DNA of 64,000 bases from Hyphomicrobiaceae bacterium (GTDB lineage Bacteria > Pseudomonadota > Alphaproteobacteria > Rhizobiales > Hyphomicrobiaceae), in assembly GCA_046348995.1 (NCBI GenBank), contig JAXMDB010000008.1, positions 211,525 to 275,524 of the forward strand. The letters are read 5' to 3'. The position numbers and the translations under genes were made by a program. Below are positions 1 through 64,000 of this stretch, piece after piece (position 1 is the stretch's first letter; each line of letters starts with the position of its first letter). A model generated the notes under the pieces. That model saw nothing but the letters and a program-made list of their open reading frames with translations, did not search any database and had not been told where the DNA came from.

Positions 1-41
1 CCCAGCCCAAGCTTCTCCGCACGCCAACCGCCGGGGGAGCC

Positions 42-1265
42 GTGGTCCAGTTTCTCGTCTTCCTGCTCTCCTACGCCCTCAGTCAGTTCTACCGCTCGTT
101 CCTCGCCGTCATCGCGCCCGAGCTCGGCGCGGATCTCGGGTTGGATGCGACCGGTCTCGGCACATTGTCGATGGCGTGGTTTCTCGCCTTCGCGCTCGCC
201 CAATTCGCGGTCGGAGCAGCGCTCGACAACTTGGGCCCGCGCCGCACGATGCCGGCGTTCATGGGGGTCGCCGTCGTCGGTGCCGCGGTTTTTGCCTCGT
301 CGAGCAGCTACCCCAGCGCGGTCGCGGGGATGGTGCTGATCGGCGCCGGCAGCGCGGCCATCTATATGGGGGCGGTGTACACCTTCGCCCGCACCGTCGC
401 GCCTGAGAAATTTGCCCAGGCCTGCTCCTGGCTGCTCGGCCTCGGCAGTCTCGGCAATCTCCTGTCGGCGACCCCGCTCGCCTATGCGGCCGAGACGCTC
501 GGCTGGCGCACGACATTCCTCGCCATCGCCGTGCTGACGGCGCTATCGGCGCTGCTCATTCTGCTGTTGATCCGCGACCCGGTGCCGGCGGCTCCCTCCA
601 GCACGGAGCCGGCCCCCGGATTCTGGCGAGGTCTCAGAAAAATCGCCGGTATCTCAGCCCTTTGGCCGATGGTGCCGCTGATATTCGTCAGCTACGCCGT
701 GATGCTCGCCGAGCGGGGATTGTGGATCGGCCCCTACTTCAGCCAAGTCCACAATCTCGGTCCGACCGAGCGCGGCAACGCCATCCTGGCGATGGCCGCC
801 GCGATGTCGCTCGGGGCTCTCCTCTACGGCCCGGCCGATCGACTATTCGGCACGCGCAAATGGGTGGTGATCGTGGGCACTGTCGTGACGGCGGGGCTGT
901 TCGCGGCGCTCGGGTTTCACCCCCAGGCCCCACTGTCGACCTCGGTCGCGCTGGTCACCTCCATCGGGGCCGCCGGCATGACCTACGCGGTGCTGCTCGC
1001 CCACGCCCGCGCATACCTCCCCGAGAACCTCCTCGGACGCGGTATCACCTTGATCAACTTCCTGTTTTTCGCGGGCGCAGTGGCTCTCCAACCGCTCTCG
1101 GGACGCGCCGTGGATGCTCTACGAGCGGCCGGACACACACCAGCGGAGATATTCGCCACGCTGCATTGGAGCTTCGCCGGTCTTTTGCTCGCGGGCCTGC
1201 TCTTCTACCTCGGCTCTCAGGAGCCCGACCGCGGCCAATCGGCAACGCCCAGCCACAGACGATAG
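42..1265 (+). CDS. MFS family transporter (12-TM-like, Gly/Ala-rich hydrophobic)
   Basis: 407-aa ORF with repeated hydrophobic helices and a typical MFS composition. The start lies at the window edge and may be 5'-truncated. Stop TAG at 1263-1265. Confidence 0.8.
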   Translation: MVQFLVFLLSYALSQFYRSFLAVIAPELGADLGLDATGLGTLSMAWFLAFALAQFAVGAALDNLGPRRTMPAFMGVAVVGAAVFASSSSYPSAVAGMVLIGAGSAAIYMGAVYTFARTVAPEKFAQACSWLLGLGSLGNLLSATPLAYAAETLGWRTTFLAIAVLTALSALLILLLIRDPVPAAPSSTEPAPGFWRGLRKIAGISALWPMVPLIFVSYAVMLAERGLWIGPYFSQVHNLGPTERGNAILAMAAAMSLGALLYGPADRLFGTRKWVVIVGTVVTAGLFAALGFHPQAPLSTSVALVTSIGAAGMTYAVLLAHARAYLPENLLGRGITLINFLFFAGAVALQPLSGRAVDALRAAGHTPAEIFATLHWSFAGLLLAGLLFYLGSQEPDRGQSATPSHRR

Positions 1266-1389
1266 GGGCCGACGGCCTCTGCCGATTGAGCGGATAACCC
1301 GAGATGCGCTAATGCTCCGCTTTGGGCGGAAGGGCGAAGCTGCGCCCGCTCCGCGGTTGGGTTTCGTTGCGTCAGTGGGGTCCAGGGGC

Positions 1390-3816
1390 ATGGAGTTTCT
1401 GAACTGGGTCGCCAACGTGCTGAAGCACGTCGTGACGCCGATCTACGTGCTCCGGGCGATGATCATCGCCGTCGTCCTGGCATCGGTGATGCTGGCGCTG
1501 CCCGATCAGACGATCGAGATGTATCGCTCGCTCGCGCTCGACCGTGACGCGCGCATGCCGCAGATCGTGCTGGCCTTTCTCTCGCTCACCTTCGCCGGCT
1601 CGCTCATCTGGTACATCGGCCGCAACCTCACTCTGCGCTGGCAGCAGGACGCCTTGGTCGCCAACGATGCGACGGGCATCATGCTGCGCTGGCTGCCGCG
1701 GGTGCTGGGCGCCACCCCCCTGTTCGCTGCCGCGTACGGATTGTGGACCGCAGGCAGCGTGTTGCGGCCGATCGACCTGCCGTCCTGGGTGCAGGCGCAG
1801 ATGCCGTCCGTCGCTCAGACGGTGGCGGCCGCCGCGGACGCACACGCCCAGACGCGCCACCAGCTCTACGTCGCGGCCGGCATGGCCGTCGCGCTCGGCC
1901 TGTTGCTGATTTTGGCGACCTTCCTCAGGTCCTATCGCAAGCACTGGAAGTACGCGCTGCCCAATCCGTGGCTGTTCGGGTTGCCGATCCGGCTGTTCTT
2001 CTACGCGCTCACCTTTGCCCTCGTGCTGTTGTTCTCGGCGACTTTCTTGGGCTCGCCAGGGCGCTACGGCATCATCGCCGAGCAGCTCGGCGCCTTCACG
2101 ATCTTCAATCTGTTCGTGATCTGCCTCGCCTTTTTCCTGAGCTTCACGACGAACCTTTACGACCGCACGCGCTTTCCGGCGCTGTCGCTGATCGTGCTCA
2201 TGGGGATCGGCTCGACGGCCTTCGACCTCAATGACAACCACGAGATCCGTACGACGAAGCGCGCCTTCCTGCCGCTTCCCAATGCGGCGGGCGGCTTCAA
2301 GACCTGGCTCGAGAGCCGGCCCGACCGCGCTTACTTCAAGAGCCGCGGCGAGCCCTATCCGGTCTACATCGTCGCCGCCGAGGGCGGCGGCCTCTACGCC
2401 GCCCAGCACGTCGCCATGACGCTCGCCCGCATGCAGGATCGTTGTGGCGGCTTCTCACAGCACATTTTCGCCATCTCAGGCGTTTCGGGCGGCAGCCTCG
2501 GCTCGGCGCTCTTCACCTCGCTCGCGAGCCAGAAGGCGGAGCTCGTCGCCCAGCCGACCTGCCGCTTCGGCGAGCAGAAGGCCGGTTGGTTCGAGGAGCG
2601 CACGCAGGCCTTCCTCGCACGCGATTTCATGTCGCCGCTCGCGGCCGCAGGTCTCTTCCCGGATTTCCTCCAGCGGTTCGTGCCTTGGCCGTTCCCGGCC
2701 TTCGACCGGGCCCGGGCGCTCGAGGCCGCCTTCGAGCGCGCCTGGCACGAGACATCGCCCGATATCGACGTCAATCCCTTCGCCGACAGCTTCTACGACC
2801 AGTGGAAACAAACCGGCGCGGTGCCGGCCCTCGTCCTCAACACGACGCACGTGCAGACGGGATCGCGTGTCGTCATCGCGCCCTTCCGCTTCTATCGGCA
2901 ATCGACGGCGCGGCTCGGTACGCTCAACTCGATGGTGCGAGCCGATCTGCCGCTGTCGACGGCCGTCGGCGTCAGCGCGCGCTTTCCGTGGATCCTGCCC
3001 CCCGCCTCCTGGCGGCGTGGCGAGGAAGAGCAATATCGCTTCGTCGACGGCGGTTACTTCGAGAGCTCGGGCATCGATACCGCGCTCGATCTCGTCGACG
3101 TGCTCGAGGACGTGAAGGCGCAGACGCTGGAGGACCAGGCGACCGATCTCGATTTCGAGGTCAACCTGATCGTATTGACGACCGACGACATTCTGGAGGA
3201 CCCGATCAACACGGCGAACGCCGACGTGCTCCGGCAAGCGCGCGTCAAACGCTCGGGCTTCGACGAGCTGCTCTCGCCGGTGTCGACACTGCTCAACGCG
3301 CGCTGGGAGCGCGGCGTCGTCTCGGTCGCCCGTGCCCACAACAAGTTCTGCAAGGACTGCTTCCGCGATCGCGCCGACCGCAGACTCTATGCCGGCATCG
3401 ACGGCAACGTGCGGCTGATGCGGCTCAATTTCACCGATTTCGAGCTGACGCTCGGCTGGCAGCTCTCGACGGTGTCGCAGACGCTGGTCTCCGCGCACAG
3501 CGGCTATCCCGATCGCTGCCTTGCCGCGCGCCCGAGCCTGCGGGATCGCTGGCCCTGGGCGGCGCGCGTGCTCAACGAGAACAACTGCGCGGCCTGCCAG
3601 ATGATGTATGTGCTGACGGGGCGGGCGAACGAGCTCGATCAGATTGCGCCCTCGATCACCCGCAATGCCGGCCGCAATCGCGCCTTCTCGACCGAGCCGG
3701 AGGCGCTTCCGACCTGGGTGCAGCTCTGCCGCGCCTCCGCCGGCAATCCGTCGATGCCGACCTACCAGCGTGGCGCCATCGAGCAGAGCGGCGTTCGAAA
3801 GGATCTCGGAGGTTAG
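1390..3816 (+). CDS. Membrane-anchored patatin-like phospholipase (N-terminal polytopic membrane domain plus C-terminal patatin domain)
   Basis: The six-frame ORF 1114..3816 overlaps the upstream MFS gene. An in-frame ATG at 1390 (alternative 1312) removes the overlap. The first ~330 aa are highly hydrophobic with several predicted TM helices. It has an oxyanion-hole-like AAEGGG motif, a GXSXG nucleophile motif (GVSGGS) and a downstream DGG/DGGY motif (FVDGGYFESSG), which is the patatin Ser-Asp dyad signature. Confidence 0.75.
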   Translation: MEFLNWVANVLKHVVTPIYVLRAMIIAVVLASVMLALPDQTIEMYRSLALDRDARMPQIVLAFLSLTFAGSLIWYIGRNLTLRWQQDALVANDATGIMLRWLPRVLGATPLFAAAYGLWTAGSVLRPIDLPSWVQAQMPSVAQTVAAAADAHAQTRHQLYVAAGMAVALGLLLILATFLRSYRKHWKYALPNPWLFGLPIRLFFYALTFALVLLFSATFLGSPGRYGIIAEQLGAFTIFNLFVICLAFFLSFTTNLYDRTRFPALSLIVLMGIGSTAFDLNDNHEIRTTKRAFLPLPNAAGGFKTWLESRPDRAYFKSRGEPYPVYIVAAEGGGLYAAQHVAMTLARMQDRCGGFSQHIFAISGVSGGSLGSALFTSLASQKAELVAQPTCRFGEQKAGWFEERTQAFLARDFMSPLAAAGLFPDFLQRFVPWPFPAFDRARALEAAFERAWHETSPDIDVNPFADSFYDQWKQTGAVPALVLNTTHVQTGSRVVIAPFRFYRQSTARLGTLNSMVRADLPLSTAVGVSARFPWILPPASWRRGEEEQYRFVDGGYFESSGIDTALDLVDVLEDVKAQTLEDQATDLDFEVNLIVLTTDDILEDPINTANADVLRQARVKRSGFDELLSPVSTLLNARWERGVVSVARAHNKFCKDCFRDRADRRLYAGIDGNVRLMRLNFTDFELTLGWQLSTVSQTLVSAHSGYPDRCLAARPSLRDRWPWAARVLNENNCAACQMMYVLTGRANELDQIAPSITRNAGRNRAFSTEPEALPTWVQLCRASAGNPSMPTYQRGAIEQSGVRKDLGG

Positions 3817-4013
3817 CGCGCGGCTCCGCGGGGACGCTGGGGCCGTGGGGGCATCAGACTGTCGAGGGCCTTGCGGGCCGCCGCCGTGCGCGCTTGGCCC
3901 AGATCGATGATGCGGGCGCCGCCCGTCACCGTCCGTGCCGCCCGCCCGGCGCCTACGCGCACGAAGTCGACGCGGATGATGGTGCACTCGTGAGTGGTCT
4001 CTCTCGTTTCCAT
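3813..4013 (-). CDS. Small hypothetical protein (66 aa, Ala/Arg-rich)
   Basis: Internal ATG of ORF 3813..4223(-), METRETTHEC.... It lies between convergent genes. No recognisable domain and its composition follows GC bias. Confidence 0.2.
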   Translation of the reverse strand: METRETTHECTIIRVDFVRVGAGRAARTVTGGARIIDLGQARTAAARKALDSLMPPRPQRPRGAAR

Positions 4014-4312
4014 GGCACGCCTCCCGAAGGCTTGCTTGCTACATAGCTCCCAAGATGGGCCGCCTCCGTCGCCGGCGCTGTTACGTGCGTAACCCACGGG
4101 CGAGATAACGCGCGAGATGGCGATTTGGACGGCGGGTTGTACCTTCTCCGTCGAGCCGAAGGGCGCAATAGGCCTCTCAAGGCCGTATTGCGCCGACTGC
4201 GACGACGGCGCTGCCTCGCCCAACGAATGCCTATTCGTGGTGGCGCAATACGGCCCCCGAAATTGGGGCCTATTGCGCCCTACGTTTGCGGGCCGATCAG
4301 CCGGCTTCGGTA

Positions 4313-6187
4313 TTACAGCTCACCCACGGCCCGTGCGGCTTCGGCGATGGCCGAATGCGCGTAGGCGTCGAAGGCGGTGTCGGAGTTGGCGAAAGCGATC
4401 TTGCCGATCGGCTTCTTGGCCTCGACAGCGTCCGCCTCGCCCTTCTCCGTGTCGTCGTAGAGGCTGTTCCAATAATAGGAATAGCCGTGCGACCAGCGAT
4501 TGACGGTCAGCGCCAGGATATCGCGCTGATGATCGAATCCGCCGGGCCCGAGCATCTTCTGCAGGTCAGACCGGATCAGTCCCTCGATGGTCTCGAACGG
4601 CGTCTTGACGAGCCAAGAGCGGCCCATCTTGCACTGCGCGCGGGCATCCTTACCCGACCCCGGTGCGAGCGGCACGTGCACCATGTGCACGACCATCGGC
4701 TCCTTGGGATCCTTGGGAAAAGCGTAGCTGCCGAGGCTGACGGGATAGTCCAGCTTGACAGTAGTCAAGAAGCTCATCGGCGCGGCGATGTTGTGCACGC
4801 CGAGCTTCGCAAAGCATTCCCAATTGCGGATCAGCGCCTTGCAGTAGAGGAGCGGCGATTTCGAGTTGCTCGACATCGTCTTCTTGGCCTCGGCGCCCAT
4901 CTCGGGGACGATGTAGGGCATCACCATGCCGTAGCAGGCGACGACCGCACGACCCGCGCGGGCCCGCCGCTTCGTGCCCTGATCGACGTAGCCGACCACC
5001 ACCCCGTCGCCATCGTTCTTCACCTGCACGGCCGTCGAGCGCAGGCGGATGCGGACCTTGCTGTCCGCCGTATCGAGCTTGCTGTAGTCGAAGCGGGCGG
5101 TGACGACGTCCGCCATGTCCTTGCCGGGCGGTGCGATCGCAGGGATGAGGGAGCGCACGATGAGGCGCGCGATCGTCGAATTCCCATCCGGGAAGTGATG
5201 AACGTAGGGCTCGGCATCGTCACTCTCGAACTCGTCCGAGATGCCGAGGCCCTCGCCGCCCGGCAGTCCGCCCTCCATCGCATCGAAGGCCGCAATGGTA
5301 TCGATGCCGAGGCCGAAATTGTCGTTGAGGCGGCCTTGGAAATAGTCGGCGGCGTCCTTGGGGAGACCGGCCGTCTTCTCGAGAAACTCACGGTAGCTGA
5401 TCTTGCCGAGGTGCTCGATCTTCTCCTCCTTCGACTTGTCCGCGAGGTAATCCTTCTTGCCGCTCGAAAGCTCGAGGATGGCGGCCTTCGCCTGATCCGA
5501 AAGCGGACAGTCGGCGAGGAAGGCATCGAGCGGCCGGCTGTTGGGGGAATCCGGCGAGAACTCGTCGTAGCCAAGCACCATCGGATCGCCGGCGACGAGC
5601 TTGTCGGCCCCGAAGGCTTTCGCATCGAAGAAGACGCCGCGCGCAAGCTTCAAGCCCGGATAGAGCGTCTTGTGGAACACGCCCTCGTCGTAGAAGCGCT
5701 CGGTGTCGAGGCCGAGCGCCTTGAACATCCGATGCGCGTCATCGCCGTACTCGGTGCGCGGCGAGACCATGCTTTCCGAGCCCCCGTAGGAGAGCAGCAT
5801 GCGGCCGTTCGCATCGAACTCGTTGCGCCGGGCGTGCCCGCCGAAGTCGTCGTGATTGTCGAGAATGAGGATGGACGCATCCGGGTTCTTCTCGCGGTAG
5901 AACCAGGCGGCCGACAAGCCGGCGAGCCCAGAGCCGACGACGACGAGGTCGTAGGTTTCCTCGGCACTGATCGCATCGAAGGAATACGTGTCGTAGTCGA
6001 AGGCGATGCCGTGCATCACCGCGTTGGCCGCATCCGTCGATCCGCGCAGGCCGGTCAGCGCCGGGGGATAGGGCGCGGCTTCAGCGGCGGCAGCGGCTGC
6101 CATGAACTCGTCGAGCGGGAGGGCGCTCGCACCGATCGTCAAAGCAACGCCGTTGAGAAAATCCCGTCGCGTAACAATCGACCTCAT
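4313..6187 (-). CDS. Tat-exported FAD/NAD(P)-binding oxidoreductase (flavin amine-oxidase/spermidine-dehydrogenase-like)
   Basis: N-terminal twin-arginine motif (RRDFLNG) followed by a hydrophobic stretch. Rossmann dinucleotide fold motif VVVGSGLAGLSAAW. 624 aa. Confidence 0.8.
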   Translation of the reverse strand: MRSIVTRRDFLNGVALTIGASALPLDEFMAAAAAAEAAPYPPALTGLRGSTDAANAVMHGIAFDYDTYSFDAISAEETYDLVVVGSGLAGLSAAWFYREKNPDASILILDNHDDFGGHARRNEFDANGRMLLSYGGSESMVSPRTEYGDDAHRMFKALGLDTERFYDEGVFHKTLYPGLKLARGVFFDAKAFGADKLVAGDPMVLGYDEFSPDSPNSRPLDAFLADCPLSDQAKAAILELSSGKKDYLADKSKEEKIEHLGKISYREFLEKTAGLPKDAADYFQGRLNDNFGLGIDTIAAFDAMEGGLPGGEGLGISDEFESDDAEPYVHHFPDGNSTIARLIVRSLIPAIAPPGKDMADVVTARFDYSKLDTADSKVRIRLRSTAVQVKNDGDGVVVGYVDQGTKRRARAGRAVVACYGMVMPYIVPEMGAEAKKTMSSNSKSPLLYCKALIRNWECFAKLGVHNIAAPMSFLTTVKLDYPVSLGSYAFPKDPKEPMVVHMVHVPLAPGSGKDARAQCKMGRSWLVKTPFETIEGLIRSDLQKMLGPGGFDHQRDILALTVNRWSHGYSYYWNSLYDDTEKGEADAVEAKKPIGKIAFANSDTAFDAYAHSAIAEAARAVGEL

Positions 6188-6261
6188 GAATGCGCTCTCC
6201 GGACCATGGCTGATCCGGAGAGCTTAGCCGAAAATCCGCCACCTGATGGTGACGATTTGTA

Positions 6262-8850
6262 TCACGCCGCCGCGCGCACGGCCTCACCGTTAATGACCAG
6301 TTTACCGCCCGCAACGCTGATCTTCACGCGGTCGCCATCCTTGACCTTGCCGGAGAGGATCTGCTCGGCGAGCGGATCCTGGACCTGGCGTTGGATCACG
6401 CGCTTCAACGGGCGCGCGCCATAGGCCGGGTCGTACCCCTGATTGGCGAGCCAGGTCTTGGCGGCCGCATCGAGCTCGAGCGTGATCTTGCGATCCGCCA
6501 AGAGCTTCCCGAGCCGGCCGAGCTGGATGTCGACGATCGCCGTCATCTCCTCCTTCTTCAGCCGCTGGAAGAGAATGATCTCGTCGATGCGGTTCAGGAA
6601 CTCCGGACGGAAGCTCGCCTTCACCGCACCCATCACGAGGTCGCGCACTTTCTCGATGTCCTGCGAGGTGTCGAGCAGATACTCCGAGCCTAAGTTCGAC
6701 GTCATGATGATCAGCGTGTTCTTGAAGTCGACGGTGCGGCCCTGGCCGTCGGTGAGGCGGCCGTCGTCGAGCACCTGCAAGAGCACGTTGAAGACGTCCG
6801 GATGCGCCTTCTCGATCTCGTCGAACAGCACGACCTGATACGGCCGGCGCCGAACGGCTTCCGTCAACACGCCGCCCTCCTCGTAGCCGACGTAGCCGGG
6901 AGGCGCGCCAATCAGCCGCGAGACCGAGTGCTTCTCCATGAACTCCGACATGTCGACACGCACCATCGCGTGCTCGTCGTCGAACAGGAACTGCGCGAGC
7001 GCTTTCGTCAGCTCGGTCTTGCCGACGCCGGTCGGACCCAAGAACATGAACGAGCCGATCGGCCGGTTGGGATCCTGCAATCCCGCCCGCGCGCGGCGAA
7101 CAGCCGTCGAGACGGCGCGCACCGCATCCATCTGGCCGATGACGCGCTTACCGATCGCCTCCTCCATGCGGAGCAGCTTGTCGCGCTCGCCTTCGAGCAT
7201 CCGATCGACGGGAATGCCCGTCCAACGCGAGACGACGCCCGCGATATGATCCGGCGTGACCGCCTCCTCGACCATCGGCGAGGCTTTGCCCTCGCTCTCC
7301 TCGATCGCAGCGAGCTTCGTCTCGAGATCGCGGATGAGGCCGTATTTGAGCTCGCCCGCCTTGTTATAGTCACCACGCCGCTCGGCTTTCGCCAGCTCGA
7401 TGCGGGCGTCGTCGAGCGCCTCTTTGATCTTGGTCGCCTCGCCGAGCTTCGACTTTTCGGCCTGCCAGCGCTGCGTCAGCGACGCCGAGCGCTCCTCGAG
7501 ATCGGCGAGCTCCTTCTCGAGGCGTTGCAGACGCTCCTTCGAGGCCGCATCGTCCTCCTTGCGCAGCGCCTCGCGCTCGATCTTCAACTGGATCACGCGC
7601 CGGTCGAGCTCGTCGAGCTCCTCGGGCTTGGAGTCCACCCGCATCCGCAGCCGCGACGCCGCCTCGTCGACGAGGTCGATCGCCTTGTCCGGCAGGAAGC
7701 GGTCGGTGATGTAGCGGTTGAGAGGGTTGCCGAGACCAGCGGAATCGGTGATGCGGATGCCGTGATGCAGCTCGTACTTCTCCTTCAAGCCGCGCAGGAT
7801 CGAGATCGTGTCCTCGACCGTCGGCTCCTCGACGAAGATCGGCTGAAAGCGCCGGGCCAGTGCCGCGTCTTTCTCGACGTTCTTGCGATACTCATCCAGC
7901 GTCGTCGCGCCGACGCAGTGCAGCTCGCCACGGGCGAGCGCGGGTTTGAGCAGGTTCGAGGCGTCCATCGCGCCGTCCGCCTTCCCGGCGCCGACGATGG
8001 TGTGCATCTCGTCGATGAAGAGAATGATGCGCCCGCCCTCAGCCTGCACCTCGGAGAGCACGGATTTGAGCCGCTCCTCGAACTCGCCGCGATACTTCGC
8101 ACCGGCGATGAGCGCGCCCATGTCGAGCGCGAGCAGCTTCTTGTTCTTGAGGCTCTCCGGCACGTCGCCCTTGACGATGCGCTGCGCCAAGCCTTCGGCG
8201 ATCGCGGTCTTGCCGACACCGGGCTCGCCAATGAGGACGGGGTTGTTCTTCGTGCGCCGCGAGAGCACCTGAATAGTGCGGCGGATCTCCTCGTCGCGGC
8301 CGATGACCGGATCGACCTTGCCGGAGGCAGCCGCCTCGGTGAGGTCGCGGGCATACCGCTTCAAGGCGTCGTAGGATTGCTCGGCGGAGGCGCTGTCAGC
8401 CACGCGGCCCTTCCTCAAATCGTTGATGGCTTGGTTGAGAGACGCGGGCGTAACGCCGGCCTCGGCGAGCGCCTTAGCGGCATCCGTATCCTTCTCCATG
8501 GCGATGGCGAGCAGCAGCCGCTCGGCGGTGACGAAGCTGTCGCCGGCCTTGTCGGCGATCTTCTGCGCATTGTCGAAGAGCCGTGCCGTCGCCGGCGCGA
8601 GGTAGAGCTGGCCCGCCCCGCCACCCGAGACCTTCGGCATCTTGGCGAGGACCCGCTCGACGCGGGCGAGCGCATCCTGCGGACGGCCCTGGGCCTTCTG
8701 CATGAGACCCGCGGCCAGGCCCTCCTCGTCGTCGAGGAGCACCTTGAGGATATGCTCTGGGGTGAACTGCTGGTGCCCTTCACGCAGGGCGAGATTTTGC
8801 GCGGCCTGCACGAATCCCCGCGCGCGGTCGGTATATTTCTCGAAATTCAT
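6262..8850 (-). CDS. clpB: ATP-dependent chaperone ClpB (AAA+ disaggregase)
   Basis: Clp N-domain, two Walker A motifs (GEPGVGKT and GPTGVGKT) and a coiled-coil middle domain. The true start [13 protein letters not shown] is at ATG 8850, preceded by GGAGA. The ORF track start at 8964 is an upstream extension. Confidence 0.95.
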
Positions 8851-9116
8851 ATCTGTCTCCTCAGCGCATGACCGCCGCCCAGATGGCGCGACTGCCACAC
8901 CGTCGTCGAAAACCCTCGAGGTCGACCCTTCGAGCCCGGACTCCCGGCGCCCCATCAACCCCACGGCTCATATGGGGATGCAGTGGCTTGGCCGGAAGAG
9001 GCTGCGGCCCGTTGGCCTCATGCTCTTTCGCATCTCGGTGGCGACGGCGGGTACACGAAAGTGCTATGGTTAATTCTGGCCGCCGACGGCCGGTTCATAT
9101 CTGGGGGTATCCTACC

Positions 9117-9416
9117 ATGAGGAAGCTCGTTCTTTCGACAGTTGCAGTTGCTACGCTGACGCTCGCCGGCGCCGTGCCTGCCCTGGCCGATTGCGTGACC
9201 AAGGCCGCCATCGCCACCTCGGGCAGCGAGGATTCGGCCAAGTGGTACGCTAAGGAGACGATGGTCCAGTCGGTCAGCTGGTCGCTCTGGCCGGCCTACC
9301 TGTCGGACGGCAGCGTGCCGGGCTACAAGGTCAGGAACGAGTTCTACAAGTGCACGAAGGACGGTGGCAGCGTGACCTGTCACGGCCAGGCGACCTTCTG
9401 CAAGACCGGCGGCTGA
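9117..9416 (+). CDS. Small secreted hypothetical protein (about 99 aa, signal peptide, 4 Cys)
   Basis: ATG at 9117 inside ORF 8868..9416. The N-terminus MRKLVLSTVAVATLTLAGAVPALA is a classic Sec signal peptide with an AXA cleavage site. The mature part contains 4 Cys. Confidence 0.5.
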   Translation: MRKLVLSTVAVATLTLAGAVPALADCVTKAAIATSGSEDSAKWYAKETMVQSVSWSLWPAYLSDGSVPGYKVRNEFYKCTKDGGSVTCHGQATFCKTGG

Positions 9417-9445
9417 CAACGCCACATGAGGAGTGACGCGCGGGC

Positions 9446-10231
9446 ATGAGCGAAGACAATCCGGGCTCAGCCAGCGCGCCTCCGAGTGTGACGGGCCTCT
9501 ATCGCTATCCGCTCAAGGGCTTCTCGCCGGAGCCGCTCGATCACGTCGCGCTCGTGCCCGGCGAGACCTTTCCGCGCGACCGCGCCTACGCGGTCGAGAA
9601 CGGGCCCGGACGCTTCGATCCCGATCATCCGGCGTACCTGCCCAAGATCCATTTCCTGATGCTGATGCGCAACGAGCGCTTGGCGACGCTCGCAACCCAC
9701 TTCGACGATGCGACGGAAACGCTGACGATCGCGCGGGCTGGAAAGCAGGTGGCGCGCGGGCAGCTTTCGACCAAGCTCGGCCGGCAAATGATCGAGCAGT
9801 TCTTGAGTGCCTATCTCAAGGCCGAGCTACGCGGGCCGCCCAAGATCGTTTCGGCGCCGGGGCACAGCTTCTCGGATCACACGGAGAAATGCGTGCACCT
9901 CGTCAATCTGGCGACGGTTCGCGATATCGAGCGCACGCTCGGCAAGCCCGTCGATCCGTTGCGATTCCGCGCGAACATTTACTTCGATGGGGCCGAGCCT
10001 TTCGCCGAGACGAAATGGATCGGGCGGGATGTTTCGATCGGCAGCGTGCGGCTTCAGGCCTTCGCGACGACAACGCGCTGCGAGGCGACGAACGTCGATC
10101 CCGTGACCGCCGCGCGTGACCTCGCCATCCCACAGCATCTGCAGCGAACGTACAATCATACCGACGTCGGCATCTACGCGCGGGTCGTCGAGGGCGGACG
10201 GATTGCAACGGGCGACGCGATCGCTGTGTGA
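9446..10231 (+). CDS. MOSC domain-containing protein (YcbX-like molybdenum cofactor sulfurase C-terminal domain family)
   Basis: 261 aa. The N-terminal beta-barrel-like region (LYRYPLKGFSPE) and C-terminal MOSC region with a conserved Cys (TTRCEATNVDP) match the MOSC family architecture. Confidence 0.75.
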   Translation: MSEDNPGSASAPPSVTGLYRYPLKGFSPEPLDHVALVPGETFPRDRAYAVENGPGRFDPDHPAYLPKIHFLMLMRNERLATLATHFDDATETLTIARAGKQVARGQLSTKLGRQMIEQFLSAYLKAELRGPPKIVSAPGHSFSDHTEKCVHLVNLATVRDIERTLGKPVDPLRFRANIYFDGAEPFAETKWIGRDVSIGSVRLQAFATTTRCEATNVDPVTAARDLAIPQHLQRTYNHTDVGIYARVVEGGRIATGDAIAV

Positions 10232-10315
10232 TTGCTCCCGAGTGTCCTTCGAGTCATGCTCGAGGCTTCGACGATGGCTCGCCATTGAGCGGGCCCATAG
10301 CATTCGGGGGACATC

Positions 10316-11956
10316 ATGGCTGCGGCGTCGAGCTACGACTACGTCATCGTCGGCGCGGGCTCGGCTGGATGCGTGCTCGCTTCCAAGCTCAGCGCCGATC
10401 CCAAGAACCGCGTGCTCGTGCTCGAGGCAGGGCCCATGGATCGCAATCTGATGATCCACATCCCGGCGGGCGTTCATAAGGCGCACAAGGATCCGAGCAT
10501 CAACTGGAACTACATGACGGAGGCCGAGGCCGCGCTGTTCGACCGGCCGGTTCCCATGCCGCGCGGCAAGGTCGTCGGCGGCTCGTCGTCGATCAACTCC
10601 ATGGTCTACATGCGCGGTCAGCCGCAGGACTACGACCGCTGGGCGGACGAGCTCGGTTTGACCGCATGGCGCTACGCCAACTGCCTGCCGTACTTCAAGG
10701 CAGGCGAAACATGCGATCGGGGAGCCAGCGATTGGCGCGGCGGCTCGGGCCCACTCGGCGTCACCAAGGGTACGCTCGAATGCCCCCTATTCGACGCCTT
10801 TCTAGAGGCAGGCGAGCAGGCGGGCCAAGGCCGGACGGACGATCCGAACGGCTATCGGCCCGAAGGCGTCACCCGCTACGACGCGACGAAGCGCGACGGC
10901 CGCCGGTGCAGCGCGGCGGTCGCCCATCTGAAGCCGGCGCTGTCACGCCCGAACCTCACGCTCGTTACGGACGCGCTGGTCGAGAAGATCGCCGTCGACG
11001 GCAATCGTGCGACCGGCCTCACCTTTGTTCATCGCGGCCAGCGCCAGAAAGTCGAGGCCGAGCGCGAGGTGATCCTGTCGGGCGGCGCGATCAACTCGCC
11101 GCAGTTGCTCATGCTCTCAGGGATCGGCCCGGCCGATCATCTGCGCGCGCTCGGCATCACGGTGCGGCACGATTTGCAAGGCGTCGGCCGCAATCTGTCC
11201 GATCACGGCTCGATCGTCGTGCAGTGCCGATCGACGAAGGCTTTCCCGATCCACACCGTCGACCGGCCGCTCAAGAAAGCGCTCGCCGGCATGCAATGGA
11301 TGCTGAGCCGCACCGGCATTGCCGCGTCCAACATCTGGGAGGCGGGTGGGCTCATCCGCGGCAACGACGAGGCGGACTATCCGAACTTGCAATATCACTT
11401 TGGCCCGGTCGGTTTCGAGTACGAGGGCGAGAAGATCAAGCTGCGTCAGGCCTTCGCACTGCACATCGACCAGCTTCGCCCGAAAAGTCGCGGCCGCATT
11501 ACGCTCAAGTCGGCCGATCCGGCCACCAAGCCGATCATGCATTTCAACTATCTCTCCGATCCACATGACGTGAAGGAGATGGTCGAGGGCATTCACAAGG
11601 CCCGCGAGCTGATCGCGCAGCGGGCCTTCGACGGCTTCCGCGGTGTCGAGATCGATCCCGGTCCCGATGTCAAGACGGACAAGGACATCGAGCGCGCGGT
11701 CCGCAACATGACGACGACCGACTTCCACCCGTGCAGCACCTGCCGGATGGGAACCGATGCCGGCGCGGTCGTCGATCCGGAGCTGCGTGTCCACGGCATT
11801 GAGGGCTTACGCGTCGTCGACGCCTCCGTCATGCCGCAGATCATCAGCGCGAACCTGAACGCGCCGACCCAGATGATCGCATCGCGCGCCGCCGACTATA
11901 TCCTCGGCAAGCCGCAACTGCCGCCGTTCGAAGCGAAGTTCGCATTCCAAATCTAG
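10316..11956 (+). CDS. GMC family FAD-dependent oxidoreductase (choline/alcohol dehydrogenase-like)
   Basis: N-terminal YDYVIVGAGSAGCVLA FAD-binding fold, GMC signature regions and C-terminal active-site His/Asn region (HPCSTCRMG). 546 aa. Confidence 0.85.
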   Translation: MAAASSYDYVIVGAGSAGCVLASKLSADPKNRVLVLEAGPMDRNLMIHIPAGVHKAHKDPSINWNYMTEAEAALFDRPVPMPRGKVVGGSSSINSMVYMRGQPQDYDRWADELGLTAWRYANCLPYFKAGETCDRGASDWRGGSGPLGVTKGTLECPLFDAFLEAGEQAGQGRTDDPNGYRPEGVTRYDATKRDGRRCSAAVAHLKPALSRPNLTLVTDALVEKIAVDGNRATGLTFVHRGQRQKVEAEREVILSGGAINSPQLLMLSGIGPADHLRALGITVRHDLQGVGRNLSDHGSIVVQCRSTKAFPIHTVDRPLKKALAGMQWMLSRTGIAASNIWEAGGLIRGNDEADYPNLQYHFGPVGFEYEGEKIKLRQAFALHIDQLRPKSRGRITLKSADPATKPIMHFNYLSDPHDVKEMVEGIHKARELIAQRAFDGFRGVEIDPGPDVKTDKDIERAVRNMTTTDFHPCSTCRMGTDAGAVVDPELRVHGIEGLRVVDASVMPQIISANLNAPTQMIASRAADYILGKPQLPPFEAKFAFQI

Positions 11957-12396
11957 ATCAGCCCCACCCGCGACAGCACGAGCTTCCGCCCAGGCCCGTG
12001 CGCGGCCGCAAACAGCAGCCCGGCCATGAACGTGAAGTGGTCGATGAACGAGCCGAACTCGGCTTGATTCGTCTGCCAGTGACTCGGGCCGTGGAAGGCG
12101 AAGGCGAGGAAGACGACGTAGACCGCCGCAATGATCGACGCCTCGCTGAAAAAAGCTCCCGTCAGGAAGGCGATCACGAGAGCGATCTCGAGCACCGCAG
12201 CGAGCCAGGCGAGCACGAGGGGAATGGGAAAGCCTGCCGCCGCGATATAGCTTGCCGTCTCGTTGATGCCGATGAGCTTGAACGTCACCGCCATCAGGAA
12301 CAGGCCCGCGAACACGAGCCGGGCGACGATGATCGCCACATCCCGCCACGACCACGCTGACGTTCCAAGTGTCTCGACGACCATGGCGCTCTCCAT
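11953..12396 (-). CDS. DoxX family membrane protein
   Basis: Four hydrophobic helices, about 147 aa from the internal ATG at 12396 (MESAMVVETLG). The ORF track extends to 12447. Confidence 0.65.
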   Translation of the reverse strand: MESAMVVETLGTSAWSWRDVAIIVARLVFAGLFLMAVTFKLIGINETASYIAAAGFPIPLVLAWLAAVLEIALVIAFLTGAFFSEASIIAAVYVVFLAFAFHGPSHWQTNQAEFGSFIDHFTFMAGLLFAAAHGPGRKLVLSRVGLI

Positions 12397-12460
12397 TCCG
12401 GCGGTTTGTGTATTCCAAGGACGGTGGGCCTCGAGCCATCCCGACACCGCCTCCTCGAAT

Positions 12461-13393
12461 TTACGCGGCTGGCTCGCTGTTAGAGCTGCGGACCCGTAAC
12501 CGCCGCTCTCGGTGGAACGTGTAGAGACCGGCTGCCGCCACGATCATCACGCCGAGGACGGTCCAGCGGTCCGGCACCTCGCCCCAGATGGCGTAACCGG
12601 TGCCGATGGCGAACAGGACTACCGAATAGCGGAAGGGAGCCACCGCCGAGATCTCACCGGTGCGCAGCGCGATGGTGCTGGTAAAATAGCCCATGACGAG
12701 GAATACGGCCGCGCCGAGGAGATGCATGAGGCCCGCCTGATCGGGCGCCCTCCAAGGCTCGAACAGCGACAGGCCGAGCCCGAACACCGTCACCGATACG
12801 GACGACAGAGTCGCCAGCAGCAGCGTCGGAATGCCCGTCGTGATCTGGCGCGTGCCCAAATCCCTCACCACCACGCAGAGCACCGAGCCGAAGAGAGGCA
12901 GCGAATACCAGCTGAAGGCGCCGGTGCCGGGGCGGATGATCATGACCACGCCGATGAGGCCGATCATGGCGGCGAGCCATCGCCGCCAGCCGACCCGCTC
13001 GCGCAAGAAAACTGCCGAAGCCGCGGTGACCGCAAGCGGCGTGAACTGCAGGACGGAGTTGGCCTCAGCGAACGGCATGTTCATGAGGCCAAGCAGGAAC
13101 AGGCCCGTCGCCGAGGTTTCACCAAGCACGCGCATCAGCACCGGGACCTGGATCAGTTGCGGCACGTAGCGCAGCACCCCGAACCAGAGCGCGAGCGGCG
13201 CCAGGATCAGAAACGCGAAGAGGCCCCGGATGGTGATGATCTGCGCGATCGGCAGGCTAGGCCCGACGAGCTTCACGAATGCGTCGTTGAAGCAGAAGCA
13301 GCCCATGGCCGCAGTCATCGTCACCATGCCCAAGACGTTGCCGGAGAGGCGGCGCGACTCGGTCGAGGTCGTGCCGGACGCCGGCGAGGTCAC
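12461..13393 (-). CDS. DMT superfamily transporter (EamA-like, 10 TM)
   Basis: Two EamA-like repeats of hydrophobic helices. 310 aa. Confidence 0.8.
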   Translation of the reverse strand: MTSPASGTTSTESRRLSGNVLGMVTMTAAMGCFCFNDAFVKLVGPSLPIAQIITIRGLFAFLILAPLALWFGVLRYVPQLIQVPVLMRVLGETSATGLFLLGLMNMPFAEANSVLQFTPLAVTAASAVFLRERVGWRRWLAAMIGLIGVVMIIRPGTGAFSWYSLPLFGSVLCVVVRDLGTRQITTGIPTLLLATLSSVSVTVFGLGLSLFEPWRAPDQAGLMHLLGAAVFLVMGYFTSTIALRTGEISAVAPFRYSVVLFAIGTGYAIWGEVPDRWTVLGVMIVAAAGLYTFHRERRLRVRSSNSEPAA

Positions 13394-13422
13394 GTCGCTA
13401 TCCCCCTCAGAAGTGCGGCAGC

Positions 13423-14442
13423 CTAGCCGCCCGTCACCGACATATGCCGGCCGACGGCAGGACGCGCGCTGCGGCGGTCGATGACGAAGTCGTGGCCCTT
13501 CGGCTTACGGGATATGGCTTCCGTGATGGTGGCGTGAAGCGCATCGTCGGAAACGTTGGCGCGGAGCGGCGCCCGCAGGTCGGCCGCATCCTCTTGGCCC
13601 AAGCACATGTAGAGCGTGCCCGTGCAGGTGAGCCGAACGCGATTGCAGCTTTCGCAGAAGTTGTGGGTCAACGGCGTGATGAAGCCGAGACGGCCGCCGG
13701 TCTCCTTCACCTGCACATAGCGGGCGGGCCCGCCGGTCTTGTAGGGAATGTCTTGAAGGGTGAAGCGATCCATCAGCCGCGCGCGCACGATCGAGAGCGG
13801 CAGATACTGATCCGTCCGGTCGTCCTCGATCTCGCCCAAGGGCATCGTCTCGATCAGCGTCAGGTCCATGCCCTGGCCGTGCGCCCAGGTCAGCATGTCC
13901 GCGATCTCGTCCTCGTTGACGCCCTTGAGCGCCACCGCGTTGATCTTGATCGCGAGCCCGGCCTTCTGCGCGGCTTTCAGCCCAGCCTCGACCTTGGTGA
14001 AATCGCCCCAACGCGTGATCGCTTGGAATTTTGCCGGGTCGAGCGTGTCGATCGAAACGTTAATGCGCTTGATGCCAATGGCGGCAAGCTCGTCGGCATA
14101 GCGCGCGAGCTGGCTGCCGTTGGTCGTCAGCGTCAGCTCGTCCAGCGCGCCGGTGCCGAGATGGCGCGAGAGCTGCCGGAGCAGCCATAGGATGTTCTTC
14201 CGCACCAGCGGCTCGCCACCGGTGATGCGAAGCTTCTTGACGCCCCGATCGACGAACGCCGAGCAGAGCCGATCGAGCTCTTCCAGCGTCAGAAGCTCGG
14301 CCTTCGGCAGGAACGTCATGTGCTCGGACATGCAATAGACGCAGCGGAAATCGCAGCGGTCGGTGACCGAGACGCGCAGATAGGTCACATGCCGCCCGTA
14401 GGGGTCGATCATGGGGGTCGTTGTCGATGCGCTCATTGCCAT
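13423..14442 (-). CDS. moaA: GTP 3',8-cyclase MoaA (molybdenum cofactor biosynthesis, radical SAM)
   Basis: CDFRCVYC radical-SAM cluster motif, and a C-terminal second-cluster Cys triad ([18 protein letters not shown]). 339 aa. Confidence 0.9.
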
Positions 14443-14602
14443 AGCTATCTCTGAGGGTCAGACCCGCCGGGTCTGACCCCAAATGCACCTCTCACCGCCT
14501 CGAGCGGCTTTTGAACCAGCGTATCAAATCAAGCCCGTTCAGGCCAGGACGCCAGCCCGTTCGTTAGATAGTCTCGAAAATTATGAAATGGAGCCCCGAC
14601 GC

Positions 14603-15133
14603 ATGGCCAAGCTCGTGTTCGCAATGAACGTGTCACTCGACGGCTATGTCGACCATGATGGGTTCGCCCCCGACGCTCAGCTGTTCCGCCATTGGATCGA
14701 GCAGGTGCGCGGCCTGACCGGCAGCCTGTACGGGCGTCGCCTCTACGAGATCATGCGCTACTGGGACGAGGATCAGCCGGGATGGACCTCGGAGGAGCGC
14801 GATTTCGCGACCGCATGGCGCAAGCATCCGAAGTGGGTCGCATCGCAATCGCTGACGTCGGTCGGGCCCAATGCCACGCTCGTGCCTGGCGACGTCGCGG
14901 CTTTCACCGCCGACCTGAAGACTCGTCTCGACGGCGAGATCGCCGTCGGAGGACCGGTCCTCGCGCAAGCCCTCACCGAGCTCAGCCTGATCGACGAGTA
15001 CCGGCTCTACTTCCACCCAGTCGTGCTCGGGAGCGGCAGACCCTTCTTCGCCGGCCCGCGACCGCCGCTCCGGCTGGTGGCAAACGATCACTTCAGCGGG
15101 GACGTCATCAGACTGACCTACGTGCCGGCCTGA
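14603..15133 (+). CDS. Dihydrofolate reductase family protein (RibD C-terminal domain-like)
   Basis: ATG at 14603 (MAKLVFAMNVSLDGY...), the typical start of YwjB/RibD_C-like reductases. The ORF track start at 14483 is an upstream extension. Confidence 0.7.
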   Translation: MAKLVFAMNVSLDGYVDHDGFAPDAQLFRHWIEQVRGLTGSLYGRRLYEIMRYWDEDQPGWTSEERDFATAWRKHPKWVASQSLTSVGPNATLVPGDVAAFTADLKTRLDGEIAVGGPVLAQALTELSLIDEYRLYFHPVVLGSGRPFFAGPRPPLRLVANDHFSGDVIRLTYVPA

Positions 15134-15294
15134 GGCCTCCCATGACGGGCGCATCCCGTGTGCGCAGCCGGTCGCGGCGCCACATGCCGAGGCAGGCATT
15201 CACCGTTGCTTTACCAAGCTCAGTGAGCGGGTCTTCAGGTCCGTACGCTACCATCTCGTATGGTGAGTCTCGAGGGATAAGGAAGCTGCTGGTC

Positions 15295-15861
15295 ATGGCG
15301 ATCACTGAAATGCTCGCACTGGGCGCCGTCGTCGTCGGCGGTCTCATCGTGATGTCGATCTACAATCGCTTGGTCGCGCTGAACCTGCGCTGCACCCAAG
15401 CCTCGTCGGACATCGACGTTCAGTTGAAGCAGCGCCACGATCTGATCCCAAACCTGGTCGAGACCGTGAAGGCCTACGCTGGGCACGAGCGCGGCACGCT
15501 CGAGGCGGTCATGAAGGCGCGCAACGCCGTCGTTGCTGCGCCTACGGCAGCACAAGCAGCCCAGGCCGAAAAGACTCTGGGTGCCGCCATCGGCCGCCTG
15601 ATGATGGTCGCCGAGGCCTATCCAGACCTGAAAGCCTCGACCAACTTCTCGGAGCTGCAGGCCGAGCTTTCCGACATCGAGAACAAAATCGCCGCCGCAC
15701 GCCGCTACCTCAACAGCGCAGCCAACGAGTACAACACGAGCCGCGCGCAATTTCCCTCCAACATCGTCGCGGGATTGTTCGGCTTTGTCGCTCGTGAGGT
15801 CGAGGTGGTGGCGAAGGAGCACCGGGCACAGGTGGAAGCGGCTCCCGCGGTGCGGTTCTGA
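15295..15861 (+). CDS. LemA family protein
   Basis: ATG at 15295 preceded by AAGGAAG. An N-terminal TM helix is followed by the conserved LemA region (YNRLVALNLRCTQASSDIDVQLKQRHDLIPNLVETVK...). The ORF track start at 14692 is an upstream extension. Confidence 0.85.
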   Translation: MAITEMLALGAVVVGGLIVMSIYNRLVALNLRCTQASSDIDVQLKQRHDLIPNLVETVKAYAGHERGTLEAVMKARNAVVAAPTAAQAAQAEKTLGAAIGRLMMVAEAYPDLKASTNFSELQAELSDIENKIAAARRYLNSAANEYNTSRAQFPSNIVAGLFGFVAREVEVVAKEHRAQVEAAPAVRF

Positions 15862-15914
15862 AAACGCTTGCAATGTCGATCAATATGAGCTGACCCGAGC
15901 GAAAAGGAGCACCG

Positions 15915-17069
15915 ATGTTCGCGGTCAACGGCCTCTACGGTCATGTCCAACGCAACGCCATGAAGTCGGTGCTGTTGATCGCAGGCTTCGTCGGACTGGT
16001 CGCACTGTTCTGGCTCGCGTGGTGCCTGATCGTCGTCGGCGTCTCGGAGTGGATCTCGCCTCGTCACGCGACCGCTGATATGCCGACGAGCGTGGCCGTC
16101 ACGAGTCTTCTTTCGTTAGCACTCGAAAATGCGATCTCACGCTGGTGGTTGCCGGTATTGTCCTCCGGCATCTGGTTCGTCGTCGCTTGGTTCTGGCATA
16201 AGCGCCTCATCCGTACGGCGACGGGAGCCCGCCACGTGTCGCGTCGCGAAGCCTCGCGCCTCTACAATATCGTCGAGAATCTCTCGATCGCCGCCGGCCT
16301 GCCGATGCCCCGCGTCGAGATCATGGCGAGTGCATCACTCAACGCCTACGCCGCTGGCCTCACTCCATCCGATAGCGTTGTCGCGGTTACGCAGGGTCTG
16401 CTCGATACGCTCGACGACGACGAGCTCGAGGCGGTGATCGCCCACGAGATCACCCACATCAAGAACCGTGATGCGCAGCTGATGGTCGTGGCCGCGATAT
16501 TCGTCGGCGGCCTCACCTCGGCAGGCGACCTGGCCAGTCGTATGCTCGCTGGCAGCGGCGACCATGTCTCACTGCCGCGCGCGTCGCGGAGGTTCGGCCT
16601 TCGCAGTGGCGGGAAAAACGACGGGCGCGCTGTCGTTGCGATCCTGATCGTCATCGCGCTCGCGATGGTGCTGCTCGCGGCAACCCATCTTTTCGCTCAG
16701 ATGGCACGTTTCGCTATCTCTCGCTCGCGCGAATACATGGCGGACGCCGGCGCCGTCGAGCTGACCAAAAACCCGGATTCCCTGATCTCGGCGCTGATGA
16801 AAATCTCGGGTCACGATAAGATCGAGGGGCTTCCGGCGACCATGCAGGCGATGATGATCTCGTTCGACGCTGATCACCTCTTCGCCACCCATCCGCCGAT
16901 CACCGAGCGCATTGACGCGTTGCAGAAGCACGCGGGAGGGAAAGTCGTGACCCGGCGCTCGCGTATGCGGTCTTCGGGACGGGCGTCCACGTCAGACATG
17001 GCAGACGGGCTGCTTGAGGCGAAAGCCGGATTTGTGGGCGCTCGGCCTGTCTTCGGCCGGCGAGTGTGA
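15915..17069 (+). CDS. M48 family zinc metallopeptidase (HtpX-like), membrane
   Basis: HEXXH zinc motif (HEITHIKNRD) and a downstream glutamate in a hydrophobic context. It has several TM helices and sits immediately downstream of LemA, a conserved pairing. Confidence 0.8.
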   Translation: MFAVNGLYGHVQRNAMKSVLLIAGFVGLVALFWLAWCLIVVGVSEWISPRHATADMPTSVAVTSLLSLALENAISRWWLPVLSSGIWFVVAWFWHKRLIRTATGARHVSRREASRLYNIVENLSIAAGLPMPRVEIMASASLNAYAAGLTPSDSVVAVTQGLLDTLDDDELEAVIAHEITHIKNRDAQLMVVAAIFVGGLTSAGDLASRMLAGSGDHVSLPRASRRFGLRSGGKNDGRAVVAILIVIALAMVLLAATHLFAQMARFAISRSREYMADAGAVELTKNPDSLISALMKISGHDKIEGLPATMQAMMISFDADHLFATHPPITERIDALQKHAGGKVVTRRSRMRSSGRASTSDMADGLLEAKAGFVGARPVFGRRV

Positions 17070-17098
17070 CGTAAGCCGTGCGACGGCGCCGGCCACCC

Positions 17099-17872
17099 TC
17101 ACCGCCCCGCCATTCCCTCGACCGTCGCCAGCAGCAGTGCGATGTCCTCCGGCCGCGAGAGCCGGTGATCGCCATCCTTGACGAGGGTGAGGCGGACGTT
17201 GCCGCCGCCGATGAGGTCGAGGAGGCGTAAAGACCCCTGCCAGGGCACGTCCGGGTCCTGCATGCCTTGGAGGATTTGCACCGGCGCCCCGACCTTCAGC
17301 CCCGTCTCGCCAATGAGGTGCTCGCGGCCTTCCTCGATGAGACGCCGGGTGATCGGATAGCCTTGCTCCGAATAGGCCGAGGGCTCGTACCAGATGCCCT
17401 TGTCCATGACCTCGCGCCGCTGCGCGAAGGTCATCTCGCCCCACATCAACCGCTCGGTCATGTCCCAGGCGGGCGCGATGAGGATCATGCCGGCGAGACG
17501 GCCTTCGAGTTGCCTATCCCGCGCGAGCAGCAGGCTGATCCAGCCGCCCATGCTGGAGCCGATGAGGATCAAGGGGCCCGCGGTCAGCTGCAGGATCGCC
17601 TGCCGGGCATCGTCGAGCCACAGCCCTATCGACCCGTCCTCGACGTGGCCGCTGGAACGCCCATGCCCCGAATAGTCGAGCCGCAGCAGCGCCTGCTCGC
17701 GCCCGCGCGCCCAATCGGCGAGCGCCGACGCCTTCGTCGAGGCCATGTCCGAGAGGAAGCCTTGTAGCCAGACGACCGTCGGGCCGCGGCCTCTCGCCTC
17801 CAGATAGGCGATCTTGCGGCGGCCATGGACCGCATCGTCAAGCTCCAAGAAGCGTGGTTGCTCGTTCGCCAT
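17099..17872 (-). CDS. Alpha/beta hydrolase fold protein
   Basis: GSSMGG nucleophile elbow (GXSXG). About 257 aa from MANEQPRF. Confidence 0.75.
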   Translation of the reverse strand: MANEQPRFLELDDAVHGRRKIAYLEARGRGPTVVWLQGFLSDMASTKASALADWARGREQALLRLDYSGHGRSSGHVEDGSIGLWLDDARQAILQLTAGPLILIGSSMGGWISLLLARDRQLEGRLAGMILIAPAWDMTERLMWGEMTFAQRREVMDKGIWYEPSAYSEQGYPITRRLIEEGREHLIGETGLKVGAPVQILQGMQDPDVPWQGSLRLLDLIGGGNVRLTLVKDGDHRLSRPEDIALLLATVEGMAGR

Positions 17873-17910
17873 TCCCTTGAGTCCTTTTCGCACCAGCTTA
17901 AGGAGCGCCC

Positions 17911-19110
17911 GTGCCGCGCCCGACCATACTCCAGATCATCCCCAAGCTCGACACCGGCGGCGCCGAGATCTCGACGCTCGAGATCGTCGATGCGCTGGTG
18001 AAATGCGGTGCCACGGCCTTGGTTGCGACCGAGGGCGGACGGCTGATGGGCGAGGTCGAGAAGCTCGGTGGCGAGATCGTGCCGATGGCAGCGGCCACCA
18101 AGAACCCACTGACGATGTGGGCCAACTCGGGAAAGCTCGCCGCACTCATCCGGCAGCGATCTGTCGGGATCATTCATGCCCGCAGCCGCGCCCCGGCGTG
18201 GAGCGCGCTGATCGCGGCGCGGCGCACCGGCATTCCCTTCGTCACCACCTATCACGGGGCCTACGGTGGCACGTCGGGGCTGAAGAACGCCTACAATGGC
18301 GTCATGGCGCGGGGCGATGCGGTGATCGCGAACTCGGCCTATACGGCCAAGCTCATTACAGAGCGGCACGCGCCGCCCGCCGGCCGGGTGCGCATCATCC
18401 ACCGCGGCGTCGATCTTGCGAAGTTCGATCCCAAAGCGATCCCAGCGGATCGCTTGGCGGCGCTCAAGGCATCGTGGGGCGTGCCCGAGGGCCGGCCGAT
18501 CATCCTGCAGGCGGCCCGGCTCGCGAGCTGGAAGGGTCACCACACGGTCATCGAGGCTATCCATCTTCTGGCCCAGCGCGGTCAGCTCGGCGAGGCGGTC
18601 GTCGTCATGGCGGGCGATGCTCAAGGTCGCGACGGCTATCGGGAGGGGCTCATCGCCCGCATTCAAGACTACGGGCTCGAAAGCCGTATCCTGCTTCCCG
18701 GCCATTGCGCCGATATGCCTGGCGCCTTCGCCCTCGCCGATTTGGCCGTCGTCGCCTCGACCGAGCCCGAGGCCTTCGGGCGGGCGGTGACGGAAGCCTC
18801 CTCGATGGGCGCGCCGGTGATCGCGACCGACATCGGCGCGCCGCCGGAAACGGTTAAGATCGCCCCCGACGCGGAGCGAACCGGCTGGCTCGTCCCGCCC
18901 GGCAACGCCGAGGCTTTGGCCCAAGGCATAGCCACCGCATTTGCGCTCACCTCCGCGGACCGAGCGGCCTTGCGGGTGCGGGCGCGGGCCCATGTCGCCG
19001 CATCTTTCTCGGTCGAGCGGATGCAGGCGGCGACCATGACCGTTTACGATGAGCTGCTGGGCACCAGCCTCGCCCAAGCCTTCGCGGCCACCACACTCCA
19101 CCGCAATTAA
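17911..19110 (+). CDS. Glycosyltransferase family 4 (GT-B, group 1)
   Basis: N-terminal sugar-acceptor domain and C-terminal EX7E-like region (EPEAFGRAVTEASSMGAPVIATDIG). 399 aa. Confidence 0.8.
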   Translation: MPRPTILQIIPKLDTGGAEISTLEIVDALVKCGATALVATEGGRLMGEVEKLGGEIVPMAAATKNPLTMWANSGKLAALIRQRSVGIIHARSRAPAWSALIAARRTGIPFVTTYHGAYGGTSGLKNAYNGVMARGDAVIANSAYTAKLITERHAPPAGRVRIIHRGVDLAKFDPKAIPADRLAALKASWGVPEGRPIILQAARLASWKGHHTVIEAIHLLAQRGQLGEAVVVMAGDAQGRDGYREGLIARIQDYGLESRILLPGHCADMPGAFALADLAVVASTEPEAFGRAVTEASSMGAPVIATDIGAPPETVKIAPDAERTGWLVPPGNAEALAQGIATAFALTSADRAALRVRARAHVAASFSVERMQAATMTVYDELLGTSLAQAFAATTLHRN

Positions 19111-19225
19111 CGTCCGGTTCACCCCAAGAGCTTGACTTACCCGCGTTTCTTCGGAGATTTTGTACTGTCGGGTGCTAGAGTGGCTCCCGCCATAGAACCA
19201 ACGGCCAGACGAGGCGCGAGACGGG

Positions 19226-19816
19226 GTGAAAAACCCGCTGTCGCCTCCAACGGCAAGAGAGGAGATCGACCCCATACCCCGACGTCCAACGACAGGCACG
19301 CCCGAGCGTGCCACCGACGGCCCCCGCATCAACGGCGCGATCCGGGCCAGAGTCATTCAGCTGATCACCGAGAGCGGCGACAATCTCGGCCCGACCGATC
19401 GCGACGAAGCGATCCGCCGGGCGACGGAAGCCGGCCTCGATTTGGTCGAGATCGCGCCCAACAGCGATCCGCCCGTCTGCAAGATCCTCGACTTCGGCAA
19501 GTACAAATACCAAGCGCAGAAGAAGGCCGCCGAGGCGCGCAAGAAGCAGAAGGTCGTCGAGATCAAAGAGATCAAGATGCGGCCGAACATCGACGATCAC
19601 GACTACGGCGTGAAGGTGAAGGCGATCCACCGCTTCTTCGAGGAAGGTGACAAGGTCAAGATCACCCTGCGCTTCCGCGGTCGCGAGATGGCCCACACCG
19701 AGCTCGGCATGGATCTCATGCGGCGCGTCAAGGCCGACTTCGAGAATGTCGCCAAGATCGAATCCGAGCCGCGCTACGAAGGCCGGCAGATCGTCATGGT
19801 GATGGCGCCGCGCTGA
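19226..19816 (+). CDS. infC: Translation initiation factor IF-3
   Basis: Strong match to IF-3 N- and C-domains (VRLI-like [60 protein letters not shown]). The annotated GTG at 19226 is probably an upstream extension. See the finding on a non-AUG start near 19274. Confidence 0.9.
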
Positions 19817-19932
19817 TCGCCTGCGGCTCCATCTCCGTCCAGACGGCGCATGGCGGGTGTGAGCCCGCCATGCTTGTTTCTGGGGGCTGAGCGGCTACGA
19901 CTGAGACGCCAACAGCGAAAGCCCTCGACGAC

Positions 19933-20901
19933 ATGAGCACGCTCACCGCCAGCGATGCCGGCGCCAGCCGCAATCTCGCCGGCATCGCCTATGTCATTGC
20001 CGGCATGGCAGCCTTCTCGCTACAGGACGTCATCATCAAGCTGCTGTCCGGCGGCTATGCCATCCACCAGATCGTGCTGATCCGCAGCCTCGTGTCGCTG
20101 CCGATCCTGCTGGTGCTTGCGGGCATGCAGGGCGGCTGGCGCGCTTTCGTCGGCAAGCGGCTCGGAATGCTGACGATCCGCGGCATGCTGCTCTACACCG
20201 CCTATACCTGCTACTACCTCGCCGTCGCGGCGCTGCCGATCGCCGACGCGCTGGCGATCACGTTCCTGTCGCCGCTGATCGTGACGGCGTTGGCCAAGCC
20301 GATGCTCGGCATCGACGTCGATGCCAAGCGCTGGCTCGCGATCTCGATCGGCTTCCTCGGCACCGTGATCATGCTGAGGCCCGGCTTCGGCATCTTCGAG
20401 CCGGCGGCGCTCTTCGCGGTCGGCTCGGCGAGCTGCTATGCGCTGGCCTCGACGATGACGCGGATGCTCGGTCCTGGCGTTTCGAGCGCCACCATGTCGC
20501 TCCACTCGATGTTGGTCTACATCGTCGCGGCGGGGCTTACGGGGCTGCTGATCGGCGACGGGCATCTGGCCGCGAGCACCCATCCGAGCCTCGCCTTCCT
20601 GCTCCGCGCCTGGACTTGGCCGACGCCCCACGACTGGGGTCTGATCCTGGCGACGGGAATTGTCGCGACGTTCGGCATGCTGTGTCTCGCGCAAGCCTAT
20701 CGCCTCGGCGAGCCGCCGATCGTCGCGCCGTTCGAATACACGGGTCTGATCTGGGCGCTGACCTCCGGCTATGTCATTTGGAGCCGCGTCCCCGATGCCA
20801 TCTCGGTCGCCGGCATGGTGATCATCATCGCCGCGGGTCTGTTCCTGGCGAGCCTCGAAAGGCTCCGCAGGCCGGGATCCCGTGGCGGTGGTCAGCCTTG
20901 A
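19933..20901 (+). CDS. DMT superfamily transporter (EamA-like)
   Basis: 10 hydrophobic helices in two EamA repeats. 322 aa. Confidence 0.8.
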   Translation: MSTLTASDAGASRNLAGIAYVIAGMAAFSLQDVIIKLLSGGYAIHQIVLIRSLVSLPILLVLAGMQGGWRAFVGKRLGMLTIRGMLLYTAYTCYYLAVAALPIADALAITFLSPLIVTALAKPMLGIDVDAKRWLAISIGFLGTVIMLRPGFGIFEPAALFAVGSASCYALASTMTRMLGPGVSSATMSLHSMLVYIVAAGLTGLLIGDGHLAASTHPSLAFLLRAWTWPTPHDWGLILATGIVATFGMLCLAQAYRLGEPPIVAPFEYTGLIWALTSGYVIWSRVPDAISVAGMVIIIAAGLFLASLERLRRPGSRGGGQP

Positions 20902-21109
20902 ACCCACGGGAAACGCGGCCTGCGGAGGACGGCTCCGGGCCGGTGAGAGCTCGGAAGCGACGAACCAGGCTGATCGGAGCAGCGGGTTCGTAACACCAAC
21001 CCTAAACACAGGAGCCTGACAGCGTCCTGACCGGAGCTGTCAGCATTTTCTCAGCTAAGACGGGTGTATAGTCCCCGGTTTAGCGCCCTTCGGGCCGGAG
21101 ATTGCGCGG

Positions 21110-21598
21110 GTGACCCTGTCGTTGAACCGTCGAATGCTGCTGCTGGCCGTCGCTGGCGCCCTCCTGGGGTTTGCCGGCGCGCCGGACCATGCCTTTGCCA
21201 AAGGAGGCGGGGGCAGCGGCAGTGGCGGGGGTGGTAGCGGCAGCAGTGGCGGTGGCGACAGCGGGGGCGGGGATAGCAGCGGCGGCGGGGACAGCAGCGG
21301 CAAAGGCGGCGGCGACGACGGTGGCGGCGACGACAACGGCGGCAACAACAGCGGTCACGGCAAGCACAACGATCACAAGCGGGCGAAGGATGCCGTCAAG
21401 AGCGGCTCGGCCCGTCCGCTGCCCGAGATCCTGAGCGTCGTCTCGCGGCAATATCCCGGCAAGGTTATCGACGTGAGCCTCAACCGCCGCAGCAATGTCC
21501 TCATGTACGATGTGAAGCTGATCACGCCGGAGGGCAAGATCATCCGCGTCCGCGTCGATGCGGAGAGCGCCGTCATTCTCGGCATCAAGGGGATCTAG
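21110..21598 (+). CDS. Secreted PepSY domain protein with Gly-rich low-complexity linker
   Basis: Signal peptide (LLLAVAGALLGFAGAPDHAFA), then a (GGGS/GGGD) run, then a C-terminal PepSY-like fold (YPGKVIDVSLNRRSNVLMYDVKLITPEGKIIRVRVDAESAVI). Confidence 0.7.
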   Translation: MTLSLNRRMLLLAVAGALLGFAGAPDHAFAKGGGGSGSGGGGSGSSGGGDSGGGDSSGGGDSSGKGGGDDGGGDDNGGNNSGHGKHNDHKRAKDAVKSGSARPLPEILSVVSRQYPGKVIDVSLNRRSNVLMYDVKLITPEGKIIRVRVDAESAVILGIKGI

Positions 21599-21600
21599 CG

Positions 21601-22266
21601 ATGCGCATGCTGGTTGTCGAGGACGAGCCCAAGATCGCGCTCGACGTCTCTCGCGCGCTCGAATCCGCTGGCTACGTCGTCGAGGTGGCGCGGGACGGCG
21701 AGGATGCCTGGTTCCGGGGCGACACGGAGGACTTCTCTCTCGTCGTTCTCGACTTGGGCCTGCCCAAACTCGACGGACTGACCGTGCTGAAACGCTGGCG
21801 TGGCGAAGGCAACCGGACGCCGGTTCTCGTGCTGACGGCCCGGGGCAGCTGGACGGAGCGGGTCGAGGGGATCGACGCCGGCGCCGACGACTATCTCCCC
21901 AAGCCTTTCCAAATGGAGGAGCTGCTCGCCCGGGTCCGCGCGCTCGTGCGCCGCACCAGCGGGGAGGCGACCTCGACCTTGCGGGCCGGCAGCGTGGCGC
22001 TCGACTTGAAGCAGAAGCGCGTCTCGGTCGACGGCATTCCGCTCAATCTCTCGCCGCTCGAGTTCCGCCTGATCAACTTCCTCATGCACAATCGCGGCCG
22101 CGTGGTCTCCCAGCAGGAGCTTACCGAGCAGCTCTACAATCAGGACTTCGAGCGCGAGAGCAACTCGATCGAGGTGCTGATCGGGCGCTTGCGCCGCAAG
22201 CTCAAGGTCGATCTCATCGAGACCCGCCGCGGCCACGGCTATGTGGTGCCGGACGAAAGCCCATGA
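21601..22266 (+). CDS. OmpR family two-component response regulator
   Basis: Receiver domain with the phospho-acceptor Asp (LVVLDLGLP) and a winged-helix DNA-binding C-terminus (HGYVVPD). Its stop overlaps the kinase start (ATGA). Confidence 0.9.
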   Translation: MRMLVVEDEPKIALDVSRALESAGYVVEVARDGEDAWFRGDTEDFSLVVLDLGLPKLDGLTVLKRWRGEGNRTPVLVLTARGSWTERVEGIDAGADDYLPKPFQMEELLARVRALVRRTSGEATSTLRAGSVALDLKQKRVSVDGIPLNLSPLEFRLINFLMHNRGRVVSQQELTEQLYNQDFERESNSIEVLIGRLRRKLKVDLIETRRGHGYVVPDESP

Positions 22267-23639
22267 AGGCGCCGTCTCTCAAGCTCCGCTTTCTCGCCGC
22301 TGCCGCGCTGACGATCGCCCTCGCGCTGGGGCTCGCCGGCTTGGCGCTCTCCGCCATGTTCGAAAACCACGTCGAGCGGCGCGTCGTCGGCGAGCTCGGC
22401 ACTTATCTCGACCAGCTCGCGGCAGGCCTTGAGATCGGCGAGGACGGGGTGCCGAGCGTCAATCCGGATCTGCCGGAGGCGCGGTTCGAGCAGCCGCTCA
22501 GCGGACTTTACTGGCAGGTGACCGAGAGCGGGACGACGATCGGCTCCTCACGCTCGCTCTGGGATCAGTCGCTCGCGGTCCCCGAGCTTGCCGACCTCAA
22601 GATCGGCGAGAGCCGCCACATCACGATCCCGGGCCCGTCGGGCAATCCGCTCTACGTGCTCGTCCGCAAGCTTTCCGTCGATGCGGGCACGGGTAGCCGC
22701 GTCCTCACCCTGTCCTCGGGCATCGACGTCGCCGAGCTGCGCGTGATCCAGCGCGATTTCGATACCGAGCTGGCACTCATGCTCGGCCTGCTGGGCGCGT
22801 TCCTGCTCGGCGCCGCCTGGCTGCAGGTCGGGCTCGGCTTGCGGCCGCTCTCGTTGTTGCGCGAGCGCTTGGGGCACGTCGTCGGCGGCACCGAGAAACG
22901 GCTCGCCGGCAATTTCCCGGCCGAGGTCCTGCCGCTGGTCGAGGAGCTCAACGCGCTGCTCGCCTCGCAGGAAAGCTCGATTGCGCGCGCAAGGGCCAGG
23001 GCCGGCGATCTGGCGCATGGCTTGAAGACGCCGCTGACCATTCTTTCGGGCCGCGCGCGCGAGCTTTCCGCAGCCGGCATAGGCGATGCGGCGCGCGACA
23101 TCGCGGAGCAAGTGGAGGCCATGCGCCGTCACGTCGAGCGGGAGCTTGCACGGGCTCGTGTCTCGCATGCCCGGGCGCCGGAGCCAGTGACGCTCGCGCC
23201 GCTCATCGACAAGGTCGTGCGCACCATGCAGCGCATGCCGCGTGGCGATGAAATCACCTGGACGCGCGACATCGAGCCGGGCCTGATGGCCCGTATCGAT
23301 GCCGTCGATGGCGCGGAGCTTCTCGGCAACCTGCTCGACAACGCCCGCAAATGGACGCGCTCGACGATCCGCATCGCCGGCCACCAGAACGGCAAAGGCG
23401 TCGAGCTCAGCCTCGAGGACGACGGGCCGGGTGTGCCGGACGAGAAGCTCACGGTGGTCGTCGAGCGTGGACAGCGTTTGGACGAGACCGTGCAGGGCAC
23501 CGGCCTTGGCCTCGCTATCGCGAGCGACATCGTCGAGGCGGTGGGAGCGGAAATGTCGCTCTACCGCTCGAGCCTCGGCGGTCTCGGGGTTCGCCTCACA
23601 CTGCCGAGCGGACGGCCTGGCGCGAGCGCGGGCGAGTAG
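22263..23639 (+). CDS. Sensor histidine kinase (periplasmic sensor, HAMP-like, HisKA, HATPase_c)
   Basis: ATG at 22263. Two TM helices flank a periplasmic domain. H-box (LAHGLKTPLT) and the N, G1, G2 boxes (NLLDNARKWT, DDGPGVP, GTGLGLAI). The ORF track start at 21558 is an upstream extension. Confidence 0.85.
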   Translation: MKAPSLKLRFLAAAALTIALALGLAGLALSAMFENHVERRVVGELGTYLDQLAAGLEIGEDGVPSVNPDLPEARFEQPLSGLYWQVTESGTTIGSSRSLWDQSLAVPELADLKIGESRHITIPGPSGNPLYVLVRKLSVDAGTGSRVLTLSSGIDVAELRVIQRDFDTELALMLGLLGAFLLGAAWLQVGLGLRPLSLLRERLGHVVGGTEKRLAGNFPAEVLPLVEELNALLASQESSIARARARAGDLAHGLKTPLTILSGRARELSAAGIGDAARDIAEQVEAMRRHVERELARARVSHARAPEPVTLAPLIDKVVRTMQRMPRGDEITWTRDIEPGLMARIDAVDGAELLGNLLDNARKWTRSTIRIAGHQNGKGVELSLEDDGPGVPDEKLTVVVERGQRLDETVQGTGLGLAIASDIVEAVGAEMSLYRSSLGGLGVRLTLPSGRPGASAGE

Positions 23640-23645
23640 AGTCCG

Positions 23646-25262
23646 CTATTTCCCGACCATCCACGGCCCGGTCTCGATGATCACGGGCACCTCGGTCTTG
23701 GCGTGTTTCTTCAGCGCGGCGCCGAGCTCGACTAGCGAGGCTGGACGCGCATAGGGGATGCCGACGGACTCGGCCGCCTTGCCGAAGTCGGGCGGCGGGA
23801 TGTCGACGGCGACCGGCTTGATCTCCTTGGAAACCATGTAGTCCTTGATCTCGCGGTAGCCGTTGTTGTTCCAGATGATGACGATGACGCCGGCCTTCGC
23901 CTCACGGCCTGACATCAGCTCGGGCAGCGTGAACTGGATGCCGCCGTCGCCGGTGACGACGACGACATGCCGGTCAGGGCGGGCGATCTTGGCGCCGATG
24001 CCGGCGGGAAGCGCGTAGCCGAGCGTGCCGAAGCCGGTGCCGGCGCCGAAATAGCTGCGCGGGCTAGGGGCCCGATAGGTGAGAGCGCCGCGGTAGGCGA
24101 CCTTGGTCGAGTCGCCGATGACGATCGGGTCCGGCAGCGTGGCACGGATCAGCTCGAGGAATTCGTCGTAGAAGGGATCCTCGGGCTCGCGCGTCTGGCG
24201 GGCGATCGTGGTCATGCGGGCGACCGCGTCCTTGGCCCAGGCGGTGTCGTGTTTGCCGGCCTTCGCCCCGTCGAGCCGGGCAACGAGCCCCTCGACCGCG
24301 AGCTTGGCATCGGCGACCACCGAGAAGGCGACGCGCGGCCCGATGGCGATCTGCCTGGGATCGATGTCGATGCGGGCAGTCGGCGGCTTCGGATTGAGCT
24401 GGCCTGTCGCGTAGAACTCGTAGTCCGTCTCGCCGAGCTCGGTGCCGATCATCAGCACGAAGTCGGCCTCGTCGACGATGGCGCGGCCGCTGTCGCGATT
24501 GACGGCGAACTCCGTGCAGAGCGGATGCTCGGGGGCTAAGATGCCGCGCGCGTTCTGCGTCATGATGACGGGCGCATCGAGGCGCTCGGCGAGCGTCCGA
24601 ATACCGGCTGCCGCGTCGCTCGCGCCACCGCCGCAGACGATCATGACGCGCTTGGCGCCGGCGAGCTTGGCCGCGACCTTGTCGAGCATCGCCGGATCGG
24701 CCGCCGGACGCGACGGCAGATCGCCGACGCCGTCGATTTTCCACTCCTGACGCGCGACGCCGACGTCGATCGGGATCTCGATGTGCACGGGACGCGGGCG
24801 CGAGGAGTTGAAGACCGCGAAGGCCGCGCGCAACACGTCCGGCATCTCGTCGGGCCGGAGCAGCGTATGGGAGAACGCCGTGAGCCCCGCCGAAAGATTC
24901 CGCTGGTTCGGCATCTCGTGCAGATAGCCTTTGCCGAGGCCGAGCTCGTGGCGCTGATTGACGGAGGAGAAGACGAGCAGCGGGATCGAATCGCCGTAGG
25001 CCTGCCCCATGGCGGTGGCGATATTGGTCAGGCCCGGACCAGTGATCACCATGGCGACGCCCGGCTTGCCGGTCGCCCGCGCATAGCCGTCCGCCATGAA
25101 CCCCGCGCCCTGCTCGTGGCGGGGGCTGATGTGCCGGATCTTCGTATCCCAAAGCCCGCGATAGAACTCGACGTTGTGGACGCCCGGAATGCCGAAGACG
25201 TGGCGAACGCCATGGGCTTCGAGAAGGTGGGCGAGGGCGACGCCGGTTGCGAGCGTGGGCAT
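23646..25262 (-). CDS. Thiamine pyrophosphate-dependent enzyme (acetolactate synthase/benzoylformate decarboxylase-like)
   Basis: TPP N-terminal PYR domain (GIPGVHNVEFY, GPGLTNIATAM), a middle domain and a C-terminal TPP-binding GDG motif (VVVTGDGGIQFTLPEL...NNNGY). 538 aa. Confidence 0.85.
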   Translation of the reverse strand: MPTLATGVALAHLLEAHGVRHVFGIPGVHNVEFYRGLWDTKIRHISPRHEQGAGFMADGYARATGKPGVAMVITGPGLTNIATAMGQAYGDSIPLLVFSSVNQRHELGLGKGYLHEMPNQRNLSAGLTAFSHTLLRPDEMPDVLRAAFAVFNSSRPRPVHIEIPIDVGVARQEWKIDGVGDLPSRPAADPAMLDKVAAKLAGAKRVMIVCGGGASDAAAGIRTLAERLDAPVIMTQNARGILAPEHPLCTEFAVNRDSGRAIVDEADFVLMIGTELGETDYEFYATGQLNPKPPTARIDIDPRQIAIGPRVAFSVVADAKLAVEGLVARLDGAKAGKHDTAWAKDAVARMTTIARQTREPEDPFYDEFLELIRATLPDPIVIGDSTKVAYRGALTYRAPSPRSYFGAGTGFGTLGYALPAGIGAKIARPDRHVVVVTGDGGIQFTLPELMSGREAKAGVIVIIWNNNGYREIKDYMVSKEIKPVAVDIPPPDFGKAAESVGIPYARPASLVELGAALKKHAKTEVPVIIETGPWMVGK

Positions 25263-25410
25263 GGGACCATCCTGGCGAGCTGGAACAAGGCTGTGGATGA
25301 GAGGCTAGCAGCGGCGGCGGCGCTCCGATAGGGGAGCAGGACCGCCGTAAGGCTGTCATGAGCCTGTGACAGAGCCTTGCGCGCGATCCGTCGGTCAAGG
25401 AGGGCAAGCC

Positions 25411-26217
25411 ATGTCGACTTCGAACGGGACTACACCATCCGGCGACGACCATTCGAAGGAGCGCAAGAAGCGAGGTGGCCTCTTCCGCTGGTACGACCGC
25501 GCGGACAACGCCAACGACTGGTACCAGGCGCTGAGCTCGTTCATCGCCAGCAAGACAGGGGCTGCGACGGTGACGCTCGCGCTCGCGGCTGGTGGTGTCG
25601 GCGGCGTCGCGATGCTCAAGCCCGATCTCATCCGCTCCTTCCTCAAGAGCGATGTCGAGGTCGCCACCGAGCGGTGGGGCGACAGCTCGGTCGTCTATCC
25701 GATCGAGGGCGTCGACAAGGCCGGCCGCCGCGCCCGCTTCGACGTCGTGCTGCTGACGAAGCAGTACACGTGGCTCTGGGGCAGCGACCTCTACCTCATG
25801 AAGAATGGCGGGTCGCTGTCGCAGGAGGACATAGTCAAGACGGTGCTCGGCGGCGATCTCAAGGCCGGGCTGTCGCGCTCGCCGGAGGTCATCGCGGTCG
25901 GCGTCGCCTCCCAGGAGGGCGCGTCCAACAGCGAGCTGACGCGGGCGCGCCGTCGCGCCGAGACCTCCGCCAAATGGCTGAAACAGGTGCTGCCGTCGAC
26001 CGCGAAGGTGTCTCAGCTGAACCTCGGCCAGTACAAGACCGATTGCGGCGCCGCTGGACAAGACTCGAGCTGGCAGCGCCCCTTCATGATGATCGGCGTG
26101 CGCGAGCAGGATCAGGGCGTCGTGCTGACGGAGGCCTTGGCGGACGCGCTGTCGGGCAAATCCAACATGCCGGGCCCGGCCTGCTACTCGTCTTTCGAGA
26201 TGACGAAGCAGGGCTGA
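25411..26217 (+). CDS. Hypothetical membrane-anchored protein
   Basis: ATG at 25411 preceded by AAGGAGGG. One predicted TM helix (TGAATVTLALAAGGVGGVAML). No recognisable catalytic motifs. Confidence 0.45.
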   Translation: MSTSNGTTPSGDDHSKERKKRGGLFRWYDRADNANDWYQALSSFIASKTGAATVTLALAAGGVGGVAMLKPDLIRSFLKSDVEVATERWGDSSVVYPIEGVDKAGRRARFDVVLLTKQYTWLWGSDLYLMKNGGSLSQEDIVKTVLGGDLKAGLSRSPEVIAVGVASQEGASNSELTRARRRAETSAKWLKQVLPSTAKVSQLNLGQYKTDCGAAGQDSSWQRPFMMIGVREQDQGVVLTEALADALSGKSNMPGPACYSSFEMTKQG

Positions 26218-26250
26218 GCCCCGCTTCGTCGGATTTCGATACGTCGCGGC

Positions 26251-26853
26251 TCAGCCCTTGGCGAGCTTGGCCGCGATCTGAGCGACGTGCTTGCCCTGGA
26301 AGCGGGCGCCGGCGAGCTCGTTGGCGGAGGGCTGACGCGAGCCGTCGCCGTCCGAGATCGTCGATGCGCCGTAGGGCGAGCCGCCCGTCACCTCTTTGAC
26401 GCCCATCTGGCCCTGCCAAGAATAGGGCAGGCCGACGATCACCATGCCGTGGTGCAGCAGGACCGTGTGGGTGGAGAGGATCGTGCTCTCCTGGCCGCCG
26501 TGCTGAGTCGCGGTCGAGGAGAACACGCTGCCGACCTTGCCGATCAGCTTGCCGGCGAACCAGAGGCCGCCGGTCTGATCGAGGAAGTTCTTCATCTGCG
26601 CCGGCATGTTGCCGAAGCGGGTCGGCACGCCGACGACGATGGCGTCATAGTTGGGGAGCTCGTCGACGGTGGCGATCGGCGCCGCCTGGTCGGTCTTGAA
26701 GCCGGACGCCTTGGCGACCTCGGCCGGGACCAGCTCCGGCACCCGCTTGACCACGACCTCGGCGCCGGCTTCCCGGGCTCCTTCGGCAACGGCGCCGGCC
26801 ATGGTCTCGATGTGGCCGTAGCTCGAATAATAGAGGACAAGGACTTTGGTCAT
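26251..26853 (-). CDS. wrbA: NAD(P)H:quinone oxidoreductase WrbA (flavodoxin-like)
   Basis: [19 protein letters not shown] flavodoxin-like start and the WrbA signature through the C-terminus. 200 aa from ATG 26853. Confidence 0.9.
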
Positions 26854-26937
26854 GGACGGCTCCGTTATATGCAGGTGCATCAGATTGAATGCAGTGGCAT
26901 ATAATGGAGCACGGACGAAAGTCAATCGGCAACCGGA

Positions 26938-27864
26938 TCAAGTTCCCGGATGCTTGACCTCCCAGGGCTTCACCCAGTCGCCCGCCACCCGCAAGTCGAT
27001 GCCCGCATCATCCTCGATGACCTTGCAAACGGTCATCTCCCCGGCCCCGGTTCCGTAGCGGGCGCCCGCCTCCTTGAAGCGCGCATGCGTCGCCTCCGTC
27101 AGCTCGTTGCGCGTGCCGACCTCGTCCATCAGCTCCTTGATGAGCGATAGATCCTTCAAGCACAGCGCGATGGGGAAGGAAGGATCGTAATGACCGGCGA
27201 AGATCGAGGGCACGTCGTGTTGCAGCACGAACGAATCTGCAGCCCCGCCCTTCATGACGTCCCACCAGAGCTTAGGATCGAGACCCGCGAGCTTGGCCGT
27301 CACCATCGCCTCGCCGATCGCCGCGGCGTGGATCTTCCAGAGCTGATTATTGACGAGCTTCGCCACATAGCCGTTGCCGTATTGGCCGACACGGCGCAGC
27401 TGACCCATCGCCTCGATGATCGGACGGGCGATCTCGACGTCCTTGTCCTCGCCGCCGACGAACATCGGCATGTCGCCGCGAATCGCGGCATCGACCGAGC
27501 CGGTGACCGGCGCATCGACCGGCCCGCCGCCCTTCGCCTGAAACTCGGCGGCGAGCGCGCGCATGAGCTTCGGGCTGGACGTCGTCATGTCGATCCAGGT
27601 CTTGCCCTGGCAGCGCGTCGCGAGGAAGCCGCTCTCGCCCCGCACGACCTGCTCGACCTCTTTGGGCCCGAACACCATCGTCACGACGATATCGCAGCGA
27701 TCGAGAACATCGGCGGGGCTCTTGCCGGCCTGAGCGCCCGTCTCGAGCAGGGGCTTCAGAGCATCGGGGCGAACGTCGAAGACAACCATGTCGTAGCCCG
27801 CGCGCCGCACGTTCAGCGCCGCGTTGCGACCCATCGTGCCCAAGCCGATGAAACCAACTTTCAT
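26938..27864 (-). CDS. NAD(P)-dependent oxidoreductase, 3-hydroxyisobutyrate dehydrogenase (HIBADH) family
   Basis: MKVGFIGLGTMGRNAALN Rossmann start and the 6-PGDH-like NAD-binding fold. Catalytic Lys region (GNGYVAKLVNNQL). Confidence 0.85.
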   Translation of the reverse strand: MKVGFIGLGTMGRNAALNVRRAGYDMVVFDVRPDALKPLLETGAQAGKSPADVLDRCDIVVTMVFGPKEVEQVVRGESGFLATRCQGKTWIDMTTSSPKLMRALAAEFQAKGGGPVDAPVTGSVDAAIRGDMPMFVGGEDKDVEIARPIIEAMGQLRRVGQYGNGYVAKLVNNQLWKIHAAAIGEAMVTAKLAGLDPKLWWDVMKGGAADSFVLQHDVPSIFAGHYDPSFPIALCLKDLSLIKELMDEVGTRNELTEATHARFKEAGARYGTGAGEMTVCKVIEDDAGIDLRVAGDWVKPWEVKHPGT

Positions 27865-27896
27865 GATGTCTCCTGGATAGCTTCGGGTGCTGGGGC

Positions 27897-28184
27897 TTAG
27901 ATGCCCTCGATGATCACGAGATCCGACTCAGCCGCGCGATCGAAGATCGCTTTCGCCTCGGCATATTCGGGCGAGTGGTAGCAGGCTTTCGCGGCCTCGT
28001 AGCTCGGGAACTCGACGATCACATGCCGCTCGCGCGATGCGCCCCGCGTCACCTCGTGCTGACCGCCGCGCACGAGAAACCGGCCGCCATACGTGTCGAA
28101 TGCCTTCGAGTTGACGGAGCGGTAGCTCTCGTAGATTTGCGGGTCTTTGACAGTGATGTGGGCGATCCAATACCCCTTAGGCAT
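27897..28184 (-). CDS. DUF1330 domain protein
   Basis: 95 aa, MPKGYWIAHITVKDPQIYESY...EFPSYEAAKACYHSPEYAEAK. It is a paralog of the gene at 38001-38295. Confidence 0.7.
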   Translation of the reverse strand: MPKGYWIAHITVKDPQIYESYRSVNSKAFDTYGGRFLVRGGQHEVTRGASRERHVIVEFPSYEAAKACYHSPEYAEAKAIFDRAAESDLVIIEGI

Positions 28185-28193
28185 GTCGCGACC

Positions 28194-28907
28194 TCACCCC
28201 ACCGTCAGCGACTGTAAATTGATCAACTCACCGATGCCCTTCTTGGCGAGGATCATGAGCTGGTCGAAGCTCCCCTGGCTGAACGGGTGGGCTTCCGCCG
28301 TGCCTTGGATTTCGACGATGCCGCCCTTGCCGGTCATCACGAAGTTGGCGTCGGCCTCGGCGTTGGAATCCTCGGCATAGTCGAGGTCGAGCACCGCCTC
28401 GCCCTGGTAGATGCCACAGGAGACGGCCGCGACCTGATCGCGCAGCACCTCGGCGCCGATCATGTTGCGTGCCCGCATCCAGGCGAGGCAATCGCTCAAG
28501 GCGACCCAGGCGCCTGTGATGGACGCCGTCCGCGTACCGCCGTCCGCCTGGATGACGTCGCAGTCGACCGTGATCTGGCGCTCGCCAAGCTTCTGGAGAT
28601 CGACGACAGCCCTGAGCGAGCGGCCGATCAGGCGCTGAATCTCGTGCGTCCGGCCCGAGGGATGCCCCTGCGTCACCTCCCGCCGGGTGCGGTCGGCAGT
28701 AGCACGGGGCAACATCGAATACTCGGCGGTCACCCAGCCGCGCCCCTGGCCCTTGAGCCAGGGCGGCAACCGCTCCTCGAGACTCGCCGTGCACAGAACA
28801 TGCGTGTTGCCGAAGCGGATGAGGCATGAGCCCTCGGCGTGCATGGATACCGCGCGCTCGATATGCACGGGACGGAGCTCATCGGCCTGACGCTTCGACG
28901 GTCGCAT
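28194..28907 (-). CDS. rph: Ribonuclease PH
   Basis: Start [14 protein letters not shown] at ATG 28907. The RNase PH signature runs throughout ([17 protein letters not shown]...). The ORF track start at 29141 is an upstream extension. Confidence 0.9.
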
Positions 28908-29043
28908 TCTGAACGTCTCTTTGTGGAACAGGGGTGGAAAGGATGACGGACCGGCCGGGACCGGGGCCGGCAACCTCTTAGCATCGCCGGCCGCAGTCGT
29001 GTATGGAAAAAGCGAACGGGGCACCCCATATGACGCGACTGCC

Positions 29044-30132
29044 ATGACGACACTCCGCACACCAGGCCCCGCCGCCGGAAAAGGCGGCCCGAGCGAGCTC
29101 ACCGAGCTCAACCAGCGCTCGCGCGAAATCTTCCGGCACATCGTCGAGACCTATTTGTCGACCGGCGAGCCCGTCGGCTCGCGCAACCTCGCGCGCGGTC
29201 TGCCAATGACGCTGTCGCCGGCGTCCGTCCGCAACGTCATGGCGGACCTGGAAGGCTTAGGGCTCATCTACGCCCCCCATACCTCCGCCGGCCGCCTGCC
29301 GACCGAGACGGGCCTGCGCTTGTTCGTCGACGCGCTGCTCGAGGTCGGCGACCTGTCGCCGGAAGAGCGTAAGCAGATCGAGGCGCAGGTCGGCTCAAAG
29401 CCCCGCAAGGGCTCGATCGAGGCCGTGCTAGCGGAAGCCAGCGAGATGATCTCGGGGCTCTCGCAGTGCGCGGGCGTGGTGCTGACCGAAAAGCAGTCGG
29501 CCAAGCTCAAGCAGGTGGAGTTCGTCCGCATCGAGCCCGAGCGGGCGCTCGTCGTGCTCGTCAGCGAGGACGGCCGGGTCGAGAACCGGGTCATCGACGT
29601 CGCCAAGGATTTGCCGACCTCGGCCCTTGTCGAGGCGGCGAACTTCTTCAACGCCATGATCCGCGGCCTGACGCTGCCGGAGGCGCGCAGCCGCATCGAG
29701 CGCGAGATCGCCGCCCGCCGTGCCGAGGTCGATCAACTGACCGCCAAGGTCATCGAGGCGGGGCTCGCCACCTGGTCGGGCGGGGAGACGCGGAGCCTCA
29801 TCGTGCGCGGGCAGTCGCGGCTGCTCTCGGACGTGACGGCGCTCGAGGACTTGGAGCGCGTCCGCAAGCTGTTCGACGACCTCGAGACCCAGCAGGAGCT
29901 GCTTGAGCTTTTGGCTGCGGCCGAAAGCGCCGACGGCGTGCGCATCTTCATCGGCTCGGAAAACCGGCTGTTCTCGCTGTCGGGCTCCTCGACCATCGTC
30001 GCACCCTTCCGTGACGCGGAGAACAACATCGTCGGCGTGCTCGGCGTCATCGGCCCGACCCGCCTCAACTACGCCCGGATCATTCCCATGGTCGACTTCA
30101 CGGCCAAGCTGCTCGGCAAGCTCGTGACTTGA
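29044..30132 (+). CDS. hrcA: Heat-inducible transcription repressor HrcA
   Basis: ATG at 29044 ([13 protein letters not shown]...). HrcA winged-helix N-terminus ([25 protein letters not shown]) and a C-terminal dimerisation domain. Divergent from rph and upstream of grpE. Confidence 0.9.
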
Positions 30133-30232
30133 TCGCGCGCAAGGGCAGAGGTAACCCCACGGACCTATACGATTTTGCGGCCTCACGCGTTTCATAAATC
30201 GACCAACACCGAACGTGCGACAGGATCATCCA

Positions 30233-30936
30233 TGAGCAGCGATACGAACCGGCCCGATCCCGACGAGGATGAGATGGCGGCAGCCAACGGCAACCAGCCG
30301 GACGACCCCGGTGCCGAGCCCATGGATATGGGAGAGGACGGCGTGCTGACGCCCGAGGCGCTCGAAGCCGCCTTCCAGGCGCTGGCCGACGAGCGCGACA
30401 GCTACAAGGACCGCTACATGCGGACGTTCGCCGAGATGGAGAACATCCGCAAGCGCGCCGAGCGCGAGAAGGCGGACATCCGCAAGTATGCGATCTCGGA
30501 TTTTGCCCGCGACGTGTTGGGCTTGGGCGACAACATTCAGCGCGCGATCGCTGCCGTGCCCGCCGAAGCCGCAGCCCAGGACGGAAATCTCAAGGGATTT
30601 CTGGAAGGCGTGCAGCTGCTCGAGCGCGAGCTGCTGCAGATGCTCGAGCGCCATGGCGTCACCCGCATCGACCCTCAGGGCCAGCGCTTCGATCCCAACC
30701 AGCATCAAGCCGTGATGGAGATGGAGCGGCCCGATTTGCCGGCCGGCGCCGTCGCCGAAGTCTTCCAATCGGGCTACATCATCGGCGAGCGGGTGCTGAG
30801 ACCGGCGATGGTGGCCGTGGCGCGGGGTGGAGCGAAGGTGCCCAAAGAGGCCGCTCCGGCGGCCGCACCCGAAGCGCCGGCGCCAGACGAGCCGGGAGCA
30901 ACCGAGCCCCCGGCCGAGGAAGGCTCCCCGTCCTAA
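30233..30936 (+). CDS. grpE: Nucleotide exchange factor GrpE
   Basis: GrpE coiled-coil and beta-sheet domain motifs (RYMRTFAEMENIRKRAERE; VFQSGYIIGERVLRPAMVAVA). Confidence 0.9.
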
Positions 30937-30940
30937 GTCT

Positions 30941-31100
30941 GGATGCGCCTTCGGCGAAGACTCTCTCCTGGATCCCCACGCTTGGCTCACGCGCTTCGCG
31001 CTCGCGCGTGAGGATGACGAAAGTCTTCGTCATCCTCATTCAAGCGAGCATCGCGAGCGCCGAATGGGGATCCAGGAGAGTGCCTTCGCCGAAGGCCCCT
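30941..31100. repeat. Nested-palindrome intergenic repeat element, copy A
   Basis: Outer inverted repeat CCTTCGGCGAAG/CTTCGCCGAAGG, middle inverted repeat CTCTCCTGGATCCCCA/TGGGGATCCAGGAGAG and an inner perfect hairpin GAGGATGACGAAAG/TCTTCGTCATCCTC. It shares motifs with the copy at 36445-36625. Confidence 0.7.
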
Positions 31101-32944
31101 TATTGCGGCTGGGCCACCGGTTGCGGGGCGGGCTGCGGCGCACTTGCCCGCATCGCGTTGCCGAGGATCGCGGCGGCGCCTTCTAGGCCCGAGCCGCCGC
31201 TCGTCACCACCGTATTCGGCACGAGCCGTGAGATCAGGCTGACGAGCTCGGGCTTGCGCTCGAGCGTGACCAGCGTTTTGTCCAGCGCCTGCAGCATCGC
31301 CACCCGATCCTGGCCGAGCACATTGGCTTGGGCGAGCTGACCACGCGCGAGCTCCTCCAGATATTGCCGCTCGGCGCGCCCCAGCGCCGCCCGCTCGGCT
31401 TCCCGCTGTTGGGCCACCTGCACGGCGATCTGAGATTCGACGAGACGCGGCTGCTCGTTGGCGGTGGCGCGCGCTTGCTCGGTCTCGATTCGCTTGGCCT
31501 GGCTTTCCGTCTCGCGCTGATAGGCGATGGCGAGTTGCTGGGCCAATTGCTCGCGCTGGCGCGAGATCAACAGCTCCGGCGGAATGGCCGGCTCGCCGAG
31601 CCTGATCTGCTGGATGTCGACTCCGGCCTTGAGGCCTTCGCGCTTCACCAGAGCCTCGATCGTCCGCTCGATGGCGTCGCGGTTCTCGATCAAGTCGATC
31701 GCATGCGTGCGGCGGCGGATCGTCTTCGTCGTGTCGGCAGGATCGGGGACGACGATCTCGGAGCCCGCGACATTGCGCACGATCGAGCGGATGACCGGGA
31801 TGAGGATGCGATCGCGCACCTCGTCGAGGCCACCGACGGCTCCGACCACCACAGGCGCGTTCTTGGGCGACACCTGCACGAGCACGCGCAGCTCTTGCGG
31901 GATGTCCCAGCCCTCGACTTTCAGGAAGACAGCGCGGTCGGCGGCGTCGCGGATCTCGGGATGCGGCTCCGTTCGCTCGGTCTGTCGAATGTTGCCCTGC
32001 TGGTCGACGGAGAGGTCGATTAGGCGCTTGATGAAGCCGCCCTTGAAGTCCCAGGTCTGCACGCGGGTGTCGACGAGCGTCACCTCGTAGGCGCGGCGAT
32101 TGAGATAGTAGGCGCCGGGCAGCAGCGCATCCCGCCAGATGCCGACGCACCCCGTCGGGACCAGCGGGACCGACAAGGCGCCTTCGAGCCCCCGCGCCTC
32201 GGCCGCCTTCACCTCCTCCTCGACGCAGTGCGCACCCGGCCGCGAAACGTTGGATTTGACGACGCCGACGCTGCCCGCCGGGATGATCGTGGCCGGCGTG
32301 GCCTCCTGAGTGGAGGTCACGCGGAAGAGGTAGCGGTTGAGGCGGTAGCTGCCCGGTTTCAGCACGGTTTCTTGCGGGCCGCGATAGCCGCCTTTGGTCA
32401 GAAACGTCTCGGCCGTCAGCATGCTCTCGACCTGGTCGTCGGCGATCTGGGGCGCGATGAACATGCCCGCCGGCATCGGCAGCCCGTCGAGCGCGGTCAG
32501 CTCCCCATATTGGCCTTGAGGGATGACGACGACGTCGTACTCCTCGACCTCGTAGAGGACGCGGACGAGCGGGATGAAATGGAAGCCGGGGCCGAGAATC
32601 TTGGCCTGCGGCCCTTTCTCGCCCGAGAGACCGATGATGCGGCCCGGCGGCAGCTCGCTGAAGCCGTAGACCCGCTTCAAGTGCCCGACACGGTCGGCGT
32701 CGATGAAGACGTAGGAGGTCTGCGCGATCAGGAAGAGGCCAGCCACGATGAGGGCCAGCGACCCGAAGCGGCTGTTCATGAGCTGCGTGAGCCCGCCGAG
32801 CCGCCCGGTGCCCGGCGTCTGCGGCGGCGTAGCGCCGCGCCGCCAGACGAGGAGGACGATGCCCGCGATGAAGGCCAGGATGCCGATGGTCGCGCCGAGC
32901 ATAGGTATCTCCCCGAAAAGGCGATTCGCCGTTTCCTTGGACAA
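31100..32944 (-). CDS. SPFH/band-7 domain membrane protein (flotillin-like), with a C-terminal Glu/Gln/Ala/Arg-rich coiled-coil
   Basis: N-terminal TM segment (LGATIGILAFIAGIVLLVW), a large SPFH-like beta/alpha region, then an EQAR-rich coiled-coil (QREQLAQQLAIAYQRETESQAKRIETEQARA). 614 aa; the start could be 32944 or an internal ATG. Confidence 0.6.
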   Translation of the reverse strand: MSKETANRLFGEIPMLGATIGILAFIAGIVLLVWRRGATPPQTPGTGRLGGLTQLMNSRFGSLALIVAGLFLIAQTSYVFIDADRVGHLKRVYGFSELPPGRIIGLSGEKGPQAKILGPGFHFIPLVRVLYEVEEYDVVVIPQGQYGELTALDGLPMPAGMFIAPQIADDQVESMLTAETFLTKGGYRGPQETVLKPGSYRLNRYLFRVTSTQEATPATIIPAGSVGVVKSNVSRPGAHCVEEEVKAAEARGLEGALSVPLVPTGCVGIWRDALLPGAYYLNRRAYEVTLVDTRVQTWDFKGGFIKRLIDLSVDQQGNIRQTERTEPHPEIRDAADRAVFLKVEGWDIPQELRVLVQVSPKNAPVVVGAVGGLDEVRDRILIPVIRSIVRNVAGSEIVVPDPADTTKTIRRRTHAIDLIENRDAIERTIEALVKREGLKAGVDIQQIRLGEPAIPPELLISRQREQLAQQLAIAYQRETESQAKRIETEQARATANEQPRLVESQIAVQVAQQREAERAALGRAERQYLEELARGQLAQANVLGQDRVAMLQALDKTLVTLERKPELVSLISRLVPNTVVTSGGSGLEGAAAILGNAMRASAPQPAPQPVAQPQ

Positions 32945-33077
32945 TCCTTAACGGTGAAGGTTCATGAAAATTTAACCCCCTCCGAGGGGCCGGGCGGGAG
33001 GGGGTATCCCGCCATTGTCGAGCCGCTTTTGCGGGCTCATCTGCCGCTGCTCCAGGGCTCCGTTCGGGGGGCAAGAC

Positions 33078-33108
33078 GGTTGAAGCGTCAATCCGCCGTG
33101 CCTATATA
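33078..33108 (+). promoter_or_regulatory. Candidate RpoH (sigma-32)-type heat-shock promoter upstream of dnaK
   Basis: GTTGAAG -35 and CCTATATA -10 elements with a ~16-nt spacer, matching the alphaproteobacterial sigma-32 consensus CTTGAA-N16-18-CCYATNT. About 125 nt upstream of the dnaK ATG. Confidence 0.45.
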
Positions 33109-33232
33109 CGCGGAGGAATTCCTGATTCATCACCATCAGGGGGCCGGGCCTTTTGCCGGCAGGACGGCAGGGGCGGCAACGGGCGCCACAACGGGTCCGG
33201 ACGGTCCGCCGCAGCTAAGGGACTGATTTGAC

Positions 33233-35158
<1,926 letters not shown>

Positions 35159-35274
35159 TCGAGAGCGCGGGGACGAGATGATCCTCGCTGCAGGGACAAG
35201 CCGGCGGCGAGGATCGCCGGATGAGGAAGCAGGCGCTGAACGCGCAGGCGGCTTCCACCATTTGGGCGGCACAC

Positions 35275-36432
35275 ATGGCGAAACGTGACTATTATGAAGT
35301 GCTCGGGCTGTCGCGCGGCGCGACCGAGCAGGACATGAAGAATGCGTTCCGCAAGCTCGCCAAAGAGCATCACCCGGATCGCAATCCGGGTAACGCGGAC
35401 GCCGAGCGCAAGTTCAAAGAGCTGAACGAAGCCTATCAAGTTCTCTCCGACCAGCAGAAGCGGGCGGCCTACGACCAGTTCGGCCACGCGGCCTTCGATC
35501 CGGCCATGGGCGGCGGTGGAGCGGGCGGCTTCGGTGCCGATTTCGGCGCCTCCATGTCCGACATCTTCGACGACATCTTCGGCGAGTTCATGGGCGGCCG
35601 CCGCGGCGGTGGTAGCGGCGGCGGTCGAGGCCGGTCCTCGCGCGAGCGTGGCGATGATCTGCGCTACAATCTCGAGATTGCGCTGAAGGACGCCTACGAG
35701 GGCAAGACGGCGCAGATTCGCGTTCCGACCAGCGTCACCTGCGAGACCTGCACGGGCACCGGGGCCAAGTCCGGCACGCGGGCCACGACCTGCACGACCT
35801 GCGGCGGCATCGGCAAGGTGCGTGCGAGCCAGGGTTTCTTCACGATCGAGCGGACCTGTCCTGCGTGCCAGGGCCGCGGCGAGAAGATCGAGAACCCCTG
35901 CGGCTCCTGCAACGGCACCGGCCGCACGACCAAGGAGCGCACGCTCTCGGTCAACATTCCGGCCGGTGTCGAGGACGGCACGCGGATTCGCCTCGCCGGC
36001 GAGGGCGAGGCCGGCGTGCGCGGTGGGCCGGCGGGCGACCTCTACATTTTCCTCGCCATCAAGCCGCACGAGTTCTTCCAGCGCGACGGCGCCGACATTT
36101 TCTGCAAGGTGCCGATCTCGATGGTGACCGCGGCGATCGGCGGCCAGGTCGAGGTGCCGACGGTCGACGGCGGGCGCACGCGGGTGAAGATCCCGGAAGG
36201 TACGGAAACCGGCAAGCAGTTCCGGTTGAAGTCGAAGGGCATGCCGGTGCTGCGGTCCAAATCGACCGGCGACATGTACATCCAGGTCGAGGTCGAGACG
36301 CCGAAGAACCTGACGCGGCGCCAGCGCGAGTTGCTGGACGAATTCGAGAAGGCGTCCAACAAGGAAACGAGCCCCGAGAGCGCCGGCTTCTTCGCCAAGG
36401 TGGCCGCGTTCTTCGACGGGAAAAGCAGCTGA
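35275..36432 (+). CDS. dnaJ: Molecular chaperone DnaJ (Hsp40)
   Basis: J-domain with HPD ([10 protein letters not shown]), G/F-rich region and four CxxCxGxG zinc-finger repeats. ATG at 35275. Confidence 0.95.
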
Positions 36433-36444
36433 GGTCGGCCTTTG

Positions 36445-36625
36445 GCCGGAGTGTCACGCTGGATCCCCGGCTCACTCGGCCTGATGGCCGTCGCTTGCCG
36501 AGGATGACGGATACTGTCTCTTTCATTCAGAAAGCCCGACTTCCGTCATCCTCACGCGCGAGCGCGCAGCGGCGAGCAAGGCGTGGGGATCCAGCGTGAG
36601 AGTCCGGCCGAAGGCCGCCTTTGAT
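36445..36625. repeat. Nested-palindrome intergenic repeat element, copy B
   Basis: Inverted repeat CCGGAGTGTCACGCTGGATCCCC/GGGGATCCAGCGTGAGAGTCCGG and inner GAGGATGACGG...CCGTCATCCTC. It shares the GGATCCCC and GAGGATGACG cores with copy A. Confidence 0.7.
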
Positions 36626-36669
36626 TTTGGGGTTGGACACCGCCAGCGCTGACGGCTAAGCAGCCGCTC

Positions 36670-37389
36670 ATGACCCGGCTCACCCCCCAAGACCGCCTGA
36701 TCCTCGCCCTCGACGTACCCACGATCGAGGCGGCGCGCGCCCTCGTACGGCAGACCGAGACTGCGATCTCCTTCTTCAAGATCGGCCACGAGCTGCTGTT
36801 CGGCGGCGGGCTGGAGCTCGCTCAAGAGCTCAAGCGCCAGGGCAGCCAAGTGTTCCTCGACATGAAGCTGCTCGACATCTCCAACACGGTGGAGAAGGGA
36901 ACGGCGAACGTCGCGCGGCTCGGGGTCGATCTCCTGACCGTGCACGGTCACGACCGCAAGACGTTGGATGCCGCCGTCAAAGGGCGCGGCAGCTCTCCCC
37001 TCAAGCTCCTCTCGGTGACGGTGATGACGCATCTGACCGCCGCCGATTTGACCGAGCAGGGCATCGCCGAAAGTCCCGCCGATCTTGTCGTGCGACGCGC
37101 ACTCATGGCGCAAGACGCGGGCTTCGATGGCGTCATCGCATCTGGCGAGGAGGCGGCCCGCATCCGCGCGGCGACCGGCTCTGGCTTCGAAATCGTCACC
37201 CCCGGCATTCGGCCCGCAGGCGAGGCCAAAGGCGATCAGGCTCGCGTCATGACGCCCTCTGCCGCCATCGCCGCCGGCGCCACCCGCCTCGTCGTCGGGC
37301 GGCCGATCACTGCTGCCACCGATCCACTCGCCGCCGCGAAAGCGATCCTCGCCGAGATCGAGAGCGTCAGTGGTGATGGACGAGGATGA
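36670..37389 (+). CDS. pyrF: Orotidine 5'-phosphate decarboxylase
   Basis: LILALDVP start, catalytic K in FFKIGHEL and the DMKLLDI and GIRP motifs. 239 aa. Confidence 0.9.
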   Translation: MTRLTPQDRLILALDVPTIEAARALVRQTETAISFFKIGHELLFGGGLELAQELKRQGSQVFLDMKLLDISNTVEKGTANVARLGVDLLTVHGHDRKTLDAAVKGRGSSPLKLLSVTVMTHLTAADLTEQGIAESPADLVVRRALMAQDAGFDGVIASGEEAARIRAATGSGFEIVTPGIRPAGEAKGDQARVMTPSAAIAAGATRLVVGRPITAATDPLAAAKAILAEIESVSGDGRG

Positions 37390-37912
37390 AGTAGGCCGGC
37401 ACCGCGACGAACGCCGCCGCGGCCCCGCCGAGTGCGAGCCTACTCCAGAGCGACTCATAGCGCCGCCACAACACGGCGATCGATACCGCGACGATCGCCG
37501 CCTCGATCGGCAACATGACAGTGCCGTAGTGGGCCGGATCCCAATAAGAGACCGGCGAGACGAATTTACAATCGCTGAACGGCCATAGATGCGCGTGCCC
37601 GTCCTCGCGATGGAACGGAAAGTCGAAGGCGATGTGCAGCAGACCCGCTAGCGCGAACACCTTCAGCCAATCGAGCCGCGCGGCGAGGGCCAGCCCAAGC
37701 AAGGCGAGATAGACCGGCAGCGAATGCGCGGCGTTGATCCAGGCCTGCCACACCGAATTCCAGTAGAGCCCATACGGCTCGGGCCACAGATCGGCGTGGC
37801 CGAGCCCTGCGAGCTTGGCATAAGCGAACATCACGAACATCGGCGCATCCGGCAGGAAGGAGCCCGCCAATGCGGCCGTGGCGCTCCACCGGCGCTCGGG
37901 GCGCGCCAGCAC
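37367..37912 (-). CDS. Hypothetical His-rich integral membrane protein
   Basis: Several hydrophobic helices with conserved-looking His residues (HIAFDFPFHREDGHAHLWPF and a C-terminal HHH). It may be a membrane-bound metal-dependent hydrolase-like protein. It overlaps the pyrF 3' end by 23 nt, so the true start is probably internal. Confidence 0.45.
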   Translation of the reverse strand: MLARPERRWSATAALAGSFLPDAPMFVMFAYAKLAGLGHADLWPEPYGLYWNSVWQAWINAAHSLPVYLALLGLALAARLDWLKVFALAGLLHIAFDFPFHREDGHAHLWPFSDCKFVSPVSYWDPAHYGTVMLPIEAAIVAVSIAVLWRRYESLWSRLALGGAAAAFVAVPAYFILVHHH

Positions 37913-38000
37913 CGCGGTTCCAATCAGCAGATGCGTTGGTGTATGAATGGCGCCGGTCCTCGCGTGAGCGTGGCCGCAACCTTCTCACAGAAGAGACTCC

Positions 38001-38295
38001 CATGCCAAAGGCCTATTGGATCGCGCGCGTCACCGTCACCAACCCGGATCAGTACAAGGGCTACGCGGAGCTGGCGCCCGTCGCCTTCAAAAAATTCGGC
38101 GCCAAGATTCTCGCCCGTGGTGGACGCCACGAAGGGCTCGAAGGCGAGACGCGCCCGCGCAACGTCGTCATCGAGTTCCCGAGCTACGACGAGGCCATCG
38201 CCTGCTATCACTCGCCCGAGTACCAGGCAGCGAAGGCGAAGCGGACCGGGGCGGGCATTGCCGAGATCGTCATCGTCGAAGGCGTCGAGGGATGA
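38001..38295 (+). CDS. DUF1330 domain protein
   Basis: ATG 38001, MPKAYWIARVTVTNPDQYKGY...EFPSYDEAIACYHSPEYQAAK. It is a paralog of 27897-28184. Confidence 0.7.
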
Positions 38296-38711
38296 CGGCG
38301 CTCAGGCCGGCGGGAGTTCTGGAAACGGTGCTCTATGCGAGTGACCTCGCCGCAGCCGAAGACTTCTATTCGGACGTGCTCGGGCTCGAGCTCTACAGCC
38401 GGATGCCCCCGCGCCAGCTTTTCTACCGCTGTGGCAACGCCATGCTGCTGATCTTCAATCCTAGCGTCACGGAGCTGCCACCGGCGTCGACCGCGTTGCC
38501 CGTGCCGCCACATGGCAGCCGTGGCACGGGACATGTGTGCTTCAAGGCCTCCGCGCAAGAGATTGATCGCTGGCACGCGCATCTCGTGGCAAAGGGTATC
38601 GCCATCGAATCCGATTTCGCCTGGCCCGGGGGTGGCCGCTCCATCTACTTCCGCGACCCCGCCGGCAACTCGCTCGAATTCGCCGAGCCGAAGATCTGGA
38701 AGCTCCCATGA
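38292..38711 (+). CDS. VOC family protein (glyoxalase/bleomycin-resistance fold)
   Basis: ATG 38292 overlaps the upstream stop. Paired beta-alpha-beta-beta-beta modules with metal ligand-like His/Glu (HVCF, LEFAEP). Confidence 0.75.
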
Positions 38712-39328
38712 TGCGTAGGCTCACACGCGGCACGCGGCTCGTGCTCGCCAGTCACAACCCGGGCAAGCTGCGCGAGATCGCGGAGTTGCTGGCCCCCTAT
38801 GGCGTCGACGTCGTCTCGGCGGGCGCGCTCAAACTGCCGGAGCCGGACGAAACGGAGACGACGTTCGCGGGGAACGCGCGGCTGAAATCGGTTGCAGCGG
38901 CGACGGCGTCGGGGCTGCCGGCGCTCTCCGATGACTCGGGCCTCGAGGTCGCGGCGCTCGGCGGTGAGCCGGGCATCTACTCGGCGCGATGGGCAGGCCC
39001 GGCCAAGGATTTCGCGCACGCGATGCGGCTTGTCGAGGAGGGGCTGCAGAAAGCAGGCGCGACGACACCCGGCCAGCGTCGCGCCAACTTCACCGCCGTA
39101 TTGTCGCTCGCCTGGCCGGATGGGACGTCGCAAGAGTTCGAGGGCAAGGTCTTCGGGACGCTCGTCTGGCCACCGCGCGGGACACGGGGCTTCGGCTACG
39201 ATCCGATGTTCCTGCCCGATGGCCGCAATGAGACCTTCGGCGAGATGGAGCCCGAGGCGAAGCATGCCATCTCGCATCGCGCGATCGCATTCGCCAAATT
39301 CGTCGAGGCATGCCTTGCCGCCTCGTGA
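38708..39328 (+). CDS. rdgB: dITP/XTP pyrophosphatase RdgB (Ham1 family)
   Basis: [14 protein letters not shown] start, plus the [17 protein letters not shown] and HAISHRA motifs. 206 aa. Confidence 0.9.
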
Positions 39329-40487
39329 CCCCGGCCACGCCGTCTATGTGCATTGGCCGTTCTGCGCGGCGAAGTGCCCGTACTGCGATTTCAATAGTCA
39401 CGTCCGGCATGGTGGTGTCGACGAGGGCTCGTTCGTTGCAGCGCTCGCGCGCGAGCTGGCCTTCCAACGCGAGATGTCGCGCAGCGACGACGTACAGAGC
39501 ATCTTCTTCGGCGGCGGCACGCCCTCGCTGATGTCGCCGAAGGCCGTCGATACGATCCTCGAAGCCATCGCAAGGCTTTGGCCCGTCGCCGCGGATGCCG
39601 AGATCACGCTCGAGGCCAATCCGTCGAGCGTCGAAACGGACCGCTTCGCCGGCTATCGCGCCGCCGGCATCAATCGCGTCTCGCTCGGCATCCAGGCCTT
39701 GAACGATCCCGACCTCAAATCGCTCGGCCGGTTGCACAATCTGGCGGAGGCGAAGGCTGCCCTCGCGACCGCCTTCAAGACCTTCGACCGCGTCTCGTTC
39801 GATCTGATCTACGCCCGCCCCGGCCAGACGCCGGAGCGTTGGCGCGACGAGCTTGGCGAAGCCCTCACCTACGGCGCGTCGCATCTCTCGCTCTATCAGC
39901 TCACCATCGAGGAGGGCACGCCGTTCGCGGCGCTGCACGCCTCGGGCAAGCTCGTGACGCCACCCGATACCCAGGCCGCCGCGCTCTACGAGATCACGCA
40001 GGAGCTCACCGAAGCTTCCGGACTGCCAGCTTACGAGATCTCCAACCATGCGCGCCCTGGTCAAGAATGCCGGCACAATCTCGTCTATTGGCGCTACGGC
40101 ACGTATGCCGGCGCCGGCCCCGGCGCCCACGGCCGGCTGCTCACGCCCGATGGCCGCCGCATCGCGACCTCCACCGAGCGCAATCCCGAGCGCTGGCGCG
40201 ATCTGGTCACGCGGCAAGGTCACGGGATGATCGAGCAAGTGCCCGTGTCGGCGGCCGAGCAGACGGACGAGATGCTGCTGATGGGGCTGCGGCTCGCCGA
40301 GGGCATCGACCTCGACCGGATCGCGGCGATGGCGGGCCGGCCCGTGCGCGTCGCACGCCTGCAGGGCTTGCTCGACGAGGGGCTCGTCACGCTCGAAGGG
40401 CGCCGTCTGCGCGCCACGCCCGTGGGCCGTCCGATCCTCAACCACATTGTCCTTGCGGTTGCCGAAGCGGCCGGCCGAACGGACTGA
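39315..40487 (+). CDS. hemW: Radical SAM family heme chaperone HemW (oxygen-independent coproporphyrinogen-III oxidase-like)
   Basis: [10 protein letters not shown] radical-SAM motif followed by the HemN-like fold. The start is uncertain: TTG at 39315 or a GTG shortly downstream, overlapping the rdgB stop. Confidence 0.85.
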
Positions 40488-40498
40488 CCCCGTCCCCA

Positions 40499-42031
40499 CT
40501 ACGCTGCCTCGACGGCGCTCCCCGTCGCATTCTCGAGCTCGAACGGCAGCTCGATGGTGAAGCGGCTGCCGGTGCCGGGCGTGCTTTCGACCGCGATCGT
40601 GCCGCCCAGCAGATGAACGAGATCGCGCGTGATGGCGAGGCCGAGGCCCGAGCCTTGATGGCGCCGCGTGTTGGAGGGATCGGCCTGCCGGAATCGCTCG
40701 AACACCACGGCGAGGAAAGCGTCGTCCATGCCGATGCCGGTGTCCTCCACGTCGATGCGGACGATCGCCCGATCGCCATCGCGCGAGACAAGCCGGCCCT
40801 CGAGACGGACATGGCCGCGATCGGTGAACTTCACGGCATTGCCCAGCAGGTTGACGATGATCTGCCTCAGCCGCCACGGATCGCCGACGAGCATCGGCGG
40901 GACGTCGTCGCCGATCACGCAGACGAGCGCGATGCCCTTGGCCTTGGCCGCCGGACCGATCAGATCGCCGACGCCCGCAACGACCTCGCGGATGCTGAAC
41001 GCCGAGGGATCGAGCGTGAGCTTTCCAGCCTCGATCGCCGAAAGATCGAGCATGCCGTTGATCATGTGCAGGAGCGACTGCCCTGCCTCCGAGATGACAT
41101 TGGCGAACGCGCGGTGCTCGGTGCTCGCAGCTTCCCTCGCGATCAGGCCCGAGAGCCCGAGAATGCCGTTGAGCGGTGTCCTGAGCTCATGACTCATCAA
41201 GGCGAGAAAGTCGGATTTGGCCCGGCTCGCCCGCTCGGCCGCCTGCGCGGCGGCTTCCGCGTACGCCCGCGCGGTCTCGAGAGCGGCGGACGTCCGCCGG
41301 TGCTCGTCTATCTCATCCGCCAGATACCTGGCGTGCTCGGCGACGCTTCGCGTCTCGGCATCGATGCGATCCTGCATCTCGGAGAATGCGGTCATCAGGC
41401 GGCCGATCTCGTCACGCGGCGCGCCGCCACTCAGGCGCTTGAACTCGGTCGTCGAGGTGCCACGCACGGCCTCGAGGACGGCGCCTAGCGGCCGGCCGAC
41501 CGAGCGGCGGAACCCGTAGGCGCTGACGGCGACCGCGAGGAGAAAGGCCACGCAGATGGCGAGCGTTGAAAACTCCCGGCTCATCAGGGCAACCTGCTGG
41601 ATCTCTGCTTCCGAGACGCGGACGGAGAAGACGTTCTCGCCCGACACCCCGGCTTTCAGAGCGACCGTCTCGTACTGCCCCTGCCCTTTGCAGCCGATCA
41701 CTGCCGGCGCCGCCAGCACGACGTTCAGGGCGTTGTCACGCCAATACTCGGCGCAGACGATGGCCGGATCGGTCAGCAGCGTCGCGATGAGCACCTGAGC
41801 GGCCTCGACATGTCGCTCCTCCAGCTCGTGCTCGATCGCCGAGGCGACACTGGCGATCTGGCTCCCGACGCGCGCGGTCAGCCGCTCCTTGGCGGCGCGG
41901 ACGTCGTAGGTCGAGATCATCGACATGGCGACTGCGCTCAGCACCAGGAAGGCCGGTGCGAAATATGCCAGGAACTTCAGAAACAGCCTGCCGCAGCAGA
42001 TACGCCGCGTGATGCCCGATAACCAGCCCAT
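40499..42031 (-). CDS. Sensor histidine kinase (HisKA and HATPase_c, no adjacent response regulator)
   Basis: H-box LMSHELRTPLNGI. The N box (NLLGNAVKFT), G1 (EDTGIGM) and G2 (GSGLGLAI) are all present. 510 aa. Confidence 0.85.
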   Translation of the reverse strand: MGWLSGITRRICCGRLFLKFLAYFAPAFLVLSAVAMSMISTYDVRAAKERLTARVGSQIASVASAIEHELEERHVEAAQVLIATLLTDPAIVCAEYWRDNALNVVLAAPAVIGCKGQGQYETVALKAGVSGENVFSVRVSEAEIQQVALMSREFSTLAICVAFLLAVAVSAYGFRRSVGRPLGAVLEAVRGTSTTEFKRLSGGAPRDEIGRLMTAFSEMQDRIDAETRSVAEHARYLADEIDEHRRTSAALETARAYAEAAAQAAERASRAKSDFLALMSHELRTPLNGILGLSGLIAREAASTEHRAFANVISEAGQSLLHMINGMLDLSAIEAGKLTLDPSAFSIREVVAGVGDLIGPAAKAKGIALVCVIGDDVPPMLVGDPWRLRQIIVNLLGNAVKFTDRGHVRLEGRLVSRDGDRAIVRIDVEDTGIGMDDAFLAVVFERFRQADPSNTRRHQGSGLGLAITRDLVHLLGGTIAVESTPGTGSRFTIELPFELENATGSAVEAA

Positions 42032-42046
42032 GATGCGGCACAGGCG

Positions 42047-42442
42047 CTAGTTGGCCGGCTGGGCGGCGTGCTTCTCGAACTGCGCCTCGAAGGCCTCGTC
42101 CTCGCCGAACAGGGTGTGGAAGAAGACATACTTGCCGCTCTGCTTGGCGACGTAGAAGTTGACCATCACCTCCGTACCGGCATCGTCTCTGAAGTTCGCG
42201 CACAGGTAGTAGTACGGCCCGACCTGCATGATTTTCGGATGCGCTTTGGCCGGATAGAAGGACTGCACGATCCCGGTGACCGGGTCGATATGGAGCAGCG
42301 CTCCGTCGACGAGATTGGCCTCAATATGCCGCTGCATCGCCGCCTGCAATCCGATCGCCTCGGCAGCAGGAACCTCGGTCTCTGCCTTTGCAGGTGTGAT
42401 GGAAACCGAGAACGCCAAAAGCGCGAGCGCTATGCGCGACAT
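42047..42442 (-). CDS. Secreted hypothetical protein (131 aa)
   Basis: Signal peptide MSRIALALLAFSVSITPAKA. It lies immediately upstream of the histidine kinase on the same strand and may be a periplasmic accessory protein. Confidence 0.5.
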   Translation of the reverse strand: MSRIALALLAFSVSITPAKAETEVPAAEAIGLQAAMQRHIEANLVDGALLHIDPVTGIVQSFYPAKAHPKIMQVGPYYYLCANFRDDAGTEVMVNFYVAKQSGKYVFFHTLFGEDEAFEAQFEKHAAQPAN

Positions 42443-42606
42443 CTATCCCTCCCGAGGTCGAAGCGACCGCCAACCCGCTCGACGCGGCTGGGGAGAGGCT
42501 ATGCGCGTCCACGTGCCATACCTTTAACGGGCCGGCAAAAAGGCCCCGATTGGCTTCCTCGAAGCTAACCGGATCGTGCGAATTTTCTTTAAACTGAGGT
42601 TCGGCC

Positions 42607-43509
42607 CTACTTCACGATGCTGCGGCGAACCGGCAGCGTCTTGACGTTGGCCGGCGGCGCGTCGGCGCGGCGCGGTTGGGCGAGCGCGCCCAGGCCGTCG
42701 AGATAGGCCGTGTCGAAGCCCTCGCGATAGACGGGGAACTGCGTGGGCCGGTCGCGGAAGCTCTTGGCCATTTGTCCGAGACCGCGAAGCCCACGCTCCC
42801 GAGAGCGCCGAACCTGCTCCAAATCGATCTCGACGGGGATGATCTGCTCGGTGGCGTCGGCGCGATGCAACGCCCGGCCGGACGGATCGAACACGGCCGA
42901 CTGGCCGTTGCCGCCGGCGCCGAGCCCGTTGATGTCGAAGATGTAGCACTGCATCATCGCCGAGGTCGCATGTGCGACGGCGAGATCGACATCGCGATCG
43001 ATCGTGTGCGTCATCACCGGATGCAAGATGACCTCGACGCCCGAAGCCGTCAGCTGCCGTGATGTCTCCGGGAACCACATGTCGTAGCAGTTGAGAATGC
43101 CGAAGCGGCCGACGCCCTCGACATCGAAATGGAAGAACTGATCGCCTGGCTCGACGCCCTGCTCCAACGGCGTGAACGGGAACATCTTGCTGTAGCGCCC
43201 GACCACCTCGCCTTCGGGGTCGATCACCGAGGTCGTATTGTAGATCGCGCCGTCACGCCGCTCGTACATCGAGCCGTTGACGAGCCAGATGCGATGCTTC
43301 TTCGCCATCTCCTGCAGCTGCTCCTCGGCGGCGCCTGGCAGCGGCTGGGCGTGCTGAAGCAGGGGACCGAAGCAGGCGAGCTCGGAGAACATCACCATCT
43401 GCACCCACGGATAGAGATGCATGGTGAGATCGAGCCGGTGACGCATGGTCTCCAGATTAGAATGCGTCGTCAGCCACATCTGGATGCCGGCGATCGAGAA
43501 AGGCGTCAT
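42607..43509 (-). CDS. Carbon-nitrogen hydrolase family protein (nitrilase/amidase superfamily)
   Basis: Catalytic E-K-C triad context (FSELACFGP ... RYSKMFPF ... GILNCYDMWFPE). 300 aa. Confidence 0.8.
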   Translation of the reverse strand: MTPFSIAGIQMWLTTHSNLETMRHRLDLTMHLYPWVQMVMFSELACFGPLLQHAQPLPGAAEEQLQEMAKKHRIWLVNGSMYERRDGAIYNTTSVIDPEGEVVGRYSKMFPFTPLEQGVEPGDQFFHFDVEGVGRFGILNCYDMWFPETSRQLTASGVEVILHPVMTHTIDRDVDLAVAHATSAMMQCYIFDINGLGAGGNGQSAVFDPSGRALHRADATEQIIPVEIDLEQVRRSRERGLRGLGQMAKSFRDRPTQFPVYREGFDTAYLDGLGALAQPRRADAPPANVKTLPVRRSIVK

Positions 43510-43656
43510 GGTCTGCTCCGGGTCGGCCCGCAGTTCGGTCGCCGAGGCTCGTCAGCGGAGGGCTGGCTGTCAAGGCGGCATGCTGGATGGCTGTGATGAA
43601 TTTATCACGCCCCCGTCGGTGGCCGGTAAAGAGGAATGCGGTCGCTGCGAGCGTGG

Positions 43657-44706
43657 TTAACCGGCAGCGTTCGTCTTGGTGCCGGGGCGTGTCCGTGGCG
43701 CATTGCCGCCGGCCTCCCGCCAGCCGAGCCGGCCGGCGAGCGAGACGAGTCCGTTCGGCAGCAAGAGCACCGTCGCCACGACCACGACGCCGAGCACGAT
43801 CAGCCGATAATTGTCGAAGGAGCGCAGCAGCTCGTTGCCGATGATGACGATGAAGGCACCGATGAGAACGCCCGGAAACCGGCCCATGCCGCCGACGGCG
43901 AGCATCACCATCGCCATCAGGAAGAACTCGTTGCCGAGGATCTTGGGCGTCACCACCGTCGTGTAGTGGGCATAGAGCGCACCCGCCAACCCCGCGAAGG
44001 CCGCCGAGATCGTGAAGGCCAACAGCTTGTACTTGAAATCGTCGATACCGAGCGCGCGGGCGAAGCCTTCCGAATCGCGCAACGCCACGAAGGCGTGACC
44101 GAGCCGGCTCCTCAGCAGCACAAAGTAAATGAGGTAGACCGAGACCGCCGCGACCGCGAGCGCGAGATAGTACCAGCCGAGCTTGTCGAGCGGACCGATG
44201 ACGTAGCCGAACAGGTTGACCGGCGGGATGCCGAGGAGACCCGTGTTGCCGCCGAGGCCGAGGTCGCGGCCTTGCTGGATGACGGGCGGCATGGCGAGAT
44301 GCACCGCGAAGGTGAAGAGCGCCACGTACTCCCCGCGCAGTCTCAGACACGGCAGACCCATCAGCACGCCGATCAGCCCGGTCGCCGCCGCACCGATCGC
44401 CATCGACACCAGCGGCGTCACGCCGAGCTTTGCTGCAAGAAACCCGGACGTGTAGGCGCCGAAGGCGAAGAACACGAGCTGGCCGTAGTTCATGATGCCG
44501 GCATAGCCGACGACGAGGTCCCAGGAGGCGGCGACCATCGCCCACAGGAAGCAGAGGATCAGGATGTGCAGCACATAGCTGCTGCCGACGAAGAACCCGG
44601 CCACGGCGAGCGCCGCGACGGCGAGCCAGAACCATGGGCCCGCCCAAGCCGGCGGCATGCCGGTGCCGGCGAGCGAGGCGGACGAGGAGCGCGATGCCGA
44701 TGCCAT
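43657..44706 (-). CDS. livM: Branched-chain amino acid ABC transporter permease LivM-type
   Basis: Polytopic permease with the conserved LivM core. 349 aa. Confidence 0.85.
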   Translation of the reverse strand: MASASRSSSASLAGTGMPPAWAGPWFWLAVAALAVAGFFVGSSYVLHILILCFLWAMVAASWDLVVGYAGIMNYGQLVFFAFGAYTSGFLAAKLGVTPLVSMAIGAAATGLIGVLMGLPCLRLRGEYVALFTFAVHLAMPPVIQQGRDLGLGGNTGLLGIPPVNLFGYVIGPLDKLGWYYLALAVAAVSVYLIYFVLLRSRLGHAFVALRDSEGFARALGIDDFKYKLLAFTISAAFAGLAGALYAHYTTVVTPKILGNEFFLMAMVMLAVGGMGRFPGVLIGAFIVIIGNELLRSFDNYRLIVLGVVVVATVLLLPNGLVSLAGRLGWREAGGNAPRTRPGTKTNAAG

Positions 44707-44710
44707 GCCG

Positions 44711-45583
44711 TCAGGCCTCCCACTTGCCGAGCAGGCCCTTGGGGCGGACCATGAGGACGACGAGCAGCGTCAGAAGCCAAATCGGCAGCGTCCAGACCGG
44801 CCCGACGTAGAACACGACGAACGCCTCGATGAGCGCCAGCAGGAACGCCGCGATACAAGCGCCACGTGTGCTCCCTAGCCCGCCGAACACGACGATGACG
44901 AAGGCCTTGAGGAACGGCGCCCAACCGCCGAGCGGAGAAACAAGATAGAGCGGCGCGAGCAGCACGCCGGCGAGCCCCGTCAGCACCACCGAGAGACCGA
45001 AGGTGAAGGCGAACACCTGGTTGACGTCGATGCCGACCTGCGCCGCGCCTTGCATATCTTGCGCAACCGCCCGGACCGCTTGTCCGAACATCGTCGCGGT
45101 GAGAAAGACCTCCAGCGCCAGCACGATACCGAGCGCGATCATCAGCATCCATAGCCGATAGATCGCGATCGTAGTGCCGAGGACCTGGACCGTCCCGTCC
45201 GCAAAGGCAGGGATGACTTGCGGCACGGCGCCGAACATGACCTGGAACAGATTATCGAGCAGGAAGGCGAGCCCCAGCGTCGCCATCATGATCGTCGTCT
45301 TCCAGTTCGGCCCCGCACGCAGCGGCCGGACGATGCCGCGCTCGAGCGCGACGCCGATCAGGAAGAGGATGGGGATGAGCAAAAGGATGCCCGCCCATAG
45401 CGGCAGTCCGAGATAGCCGGCTGTCAGCACCCAGCAGATGTAGCCGCCGGCCGTGTAGAGCGAGCCATGAGCGAAGTTGAGCACCCGCGCCGTGCCGTAG
45501 ACCATCGACAGACCGACGGCGATGACGCAATAGACGGCACCTTGTGCGATGCCGCCGAACACCACCTCGATGATCTGTTGCAT
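44711..45583 (-). CDS. livH: Branched-chain amino acid ABC transporter permease LivH-type
   Basis: MQQIIEVVFGGIAQGAVYCVIAVGLSMVYG is the canonical LivH start. 290 aa. Confidence 0.9.
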   Translation of the reverse strand: MQQIIEVVFGGIAQGAVYCVIAVGLSMVYGTARVLNFAHGSLYTAGGYICWVLTAGYLGLPLWAGILLLIPILFLIGVALERGIVRPLRAGPNWKTTIMMATLGLAFLLDNLFQVMFGAVPQVIPAFADGTVQVLGTTIAIYRLWMLMIALGIVLALEVFLTATMFGQAVRAVAQDMQGAAQVGIDVNQVFAFTFGLSVVLTGLAGVLLAPLYLVSPLGGWAPFLKAFVIVVFGGLGSTRGACIAAFLLALIEAFVVFYVGPVWTLPIWLLTLLVVLMVRPKGLLGKWEA

Positions 45584-45593
45584 GAGGGGTCTC

Positions 45594-46262
45594 CTAGCCG
45601 GCCGCCGTGGCCGGAGCGGCTAAACGAATGACGCCCTCCTCCAGCGTGTAGACGCGGCGGACGAGCCCTTCGATGAGCGCCAGGCTCTGCTCCACGAGCA
45701 GGATCGTGATCCCCTGCTGGTTCAAGCGCGACACCGTCTCGAGCATCGACTCGACGAGATTGGGGGCGAGGCCGAGCGAGGGCTCGTCGATGGCGAGGAG
45801 CTCAGGCGCCGACATCAGCCCGCGGCCAAGCGCCAGCATCTGCGCTTCGCCACCGCTGAGCGTCCGGGCGAGCTGCGACTGCCGCTCCGCCAGCCGCGGA
45901 TAGAGGCCGAGCACGAGATCGAGGTTTTCCTGCCGTTTCGCGCGAGCGTGCGGGGCGTACGCCCCGAGCATCAGGTTCTCTTTCACCGTCATGTCGGGAA
46001 ACAGCCGCCGATCCTCGGCGACGTAGGCGATGCCCTCACGGACGAGATCGGGCGCCTTGCGGCCGCGAATGCTCTTTCCCTTGTAGGCGATGTCGCCACT
46101 GGCAATCGGCACGAGGCCCGAGATCGCCTTGAGCAGGGTGCTCTTGCCGTGCCCGTTGGCGCCGACGACGGCGACGAGCTCGCCTTGGCCGACATCGAGG
46201 GAAACCCCGTGCAGCACGTGGAAATCACCGTAGAAGACGTCGATATCCCGGACGCTAAGCAA
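45594..46262 (-). CDS. livF: Branched-chain amino acid ABC transporter ATP-binding protein LivF-type
   Basis: Walker A GANGHGKST, signature LSGGEAQML and Walker B LLAIDEPS. Probable TTG start at 46262 (LLSVRDIDVFYG), which overlaps the livG stop. Confidence 0.8.
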   Translation of the reverse strand: MLSVRDIDVFYGDFHVLHGVSLDVGQGELVAVVGANGHGKSTLLKAISGLVPIASGDIAYKGKSIRGRKAPDLVREGIAYVAEDRRLFPDMTVKENLMLGAYAPHARAKRQENLDLVLGLYPRLAERQSQLARTLSGGEAQMLALGRGLMSAPELLAIDEPSLGLAPNLVESMLETVSRLNQQGITILLVEQSLALIEGLVRRVYTLEEGVIRLAAPATAAG

Positions 46263-47049
46263 GGTTGCGCTTCCCGAGATAGATGCGGATGACGTTGTCG
46301 TCCTTGAGCACCCGCTCGGGCGTATCGAGGATGAGGACGCTGCCGAAGTTGAGGATGAGCATGCGCTGCGAGATCGCCGAAAGCGCGCGGATCTTGTGCT
46401 CGACCACCACGAAGGTGACCCCGAGCTTCGCATAGAGGTCCTTCACGAGCGCCGCGAAACTGTCGACCTCCTCCGCGTTGAGGCCGCCGAACGGCTCGTC
46501 CATGAAGACGAGCTTCGGCCCGGTCGCCAGCGCCGCCGCCAGCATGACACGCTTGCGGGTCAGGAGATCGGCGCTCGAGACCGGCCGGCCGGCGTCGCTC
46601 GAAAGCCCGGTAACGGCGAGCGCCGCCTCGACCGCGTCGCTCAAATCGGCGCCGCCTGATTTGTCGGCGAGCCCGAAGCGGGCGCCGGTCCAGACGTTGT
46701 CGCGCACCGACATCGAGTGAAAGACCTGCGGGATCTGGAAGGTGCGGGCGACGCCGGCGCGGCAGAAGATGTGCGGCCGCCGTCCGGCAAGATCGCCGCC
46801 CTCGACGAGGACGCGGCCCGAGCTCGGCGCGAGCGCGCCCGTGCAAACGTTGAGGAGCGTCGTCTTCCCCGCCCCGTTCGGCCCGGCGATGCCGAGGATC
46901 TCGTGAGGGCGAATGTCGAAGGAGACGTCGGAGAGCGCCTTGAGCGCGCCGAACCGGCGTCCGACCGCGTCGAGACGCATCAAAGGCGACGCGACGGCCT
47001 GTGCCGCCCCGTCCGCGCCGTGTCCTGCGATCGCCTCCGCCGATGCCAT
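46255..47049 (-). CDS. livG: Branched-chain amino acid ABC transporter ATP-binding protein LivG-type
   Basis: Walker A GPNGAGKTT, signature and Walker B (LVFMDEPFGGL). 264 aa. Confidence 0.85.
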   Translation of the reverse strand: MASAEAIAGHGADGAAQAVASPLMRLDAVGRRFGALKALSDVSFDIRPHEILGIAGPNGAGKTTLLNVCTGALAPSSGRVLVEGGDLAGRRPHIFCRAGVARTFQIPQVFHSMSVRDNVWTGARFGLADKSGGADLSDAVEAALAVTGLSSDAGRPVSSADLLTRKRVMLAAALATGPKLVFMDEPFGGLNAEEVDSFAALVKDLYAKLGVTFVVVEHKIRALSAISQRMLILNFGSVLILDTPERVLKDDNVIRIYLGKRNLA

Positions 47050-47160
47050 CGGCCTCGCCCCCGAAATGTCAGGCGCGGACCATAGGGGATCGGGGAGCGG
47101 CGGGGAAGGGGCGGGGATGGAAATCAGAAGGCGCTCTTACCGCCCCCAGCACCCACCCCA

Positions 47161-48522
47161 CTACTCGTCCGCCAGCGCATACTTCTTGAGCAGCCGGTAC
47201 GTATTGCGCTCGCTGATGCCGAGCACCTCGGCGATGCGGGAGCGGTGGCCGTTGTATTTGACGACGAGGTCGCCGATGTAGCGGCGCCTGATTTCCTCGA
47301 GCGTCGGCTCGTGGTCGAAGCTCAGCACCGACTGATCGGCTCCCGCGCCCGGCGTGCCCTGCAGCATGATGTGGCCGGCATGGATGACCGGTGCGTCGCC
47401 CGAGACGAGGATCGCGCGCTCGATGACGTTCCTGAGCTCGCGGATGTTGCCGGGCCACGCGTAGCTCGTCAGCAGGTCGATCGCATCCTTGCCGAGCCGC
47501 TTCATCTTCGCGCGCTGGAACGAGCGCGTCTCGAGGAAGCGGTCGGCGATGAGCGCGATGTCCTCGCGCCGGTGGCGGAGCGGCGGCACATTGATGAGCA
47601 CGGTCGCCAGGCGATAGTAGAGGTCGGAGCGGAAGCGGGCGTCGTCGATGAGCCCGAGCAGGTTGCGGTTGGTCGCGGCGACGAAGCGGACGTCGCTCGA
47701 CAGGCTCTGCACGCCGCCGACGCGCCGGAACTCTCCCGTCTCGAGCACGCGCAGCAACTTCGCTTGCATGCCCGCCGGCAGCTCGCCGATCTCGTCCAGG
47801 AAGACGGTGCCGCCTTCGGCAACCTCGATGAGGCCGTCCTTGCGGCGCTCGGCCCCCGTGAAGGCGCCGCGCTCGTGGCCGAACAGCTCCGACTCGAACA
47901 GCGTGTCCTGCAGCGTCGTCGCGTCGATGGCGACGAAGTTCGATTTTGCCCGCTGCGACAGGAGATGGATCGACTTCGCCACCAGCTCCTTGCCGACTCC
48001 ACTCTCGCCCTCGATCAGGATCGTCGAGTTGGAGGGCGCGACGAGCTCGATCAGGCGCACCATCTCGAGGAAGGCCGGGCTGCGGCCCACCATCAATTGT
48101 GTGAGGCTCGGATTGAGCTGATCGCGGTAGTAGTCGAAGCTGCGCTTGAGCGAGCTCGTCTCCAGAACGCGATTGACGGCGAGCTCGAGCTCGGACGGAT
48201 TGACCGGCTTGACGAGGTACTCGGCGGCGCCCGCCCGCATGCTCTCGACCGCCTGCTTGATGCTGCCGCTCGCCGTCAGCACGATGACCGGGCAATGCGT
48301 CGTCAGCTCCGGCAGGCACGCGCTGCCTTCGGCATCCGGCAGCTTCATGTCGAGCATCACGAGCGAGGGGTCGCCGGCATGCAGCGCCGCCTTGGCCTCG
48401 ACCCAGGTGTGCGCACTCGTCGTGAAGTGCCCCATGCGCCGCATCTGCTCGACGAGCAGCCGGTTGAGAGTCCGGTCGTCCTCGATGACGAGAACGCGCT
48501 TGCTGTGACGTGCCGCTTTCAT
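47161..48522 (-). CDS. Sigma-54-dependent response regulator (NtrC/Fis family enhancer-binding protein)
   Basis: Receiver domain (D in MLDMKLP). AAA+ sigma-54 interaction domain with Walker A GESGVGKE, the GAFTGA motif (ERGAFTGAE) and Walker B (FLDEIGEL). C-terminal Fis-type HTH. 453 aa. Confidence 0.9.
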   Translation of the reverse strand: MKAARHSKRVLVIEDDRTLNRLLVEQMRRMGHFTTSAHTWVEAKAALHAGDPSLVMLDMKLPDAEGSACLPELTTHCPVIVLTASGSIKQAVESMRAGAAEYLVKPVNPSELELAVNRVLETSSLKRSFDYYRDQLNPSLTQLMVGRSPAFLEMVRLIELVAPSNSTILIEGESGVGKELVAKSIHLLSQRAKSNFVAIDATTLQDTLFESELFGHERGAFTGAERRKDGLIEVAEGGTVFLDEIGELPAGMQAKLLRVLETGEFRRVGGVQSLSSDVRFVAATNRNLLGLIDDARFRSDLYYRLATVLINVPPLRHRREDIALIADRFLETRSFQRAKMKRLGKDAIDLLTSYAWPGNIRELRNVIERAILVSGDAPVIHAGHIMLQGTPGAGADQSVLSFDHEPTLEEIRRRYIGDLVVKYNGHRSRIAEVLGISERNTYRLLKKYALADE

Positions 48523-50369
48523 GGGAGAGCCGCCTGTCGATCGGCCGACGGCATGGTGATGCGGAATCGCGTGCCCGAACCGCTCTTGCTCTCGACCGTG
48601 ATGGTGCCGCCCCAGCTTTTCAGGATCTCGCGACAGATCGGCAGGCCGAGGCCGGTGCCGTGCGCGCCATCGGCCCGGCGGCTCCAGAACGGCTCGAAGA
48701 TGCGCTGCTGATGCTCGAGAGGAATGCCGCAGCCGGTGTCGGCGAAATCGATCTCGAGGGAGTCGCCCGCGCGGCGGCCGGTGATCGTCAGCACGCCGCC
48801 TTCGGGCATGGCGTGAAACGCGTTCTGGGCGATGTTGAGCGCGAGCATGCGCATGTCGCTGTCGCTGGCGATGACTCTGAGATCGGGCGCGATCGCAGAC
48901 CGGATCTCGATCTTGCCCCCTAGAGCCTCGGCCGACAGGAGCGAGAGCGTATCGGCGACCACGTCGTTGAGGACGACGAGCTCGGGCTCTCCGCTCGACG
49001 GCGAGGACAGTTTGAGAAGCCGCTCCGTCACCTCGATGCAGCGGCCGATCTGCTGCTCGATCACCGGCACATAGGTGCGCGCGCCATCAAACCGCTCCTC
49101 GGCGATCTCGCGGCTGACGGCGCTCAGGCCGAACTGGATGGACGCCAGCGGATTGTGAATCTCGTGGGCGACGCCGGCGGCGAGGTAGCCGATCTCCGAC
49201 AGCCGCTGCTCCTGCGAGACCTTCAAGTCCTGGCTCAGATCGCGCACGACCTCGACGATCACATCGCGCCGCTCGCCCTTCACCTCGATCGACAACGGGG
49301 CGGCGGACACCTCGACATAATACTGCGTCGCGTCCTTGCGCACGTGACGATGCCGGCAGCTGACTTGGGATTGGCCCTTGCGCATCTCCTCGAGCGGACA
49401 CGTGACAAGCGTCGGCGCGCAGGGCCGGTCGCGACCGTGGCTCGAGAGGTAGCAAGGTCCGCCGACGATCTCGCCGCGTGCGTAGCCCGTCTGCGCCGCG
49501 AAGGCCGTGTTCGCCATAAGTACGGTGTAGTCGGCGTCGATGACGCGCACGCCGTCGGGCATGCCGTCGATGAGCGCCTGCAGGTTGGCCTCGCGCCGCT
49601 CGATGCTGCGAATGCCGTCGCCGATCTTTGCGGCCATGGCGTTGAACGATCTGGCGAGCGCTGCCATCTCGTCATGACCGCGCTCGGGCAGGCGCTCTTC
49701 CAAATAGCCATGCGCGATCGCCGCAGTCGCCGCGTCGAGACGCGCGAGCGGCGCGAGCACTGCCCGGTGCAGAACCGAAGCGATGCCGGCGATGGCGACC
49801 GCGAGCACCGTGCCGCCGGCGCCGCCGAGTGCCAAGGTCGCGCGGAGGATGTTGCCGAGGATGGAGCCGTCGGCATAGTCGACGACGATCGTGGACGCGG
49901 CGTCCCCGCCGCGGGCAAGCGTCGCCACGGTTCGCATGACGTCGCCTCGGTCGCCCTCGACGACACCGGCGCGTATCCCCTCACGCCCCTCGACCGGCCG
50001 GCACTCCGGACAGGTCCGATCCGTGACAGCTACCGTGGCTGTCCCGGTCGCGGCAAGCACCGTTCCATCGCGCGCCAAAACCGCGATTCCCACGACACCC
50101 GGATGCTGGCCGGCCGCGTCGATGGCCGTCCGCAGGGCCGCGCGATCGGACAGCGGCGCGCGGCTCTCGAGCGTGGCCTGTGCGAGATCGCTGATCGCTA
50201 CCGCGGCGTTCGTGCGATCCGACAGCATGTGGTTGCGATAGGCGAGCATCAGGATGAGGAGAAAGAAGAGCGAGGCGAGTGACGGGATGACGATCACGGT
50301 CATGAGCAGCCGGCGGCGCAGGCTGCCTGCTATCCAGTCCCGAACCGCTGAGACCGCTCGCATGCTCAT
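48519..50369 (-). CDS. PAS domain sensor histidine kinase (membrane; HAMP-like, PAS, HisKA, HATPase_c)
   Basis: TM helix (LLMTVIVIPSLASLFFLLILMLA), several Cys clusters (CPECRP; CYLSSHGRDRPCAPTLVTCP), H-box (GVAHEIHNPLASI) and ATPase boxes (DTGCGIP, GTGLGLPI). The probable start is the internal ATG at about 50369, adjacent to the upstream gene's stop. The ORF track extends to 50441. Confidence 0.85.
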   Translation of the reverse strand: MSMRAVSAVRDWIAGSLRRRLLMTVIVIPSLASLFFLLILMLAYRNHMLSDRTNAAVAISDLAQATLESRAPLSDRAALRTAIDAAGQHPGVVGIAVLARDGTVLAATGTATVAVTDRTCPECRPVEGREGIRAGVVEGDRGDVMRTVATLARGGDAASTIVVDYADGSILGNILRATLALGGAGGTVLAVAIAGIASVLHRAVLAPLARLDAATAAIAHGYLEERLPERGHDEMAALARSFNAMAAKIGDGIRSIERREANLQALIDGMPDGVRVIDADYTVLMANTAFAAQTGYARGEIVGGPCYLSSHGRDRPCAPTLVTCPLEEMRKGQSQVSCRHRHVRKDATQYYVEVSAAPLSIEVKGERRDVIVEVVRDLSQDLKVSQEQRLSEIGYLAAGVAHEIHNPLASIQFGLSAVSREIAEERFDGARTYVPVIEQQIGRCIEVTERLLKLSSPSSGEPELVVLNDVVADTLSLLSAEALGGKIEIRSAIAPDLRVIASDSDMRMLALNIAQNAFHAMPEGGVLTITGRRAGDSLEIDFADTGCGIPLEHQQRIFEPFWSRRADGAHGTGLGLPICREILKSWGGTITVESKSGSGTRFRITMPSADRQAALP

Positions 50370-50839
50370 TGCCGCGCGAGCCGGAGCAGGAGCGATTCTT
50401 GGGGTGCCTCGTCGGCATCGATCTCGACCACGCGCGAGCATCGCGCCGGCAAATCGGCCTCGTGCGCGGCAATCGGGATGACGACGGGGTGGCCCCGCGG
50501 CGTATCGAGGAAATGCGCGAGAAACGCACGACGCTCGCTCGCGGGCTTCGTCGCCAAGAGCGCCTCGGCATTCTGCAACACCAGACCGGAGGGCGCGATG
50601 CCATCGGCGATCGCCTCGTCGATGGCGGTGAGGGGCAAGCGTGCGGCGTCCCAGCCGAGCGGCTTCAGGCGCTCAGCACGGAAATCCACATACGCAAGTC
50701 CCAGCGCGCGCGCCATCTCCTCGACGAGTGCGGGGTGATAGCGCGTCAGCTTGGCGATGAAGCCACCCCGGCGGCCGTGCGCATCGAGGCATGCCTCGAT
50801 GGCGGTCAACCAGCGCGGTGCACCGGGCTGCTGGGTCAT
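50366..50839 (-). CDS. Hypothetical protein (157 aa), first gene of the kinase/EBP operon
   Basis: It is co-oriented with, and abuts, the kinase gene. No signal peptide or recognisable motif. Confidence 0.45.
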   Translation of the reverse strand: MTQQPGAPRWLTAIEACLDAHGRRGGFIAKLTRYHPALVEEMARALGLAYVDFRAERLKPLGWDAARLPLTAIDEAIADGIAPSGLVLQNAEALLATKPASERRAFLAHFLDTPRGHPVVIPIAAHEADLPARCSRVVEIDADEAPQESLLLRLARQ

Positions 50840-51193
50840 CTCCTAATCTCTCGCGATTCCATTTGGGTAAGCGCCCCCACGGCGTCCCCCGATCGGGACG
50901 CCCTCTGCGCTCACGATGTGTGCATTGTTTCTCTGCTAATGGGCTCGCGCTTTGCGCCCGATCAATTCGGATGAGCGAGTTGATCAGCGCTCGTCCTACC
51001 CGATCGGCGCTACCCCCGAAGCGAGCCTGACAAGTTGTCCGAAGCGAAAAGCGAGGCGAAACAAGGCAAACCGGTTGGCAACCCAAAAGCGACCCGACAG
51101 AATGGCAGATTCGCTGAGCCGATCCGGAGTTGAAATCACCCAGGCTAAGTCATAAGCTATTGTTTTTAAATCACTATTTTATCGTCGGTAAGG

Positions 51194-51210
51194 TTGGCAC
51201 ACGGCTTGCT
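51194..51210 (+). promoter_or_regulatory. Sigma-54 (RpoN) -24/-12 promoter
   Basis: TTGGCACacggcTTGCT matches the TGGCAC-N5-TTGCW consensus with the conserved GG and GC dinucleotides correctly spaced. It sits ~50 nt upstream of the ATG at 51258 and is preceded by an unusually AT-rich stretch (51150-51185) with an IHF-like AATCACTATTTTA. Confidence 0.65.
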
Positions 51211-51257
51211 GTGACGAGGTTCGTTAACGAATTCTCACTCGAGCAAGGTCGCATCGT

Positions 51258-51587
51258 ATGTTCGCAGCCGATCGCCGTCGGGTCGCAAATCTCCGCTCCG
51301 TGTTCGCCGCATCGCTCATCGTGCCATGTCTCGCCGTGCCCGCAGTCGCTGCGGGGCAGGCGTGGATCGCGGGGACTGCTCCCTCCATGCGCCCGGCCGA
51401 CGCGCCAGTGCTGGCGGCGGTCGACCACGACAAGGCTTGGTTCAAGCGAGCGCTGGCTGGCGTCTCGAAACCGGTACCGCCGAGCCTCGATTTTCTGAAG
51501 GATCAGGGCGGCTGGTTCACACCGTTCACGCACCCCGGAATGACGGGGCGCTACGACATTCGCAACCTCCACAACCAAGAGCCCTAG
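51258..51587 (+). CDS. Small secreted hypothetical protein (109 aa), first gene of the sigma-54 operon
   Basis: Signal peptide (AASLIVPCLAVPAVAAGQA). The conserved-looking C-terminus (GWFTPFTHPGMTGRYDIRNLHNQEP) matches no family I recognise. Confidence 0.5.
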   Translation: MFAADRRRVANLRSVFAASLIVPCLAVPAVAAGQAWIAGTAPSMRPADAPVLAAVDHDKAWFKRALAGVSKPVPPSLDFLKDQGGWFTPFTHPGMTGRYDIRNLHNQEP

Positions 51588-51719
51588 CCAACCGAACGTC
51601 TGGCAGAGCGCCAATCCCTTGGTGCGCTGCCGATAGCTGATCGCTGGGCTGCGATCGAACGCATGTGGCGGCCCCCAGCCCGAAACCGGGACCGCCTCGC
51701 AATACAGGAGCTTGAAACT

Positions 51720-52184
51720 ATGAAACGTATCGCAGCTGTCGCCGCCATCGCCCTCCTCTCCTCGTTCGGCGCTGCCTTCGCCGAGGACGAGCAGGCCGGC
51801 ATGTCCGGCATGAGCGGCATGTCCGGCATGGCCGGCGGCAACGCCGACTGGGTTTGCACGATGTGGGTCGACGCCGGCCAGATCGGCATGTCCGGGATGG
51901 GCGGCATGTCGGGCATGGGCGGCATGAATGGCATGAGTGGCATGGACGGCATGTCGGGCATGAATGGCATGTCGGGCATGGACGGCATGAGCGGCATGAA
52001 TGGCATGTCCGGCATGGATGGCATGAACGGCATGTCCGGGATGGATGGCATGAGCGGCATGAACGGCATGTCGGGCATGAACGGCATGTCCGGGATGGAC
52101 GGCATGTCGGGCATGAGCGGCATGGGCGGTCAGCCCGGCCAGGCTTGCGCTCAGTGGACGCACAAGACGCAGGTGAAGCAGTAA
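51720..52184 (+). CDS. Secreted methionine-rich Gly-Met-X tripeptide-repeat protein
   Basis: ATG 51720 preceded by CAGGAG. Signal peptide MKRIAAVAAIALLSSFGAAFA. About 31 GM(S/N/D/G) tripeptide repeats are bracketed by Cys residues (DWVCTMW ... QACAQWTHK). The underlying DNA is a 9-bp tandem array ggcatg(tcc/agc/aac/gac). Confidence 0.8.
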   Translation: MKRIAAVAAIALLSSFGAAFAEDEQAGMSGMSGMSGMAGGNADWVCTMWVDAGQIGMSGMGGMSGMGGMNGMSGMDGMSGMNGMSGMDGMSGMNGMSGMDGMNGMSGMDGMSGMNGMSGMNGMSGMDGMSGMSGMGGQPGQACAQWTHKTQVKQ

Positions 52185-52283
52185 TCGCACCTGCCCGGGT
52201 GGAGGCTGCGGAACCCGCGTCCGCGGTCTCTACCCGGACTTCTCAGATCCTTTGCATGCGAATGCGTTTCGCGAGGGGGCGAA

Positions 52284-53201
52284 ATGAAAAGGCAGTATGG
52301 CCTCGTGCCAGTCGTCGGAGCCGTTGCGATTTTGGCGGCAGGTCTGCTGCTCAGTCTGGGGGAGGGCGGCCGGTCAGGTGCTGGAGCTCAAGCAGGCCAG
52401 ACCGGATCGACCTCTCCCAGCGCCATCGAGGAGCTCGCCAAGGCGAAAAAGTCCTATCCCCGCGCCGTGTGGACACCATTGCACTTCACGCCCGCCATCG
52501 ACACGGCGACGAACGAGCAATGCCTCACCTGCCATCAGGAGATTCTGAAAGCGAAGGTTCGCGAGGTGTCGCCAGCCGGTCTTGCCGCCGCGGACACCAC
52601 CGCTTGGTATCAGACGCTCGACACCTATGCGGGCAAGCAGGAAACCTTCCACGCCCGCCACTTGAAGACGCCGCTCGCCAAGGAGGTCATGAACCTCACC
52701 TGCAATTTCTGCCATCGCGGCCACGATCCGCGTGAGGAGATGCCGGGCTCGAGCGCGACGACGACAGCAGCGGCCCTCGGCGATTTCACTTTCCGCAAGA
52801 CCGTCAATCCGTCGAAAACCTGCCTCCTTTGCCACGGCCGCTACCCGCAAGAGGTCATGACCGGAGTTGAGGGCTCCTGGCCCGAGGCCCGCAAGACCAT
52901 CGAGGATGCGTCCTCGCCGGATACACAGAACGGCTGCCTCGTCTGCCACAACATGGACGCCGGCATCCGCACAGTTCGCCATCAGGTGAGCTACCTCAAG
53001 GCCGACGCCATCGAGGCGCGGGCCAAGAAAGGCTCCTCCGACCTCTGCTACGGCTGCCACGGCGGACGTGCCTGGTACCGCATCAGCTACCCCTACCCGC
53101 GCCACCCGTGGAAGGACATGCCGGACGAGATGCCCGACTGGGCCAAGAGCCGGCCGACCGCCTCCGACCCGCGCTACGCGCTCGACAAGAAGACACCGTG
53201 A
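52284..53201 (+). CDS. Pentaheme c-type cytochrome (membrane-anchored or secreted)
   Basis: N-terminal hydrophobic segment (LVPVVGAVAILAAGLLLSL). Five CxxCH motifs: CLTCH, CNFCH, CLLCH, CLVCH, CYGCH. RBS GAGGGG. Confidence 0.85.
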   Translation: MKRQYGLVPVVGAVAILAAGLLLSLGEGGRSGAGAQAGQTGSTSPSAIEELAKAKKSYPRAVWTPLHFTPAIDTATNEQCLTCHQEILKAKVREVSPAGLAAADTTAWYQTLDTYAGKQETFHARHLKTPLAKEVMNLTCNFCHRGHDPREEMPGSSATTTAAALGDFTFRKTVNPSKTCLLCHGRYPQEVMTGVEGSWPEARKTIEDASSPDTQNGCLVCHNMDAGIRTVRHQVSYLKADAIEARAKKGSSDLCYGCHGGRAWYRISYPYPRHPWKDMPDEMPDWAKSRPTASDPRYALDKKTP

Positions 53202-53212
53202 GGGATGCCGTC

Positions 53213-55807
53213 ATGATCGACCCGAAACACGCGGGCAGCTGGCACGTCGAGACGCCCGTTCGCCTGAACCTCAATCGCCGCGATGTGCTCCGCGGACTGC
53301 TGGCGTCGAGCGCCATCGGCCTCGTGCCGCTCACCACGCTGACCTCGAGCAAGCCAGCCGCGGCCTTCGCCTACGAGCCATACCCAAAGGACGACGAGCT
53401 GACGACGGTCGTCACCAGCTGCGCGCACAATTGCGGCTCGCGTCATATGCTGGTCGCGCACAAGAAGGGCGACGTCATCGTCCGTCTGTCGACCGACGAC
53501 GGCCGCTATCAGGAGGACGGCTTCTTCGGCAAGGACACCGAGGAGGAGCCGCAGATCCGTGCCTGCCTGCGCGGCCGCTCCTACCGCTCGCGCCTCTATT
53601 CGCCCGAGCGCCTGCTCTATCCGATGAAGCGGGTCGGCAAGCGCGGCGAGGGCAAGTTCAAACGCGTGTCGTGGGACGAGGCGTTGGGCGGCATCGCCGA
53701 GAAGATGACGGAGATCAAGGCAAAGTACGGCCCGACCGCGCTGCTCGACCAGAGCTACGCCGGCGCCTCCTATGGCGTGCTGCACAAGTCGGATCAGATC
53801 GAAGGCCTGCTCGGCCGCTTCCTCGGCATGTTCGGCTGCCGCACGAACTCGTGGTCGGTGCCGTCCTATCAGGCGACGACCTTCTCCTCGCGCATGACCT
53901 TCGGCACCATCGAGGATGGCAACGAGGACGACACCTTCGCGCACTCCAAGCTCATCATCATGTGGGGCTGGAATCCGGCCTACACCTTCCACGGCGGCAA
54001 CACGTTCTACTACATGCGGCTCGCCAAGCAGCGCGGCTGCAAGTTCGTGCTCGTCGACCCGCAATACACGGACTCGGCCTCTGTCTATGACGCCTGGTGG
54101 ATCCCGATCCGGCCCAACACGGACGCCGCGATGCTTGCCGGCATGGCCCACCACATCTTCACCAACAACTGGCACGACCAAGCCTTCATCGACCGCTTCT
54201 GCCAGGGCGTGGATGCCGGCACGATGCCCCAGTGGGCCAAGGGCAAGGAGAGCTTCAAGGACTATATCCTCGGCACCATGGACGGGCAGCCGAAGACGCC
54301 CGAGTGGGCGGCCGAGATTTGCGGCGTCAAAGCCGAGGACATCAAGAAGCTCGCCGAGATGTATGCGACGACGAAGCCTGCGGCATTGAAAGCGTCGTGG
54401 GCGCCCGGCCGCAATGCATACGGCGAGCAGTACAGCCGCATGGCCGCCGCCGTGCAGGCGATCACCGGCAACATCGGCAAGCTCGGCGGGTCGTCGGAAG
54501 GCGTCGGCAAGGCCTGGCATCCGGAGGCGGTCGCCTATCCCTACGACGAGAACGCCAACATCTGGTTCGCCTCGATCAAGTCGGACCGCTGGGCGCACTG
54601 CGTGCTGAACTACCCCAACGTCAAGCGCGAGGAGATCGGTTGCTGGCCGAGGAACGACAAGCTCGACGGCACCATTCCCAACATCAAGGGGATCTTCTGG
54701 CAGGGCTCGGACTGGTTCAACCAGCTGACGAACATCAACAAGATGATCGAGGCGGTGCAGAAGCTCGAGCTCGTCGTCTGCATGGACTCGACGATCACGC
54801 CGTCAGGACTTTGGGCCGACTACCTGATCCCGATCGCCACGCATTTCGAGCGGCATGACACGGCGCTGCCCTGGTACAAGGGCCACTACTACATCCATCG
54901 CCCGCGTGTGATTGCCCCGCTCGGCGAGAGCCGCACGGATATCCAGGTCTTCACCGAGCTCGCCTATCGCCTGGAAGAGCTCGATCCGAAGACCCTCAAA
55001 GACTTCGGCAAGCGCTACAATCCGCGCGCGACCCGGGACTATTTCAACGACAATACCGCCGTCGACGAGGAGTATCTGACCCACTGGTGGAACGAGAAGG
55101 TGATGAAGCACCAGGGCGTCACCATGAGCTGGGAGGACTTCAAGAAGCACGGCGTCTACAAATTCAAGCTCGCCGAGCCGCACGTGGCTTTCCGCCAGCA
55201 GATCGAGACCGGGCTGCCGTTCTTGACCCCGTCGGGCAAGATCGAAATCCTCTCCTCGACCCTCGCGCAATACAAGGACTGGACGAAGACCGCCTACGGC
55301 TACGAGATTCCGGCGATCCCGAAGTGGATCGAGCCGTGGGAGTGGCTCGGCAACAAGGAGAAGACGGGCAAGCACCCGTTCCATCTGATCTCGCCGCATC
55401 CACGCTGGCGGACACACTCGATCTTCAACAACATCCCGTGGCTGCGCGAGACCTTCGAGCAGGAGGTGACGCTCAACGCCGCCGACGCCGCCAAGCTCGG
55501 CATCAAGACCGGCGACACGGTCGAGGTGTTCAACGATCGCGGCAAGTGCGTCGTGCCGGCCTACGTCACCGAGCGCTGCATGCCGGGCGTCGCGGTGTTG
55601 CACGAAGGGGCGTGGATGGATCTCGACAAGAACGGCGTCGACCGCGCGGGCAACCCGGACTTCCTGACCTTGGACGAGCCCTCGCCAGCCGGTGCCTTCG
55701 CCTACAACACCGTGCTCGTGAACATCGCCAAGTCGGAGCTCGAGCATCGCCCGGGCTGGGACCGGCTCGCGACCGCGCGCTCGTCCGTCTTCCGCCGCGA
55801 CATGTAA
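53213..55807 (+). CDS. Tat-exported molybdopterin oxidoreductase catalytic subunit (DMSO reductase family)
   Basis: Twin-arginine signal (NRRDVLRGLLASSAIGLVPL). It has the molybdopterin oxidoreductase fold, a molybdopterin dinucleotide-binding C-terminal domain and an atypical N-terminal Cys motif (SCAHNCGSRH...IRAC). 864 aa. Confidence 0.9.
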   Translation: MIDPKHAGSWHVETPVRLNLNRRDVLRGLLASSAIGLVPLTTLTSSKPAAAFAYEPYPKDDELTTVVTSCAHNCGSRHMLVAHKKGDVIVRLSTDDGRYQEDGFFGKDTEEEPQIRACLRGRSYRSRLYSPERLLYPMKRVGKRGEGKFKRVSWDEALGGIAEKMTEIKAKYGPTALLDQSYAGASYGVLHKSDQIEGLLGRFLGMFGCRTNSWSVPSYQATTFSSRMTFGTIEDGNEDDTFAHSKLIIMWGWNPAYTFHGGNTFYYMRLAKQRGCKFVLVDPQYTDSASVYDAWWIPIRPNTDAAMLAGMAHHIFTNNWHDQAFIDRFCQGVDAGTMPQWAKGKESFKDYILGTMDGQPKTPEWAAEICGVKAEDIKKLAEMYATTKPAALKASWAPGRNAYGEQYSRMAAAVQAITGNIGKLGGSSEGVGKAWHPEAVAYPYDENANIWFASIKSDRWAHCVLNYPNVKREEIGCWPRNDKLDGTIPNIKGIFWQGSDWFNQLTNINKMIEAVQKLELVVCMDSTITPSGLWADYLIPIATHFERHDTALPWYKGHYYIHRPRVIAPLGESRTDIQVFTELAYRLEELDPKTLKDFGKRYNPRATRDYFNDNTAVDEEYLTHWWNEKVMKHQGVTMSWEDFKKHGVYKFKLAEPHVAFRQQIETGLPFLTPSGKIEILSSTLAQYKDWTKTAYGYEIPAIPKWIEPWEWLGNKEKTGKHPFHLISPHPRWRTHSIFNNIPWLRETFEQEVTLNAADAAKLGIKTGDTVEVFNDRGKCVVPAYVTERCMPGVAVLHEGAWMDLDKNGVDRAGNPDFLTLDEPSPAGAFAYNTVLVNIAKSELEHRPGWDRLATARSSVFRRDM

Positions 55808-55819
55808 GGGGGCACCACG

Positions 55820-56491
55820 ATGGCCAACGCCAAAAAGCTCGACAGGACGCAGGTGGACGAGGCAATCGCGCGCCGCGACCGCGCCACCTACGAGCCCGTC
55901 AAACCCGAATTGCAGCTCGGCTTCATTCACAACAACGTCGACTGCATCGGTTGCCGCGCCTGCGAGATCGCCTGCAAGGACAAGAACGGACTGCCGCCGG
56001 GCCCGCGCTTCCGCCGCGTCATGTACGTCGAGGGCGGCACGTTCCCGGAGGTCTTCGCCTACAAGGTGAACATGTCATGCAACCACTGCGCGGAGCCGGC
56101 CTGTCTGCCGTCGTGCCCGACGGGCGCGATCTTCAAACGTGAGAAGGACGGTATCGTCGATATCGACTCGACGCTGTGCATCGGCTGCCGCCGGTGTGAG
56201 GCAGCCTGCCCGTTCGGGGCGCCGCAGTACATCCCCGAGTCCAACATCGTCGCCAAGTGCAACATGTGCGTCGACGAGATCGAAGCCGGCCGCAAGCCCT
56301 ACTGCGTCATGGCCTGCATGATGCGCGTGCTCGACATCGGCCCGATCGACAAGTTGCGGGACGGCACCTGGGAGACGAAGGCGCGCGGCCCTCAGGATAC
56401 GGTCGTCGGCCAAGTGCAGAACATGGCCGACCCCGAGCTCACCCATCCCTCGATCGTCTACGTGGCCCATCCGAAAGGCGTGGTGAAGTGA
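55820..56491 (+). CDS. 4Fe-4S ferredoxin-type electron-transfer subunit (DmsB-like, four clusters)
   Basis: Four Cys clusters: CIGCRACEIAC...C, CNHCAEPACLPSCP, CIGCRRCEAACP, CNMCVDEIEAGRKPYCVMAC. No signal peptide, as expected for Tat hitch-hiking with the catalytic subunit. Confidence 0.9.
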   Translation: MANAKKLDRTQVDEAIARRDRATYEPVKPELQLGFIHNNVDCIGCRACEIACKDKNGLPPGPRFRRVMYVEGGTFPEVFAYKVNMSCNHCAEPACLPSCPTGAIFKREKDGIVDIDSTLCIGCRRCEAACPFGAPQYIPESNIVAKCNMCVDEIEAGRKPYCVMACMMRVLDIGPIDKLRDGTWETKARGPQDTVVGQVQNMADPELTHPSIVYVAHPKGVVK

Positions 56492-57246
56492 TGCGCACAG
56501 TGTCGATCGCGAGGCGCGAGGAGCCGTCTGCTGAGAGCCAGCTCCGCCAAGCGGTCGCCGCCGATCTGCGACTGCTCGCTGCCCTTCACGATCGAGAGCC
56601 GACGGCCGCCCTGCTCGACGAGTTGCGGCGCGCACCGTTCGCCTCGCGACTCGGTCTCGTGCTCGACAGCGAAGGCGCGCGGCAGGCGCTTGCGGCCTTC
56701 GACGGTGCGCTCGCTGCACTGCCGGCCACCATCGATGGGAGCGTCGTCGACGATCTTGCGGCAGGATACGCCGACATCTACCTGACGCATCACTTGCGTG
56801 CGTCGCCCCTCGAGTCGGTCTGGCTCGACGAGGATCACCTCGTCCGCCAGGAGCCGATGTTCGAGGTTCGCAAGTGGTACCGGCACTACGGCCTCGGCAC
56901 CGCCGATTGGCGCAACCGGCCGGACGATCACCTCGTGCTCGAGCTTCAGTTCATCGCCGAGCTCGTCAGTCTGGAAGCAGCGCCTGCCGCACTTGGCGAT
57001 GCGGCCCGCTTCCTCGACGAGCACCCTCTCAAATGGATCGGCCTGTTCGCAGAGCGTGTGGCCACGAAGGGCGGACACGACTATTTCGCGGCGCTGGCGC
57101 TCTTGACCTCGGGCTATCTGCACGAGCTGCGGGCACGGCTGACGACCATTACCGGGATCGGCGTTCCCCTTGTCGCCGAGGCCAAGGACTCGGACAGGCT
57201 CCGGACATCCCCGGATCCGTCAAAACCTCAGACGGCGGGGTGCTGA
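56491..57246 (+). CDS. TorD/DmsD family redox-enzyme maturation chaperone
   Basis: ATG 56491 overlaps the upstream stop. All-helical, with TorD-like conserved Trp/Asp/His context (RPDDHLVLELQFIAEL). Confidence 0.7.
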   Translation: MRTVSIARREEPSAESQLRQAVAADLRLLAALHDREPTAALLDELRRAPFASRLGLVLDSEGARQALAAFDGALAALPATIDGSVVDDLAAGYADIYLTHHLRASPLESVWLDEDHLVRQEPMFEVRKWYRHYGLGTADWRNRPDDHLVLELQFIAELVSLEAAPAALGDAARFLDEHPLKWIGLFAERVATKGGHDYFAALALLTSGYLHELRARLTTITGIGVPLVAEAKDSDRLRTSPDPSKPQTAGC

Positions 57247-57284
57247 GCCGAGCTTCCGGAGGTGCCGGGGTGCCGTCCGGCCCG

Positions 57285-57722
57285 CTATTTGTTCCGGTCA
57301 CCCTTGCCCAGCTCATCGACGTAGAACCGCACGAGCTTCACCAGCCGGTCCCGGCTTTCCGACGTCGGCAAGCTCGTGAGCAGTTGGGCGACCTCCCGGC
57401 ATTGGGCCTCCAGGCGGGTCTCGCTGAGCTGGCTTTCGAGCTGCGCCTCTCCATCGCCGGGGGTCTCGAAGAACCACTCGATCGGCGTCGACAGCGCCTT
57501 GGCGATATCGAGCAAGCGCATCGCGGGAACGCGATTGACGCCCGTTTCGTACTTGTGCAGCTGCTGGAACGAGACGCCGAGTTGATCGGCCAATTGCCAC
57601 TGCGTTATGCCAAGCACTGCGCGCCGCCGCTTGATTTGGCGGCCGATGCCCGCGTCGTGCTCTGTGACACTCCGGGAGGCCCCGGTACCCTCTGCAGGAC
57701 GTGCACGCCTCGAACTGCTCAC
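57285..57722 (-). CDS. XRE family (Cro/C1-type HTH) transcriptional regulator
   Basis: HTH LGITQWQLADQLGVSFQQLHKYETGVNRV. The N-terminal extent is uncertain. Confidence 0.7.
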   Translation of the reverse strand: MSSSRRARPAEGTGASRSVTEHDAGIGRQIKRRRAVLGITQWQLADQLGVSFQQLHKYETGVNRVPAMRLLDIAKALSTPIEWFFETPGDGEAQLESQLSETRLEAQCREVAQLLTSLPTSESRDRLVKLVRFYVDELGKGDRNK

Positions 57723-57870
57723 AGCATCGCCTCTTGCTCAGGTATTTCGCGGGGAATGCATCCTCCTAACACGGGGTAGCCGTGAGGGAAACACCTGTGA
57801 AGCTTAACATGCCGCAAGTATCGGCGGCCGGCCCACGAGCTAGCCGCCGATCCTGAGTGAAGGCGATCGC

Positions 57871-58023
57871 CTATTTCGACAGCTCGTCGACGAGGTTGAC
57901 CGGGATCATCACGATGCCCTCGGCGGCCTTGACGATGTCGCCGACGGGATCGGGCTCGCCAGCCATCACGGCCGGGCTCGAAAAGGCGACGAGAACGCAC
58001 GCAAGCATGAGCTTCTTCACCAT
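57871..58023 (-). CDS. Candidate 50-aa secreted small protein (not in the ORF track, which has a 60-aa cutoff)
   Basis: The reverse-complement reads MVKKLMLACVLVAFSSPAVMAGEPDPVGDIVKAAEGIVMIPVNLVDELSK*. It has a signal-peptide-like N-terminus with an AXA site. Confidence 0.3.
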   Translation of the reverse strand: MVKKLMLACVLVAFSSPAVMAGEPDPVGDIVKAAEGIVMIPVNLVDELSK

Positions 58024-58145
58024 GTGGTACCCCCCAAAGGTGGTTGCGACGCACGTAGGCTAGCATATTTGCTCTGCTGCACGTGGGACATGTCTGCATC
58101 GGTGGACGCCTTGCGAGCGAGGCTGGCGCATGCGAGCGTCGGCTG

Positions 58146-58724
58146 ATGACCACAGCGACGACAGTTTGGCGGCGCGTCGGTGAGCACCGCGTCATGCCCT
58201 GGAAGAACGGCTTGGGCGAGACGATCGAGATCGCTCGCTCGCCCGATGGAGAGAGTCTCGACGGCTTCGATTGGCGCGTCAGTGTCGCCCCGGTCGTCGC
58301 CGACGGGGCATTCTCGGTTTTCCCGGGCATCGATCGGACGATCGCGGTCATCGAAGGGGCCGGCATGGCGCTCGATGTGGCGGGACGCAGCGTCGTGCTG
58401 CGGCCGGGCGTTCCCTTCACCTACGACGGTGGGCTCGCCGTGCATGGCCGGCTCGTCGACGGCCCCGTCCGGGACATCAACGTCATGGTGCGCCGCGGTC
58501 GCTGCACCTGCGAGATGATCCTGGTGTCGGGTGCGAGCGCGATTGCTGCCGTTGCGGCGACTGTCGTCGCTTACGGCCTCGAGGGCGAATGGGACGTTAC
58601 TGCCGAAAATGAGGGCCGCCGGATGGGCTCGGGCTGCTCCGTCACGACGGACGGCTCGCCGCTGACGTTCTTGCCCGCATCGCCCCGGGCGCGCCTTGCG
58701 ATCGCGGTGATCCGGCCGATCTGA
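58146..58724 (+). CDS. HutD/Ves family protein
   Basis: ATG 58146 (MTTATTVWRRVGEHRVMPWKNGLGETIEIA), which is the HutD N-terminal signature. About 192 aa. Confidence 0.75.
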   Translation: MTTATTVWRRVGEHRVMPWKNGLGETIEIARSPDGESLDGFDWRVSVAPVVADGAFSVFPGIDRTIAVIEGAGMALDVAGRSVVLRPGVPFTYDGGLAVHGRLVDGPVRDINVMVRRGRCTCEMILVSGASAIAAVAATVVAYGLEGEWDVTAENEGRRMGSGCSVTTDGSPLTFLPASPRARLAIAVIRPI

Positions 58725-58738
58725 CCGGAAGCTCGGCC

Positions 58739-59020
58739 CTACGCCGCCGGAGACGTCGCCATCCGGCCGCCGGTGATGACCTGGAATCGCCGTACAGGCT
58801 TCTCAGCCGCCGGCCCATTCATGGCCGCGCTCAACAACTTGCGGGCCCTGAGCAATGCCGCCGCCTCGGTCAGGAATCGCTTCGCGCCGGGGTGTGCTTC
58901 GGATCGCGCCATGCACTCGATGAGGCGCTTGGCGCCCGCTTCGCTGCCTTCGAGCTCCACCGCCAGGCGCAGCAGTTGCCTGTCGAGATTGAGAGCGGCG
59001 GATTTGATCAGATCGTCCAT
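58739..59020 (-). CDS. Hypothetical protein (93 aa)
   Basis: Internal ATG at 59020 with GGAAGAAG RBS (MDDLIKSAALNLDRQLLRLAVELEG...). The upstream part of the ORF-track call overlaps the neighbouring gene. Confidence 0.45.
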   Translation of the reverse strand: MDDLIKSAALNLDRQLLRLAVELEGSEAGAKRLIECMARSEAHPGAKRFLTEAAALLRARKLLSAAMNGPAAEKPVRRFQVITGGRMATSPAA

Positions 59021-59096
59021 GGCTTCTTCCAAAACGGAGAAGAAGCCTTGCCGATTCCCCGTTAATGAAGAGTTTATTGCCGGCGCGCTCCGGCGG

Positions 59097-59678
59097 TCAC
59101 GGATAGGAAAATCCGAAACCGAAGCGTACGAGCCGGTCGCCCTTGAACGTGTACTCGGCGGCGTAGGACGGCATGTTGTGGGCCTTGAGGAAGTCCGACG
59201 CGGTCGCGTCGGCGACCTCGTAGCGAATGACCTCGGTGCCATCGCCGGCATCGGACGGCGCCGCCGCACACGCGCCGAACCGGTCGAGGACGTCCTTGCG
59301 CGTCATGCCCAATCGGACACCGCGACCGGTGCGGAACAGGGGCGTGTCGAGCACCGTCGCCTCGACATCGGCGTCGAGGTCCTCTGCGGGGAGCACCTCG
59401 GCCGATTCGAATACGTCGGCCTTGTCCCCGAACAGCCGGTGCAAGAGCAGGATCTCGGTCTCGGTCGTGTTCGTGAAAGCGGCCGTATCGGTGCCGCTCT
59501 CGTCCTCGGCGACCTGATAGTCGCTGCCGAGCTGGAGCACCGTGCTCAACGGATCGCCGAGCTCGATGCCGTGCACGGCGATGTCGGGATTGGTGGGCGT
59601 GCAGGCCGCGTGGGCCGGCATGCGCATCGACAGCATTCCGGCGAGCGCCAGAACGGCAAATCCCCCTTGTGTCCGCAT
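59097..59678 (-). CDS. Secreted hypothetical protein (193 aa)
   Basis: Signal peptide (FAVLALAGMLSMRMPAHA). Acidic mature region with a C-terminal FGFGFSYP. Confidence 0.55.
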   Translation of the reverse strand: MRTQGGFAVLALAGMLSMRMPAHAACTPTNPDIAVHGIELGDPLSTVLQLGSDYQVAEDESGTDTAAFTNTTETEILLLHRLFGDKADVFESAEVLPAEDLDADVEATVLDTPLFRTGRGVRLGMTRKDVLDRFGACAAAPSDAGDGTEVIRYEVADATASDFLKAHNMPSYAAEYTFKGDRLVRFGFGFSYP

Positions 59679-59682
59679 CCGC

Positions 59683-62682
59683 CTAATGCGCCGCCTCCCA
59701 GTTGTCCGCGGCCTTGGCGTCGACCTTGAGGGGCACGGCGAGCTTCAAAACCGGCTCCGGACTCCGCTCCATGATCTTGGCGACGAGCGGCAGGGTCTTG
59801 GCGACCTCCGCCTCCGGGACCTCGAACACGAGCTCGTCGTGCACCTGCAAGAGCATGCGCGCGGCAAGCCCTGCCTCGACGAGCGCACCCTGCATGCGCG
59901 CCATGGCGCGGCGGATGATGTCGGCGGCCGAGCCCTGGATCGGTGCGTTGATCGAGGCGCGCTCGAGGAATCCGCGCATTGACGGGTTCTTCGTGTTGAT
60001 CTCGGGGAAATGGATCTTGCGTCCGAACAGCGTCGTCACGAACCCCTGCTCGTGGGCCAACCGCTTCGTCGCCTCCATGTAGTCGCGGATGCCGGGGAAG
60101 CGCTTGAAGTAGGTGGTGATGTAGTCGCCGGCCTCTTGCTTGGAGATACCGAGCTGGTTGGCGAGCCCGAACGCCGAGATGCCGTAGATGATGCCGAAGT
60201 TGATCGCCTTGGCGCGGCGGCGCACCTCCGCCGGCATGCCCTCGATCGGCACGCTGAACATTTCGGAGGCCGTCATCGCGTGAATGTCGAGCCCCTTGTC
60301 GAAGGCGGCCTTGAGCTGCGGGATCTCCGCCATGTGCGCGAGCACCCTGAGCTCGATCTGCGAGTAGTCGGCCGAGACGAGCTTGTTGCCTGCTTCCGCG
60401 ATGAAGGCGGTGCGGATCTCGCGGCCTTCCTTCGTGCGGACGGGAATGTTCTGCAGGTTGGGATCGGTCGAGGCCAAGCGCCCGGTCGAGGTCGCCGCCA
60501 TCGAGAAACAGGTGTGGATGCGGCCCGTCTCGGGATGGATGTAGGTCGGCAGCGCGTCCGTGTAGGTCGAGCGGAGCTTGGAGAGCTGCCGCCACTCGAG
60601 CATCGTGTTGACGAGCCGGCGCGCGTCGTCCGGCAGCTCCTCGTTGTTGGCGAGGTCGTCGAGGAGGCCGGCGCGCGTCTCCCATTGGCCGGTTTTCGTT
60701 TTCTTGCCCCCAGGCAGTTTCAACTTGTCGAACAGCAGCTCGCCCAGCTGTTTGGGCGAGCCAAGATTGAAGCTCTGGTCGCCGATCAGCTCCTTGACCT
60801 CCGCTTCGAGCGCTCCGCAACGCTGCGCGAAAGCGCCCGAAAGCCGGGAGAGAATGTTCCGATCGACCTTGACGCCCACACGCTCCATGTCCGCGAGCAC
60901 CGGCGACAGCGGCCGCTCCAAGGTTTCATAGACTGAGGTCATCCGCTCGGCCGCGAGCCGGGGCTTCAGCACATGCCAGAGCCGCAGCGTCACGTCGGCA
61001 TCCTCGGCCGCGTACTCGGTGGCGTCCGGCACCGGCACCTCGGCGAAGGTACGCTCGGCTTTCTTCGGCCCCGGCGGCACCTTGGCGAGGGCGTCCTTGA
61101 AGGGGATGGTCACATGGCCGAGGTGACGCTCGGAGAGCTCGTCCATGCCATTGCCGCCCTTCCCCGAGTCGAGCACGTAGGAGAGTAGCATGGTGTCGTC
61201 ATAGGGCGCGACGCGTATGCCATAGCGGGCAAGCACGGTGACGTCGTATTTGAGATTGTGCCCGATCTTGAGCGTGGCCATGTCCTCGAGCATCGGCTTC
61301 AGCACGTCGAGGGCATCGCGCAACGGGAGTTGTACCGGCCCTGCGCCCATGCCGGCGAAGTCGAAGCCATCGGCCGAGCGATGGCCGAGCGGAATGTAAC
61401 AGGCCCTGCCGGGCGCGAGCGCCAGCGACACACCGACGAGATTGGCGCGCATGGCGTCGAGGCTGTCGGTCTCGGTGTCGACCGAGATGCGGCCTTGAGT
61501 TTGCGCCGCCTCGACCCAGTGCCGGAGGCAGTCCATGGTCGTGACCGTCTCGTAGGCCTTGCGATCGATCGGCGTGTCCTTGCCGAGGGTAAGCCCGAAG
61601 GCGACGCCGGCGCCGGGTGAGTTGGTGCCGCCGTTGCGCTTGCCGGCAGCGGGCGGCGTCGAGCCGGCGTCTTTGCGCGGGAGGCTGCTGCCGACGGATT
61701 TGTCCAGAGGTGCCGGAGCATCGACGCCCAAACCCTCGGCGACGCGTTTGGCGAGTGAGTTGAACTCCATCAGCCGCATGAAGCCGAGCAGATCGTTGGA
61801 GTCCGGATCCTTGACGGCAATCTCGTCGAGGCCGATCTCGACGGGAACGTCCTGCTTCAGCCGCACCAGCTCACGGCTCATGCGCGCCTGATCGGCGAAT
61901 TCGAGCAAGCGCTCGCGGCGCTTGGGCTGTTTGATCTCGCCGGCGCGGGCGAGCAGCGTGTCGAGGTCACCATATTCCTTGATGAGCTCGGCAGCCGTCT
62001 TGATGCCGATGCCCGGTACGCCTGGCACGTTGTCGGTCGAGTCGCCGGCGAGCGACTGGATATCGACGACCTTGTCGGGGCCGACGCCGAACTTCTCCTC
62101 GACCTCGGCCGTACCGATGCGCTTGTTCTTCATCGTGTCGAGCATGCCGATGCCCGGCTTGACGAGCTGCATCAGATCTTTGTCGGAGGAGACGATGGTG
62201 ACGTCGCCACCAGCTTCGAGCGCCTGCCTTGCATAGGTCGCGATGAGATCGTCGGCCTCGTAGCCATCTTGCTCGATGCAGGCGACGCAGAAGGCTTTGA
62301 CCGCGTCACGGATCAGCGGGAATTGCGGGACCAGCTCTTCGGGGGCGGGTGGCCGGTGCGCCTTGTAGTCCTTGAAGATCTCGTTGCGGAAGGTCTCGCG
62401 GGAGGCGTCGAAGATGACGGCGATATGGGTCGGTTTGTCGGCTTCGCGGCTATCCCGGAGCAGCTTCCAAAGCATCTGGCAGAAGCCGTGCACGGCCCCG
62501 ACCGGCAGTCCATCCGAAGGCCGCGACAGAGGCGGAAGGGCGTGAAAGGCCCGGAAGATGTAGCCCGAGCCGTCGATCAGGAAGACGTGGCTGCCTTTGC
62601 CGACGGGGGCGTCGGTCGAGGAGCGATGATTGGCGATGACGCGCTTGGCGCGCGGTTCCGTGGGCTTGGCGGTGTCGGTCAT
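59683..62682 (-). CDS. polA: DNA polymerase I
   Basis: The 5'-3' exonuclease domain (FLIDGSGYIFRAFHAL), the 3'-5' exonuclease domain and polymerase motifs A, B and C (DYSQIELR, RRRAKAINFGIIYG, QVHDELVFE) are all present. 999 aa. Confidence 0.95.
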   Translation of the reverse strand: MTDTAKPTEPRAKRVIANHRSSTDAPVGKGSHVFLIDGSGYIFRAFHALPPLSRPSDGLPVGAVHGFCQMLWKLLRDSREADKPTHIAVIFDASRETFRNEIFKDYKAHRPPAPEELVPQFPLIRDAVKAFCVACIEQDGYEADDLIATYARQALEAGGDVTIVSSDKDLMQLVKPGIGMLDTMKNKRIGTAEVEEKFGVGPDKVVDIQSLAGDSTDNVPGVPGIGIKTAAELIKEYGDLDTLLARAGEIKQPKRRERLLEFADQARMSRELVRLKQDVPVEIGLDEIAVKDPDSNDLLGFMRLMEFNSLAKRVAEGLGVDAPAPLDKSVGSSLPRKDAGSTPPAAGKRNGGTNSPGAGVAFGLTLGKDTPIDRKAYETVTTMDCLRHWVEAAQTQGRISVDTETDSLDAMRANLVGVSLALAPGRACYIPLGHRSADGFDFAGMGAGPVQLPLRDALDVLKPMLEDMATLKIGHNLKYDVTVLARYGIRVAPYDDTMLLSYVLDSGKGGNGMDELSERHLGHVTIPFKDALAKVPPGPKKAERTFAEVPVPDATEYAAEDADVTLRLWHVLKPRLAAERMTSVYETLERPLSPVLADMERVGVKVDRNILSRLSGAFAQRCGALEAEVKELIGDQSFNLGSPKQLGELLFDKLKLPGGKKTKTGQWETRAGLLDDLANNEELPDDARRLVNTMLEWRQLSKLRSTYTDALPTYIHPETGRIHTCFSMAATSTGRLASTDPNLQNIPVRTKEGREIRTAFIAEAGNKLVSADYSQIELRVLAHMAEIPQLKAAFDKGLDIHAMTASEMFSVPIEGMPAEVRRRAKAINFGIIYGISAFGLANQLGISKQEAGDYITTYFKRFPGIRDYMEATKRLAHEQGFVTTLFGRKIHFPEINTKNPSMRGFLERASINAPIQGSAADIIRRAMARMQGALVEAGLAARMLLQVHDELVFEVPEAEVAKTLPLVAKIMERSPEPVLKLAVPLKVDAKAADNWEAAH

Positions 62683-62805
62683 GGGGCGCGAGTATAGGGG
62701 GGAGGGGGCCCAAGACCAAGACGGCAGGTTAAGGCCGGGAGGCGGCCATCCCCACCCCGTGTTTGCGATCCTGGCCGACTTCGGCTACACGTATCGGCGG
62801 CCTAA

Positions 62806-62882
62806 GCACCCATAGCTCAGCTGGATAGAGCGCTGCCCTCCGAAGGCAGAGGTCAGAGGTTCGAATCCTCTTGGGTGCGCCA
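62806..62882 (+). tRNA. tRNA-Arg (anticodon CCG)
   Basis: 77-nt cloverleaf. Acceptor GCACCCA/TGGGTGC, D-arm GCTC-AGCTGGATA-GAGC, anticodon arm CTGCC-CTCCGAA-GGCAG (anticodon CCG), T-arm AGAGG-TTCGAAT-CCTCT, discriminator G, encoded CCA. Confidence 0.9.
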
Positions 62883-62917
62883 AACTCCCCGATGAGCCGT
62901 CGACCTTTGAATTCGCG

Positions 62918-63658
62918 TCATCGCGCCTCGAGCCAAGCAGCGATATCCCGGACACTCAACGCGCTGAAGTCTCGCACCACCAGACTTGCACCAGACAGAT
63001 CGTCAGCTTGCGTGTACCGGCTGGGGGACGCAATGCAGGCGAGGCCGGCTGCTCGAGCGGAGGTGAGGCCATTCCAGGAGTCCTCGAACGCCATGCACGC
63101 AGACGCAGGAAGCGAGAGCAGCTCCAGCGCCCGCTCGTAAACGTCCGGCGCCGGCTTCTTCCGCGCAACCTCGTCGCCCGCACAGATCACGGAGAAGACC
63201 TCGCCGGCGTCGCGTCCGAAGCAGCTGCGAACCAGGGCGTCGACATTGGCGCGGCTGGTCGTCGTGGCAATCGCCGTGACGACCCCGGTGCGATGAGCCT
63301 CCGCGACGAGCTCACGGATTCCAGGCCTCAGGGATAGGGCCCCATCGTCGACGAGGCTGGCGTAGATCTTCGTCTTCGCGCGATGGATCGACTCGATGTG
63401 CGACGCATATGGCCCCGGATCGACGCCAAGATGATCGCGAAGATAGGCCGCGATGCGCTCCTTGCCGCCGGTTGTTCTGAGCAATGCGCCATAGAGCGGC
63501 TCATCCCACACCCAACCGTTCTTCAGGTCGGGCGCCCTGTCATGAATTTTCTCTTGAGCGAATGCGGAATTGAAGGCCTGGCGATGCAGCTCCTCCGTCT
63601 CCGCCAGCGTCCCGTCCACGTCGAAGATGAGGGCCGCGAGGCGCATAGCGTCAGCCAC
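62918..63658 (-). CDS. HAD superfamily hydrolase (subfamily IA, CbbY/phosphatase-like)
   Basis: Motif I, FDVDGT, plus a C-terminal HAD core. The start is 63658 or 63646. Confidence 0.8.
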
Positions 63659-64000
63659 GTCCAGCCAGCGCTTGAATCGCGAAGCCCAGCTCGTCGAGCG
63701 TGTCGATGACGATATCGGCCCCCAATAGCTCGACGGGGATGTTCGTGTAACCGCCCCGAACGGCGATGCTCGCGACCCCTGCCGCGCGGGCCGCCTCGAT
63801 GTCGGCTGGGCTGTCGCCGACCATCACGGCGGACCCGATCGCAACGTCGAGCCGATGCAGGGCAAACAGCAGCATGTCTGGCGCAGGCTTGCGCGCCGGC
63901 CCCGTATCGCCGCCGACGATCACATCCGTATCAGCCGACCACCCTAAGGCCTCGACGATGGTGCGCGAGAACGTCTCCGGCTTGTTCGTCACCACACCGG
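63651..64000 (-). CDS. HAD superfamily hydrolase (phosphoglycolate phosphatase-like). C-terminal part only, since the N-terminus lies beyond the window end
   Basis: HAD motifs III and IV (KPAPDMLLFALHRL, MVGDSPADIEAARAAG). The ORF is open at the window edge. Confidence 0.7.
   Translation of the reverse strand, partial: GVVTNKPETFSRTIVEALGWSADTDVIVGGDTGPARKPAPDMLLFALHRLDVAIGSAVMVGDSPADIEAARAAGVASIAVRGGYTNIPVELLGADIVIDTLDELGFAIQALAGRG

Follow-up and report, generated by a model that had tools for sequence, protein, structure and literature searches.

A widespread periplasmic molybdoenzyme usually labelled "DMSO reductase" is encoded with a methionine-rich secreted protein and may recycle oxidised methionine

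The window, which means here the whole 64 kb stretch of DNA that was analysed, carries six plus-strand genes in the order of orf109, a methionine-rich protein, a pentahaem cytochrome c, a catalytic subunit A, a subunit B, and a TorD-like chaperone. The genes of a two-component system and orf157 lie on the minus strand. The features are as follows.

47161..48522, minus strand: NtrC-type sigma-54-dependent response regulator (Pfam Response_reg and Sigma54_activat)
48519..50441, minus strand: sensor histidine kinase, divergent from the operon (TM, HAMP, Cys-rich PAS, HisKA, and HATPase; Pfam)
50366..50839, minus strand: orf157, cytoplasmic protein, overlapping the start of the kinase gene
51195..51209, plus strand: sigma-54 type promoter TGGCAC-N5-TTGC, 49 nt 5′ of the first gene (orf109)
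51258..51587, plus strand: orf109, small secreted protein, first gene of the operon, conserved in 58/80 loci
51720..52184, plus strand: secreted Met-rich repeat protein of 154 aa with a (M-x-G)27 run and a Sec signal peptide
52284..53201, plus strand: periplasmic or tethered pentahaem c-type cytochrome (exactly five CxxCH; domain matches)
53213..55807, plus strand: catalytic Mo-bisPGD subunit A, DmsA-like and Tat-exported, 864 aa (Pfam/NCBIfam matches)
53420..53566, plus strand: FS0 cluster-binding segment C70-x3-C74-x3-H78-x39-C118 of subunit A, invariant in 79/79 relatives
55820..56491, plus strand: DmsB-like electron-transfer subunit B with four [4Fe-4S]-type Cys groups
56491..57246, plus strand: TorD/DmsD/NarJ-family maturation chaperone, whose start overlaps the B stop codon (TGATG)

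It was found that hundreds of alpha-, beta-, and gammaproteobacterial genomes (at least 595 species representatives) have this cluster in conserved form, with subunit A about 80% identical. Since an equivalent gene arrangement recurs in 77–80 of 80 related loci, it is not due to chance. The carriers include Competibacter, Dechloromonas, Zoogloea, Hyphomicrobium, Azospirillum, large sulfur bacteria, and lucinid-clam symbionts, as well as Thiodiazotropha, Sedimenticola, Beggiatoaceae, Thiothrix, and Rhodobacter. In R. xanthinilyticus, the cluster resides on a conjugative plasmid. The locus in the window is an intact copy of this widespread periplasmic molybdenum enzyme, which is usually labelled "DMSO reductase".

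The TGGCAC-N5-TTGC sequence is the single match in the 64 kb window, where 0.1 would be expected by chance, and at least 15 other loci have the identical consensus just 5′ of their orf109 homologue. The best explanation of the region is a sigma-54-controlled operon extending from orf109 through the TorD-like chaperone gene. The genes of the sensor kinase and the NtrC-type regulator are linked to the cluster in about 54 and about 53 of the 80 loci, respectively, and Cys330, Cys341, and Cys348 in the PAS domain of the kinase are invariant. Family searches gave no match for orf157, which was found in 11 of the 80 loci, each of the Hyphomicrobiaceae type. The orf109 product had no match in Pfam and NCBIfam, and its AF2 model is of low confidence (pLDDT 62); it has an invariant C-terminal motif, W-x-TPF-x2-PGM-x2-YD-x-R-x2-H. 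The first-pass annotation of this DNA lacked the chaperone, the Met-rich protein, the orf109 product, and the sigma-54 regulation, which are the parts that hold most of the functional information.

Subunit A has the Pfam domains Molybdopterin and Molydop_binding, while its match to Molybdop_Fe4S4 is sub-threshold (17.1 < 22.7 bits). A twin-arginine motif (NRRDVLR) is located at residues 21–27, and 73 of 79 homologues have a Tat motif. By alignment, the subunit is 35% identical to E. coli DmsA. It scores below the cut-off of TIGR02166, the DMSO/selenate family reductase A subunit (602.6 against 777.7 bits), and far under those of the NCBIfam equivalog/exception models for DmsA (430/1600) and YnfE (456/1675). 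In the NJ tree, the A clade is separate from E. coli DmsA/YnfE and lies on another branch. These results bear out the earlier description of an atypical DmsAB-type enzyme. The top family matches are S-/N-oxide reductases (TIGR02166, TIGR00509, and PDB entries of DorA and TorA/TorZ), and the closest solved structures are 1eu1 and 7l5i. Ser218, which aligns with the Mo-ligand Ser147 of DorA and with the YSS motif of DmsA, lies in a motif (SWSVPSY) that is invariant in 79/79 sequences.

The FS0 site had been regarded as degenerate on the basis of the strings SCAHNCGSRH and IRAC, which are exact; the former corresponds to residues 69–78 and the latter ends at C118. Since ACTVNCGSRC of E. coli DmsA aligns with SCAHNCGSRH, the third Cys alone is replaced, by His78. 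Among 127 relatives, a His residue at the third FS0 position is limited to the A clade and its sister clade P0265 (54% identical). Thus, the motif is truly non-canonical, but it is a Cys3-His variant with a His residue invariant in 79/79 rather than a degenerate site. The sequence strongly supports the prediction that subunit A is a Tat-exported Mo-bisPGD protein in which Ser ligates Mo and the FS0 cluster site is of the Cys3-His type.

Subunit B is 42% identical to DmsB and keeps four of the four Cys groups, just as a complete four-cluster DmsB-like partner had been proposed, with a score of 195.7 bits for TIGR02951 (cut-off 214.1). It is without a signal peptide of its own. Presumably, B is exported jointly with A under the guidance of the chaperone. 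The chaperone gene, present in 72 of the 80 loci, is supported by Pfam PF02613 (80.2 bits), by TorD as the top NCBIfam match, and by tblastn and start-codon evidence. No NrfD/DmsC-type gene was found in the 64 kb window, and tblastn with E. coli DmsC returned nothing; the polytopic membrane proteins of the window are of the MFS, EamA, and ABC-permease types only. Across the 80 loci, no conserved polytopic membrane ORF lies near A, while unrelated ones occur in 13. The search for an overlooked gene thus upheld the view that a membrane quinol-oxidase subunit is missing. It is strongly supported that AB is a periplasmic complex, either soluble or loosely tethered, without a quinol-oxidising membrane subunit.

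The pentahaem cytochrome gene is present in 77 of the 80 loci. The invariant residues of its product are the five CxxCH motifs, four His, and three Met. Most homologues have a cleavable signal peptide or lipobox, or else a TM tether that leads into a long flexible linker. In hhalign comparisons, the cytochrome gave 88% with E. coli NrfB (110 columns), against 44% with NapC and 31% with TorC. The match to Pfam PF03264 (NNT) is under the cut-off (E = 0.0047, 17.1 against 24.1 bits), as is that to the NrfB-like PF22678 (21.4 against 27), while PF22113 is just reached (31.3 against 30); the AF2 model (pLDDT 47) is too poor for fold comparison. A NapC/TorC-type quinol oxidase was ruled out by the N-termini and the weaker NapC/TorC profile matches. 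In R. xanthinilyticus pEJ01 and L047, a fusion joins the cytochrome to a class I cytochrome c domain (cytochrome c2/cy-like), and eight gammaproteobacterial loci have a separate class I cytochrome c gene within the operon. These results strongly support the pentahaem cytochrome, which resembles NrfB in profile, as the redox partner of AB, joined to the class I cytochrome c pool. The first-pass annotation had placed a pentahaem cytochrome where a DmsC/NrfD anchor would be, and suggested a check for a NapC/NirT-like haem arrangement. The five haems and the association with AB hold, but the cytochrome is no stand-in for a membrane quinol oxidase, and the better profile match is NrfB. The electron-entry route was rightly called unusual, but AB enzymes fed by c-type cytochromes without NrfD have precedents in Shewanella DmsEFAB, ArrAB/CymA, and PcrABC.

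What does the enzyme reduce or oxidise? The mature part of the Met-rich protein has 32 Met in 132 residues (24%), the Met-to-Met spacing is 3 in 29 of 32 cases, and GC3 in the coding frame is 0.82. A Met-rich plus-strand ORF lies 5′ of the cytochrome gene in 66 of 77 loci, while about five evaluable loci have no detectable Met-rich gene. Overall, these ORFs encode 26% Met, 36% Gly, 0.3% His, 0.5% Cys, and 0.6% Asp. Dechloromonas-type loci have MrpX-like proteins rich in Met and Lys/Glu. The sister clade has another repeat, (GPGM)n, with Mx3M spacing at the equivalent position, indicating that the Met content is conserved rather than one geometry. A protein with Trx-like/AhpC-TSA and NHL regions adjoins the cluster in nine loci. 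Since a secreted Met-rich protein is nearly always next to the enzyme, its task may be the recycling of oxidised methionine and not DMSO respiration. I put forward, tentatively and by analogy with MrpX/MsrP, a cytochrome-c-fed periplasmic sulfoxide reductase that would re-reduce the co-encoded Met-rich scavenger. The physiological substrate would be methionine sulfoxide on the secreted (Met-x-Gly)n protein. This disordered protein may act sacrificially by taking up periplasmic oxidants (HOCl, chlorite-derived species, or peroxides, for instance), and the Mo enzyme would regenerate it using electrons of the respiratory chain, as a DMSO-reductase-family analogue of MrpX/MsrPQ. This candidate substrate comes from gene neighbourhood and analogy. 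The earlier statement that the substrate is not inferable was too pessimistic in that the operon context yields a specific candidate.

The invariant Ser, the S-/N-oxide reductase matches, the Met-rich ORF in 66/77 loci, the conserved Met content of the sister-clade repeat, the MrpX-like proteins of the Dechloromonas-type loci, and the adjoining Trx-like/AhpC-TSA + NHL protein point to a sulfoxide reductase. Members of the S-/N-oxide reductase group reduce protein-bound MetO (PMC7402097) and free MetSO (PMC5122715), and MrpX/YedY is a precedent for a Met-rich protein paired with a molybdoenzyme (PMC4436054). A bolder, rather unlikely extension is a respiratory-chain-coupled Met redox cycle, in which an abundant (Gly-Met-x)n protein would trap oxidants as MetSO and the cytochrome-c-wired AB, with its clade-specific Cys3-His FS0 cluster, would reduce it, so that periplasmic oxidants are detoxified and also serve as an electron sink. 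If true, the cycle would account for a symbiont "DMSO reductase" being among the most abundant proteins under oxic conditions. The sigma-54 two-component control speaks against methionine recycling, whereas MrpX has an oxidant-sensing ECF sigma factor; so do the evaluable loci with no detectable Met-rich gene and the MxxM spacing, which also occurs in Cu(I)/Ag(I) binding. The energetics are also relevant. A class I cytochrome c donor is typically at about +200 to +300 mV, and the sulfoxide/thioether couple is near +160 mV (the DMSO/DMS value). Reduction is thus thermodynamically awkward, and a high-potential acceptor or the oxidative direction fits better.

A small-molecule oxide or oxyanion reductase is a serious rival to Met recycling. 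A respiratory terminal reductase fed by the cytochrome c pool may act on DMSO or another S-/N-oxide, selenate/tellurate, iodate, or chlorate, with the Met-rich protein being an accessory, e.g. a scavenger of chlorite or HOI, and not the substrate; I consider this possible but on the unlikely side. Periplasmic reductases that serve high-potential acceptors are typically linked to class I cytochrome c, as is the case here, and among the top family matches are DmsA/YnfE as well as YnfE and YnfF, which are selenate/tellurate reductases. Iodate is reportedly reduced by Shewanella DmsAB (PMC9048795, PMC11302344), Azospira MrpX guards against by-products of chlorine-oxyanion respiration (PMC4436054), and DMSO respiration has been assumed for the present genes in the literature (PMC5728499; PMC6872982). 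However, the operon would then hold a scavenger without its recycling enzyme, and the 80 loci share no conserved gene for a chlorite dismutase or peroxidase. The A clade stands apart from characterised DmsA/YnfE in the tree and under their family cut-offs, and symbionts express the gene (a candidate clade member) highly along with an aa3 oxidase.

The oxidative direction would make the enzyme a dehydrogenase of thioethers or reduced sulfur compounds (e.g. DMS to DMSO), passing electrons from B via the pentahaem cytochrome to class I cytochrome c and finally to oxidases, denitrification enzymes, or photosynthetic reaction centres. Electrons run downhill from a +160 mV couple to cytochrome c, a class I domain resembling cytochrome c2/cy is fused to the pentahaem cytochrome or encoded beside it, and the carriers are rich in sulfur/DMS oxidisers (Thiodiazotropha, Sedimenticola, Beggiatoaceae, Thiothrix, Hyphomicrobium, and Rhodobacter). 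This is very unlikely, however; the known dehydrogenases of the DMS, selenate, and ethylbenzene types belong to type II, in which Asp ligates Mo and a haem b subunit is present, whereas A is of the Ser type, many carriers are not sulfur oxidisers (Competibacter, Zoogloea, and Azospirillum), and the Met-rich protein is left without a role. The most improbable of the readings considered is that the Met-rich protein binds periplasmic Cu(I), Ag(I), or another soft metal and that the operon serves metal homeostasis or a metal/metalloid redox transformation. The (M-x-G)n repeat does give MxxM spacing, which is known to bind Cu(I)/Ag(I) and matches Cu(I) "Mets" motifs, and the sensor kinase has conserved Cys residues. 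On the other hand, the repeats are nearly devoid of His, Cys, and Asp, unlike the Met/His-rich regions of the CopA/PcoA/CopB type, the Mx3M spacing of the sister clade shows that the geometry varies, no gene for resistance to copper or another metal is conserved in the cluster, and A falls in the oxo-transfer S-/N-oxide reductase group.

The carriers include key wastewater denitrifiers and polyphosphate/glycogen accumulators (Competibacter, Dechloromonas, and Zoogloea), and genome papers routinely interpret the cluster as "anaerobic DMSO respiration". A gene annotated as "DMSO reductase", a candidate member of the clade, ranks with the most strongly expressed genes of symbionts, and Thiodiazotropha genomes carry the A clade. 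If Met cycling is true, many metabolic reconstructions need correction, a fifth enzymatic route of protein-MetO repair exists, and nature offers a Cys3-His FS0 variant for electron-transfer study in complex iron-sulfur molybdoenzymes. If it is wrong, the enzyme is still a distinct cytochrome-c-linked terminal oxidoreductase whose substrate assignment is worthwhile.

E. coli DmsABC/YnfEFGH resembles the present system in having a Tat-exported A subunit where FS0 lies at the N-terminus and Ser occupies the Mo-ligand position, a B subunit with four Cys groups, and a TorD/DmsD-family chaperone, with 35% (A) and 42% (B) identity. The present system differs in that it is without a DmsC/YnfH anchor, the third FS0 ligand is His instead of Cys, and it has c-type cytochrome partners and sigma-54 two-component control. 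In Shewanella DmsEFAB, DmsAB works with c-type cytochromes instead of DmsC. That system, in contrast, is extracellular with a decahaem DmsE and an outer-membrane porin DmsF; neither a DmsF-type porin nor an NrfD-type subunit is encoded here. In NrfABCD, as probably here, an NrfB/MtrA-like multihaem cytochrome is in series with a four-cluster ferredoxin-type subunit, but its catalytic subunit is a haem protein and NrfD lies in the membrane. DorA/DorC, TorA/TorC, and TorZ(MtsZ)/TorY are periplasmic Ser-ligated Mo-bisPGD S-/N-oxide reductases, each with a pentahaem c-type cytochrome, and DorA and MtsZ reduce MetSO (PMC7402097, PMC5122715). These enzymes lack both the FS0 domain and the B subunit that are present here, and DorC/TorC/TorY are membrane-anchored NapC/NirT-type quinol dehydrogenases, to which the present cytochrome matches weakly (hhalign 31–44%).

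For the proposed methionine recycling, the counterpart is MrpX/YedY1Z1 (MsrPQ) of Azospira suillum, where a secreted Met-rich protein is co-operonic with a periplasmic molybdoenzyme capable, as a group, of sulfoxide reduction (PMC4436054). No YedY/YedZ-like genes were found in the present cluster; the sulfite-oxidase-family MsrP and the haem b MsrQ correspond to a bis-PGD DMSO-reductase-family AB and a cytochrome c wire here, and SigF/NrsF to a sigma-54 two-component system. Most of the predicted Met-rich partners have long, strictly periodic (G-M-x)n repeats unlike MrpX. The Met content is 20% in MrpX and 24–26% here, and the Dechloromonas-type proteins are Lys/Glu-rich like MrpX.

A, the DmsA-like catalytic subunit, and B, the DmsB-like Fe-S subunit, are encoded at the centre of a six-gene operon (orf109, a methionine-rich protein, a cytochrome, A, B, and a chaperone). 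Divergent from the operon are orf157, a HAMP-PAS histidine kinase gene, and a gene for an NtrC-type sigma-54 activator. The features are as follows.

48519-50441, minus strand: sensor kinase with three cysteines (C330, C341, and C348) in its cytoplasmic PAS domain
50366-50839, minus strand: orf157, cytoplasmic protein without a known family, overlapping the start of the kinase gene
51195-51209: sigma-54 promoter consensus TGGCAC-N5-TTGC, occurring once in the window (0.1 expected by chance)
51258-51587: orf109, small secreted protein (about 75 residues when mature) without a Pfam or NCBIfam family
51720-52184: methionine-rich protein, 154 aa, with a Sec signal peptide
52284-53201: cytochrome, 305 aa, with five CxxCH motifs
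53213-55807, plus strand: A, 864 aa, with the twin-arginine motif NRRDVLR and the Pfam domains Molybdopterin and Molydop_binding
55820-56491, plus strand: B, a 223-aa ferredoxin-type protein with all four Cys groups kept
56491-57246: TorD/NarJ-family chaperone, last in the operon, its ATG overlapping the stop codon of B

A and B are 35% and 42% identical to E. coli DmsA and DmsB, respectively, and the Molybdop_Fe4S4 match of A is below the Pfam threshold. The motif SWSVPSY, which contains the predicted Mo-ligand serine (Ser218), is invariant. The strings quoted in the first-pass annotation are exact; SCAHNCGSRH corresponds to residues 69-78 of A, and IRAC ends at C118. The four-cluster B subunit reported next to A is present, and so is the pentahaem cytochrome, encoded directly upstream of A. 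A membrane quinol-oxidase subunit, said to be missing, was found nowhere in the 64-kb window by a hydropathy scan, Pfam searches of every polytopic ORF, and tblastn with E. coli DmsC; the polytopic proteins are of the MFS, EamA, and ABC-permease types. Nor is any polytopic membrane protein conserved within the cluster among the 80 retrieved loci. Thus, with two intact adjacent genes, matching strings, and no NrfD/DmsC-type protein, the flagged observation holds.

The FS0 motif, the N-terminal cluster-binding motif of A, had been described as degenerate. It is indeed non-canonical, but it is not decayed. Alignment with E. coli DmsA and 79 relatives excluded a mis-parsed motif; ACTVNCGSRC...RAC of DmsA corresponds to SCAHNCGSRH...RAC of A, and the sole change is the replacement of the third cysteine by His78. 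All 79 family sequences share the pattern C-(A/D)HN-C-G(S/A)R-H...C-LRG without exception. Among the 1.84 billion cluster representatives searched, the nearest full-length relatives of A were 54% (the sister clade P0265), 46% (the more distant P0267), and about 40% identical. In a neighbour-joining tree of 127 sequences, the A family is separate from the major branch holding E. coli DmsA, YnfE, and YnfF. A histidine at the third FS0 position occurs only in the A family and P0265, with cysteine there in almost every other relative whose motif could be aligned; P0267 instead has C-x3-H-x3-C, the second cysteine being replaced by histidine. Since the histidine is invariant in the family and is otherwise found only in the sister clade, the alignments identify this FS0 as a conserved, derived Cys3-His variant. 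Histidine is an established Fe-S ligand in the FS0 of NarG and in the distal cluster of NiFe-hydrogenases, and DmsA mutants with three cysteines assemble a [3Fe-4S] cluster. A relationship to pyrogallol transhydroxylase and resorcinol hydroxylase, which are AB enzymes without FS0, was rejected; PDB 4v4c is matched only weakly (106 bits), and A has both a Tat signal and an FS0 domain. On the metagenome contig carrying P0267 (L086, 4557-8797), the gene order is A, TorD, B, and a membrane-anchored three-haem cytochrome whose homology is to the first part of the pentahaem cytochrome. The locus also encodes a dCache-PAS kinase and a sigma-54 regulator, and no Met-rich gene was seen there.

The cytochrome family conserves the five CxxCH motifs, four further histidines, and three methionines. 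As to whether the cytochrome is NapC/NirT-like, profile comparison with hhalign gave 88% for E. coli NrfB over 110 columns, 44% for NapC, and 31% for TorC, and the Pfam matches are to MtrC/MtrF-type and c7-type multihaem modules. The gammaproteobacterial homologues have ordinary cleavable signal peptides, several betaproteobacterial ones have lipoboxes, and the alphaproteobacterial ones, including the window copy, have a hydrophobic segment and, after it, a low-complexity linker (about 25 residues in the window copy and 100-200 in the longest homologues). These N-termini argue against a quinol dehydrogenase of the NapC/TorC type, and on all three grounds that identity was rejected. The AlphaFold2 model of the cytochrome, built from a 33-sequence alignment, is of low confidence (pLDDT 47). 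Fusion proteins occur in Rhodobacter xanthinilyticus (L089) and in the Hyphomicrobiales genome L047; there, a class I cytochrome c domain with a membrane anchor (PF00034, 40.8 bits) precedes the pentahaem domain. In eight gammaproteobacterial loci (Thiodiazotropha, Sedimenticola, and related), class I cytochrome c has its own gene within the operon. At locus L033 (14078-17675) and 8-9 further gammaproteobacterial loci (Thiodiazotropha and Sedimenticola), the operon goes on to encode class I cytochrome c, a polyferredoxin, and a secreted protein with thioredoxin-like/AhpC-TSA and NHL-repeat parts. I infer that electrons would pass from a class I cytochrome c pool through the pentahaem cytochrome and the four clusters of B to FS0 and then to Mo. 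No other c-type cytochrome gene was found in the window, and the quinol-oxidising step (a bc1 or NapC/CymA-type enzyme) must be encoded outside it.

Of the 132 residues in the mature part of the Met-rich protein, 32 are Met and 39 are Gly, and they include an unbroken (M-x-G)27 run. In 66 of 77 loci, a same-strand Met-rich ORF lies upstream of the cytochrome gene and no more than 3.5 kb from it, and six of the 11 loci without one are truncated contigs. Pooled, these proteins contain 36% Gly, 26% Met, 15% Ser, and 0.3% His, and the Met-Met spacing is 3 in about 90% of cases. Dechloromonas-type loci have shorter secreted proteins rich in Met, Lys, and Glu, recalling MrpX, which has been described as having 20% Met and 44% charged residues (PMC4436054). 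In the sister clade, the corresponding place ahead of the cytochrome, A, and B genes is taken by a (GPGM)n repeat. Thus, the conserved property is methionine richness rather than one repeat geometry. The Met repeat is flanked by WVCTxW (51850-51870, residues ~44-50) and (V/A)C(V/A)QWT (52140-52160, residues ~141-147). These Cys motifs recur in the alphaproteobacterial and Competibacter copies, and the Thiodiazotropha copies have no Cys; the motifs may close a loop through a disulfide. An antisense ORF (51718-52242, minus strand, 174 aa) with five CxxCH motifs was rejected as an artefact of the GGCATG repeat, its GC3 being 0.55 versus 0.82 in the sense frame. It could be mistaken for a multihaem cytochrome gene.

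At least 15 loci have the exact sigma-54 consensus ahead of orf109; a scan for sigma-70 promoters and terminators gave nothing informative. C330, C341, and C348 of the kinase are invariant in 53-54 of 54 homologues, and a periplasmic CPEC motif is present in 36 of the 54; these cysteines suggest redox, Fe-S, or metal sensing. orf109, which occurs only with this operon and carries W-x-TPF-x2-PGM-x2-YD-x-R-x2-H as an invariant motif, may serve as an additional subunit or as a docking peptide; its AlphaFold2 model is of low confidence (pLDDT 62, pTM 0.24). A fragment of orf109 from a Hyphomicrobiaceae MAG is 100% identical, which suggests that the window belongs to that family. In 10 loci, a 270-aa protein without an assigned function is encoded upstream of orf109. 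The flanking genes appear unrelated to the operon. Those upstream (42607-47049, minus strand) encode a carbon-nitrogen hydrolase along with the two ATPases and two permeases of a branched-chain-amino-acid-type ABC transporter, and those downstream (57285-62682) an HTH_3 regulator, a HutD-family protein, and DNA polymerase I.

A great many relatives share 78-83% identity with the A subunit, and a scan of one genome per species revealed at least 595 loci carrying the cluster. The carriers include Hyphomicrobiales, Azospirillum, Rhodocyclales and Burkholderiales (Dechloromonas, Zoogloea, and Ottowia), Competibacteraceae, Chromatiales, Beggiatoaceae, Thiothrix, Sedimenticola, and Ca. Thiodiazotropha. 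Dechloromonas agitata DSM 13637, Rhodobacter xanthinilyticus LPB0142, Thermopetrobacter sp. TC1, and Azospirillum spp. are carriers available in culture. Among the 80 retrieved loci, the cytochrome and B were each found in 77, the chaperone in 72, orf109 in 58, the kinase/activator pair in about 54, a cytoplasmic polyferredoxin (absent from the window) in 43, and orf157 in 11 (only Hyphomicrobiaceae-type ones). All-versus-all ORF clustering of the loci was blurred by antisense and low-complexity ORFs, and targeted tblastn took its place. A complete copy of the cluster (L089, 5167-16149), whose genes bear only generic NCBI pipeline names, adjoins an IS1380-family transposase gene on the 264-kb conjugative plasmid pEJ01 (NZ_CP017782.1) of R. 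xanthinilyticus. The plasmid location, the adjoining transposase, and the identity of about 80% over three proteobacterial classes are consistent with horizontal spread.

What does this enzyme reduce? By analogy, the most parsimonious reading, which can be put forward tentatively, is a periplasmic methionine redox cycle, in which the disordered Met-rich protein would be oxidised sacrificially and its methionine sulfoxides would be reduced by the Ser-ligated S-oxide-reductase-type enzyme of the same operon. Enzymes related to it are capable of such reductions; TorZ/MtsZ is a MetSO reductase (PMC5122715), and the MrpX/YedY system, which pairs a Met-rich scavenger with a methionine sulfoxide reductase, is a functional precedent (PMC4436054). 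Nine loci have the thioredoxin-like/AhpC-TSA and NHL protein beside the cluster. Lucinid symbionts lend circumstantial support: alongside aa3 oxidase, their most highly expressed genes and proteins include a "gene similar to anaerobic DMSO reductases", with a putative substrate.

Thermodynamics provides the main point against the methionine cycle; class I cytochrome c as donor is better matched to an acceptor of higher potential than a sulfoxide or, alternatively, to an enzyme running oxidatively. A reductase of a small-molecule oxide or oxyanion, with the Met-rich protein scavenging its product, is a possible but rather doubtful reading. A thioether or sulfur dehydrogenase is improbable, and a soft-metal function slightly more so. 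A chlorate reductase was rejected, no cld gene being conserved near the cluster.

Full-text literature searches revealed no description of the operon architecture or of the Met-rich association, and genome papers label these genes simply dmsAB. The complex would work like a DmsAB-type complex iron-sulfur molybdoenzyme, but it departs from DmsABC and YnfEFGH in three respects: A scores below the curated cut-offs of the DmsA and YnfE models, its FS0 motif does not have four cysteines, and there is no membrane anchor. Because FS0 and a B subunit are present, it is not a DorA/TorA-type enzyme either, and its cytochrome is not of the NapC/NirT type. With MrpX-MsrPQ, the cluster has the logic in common but not the proteins.
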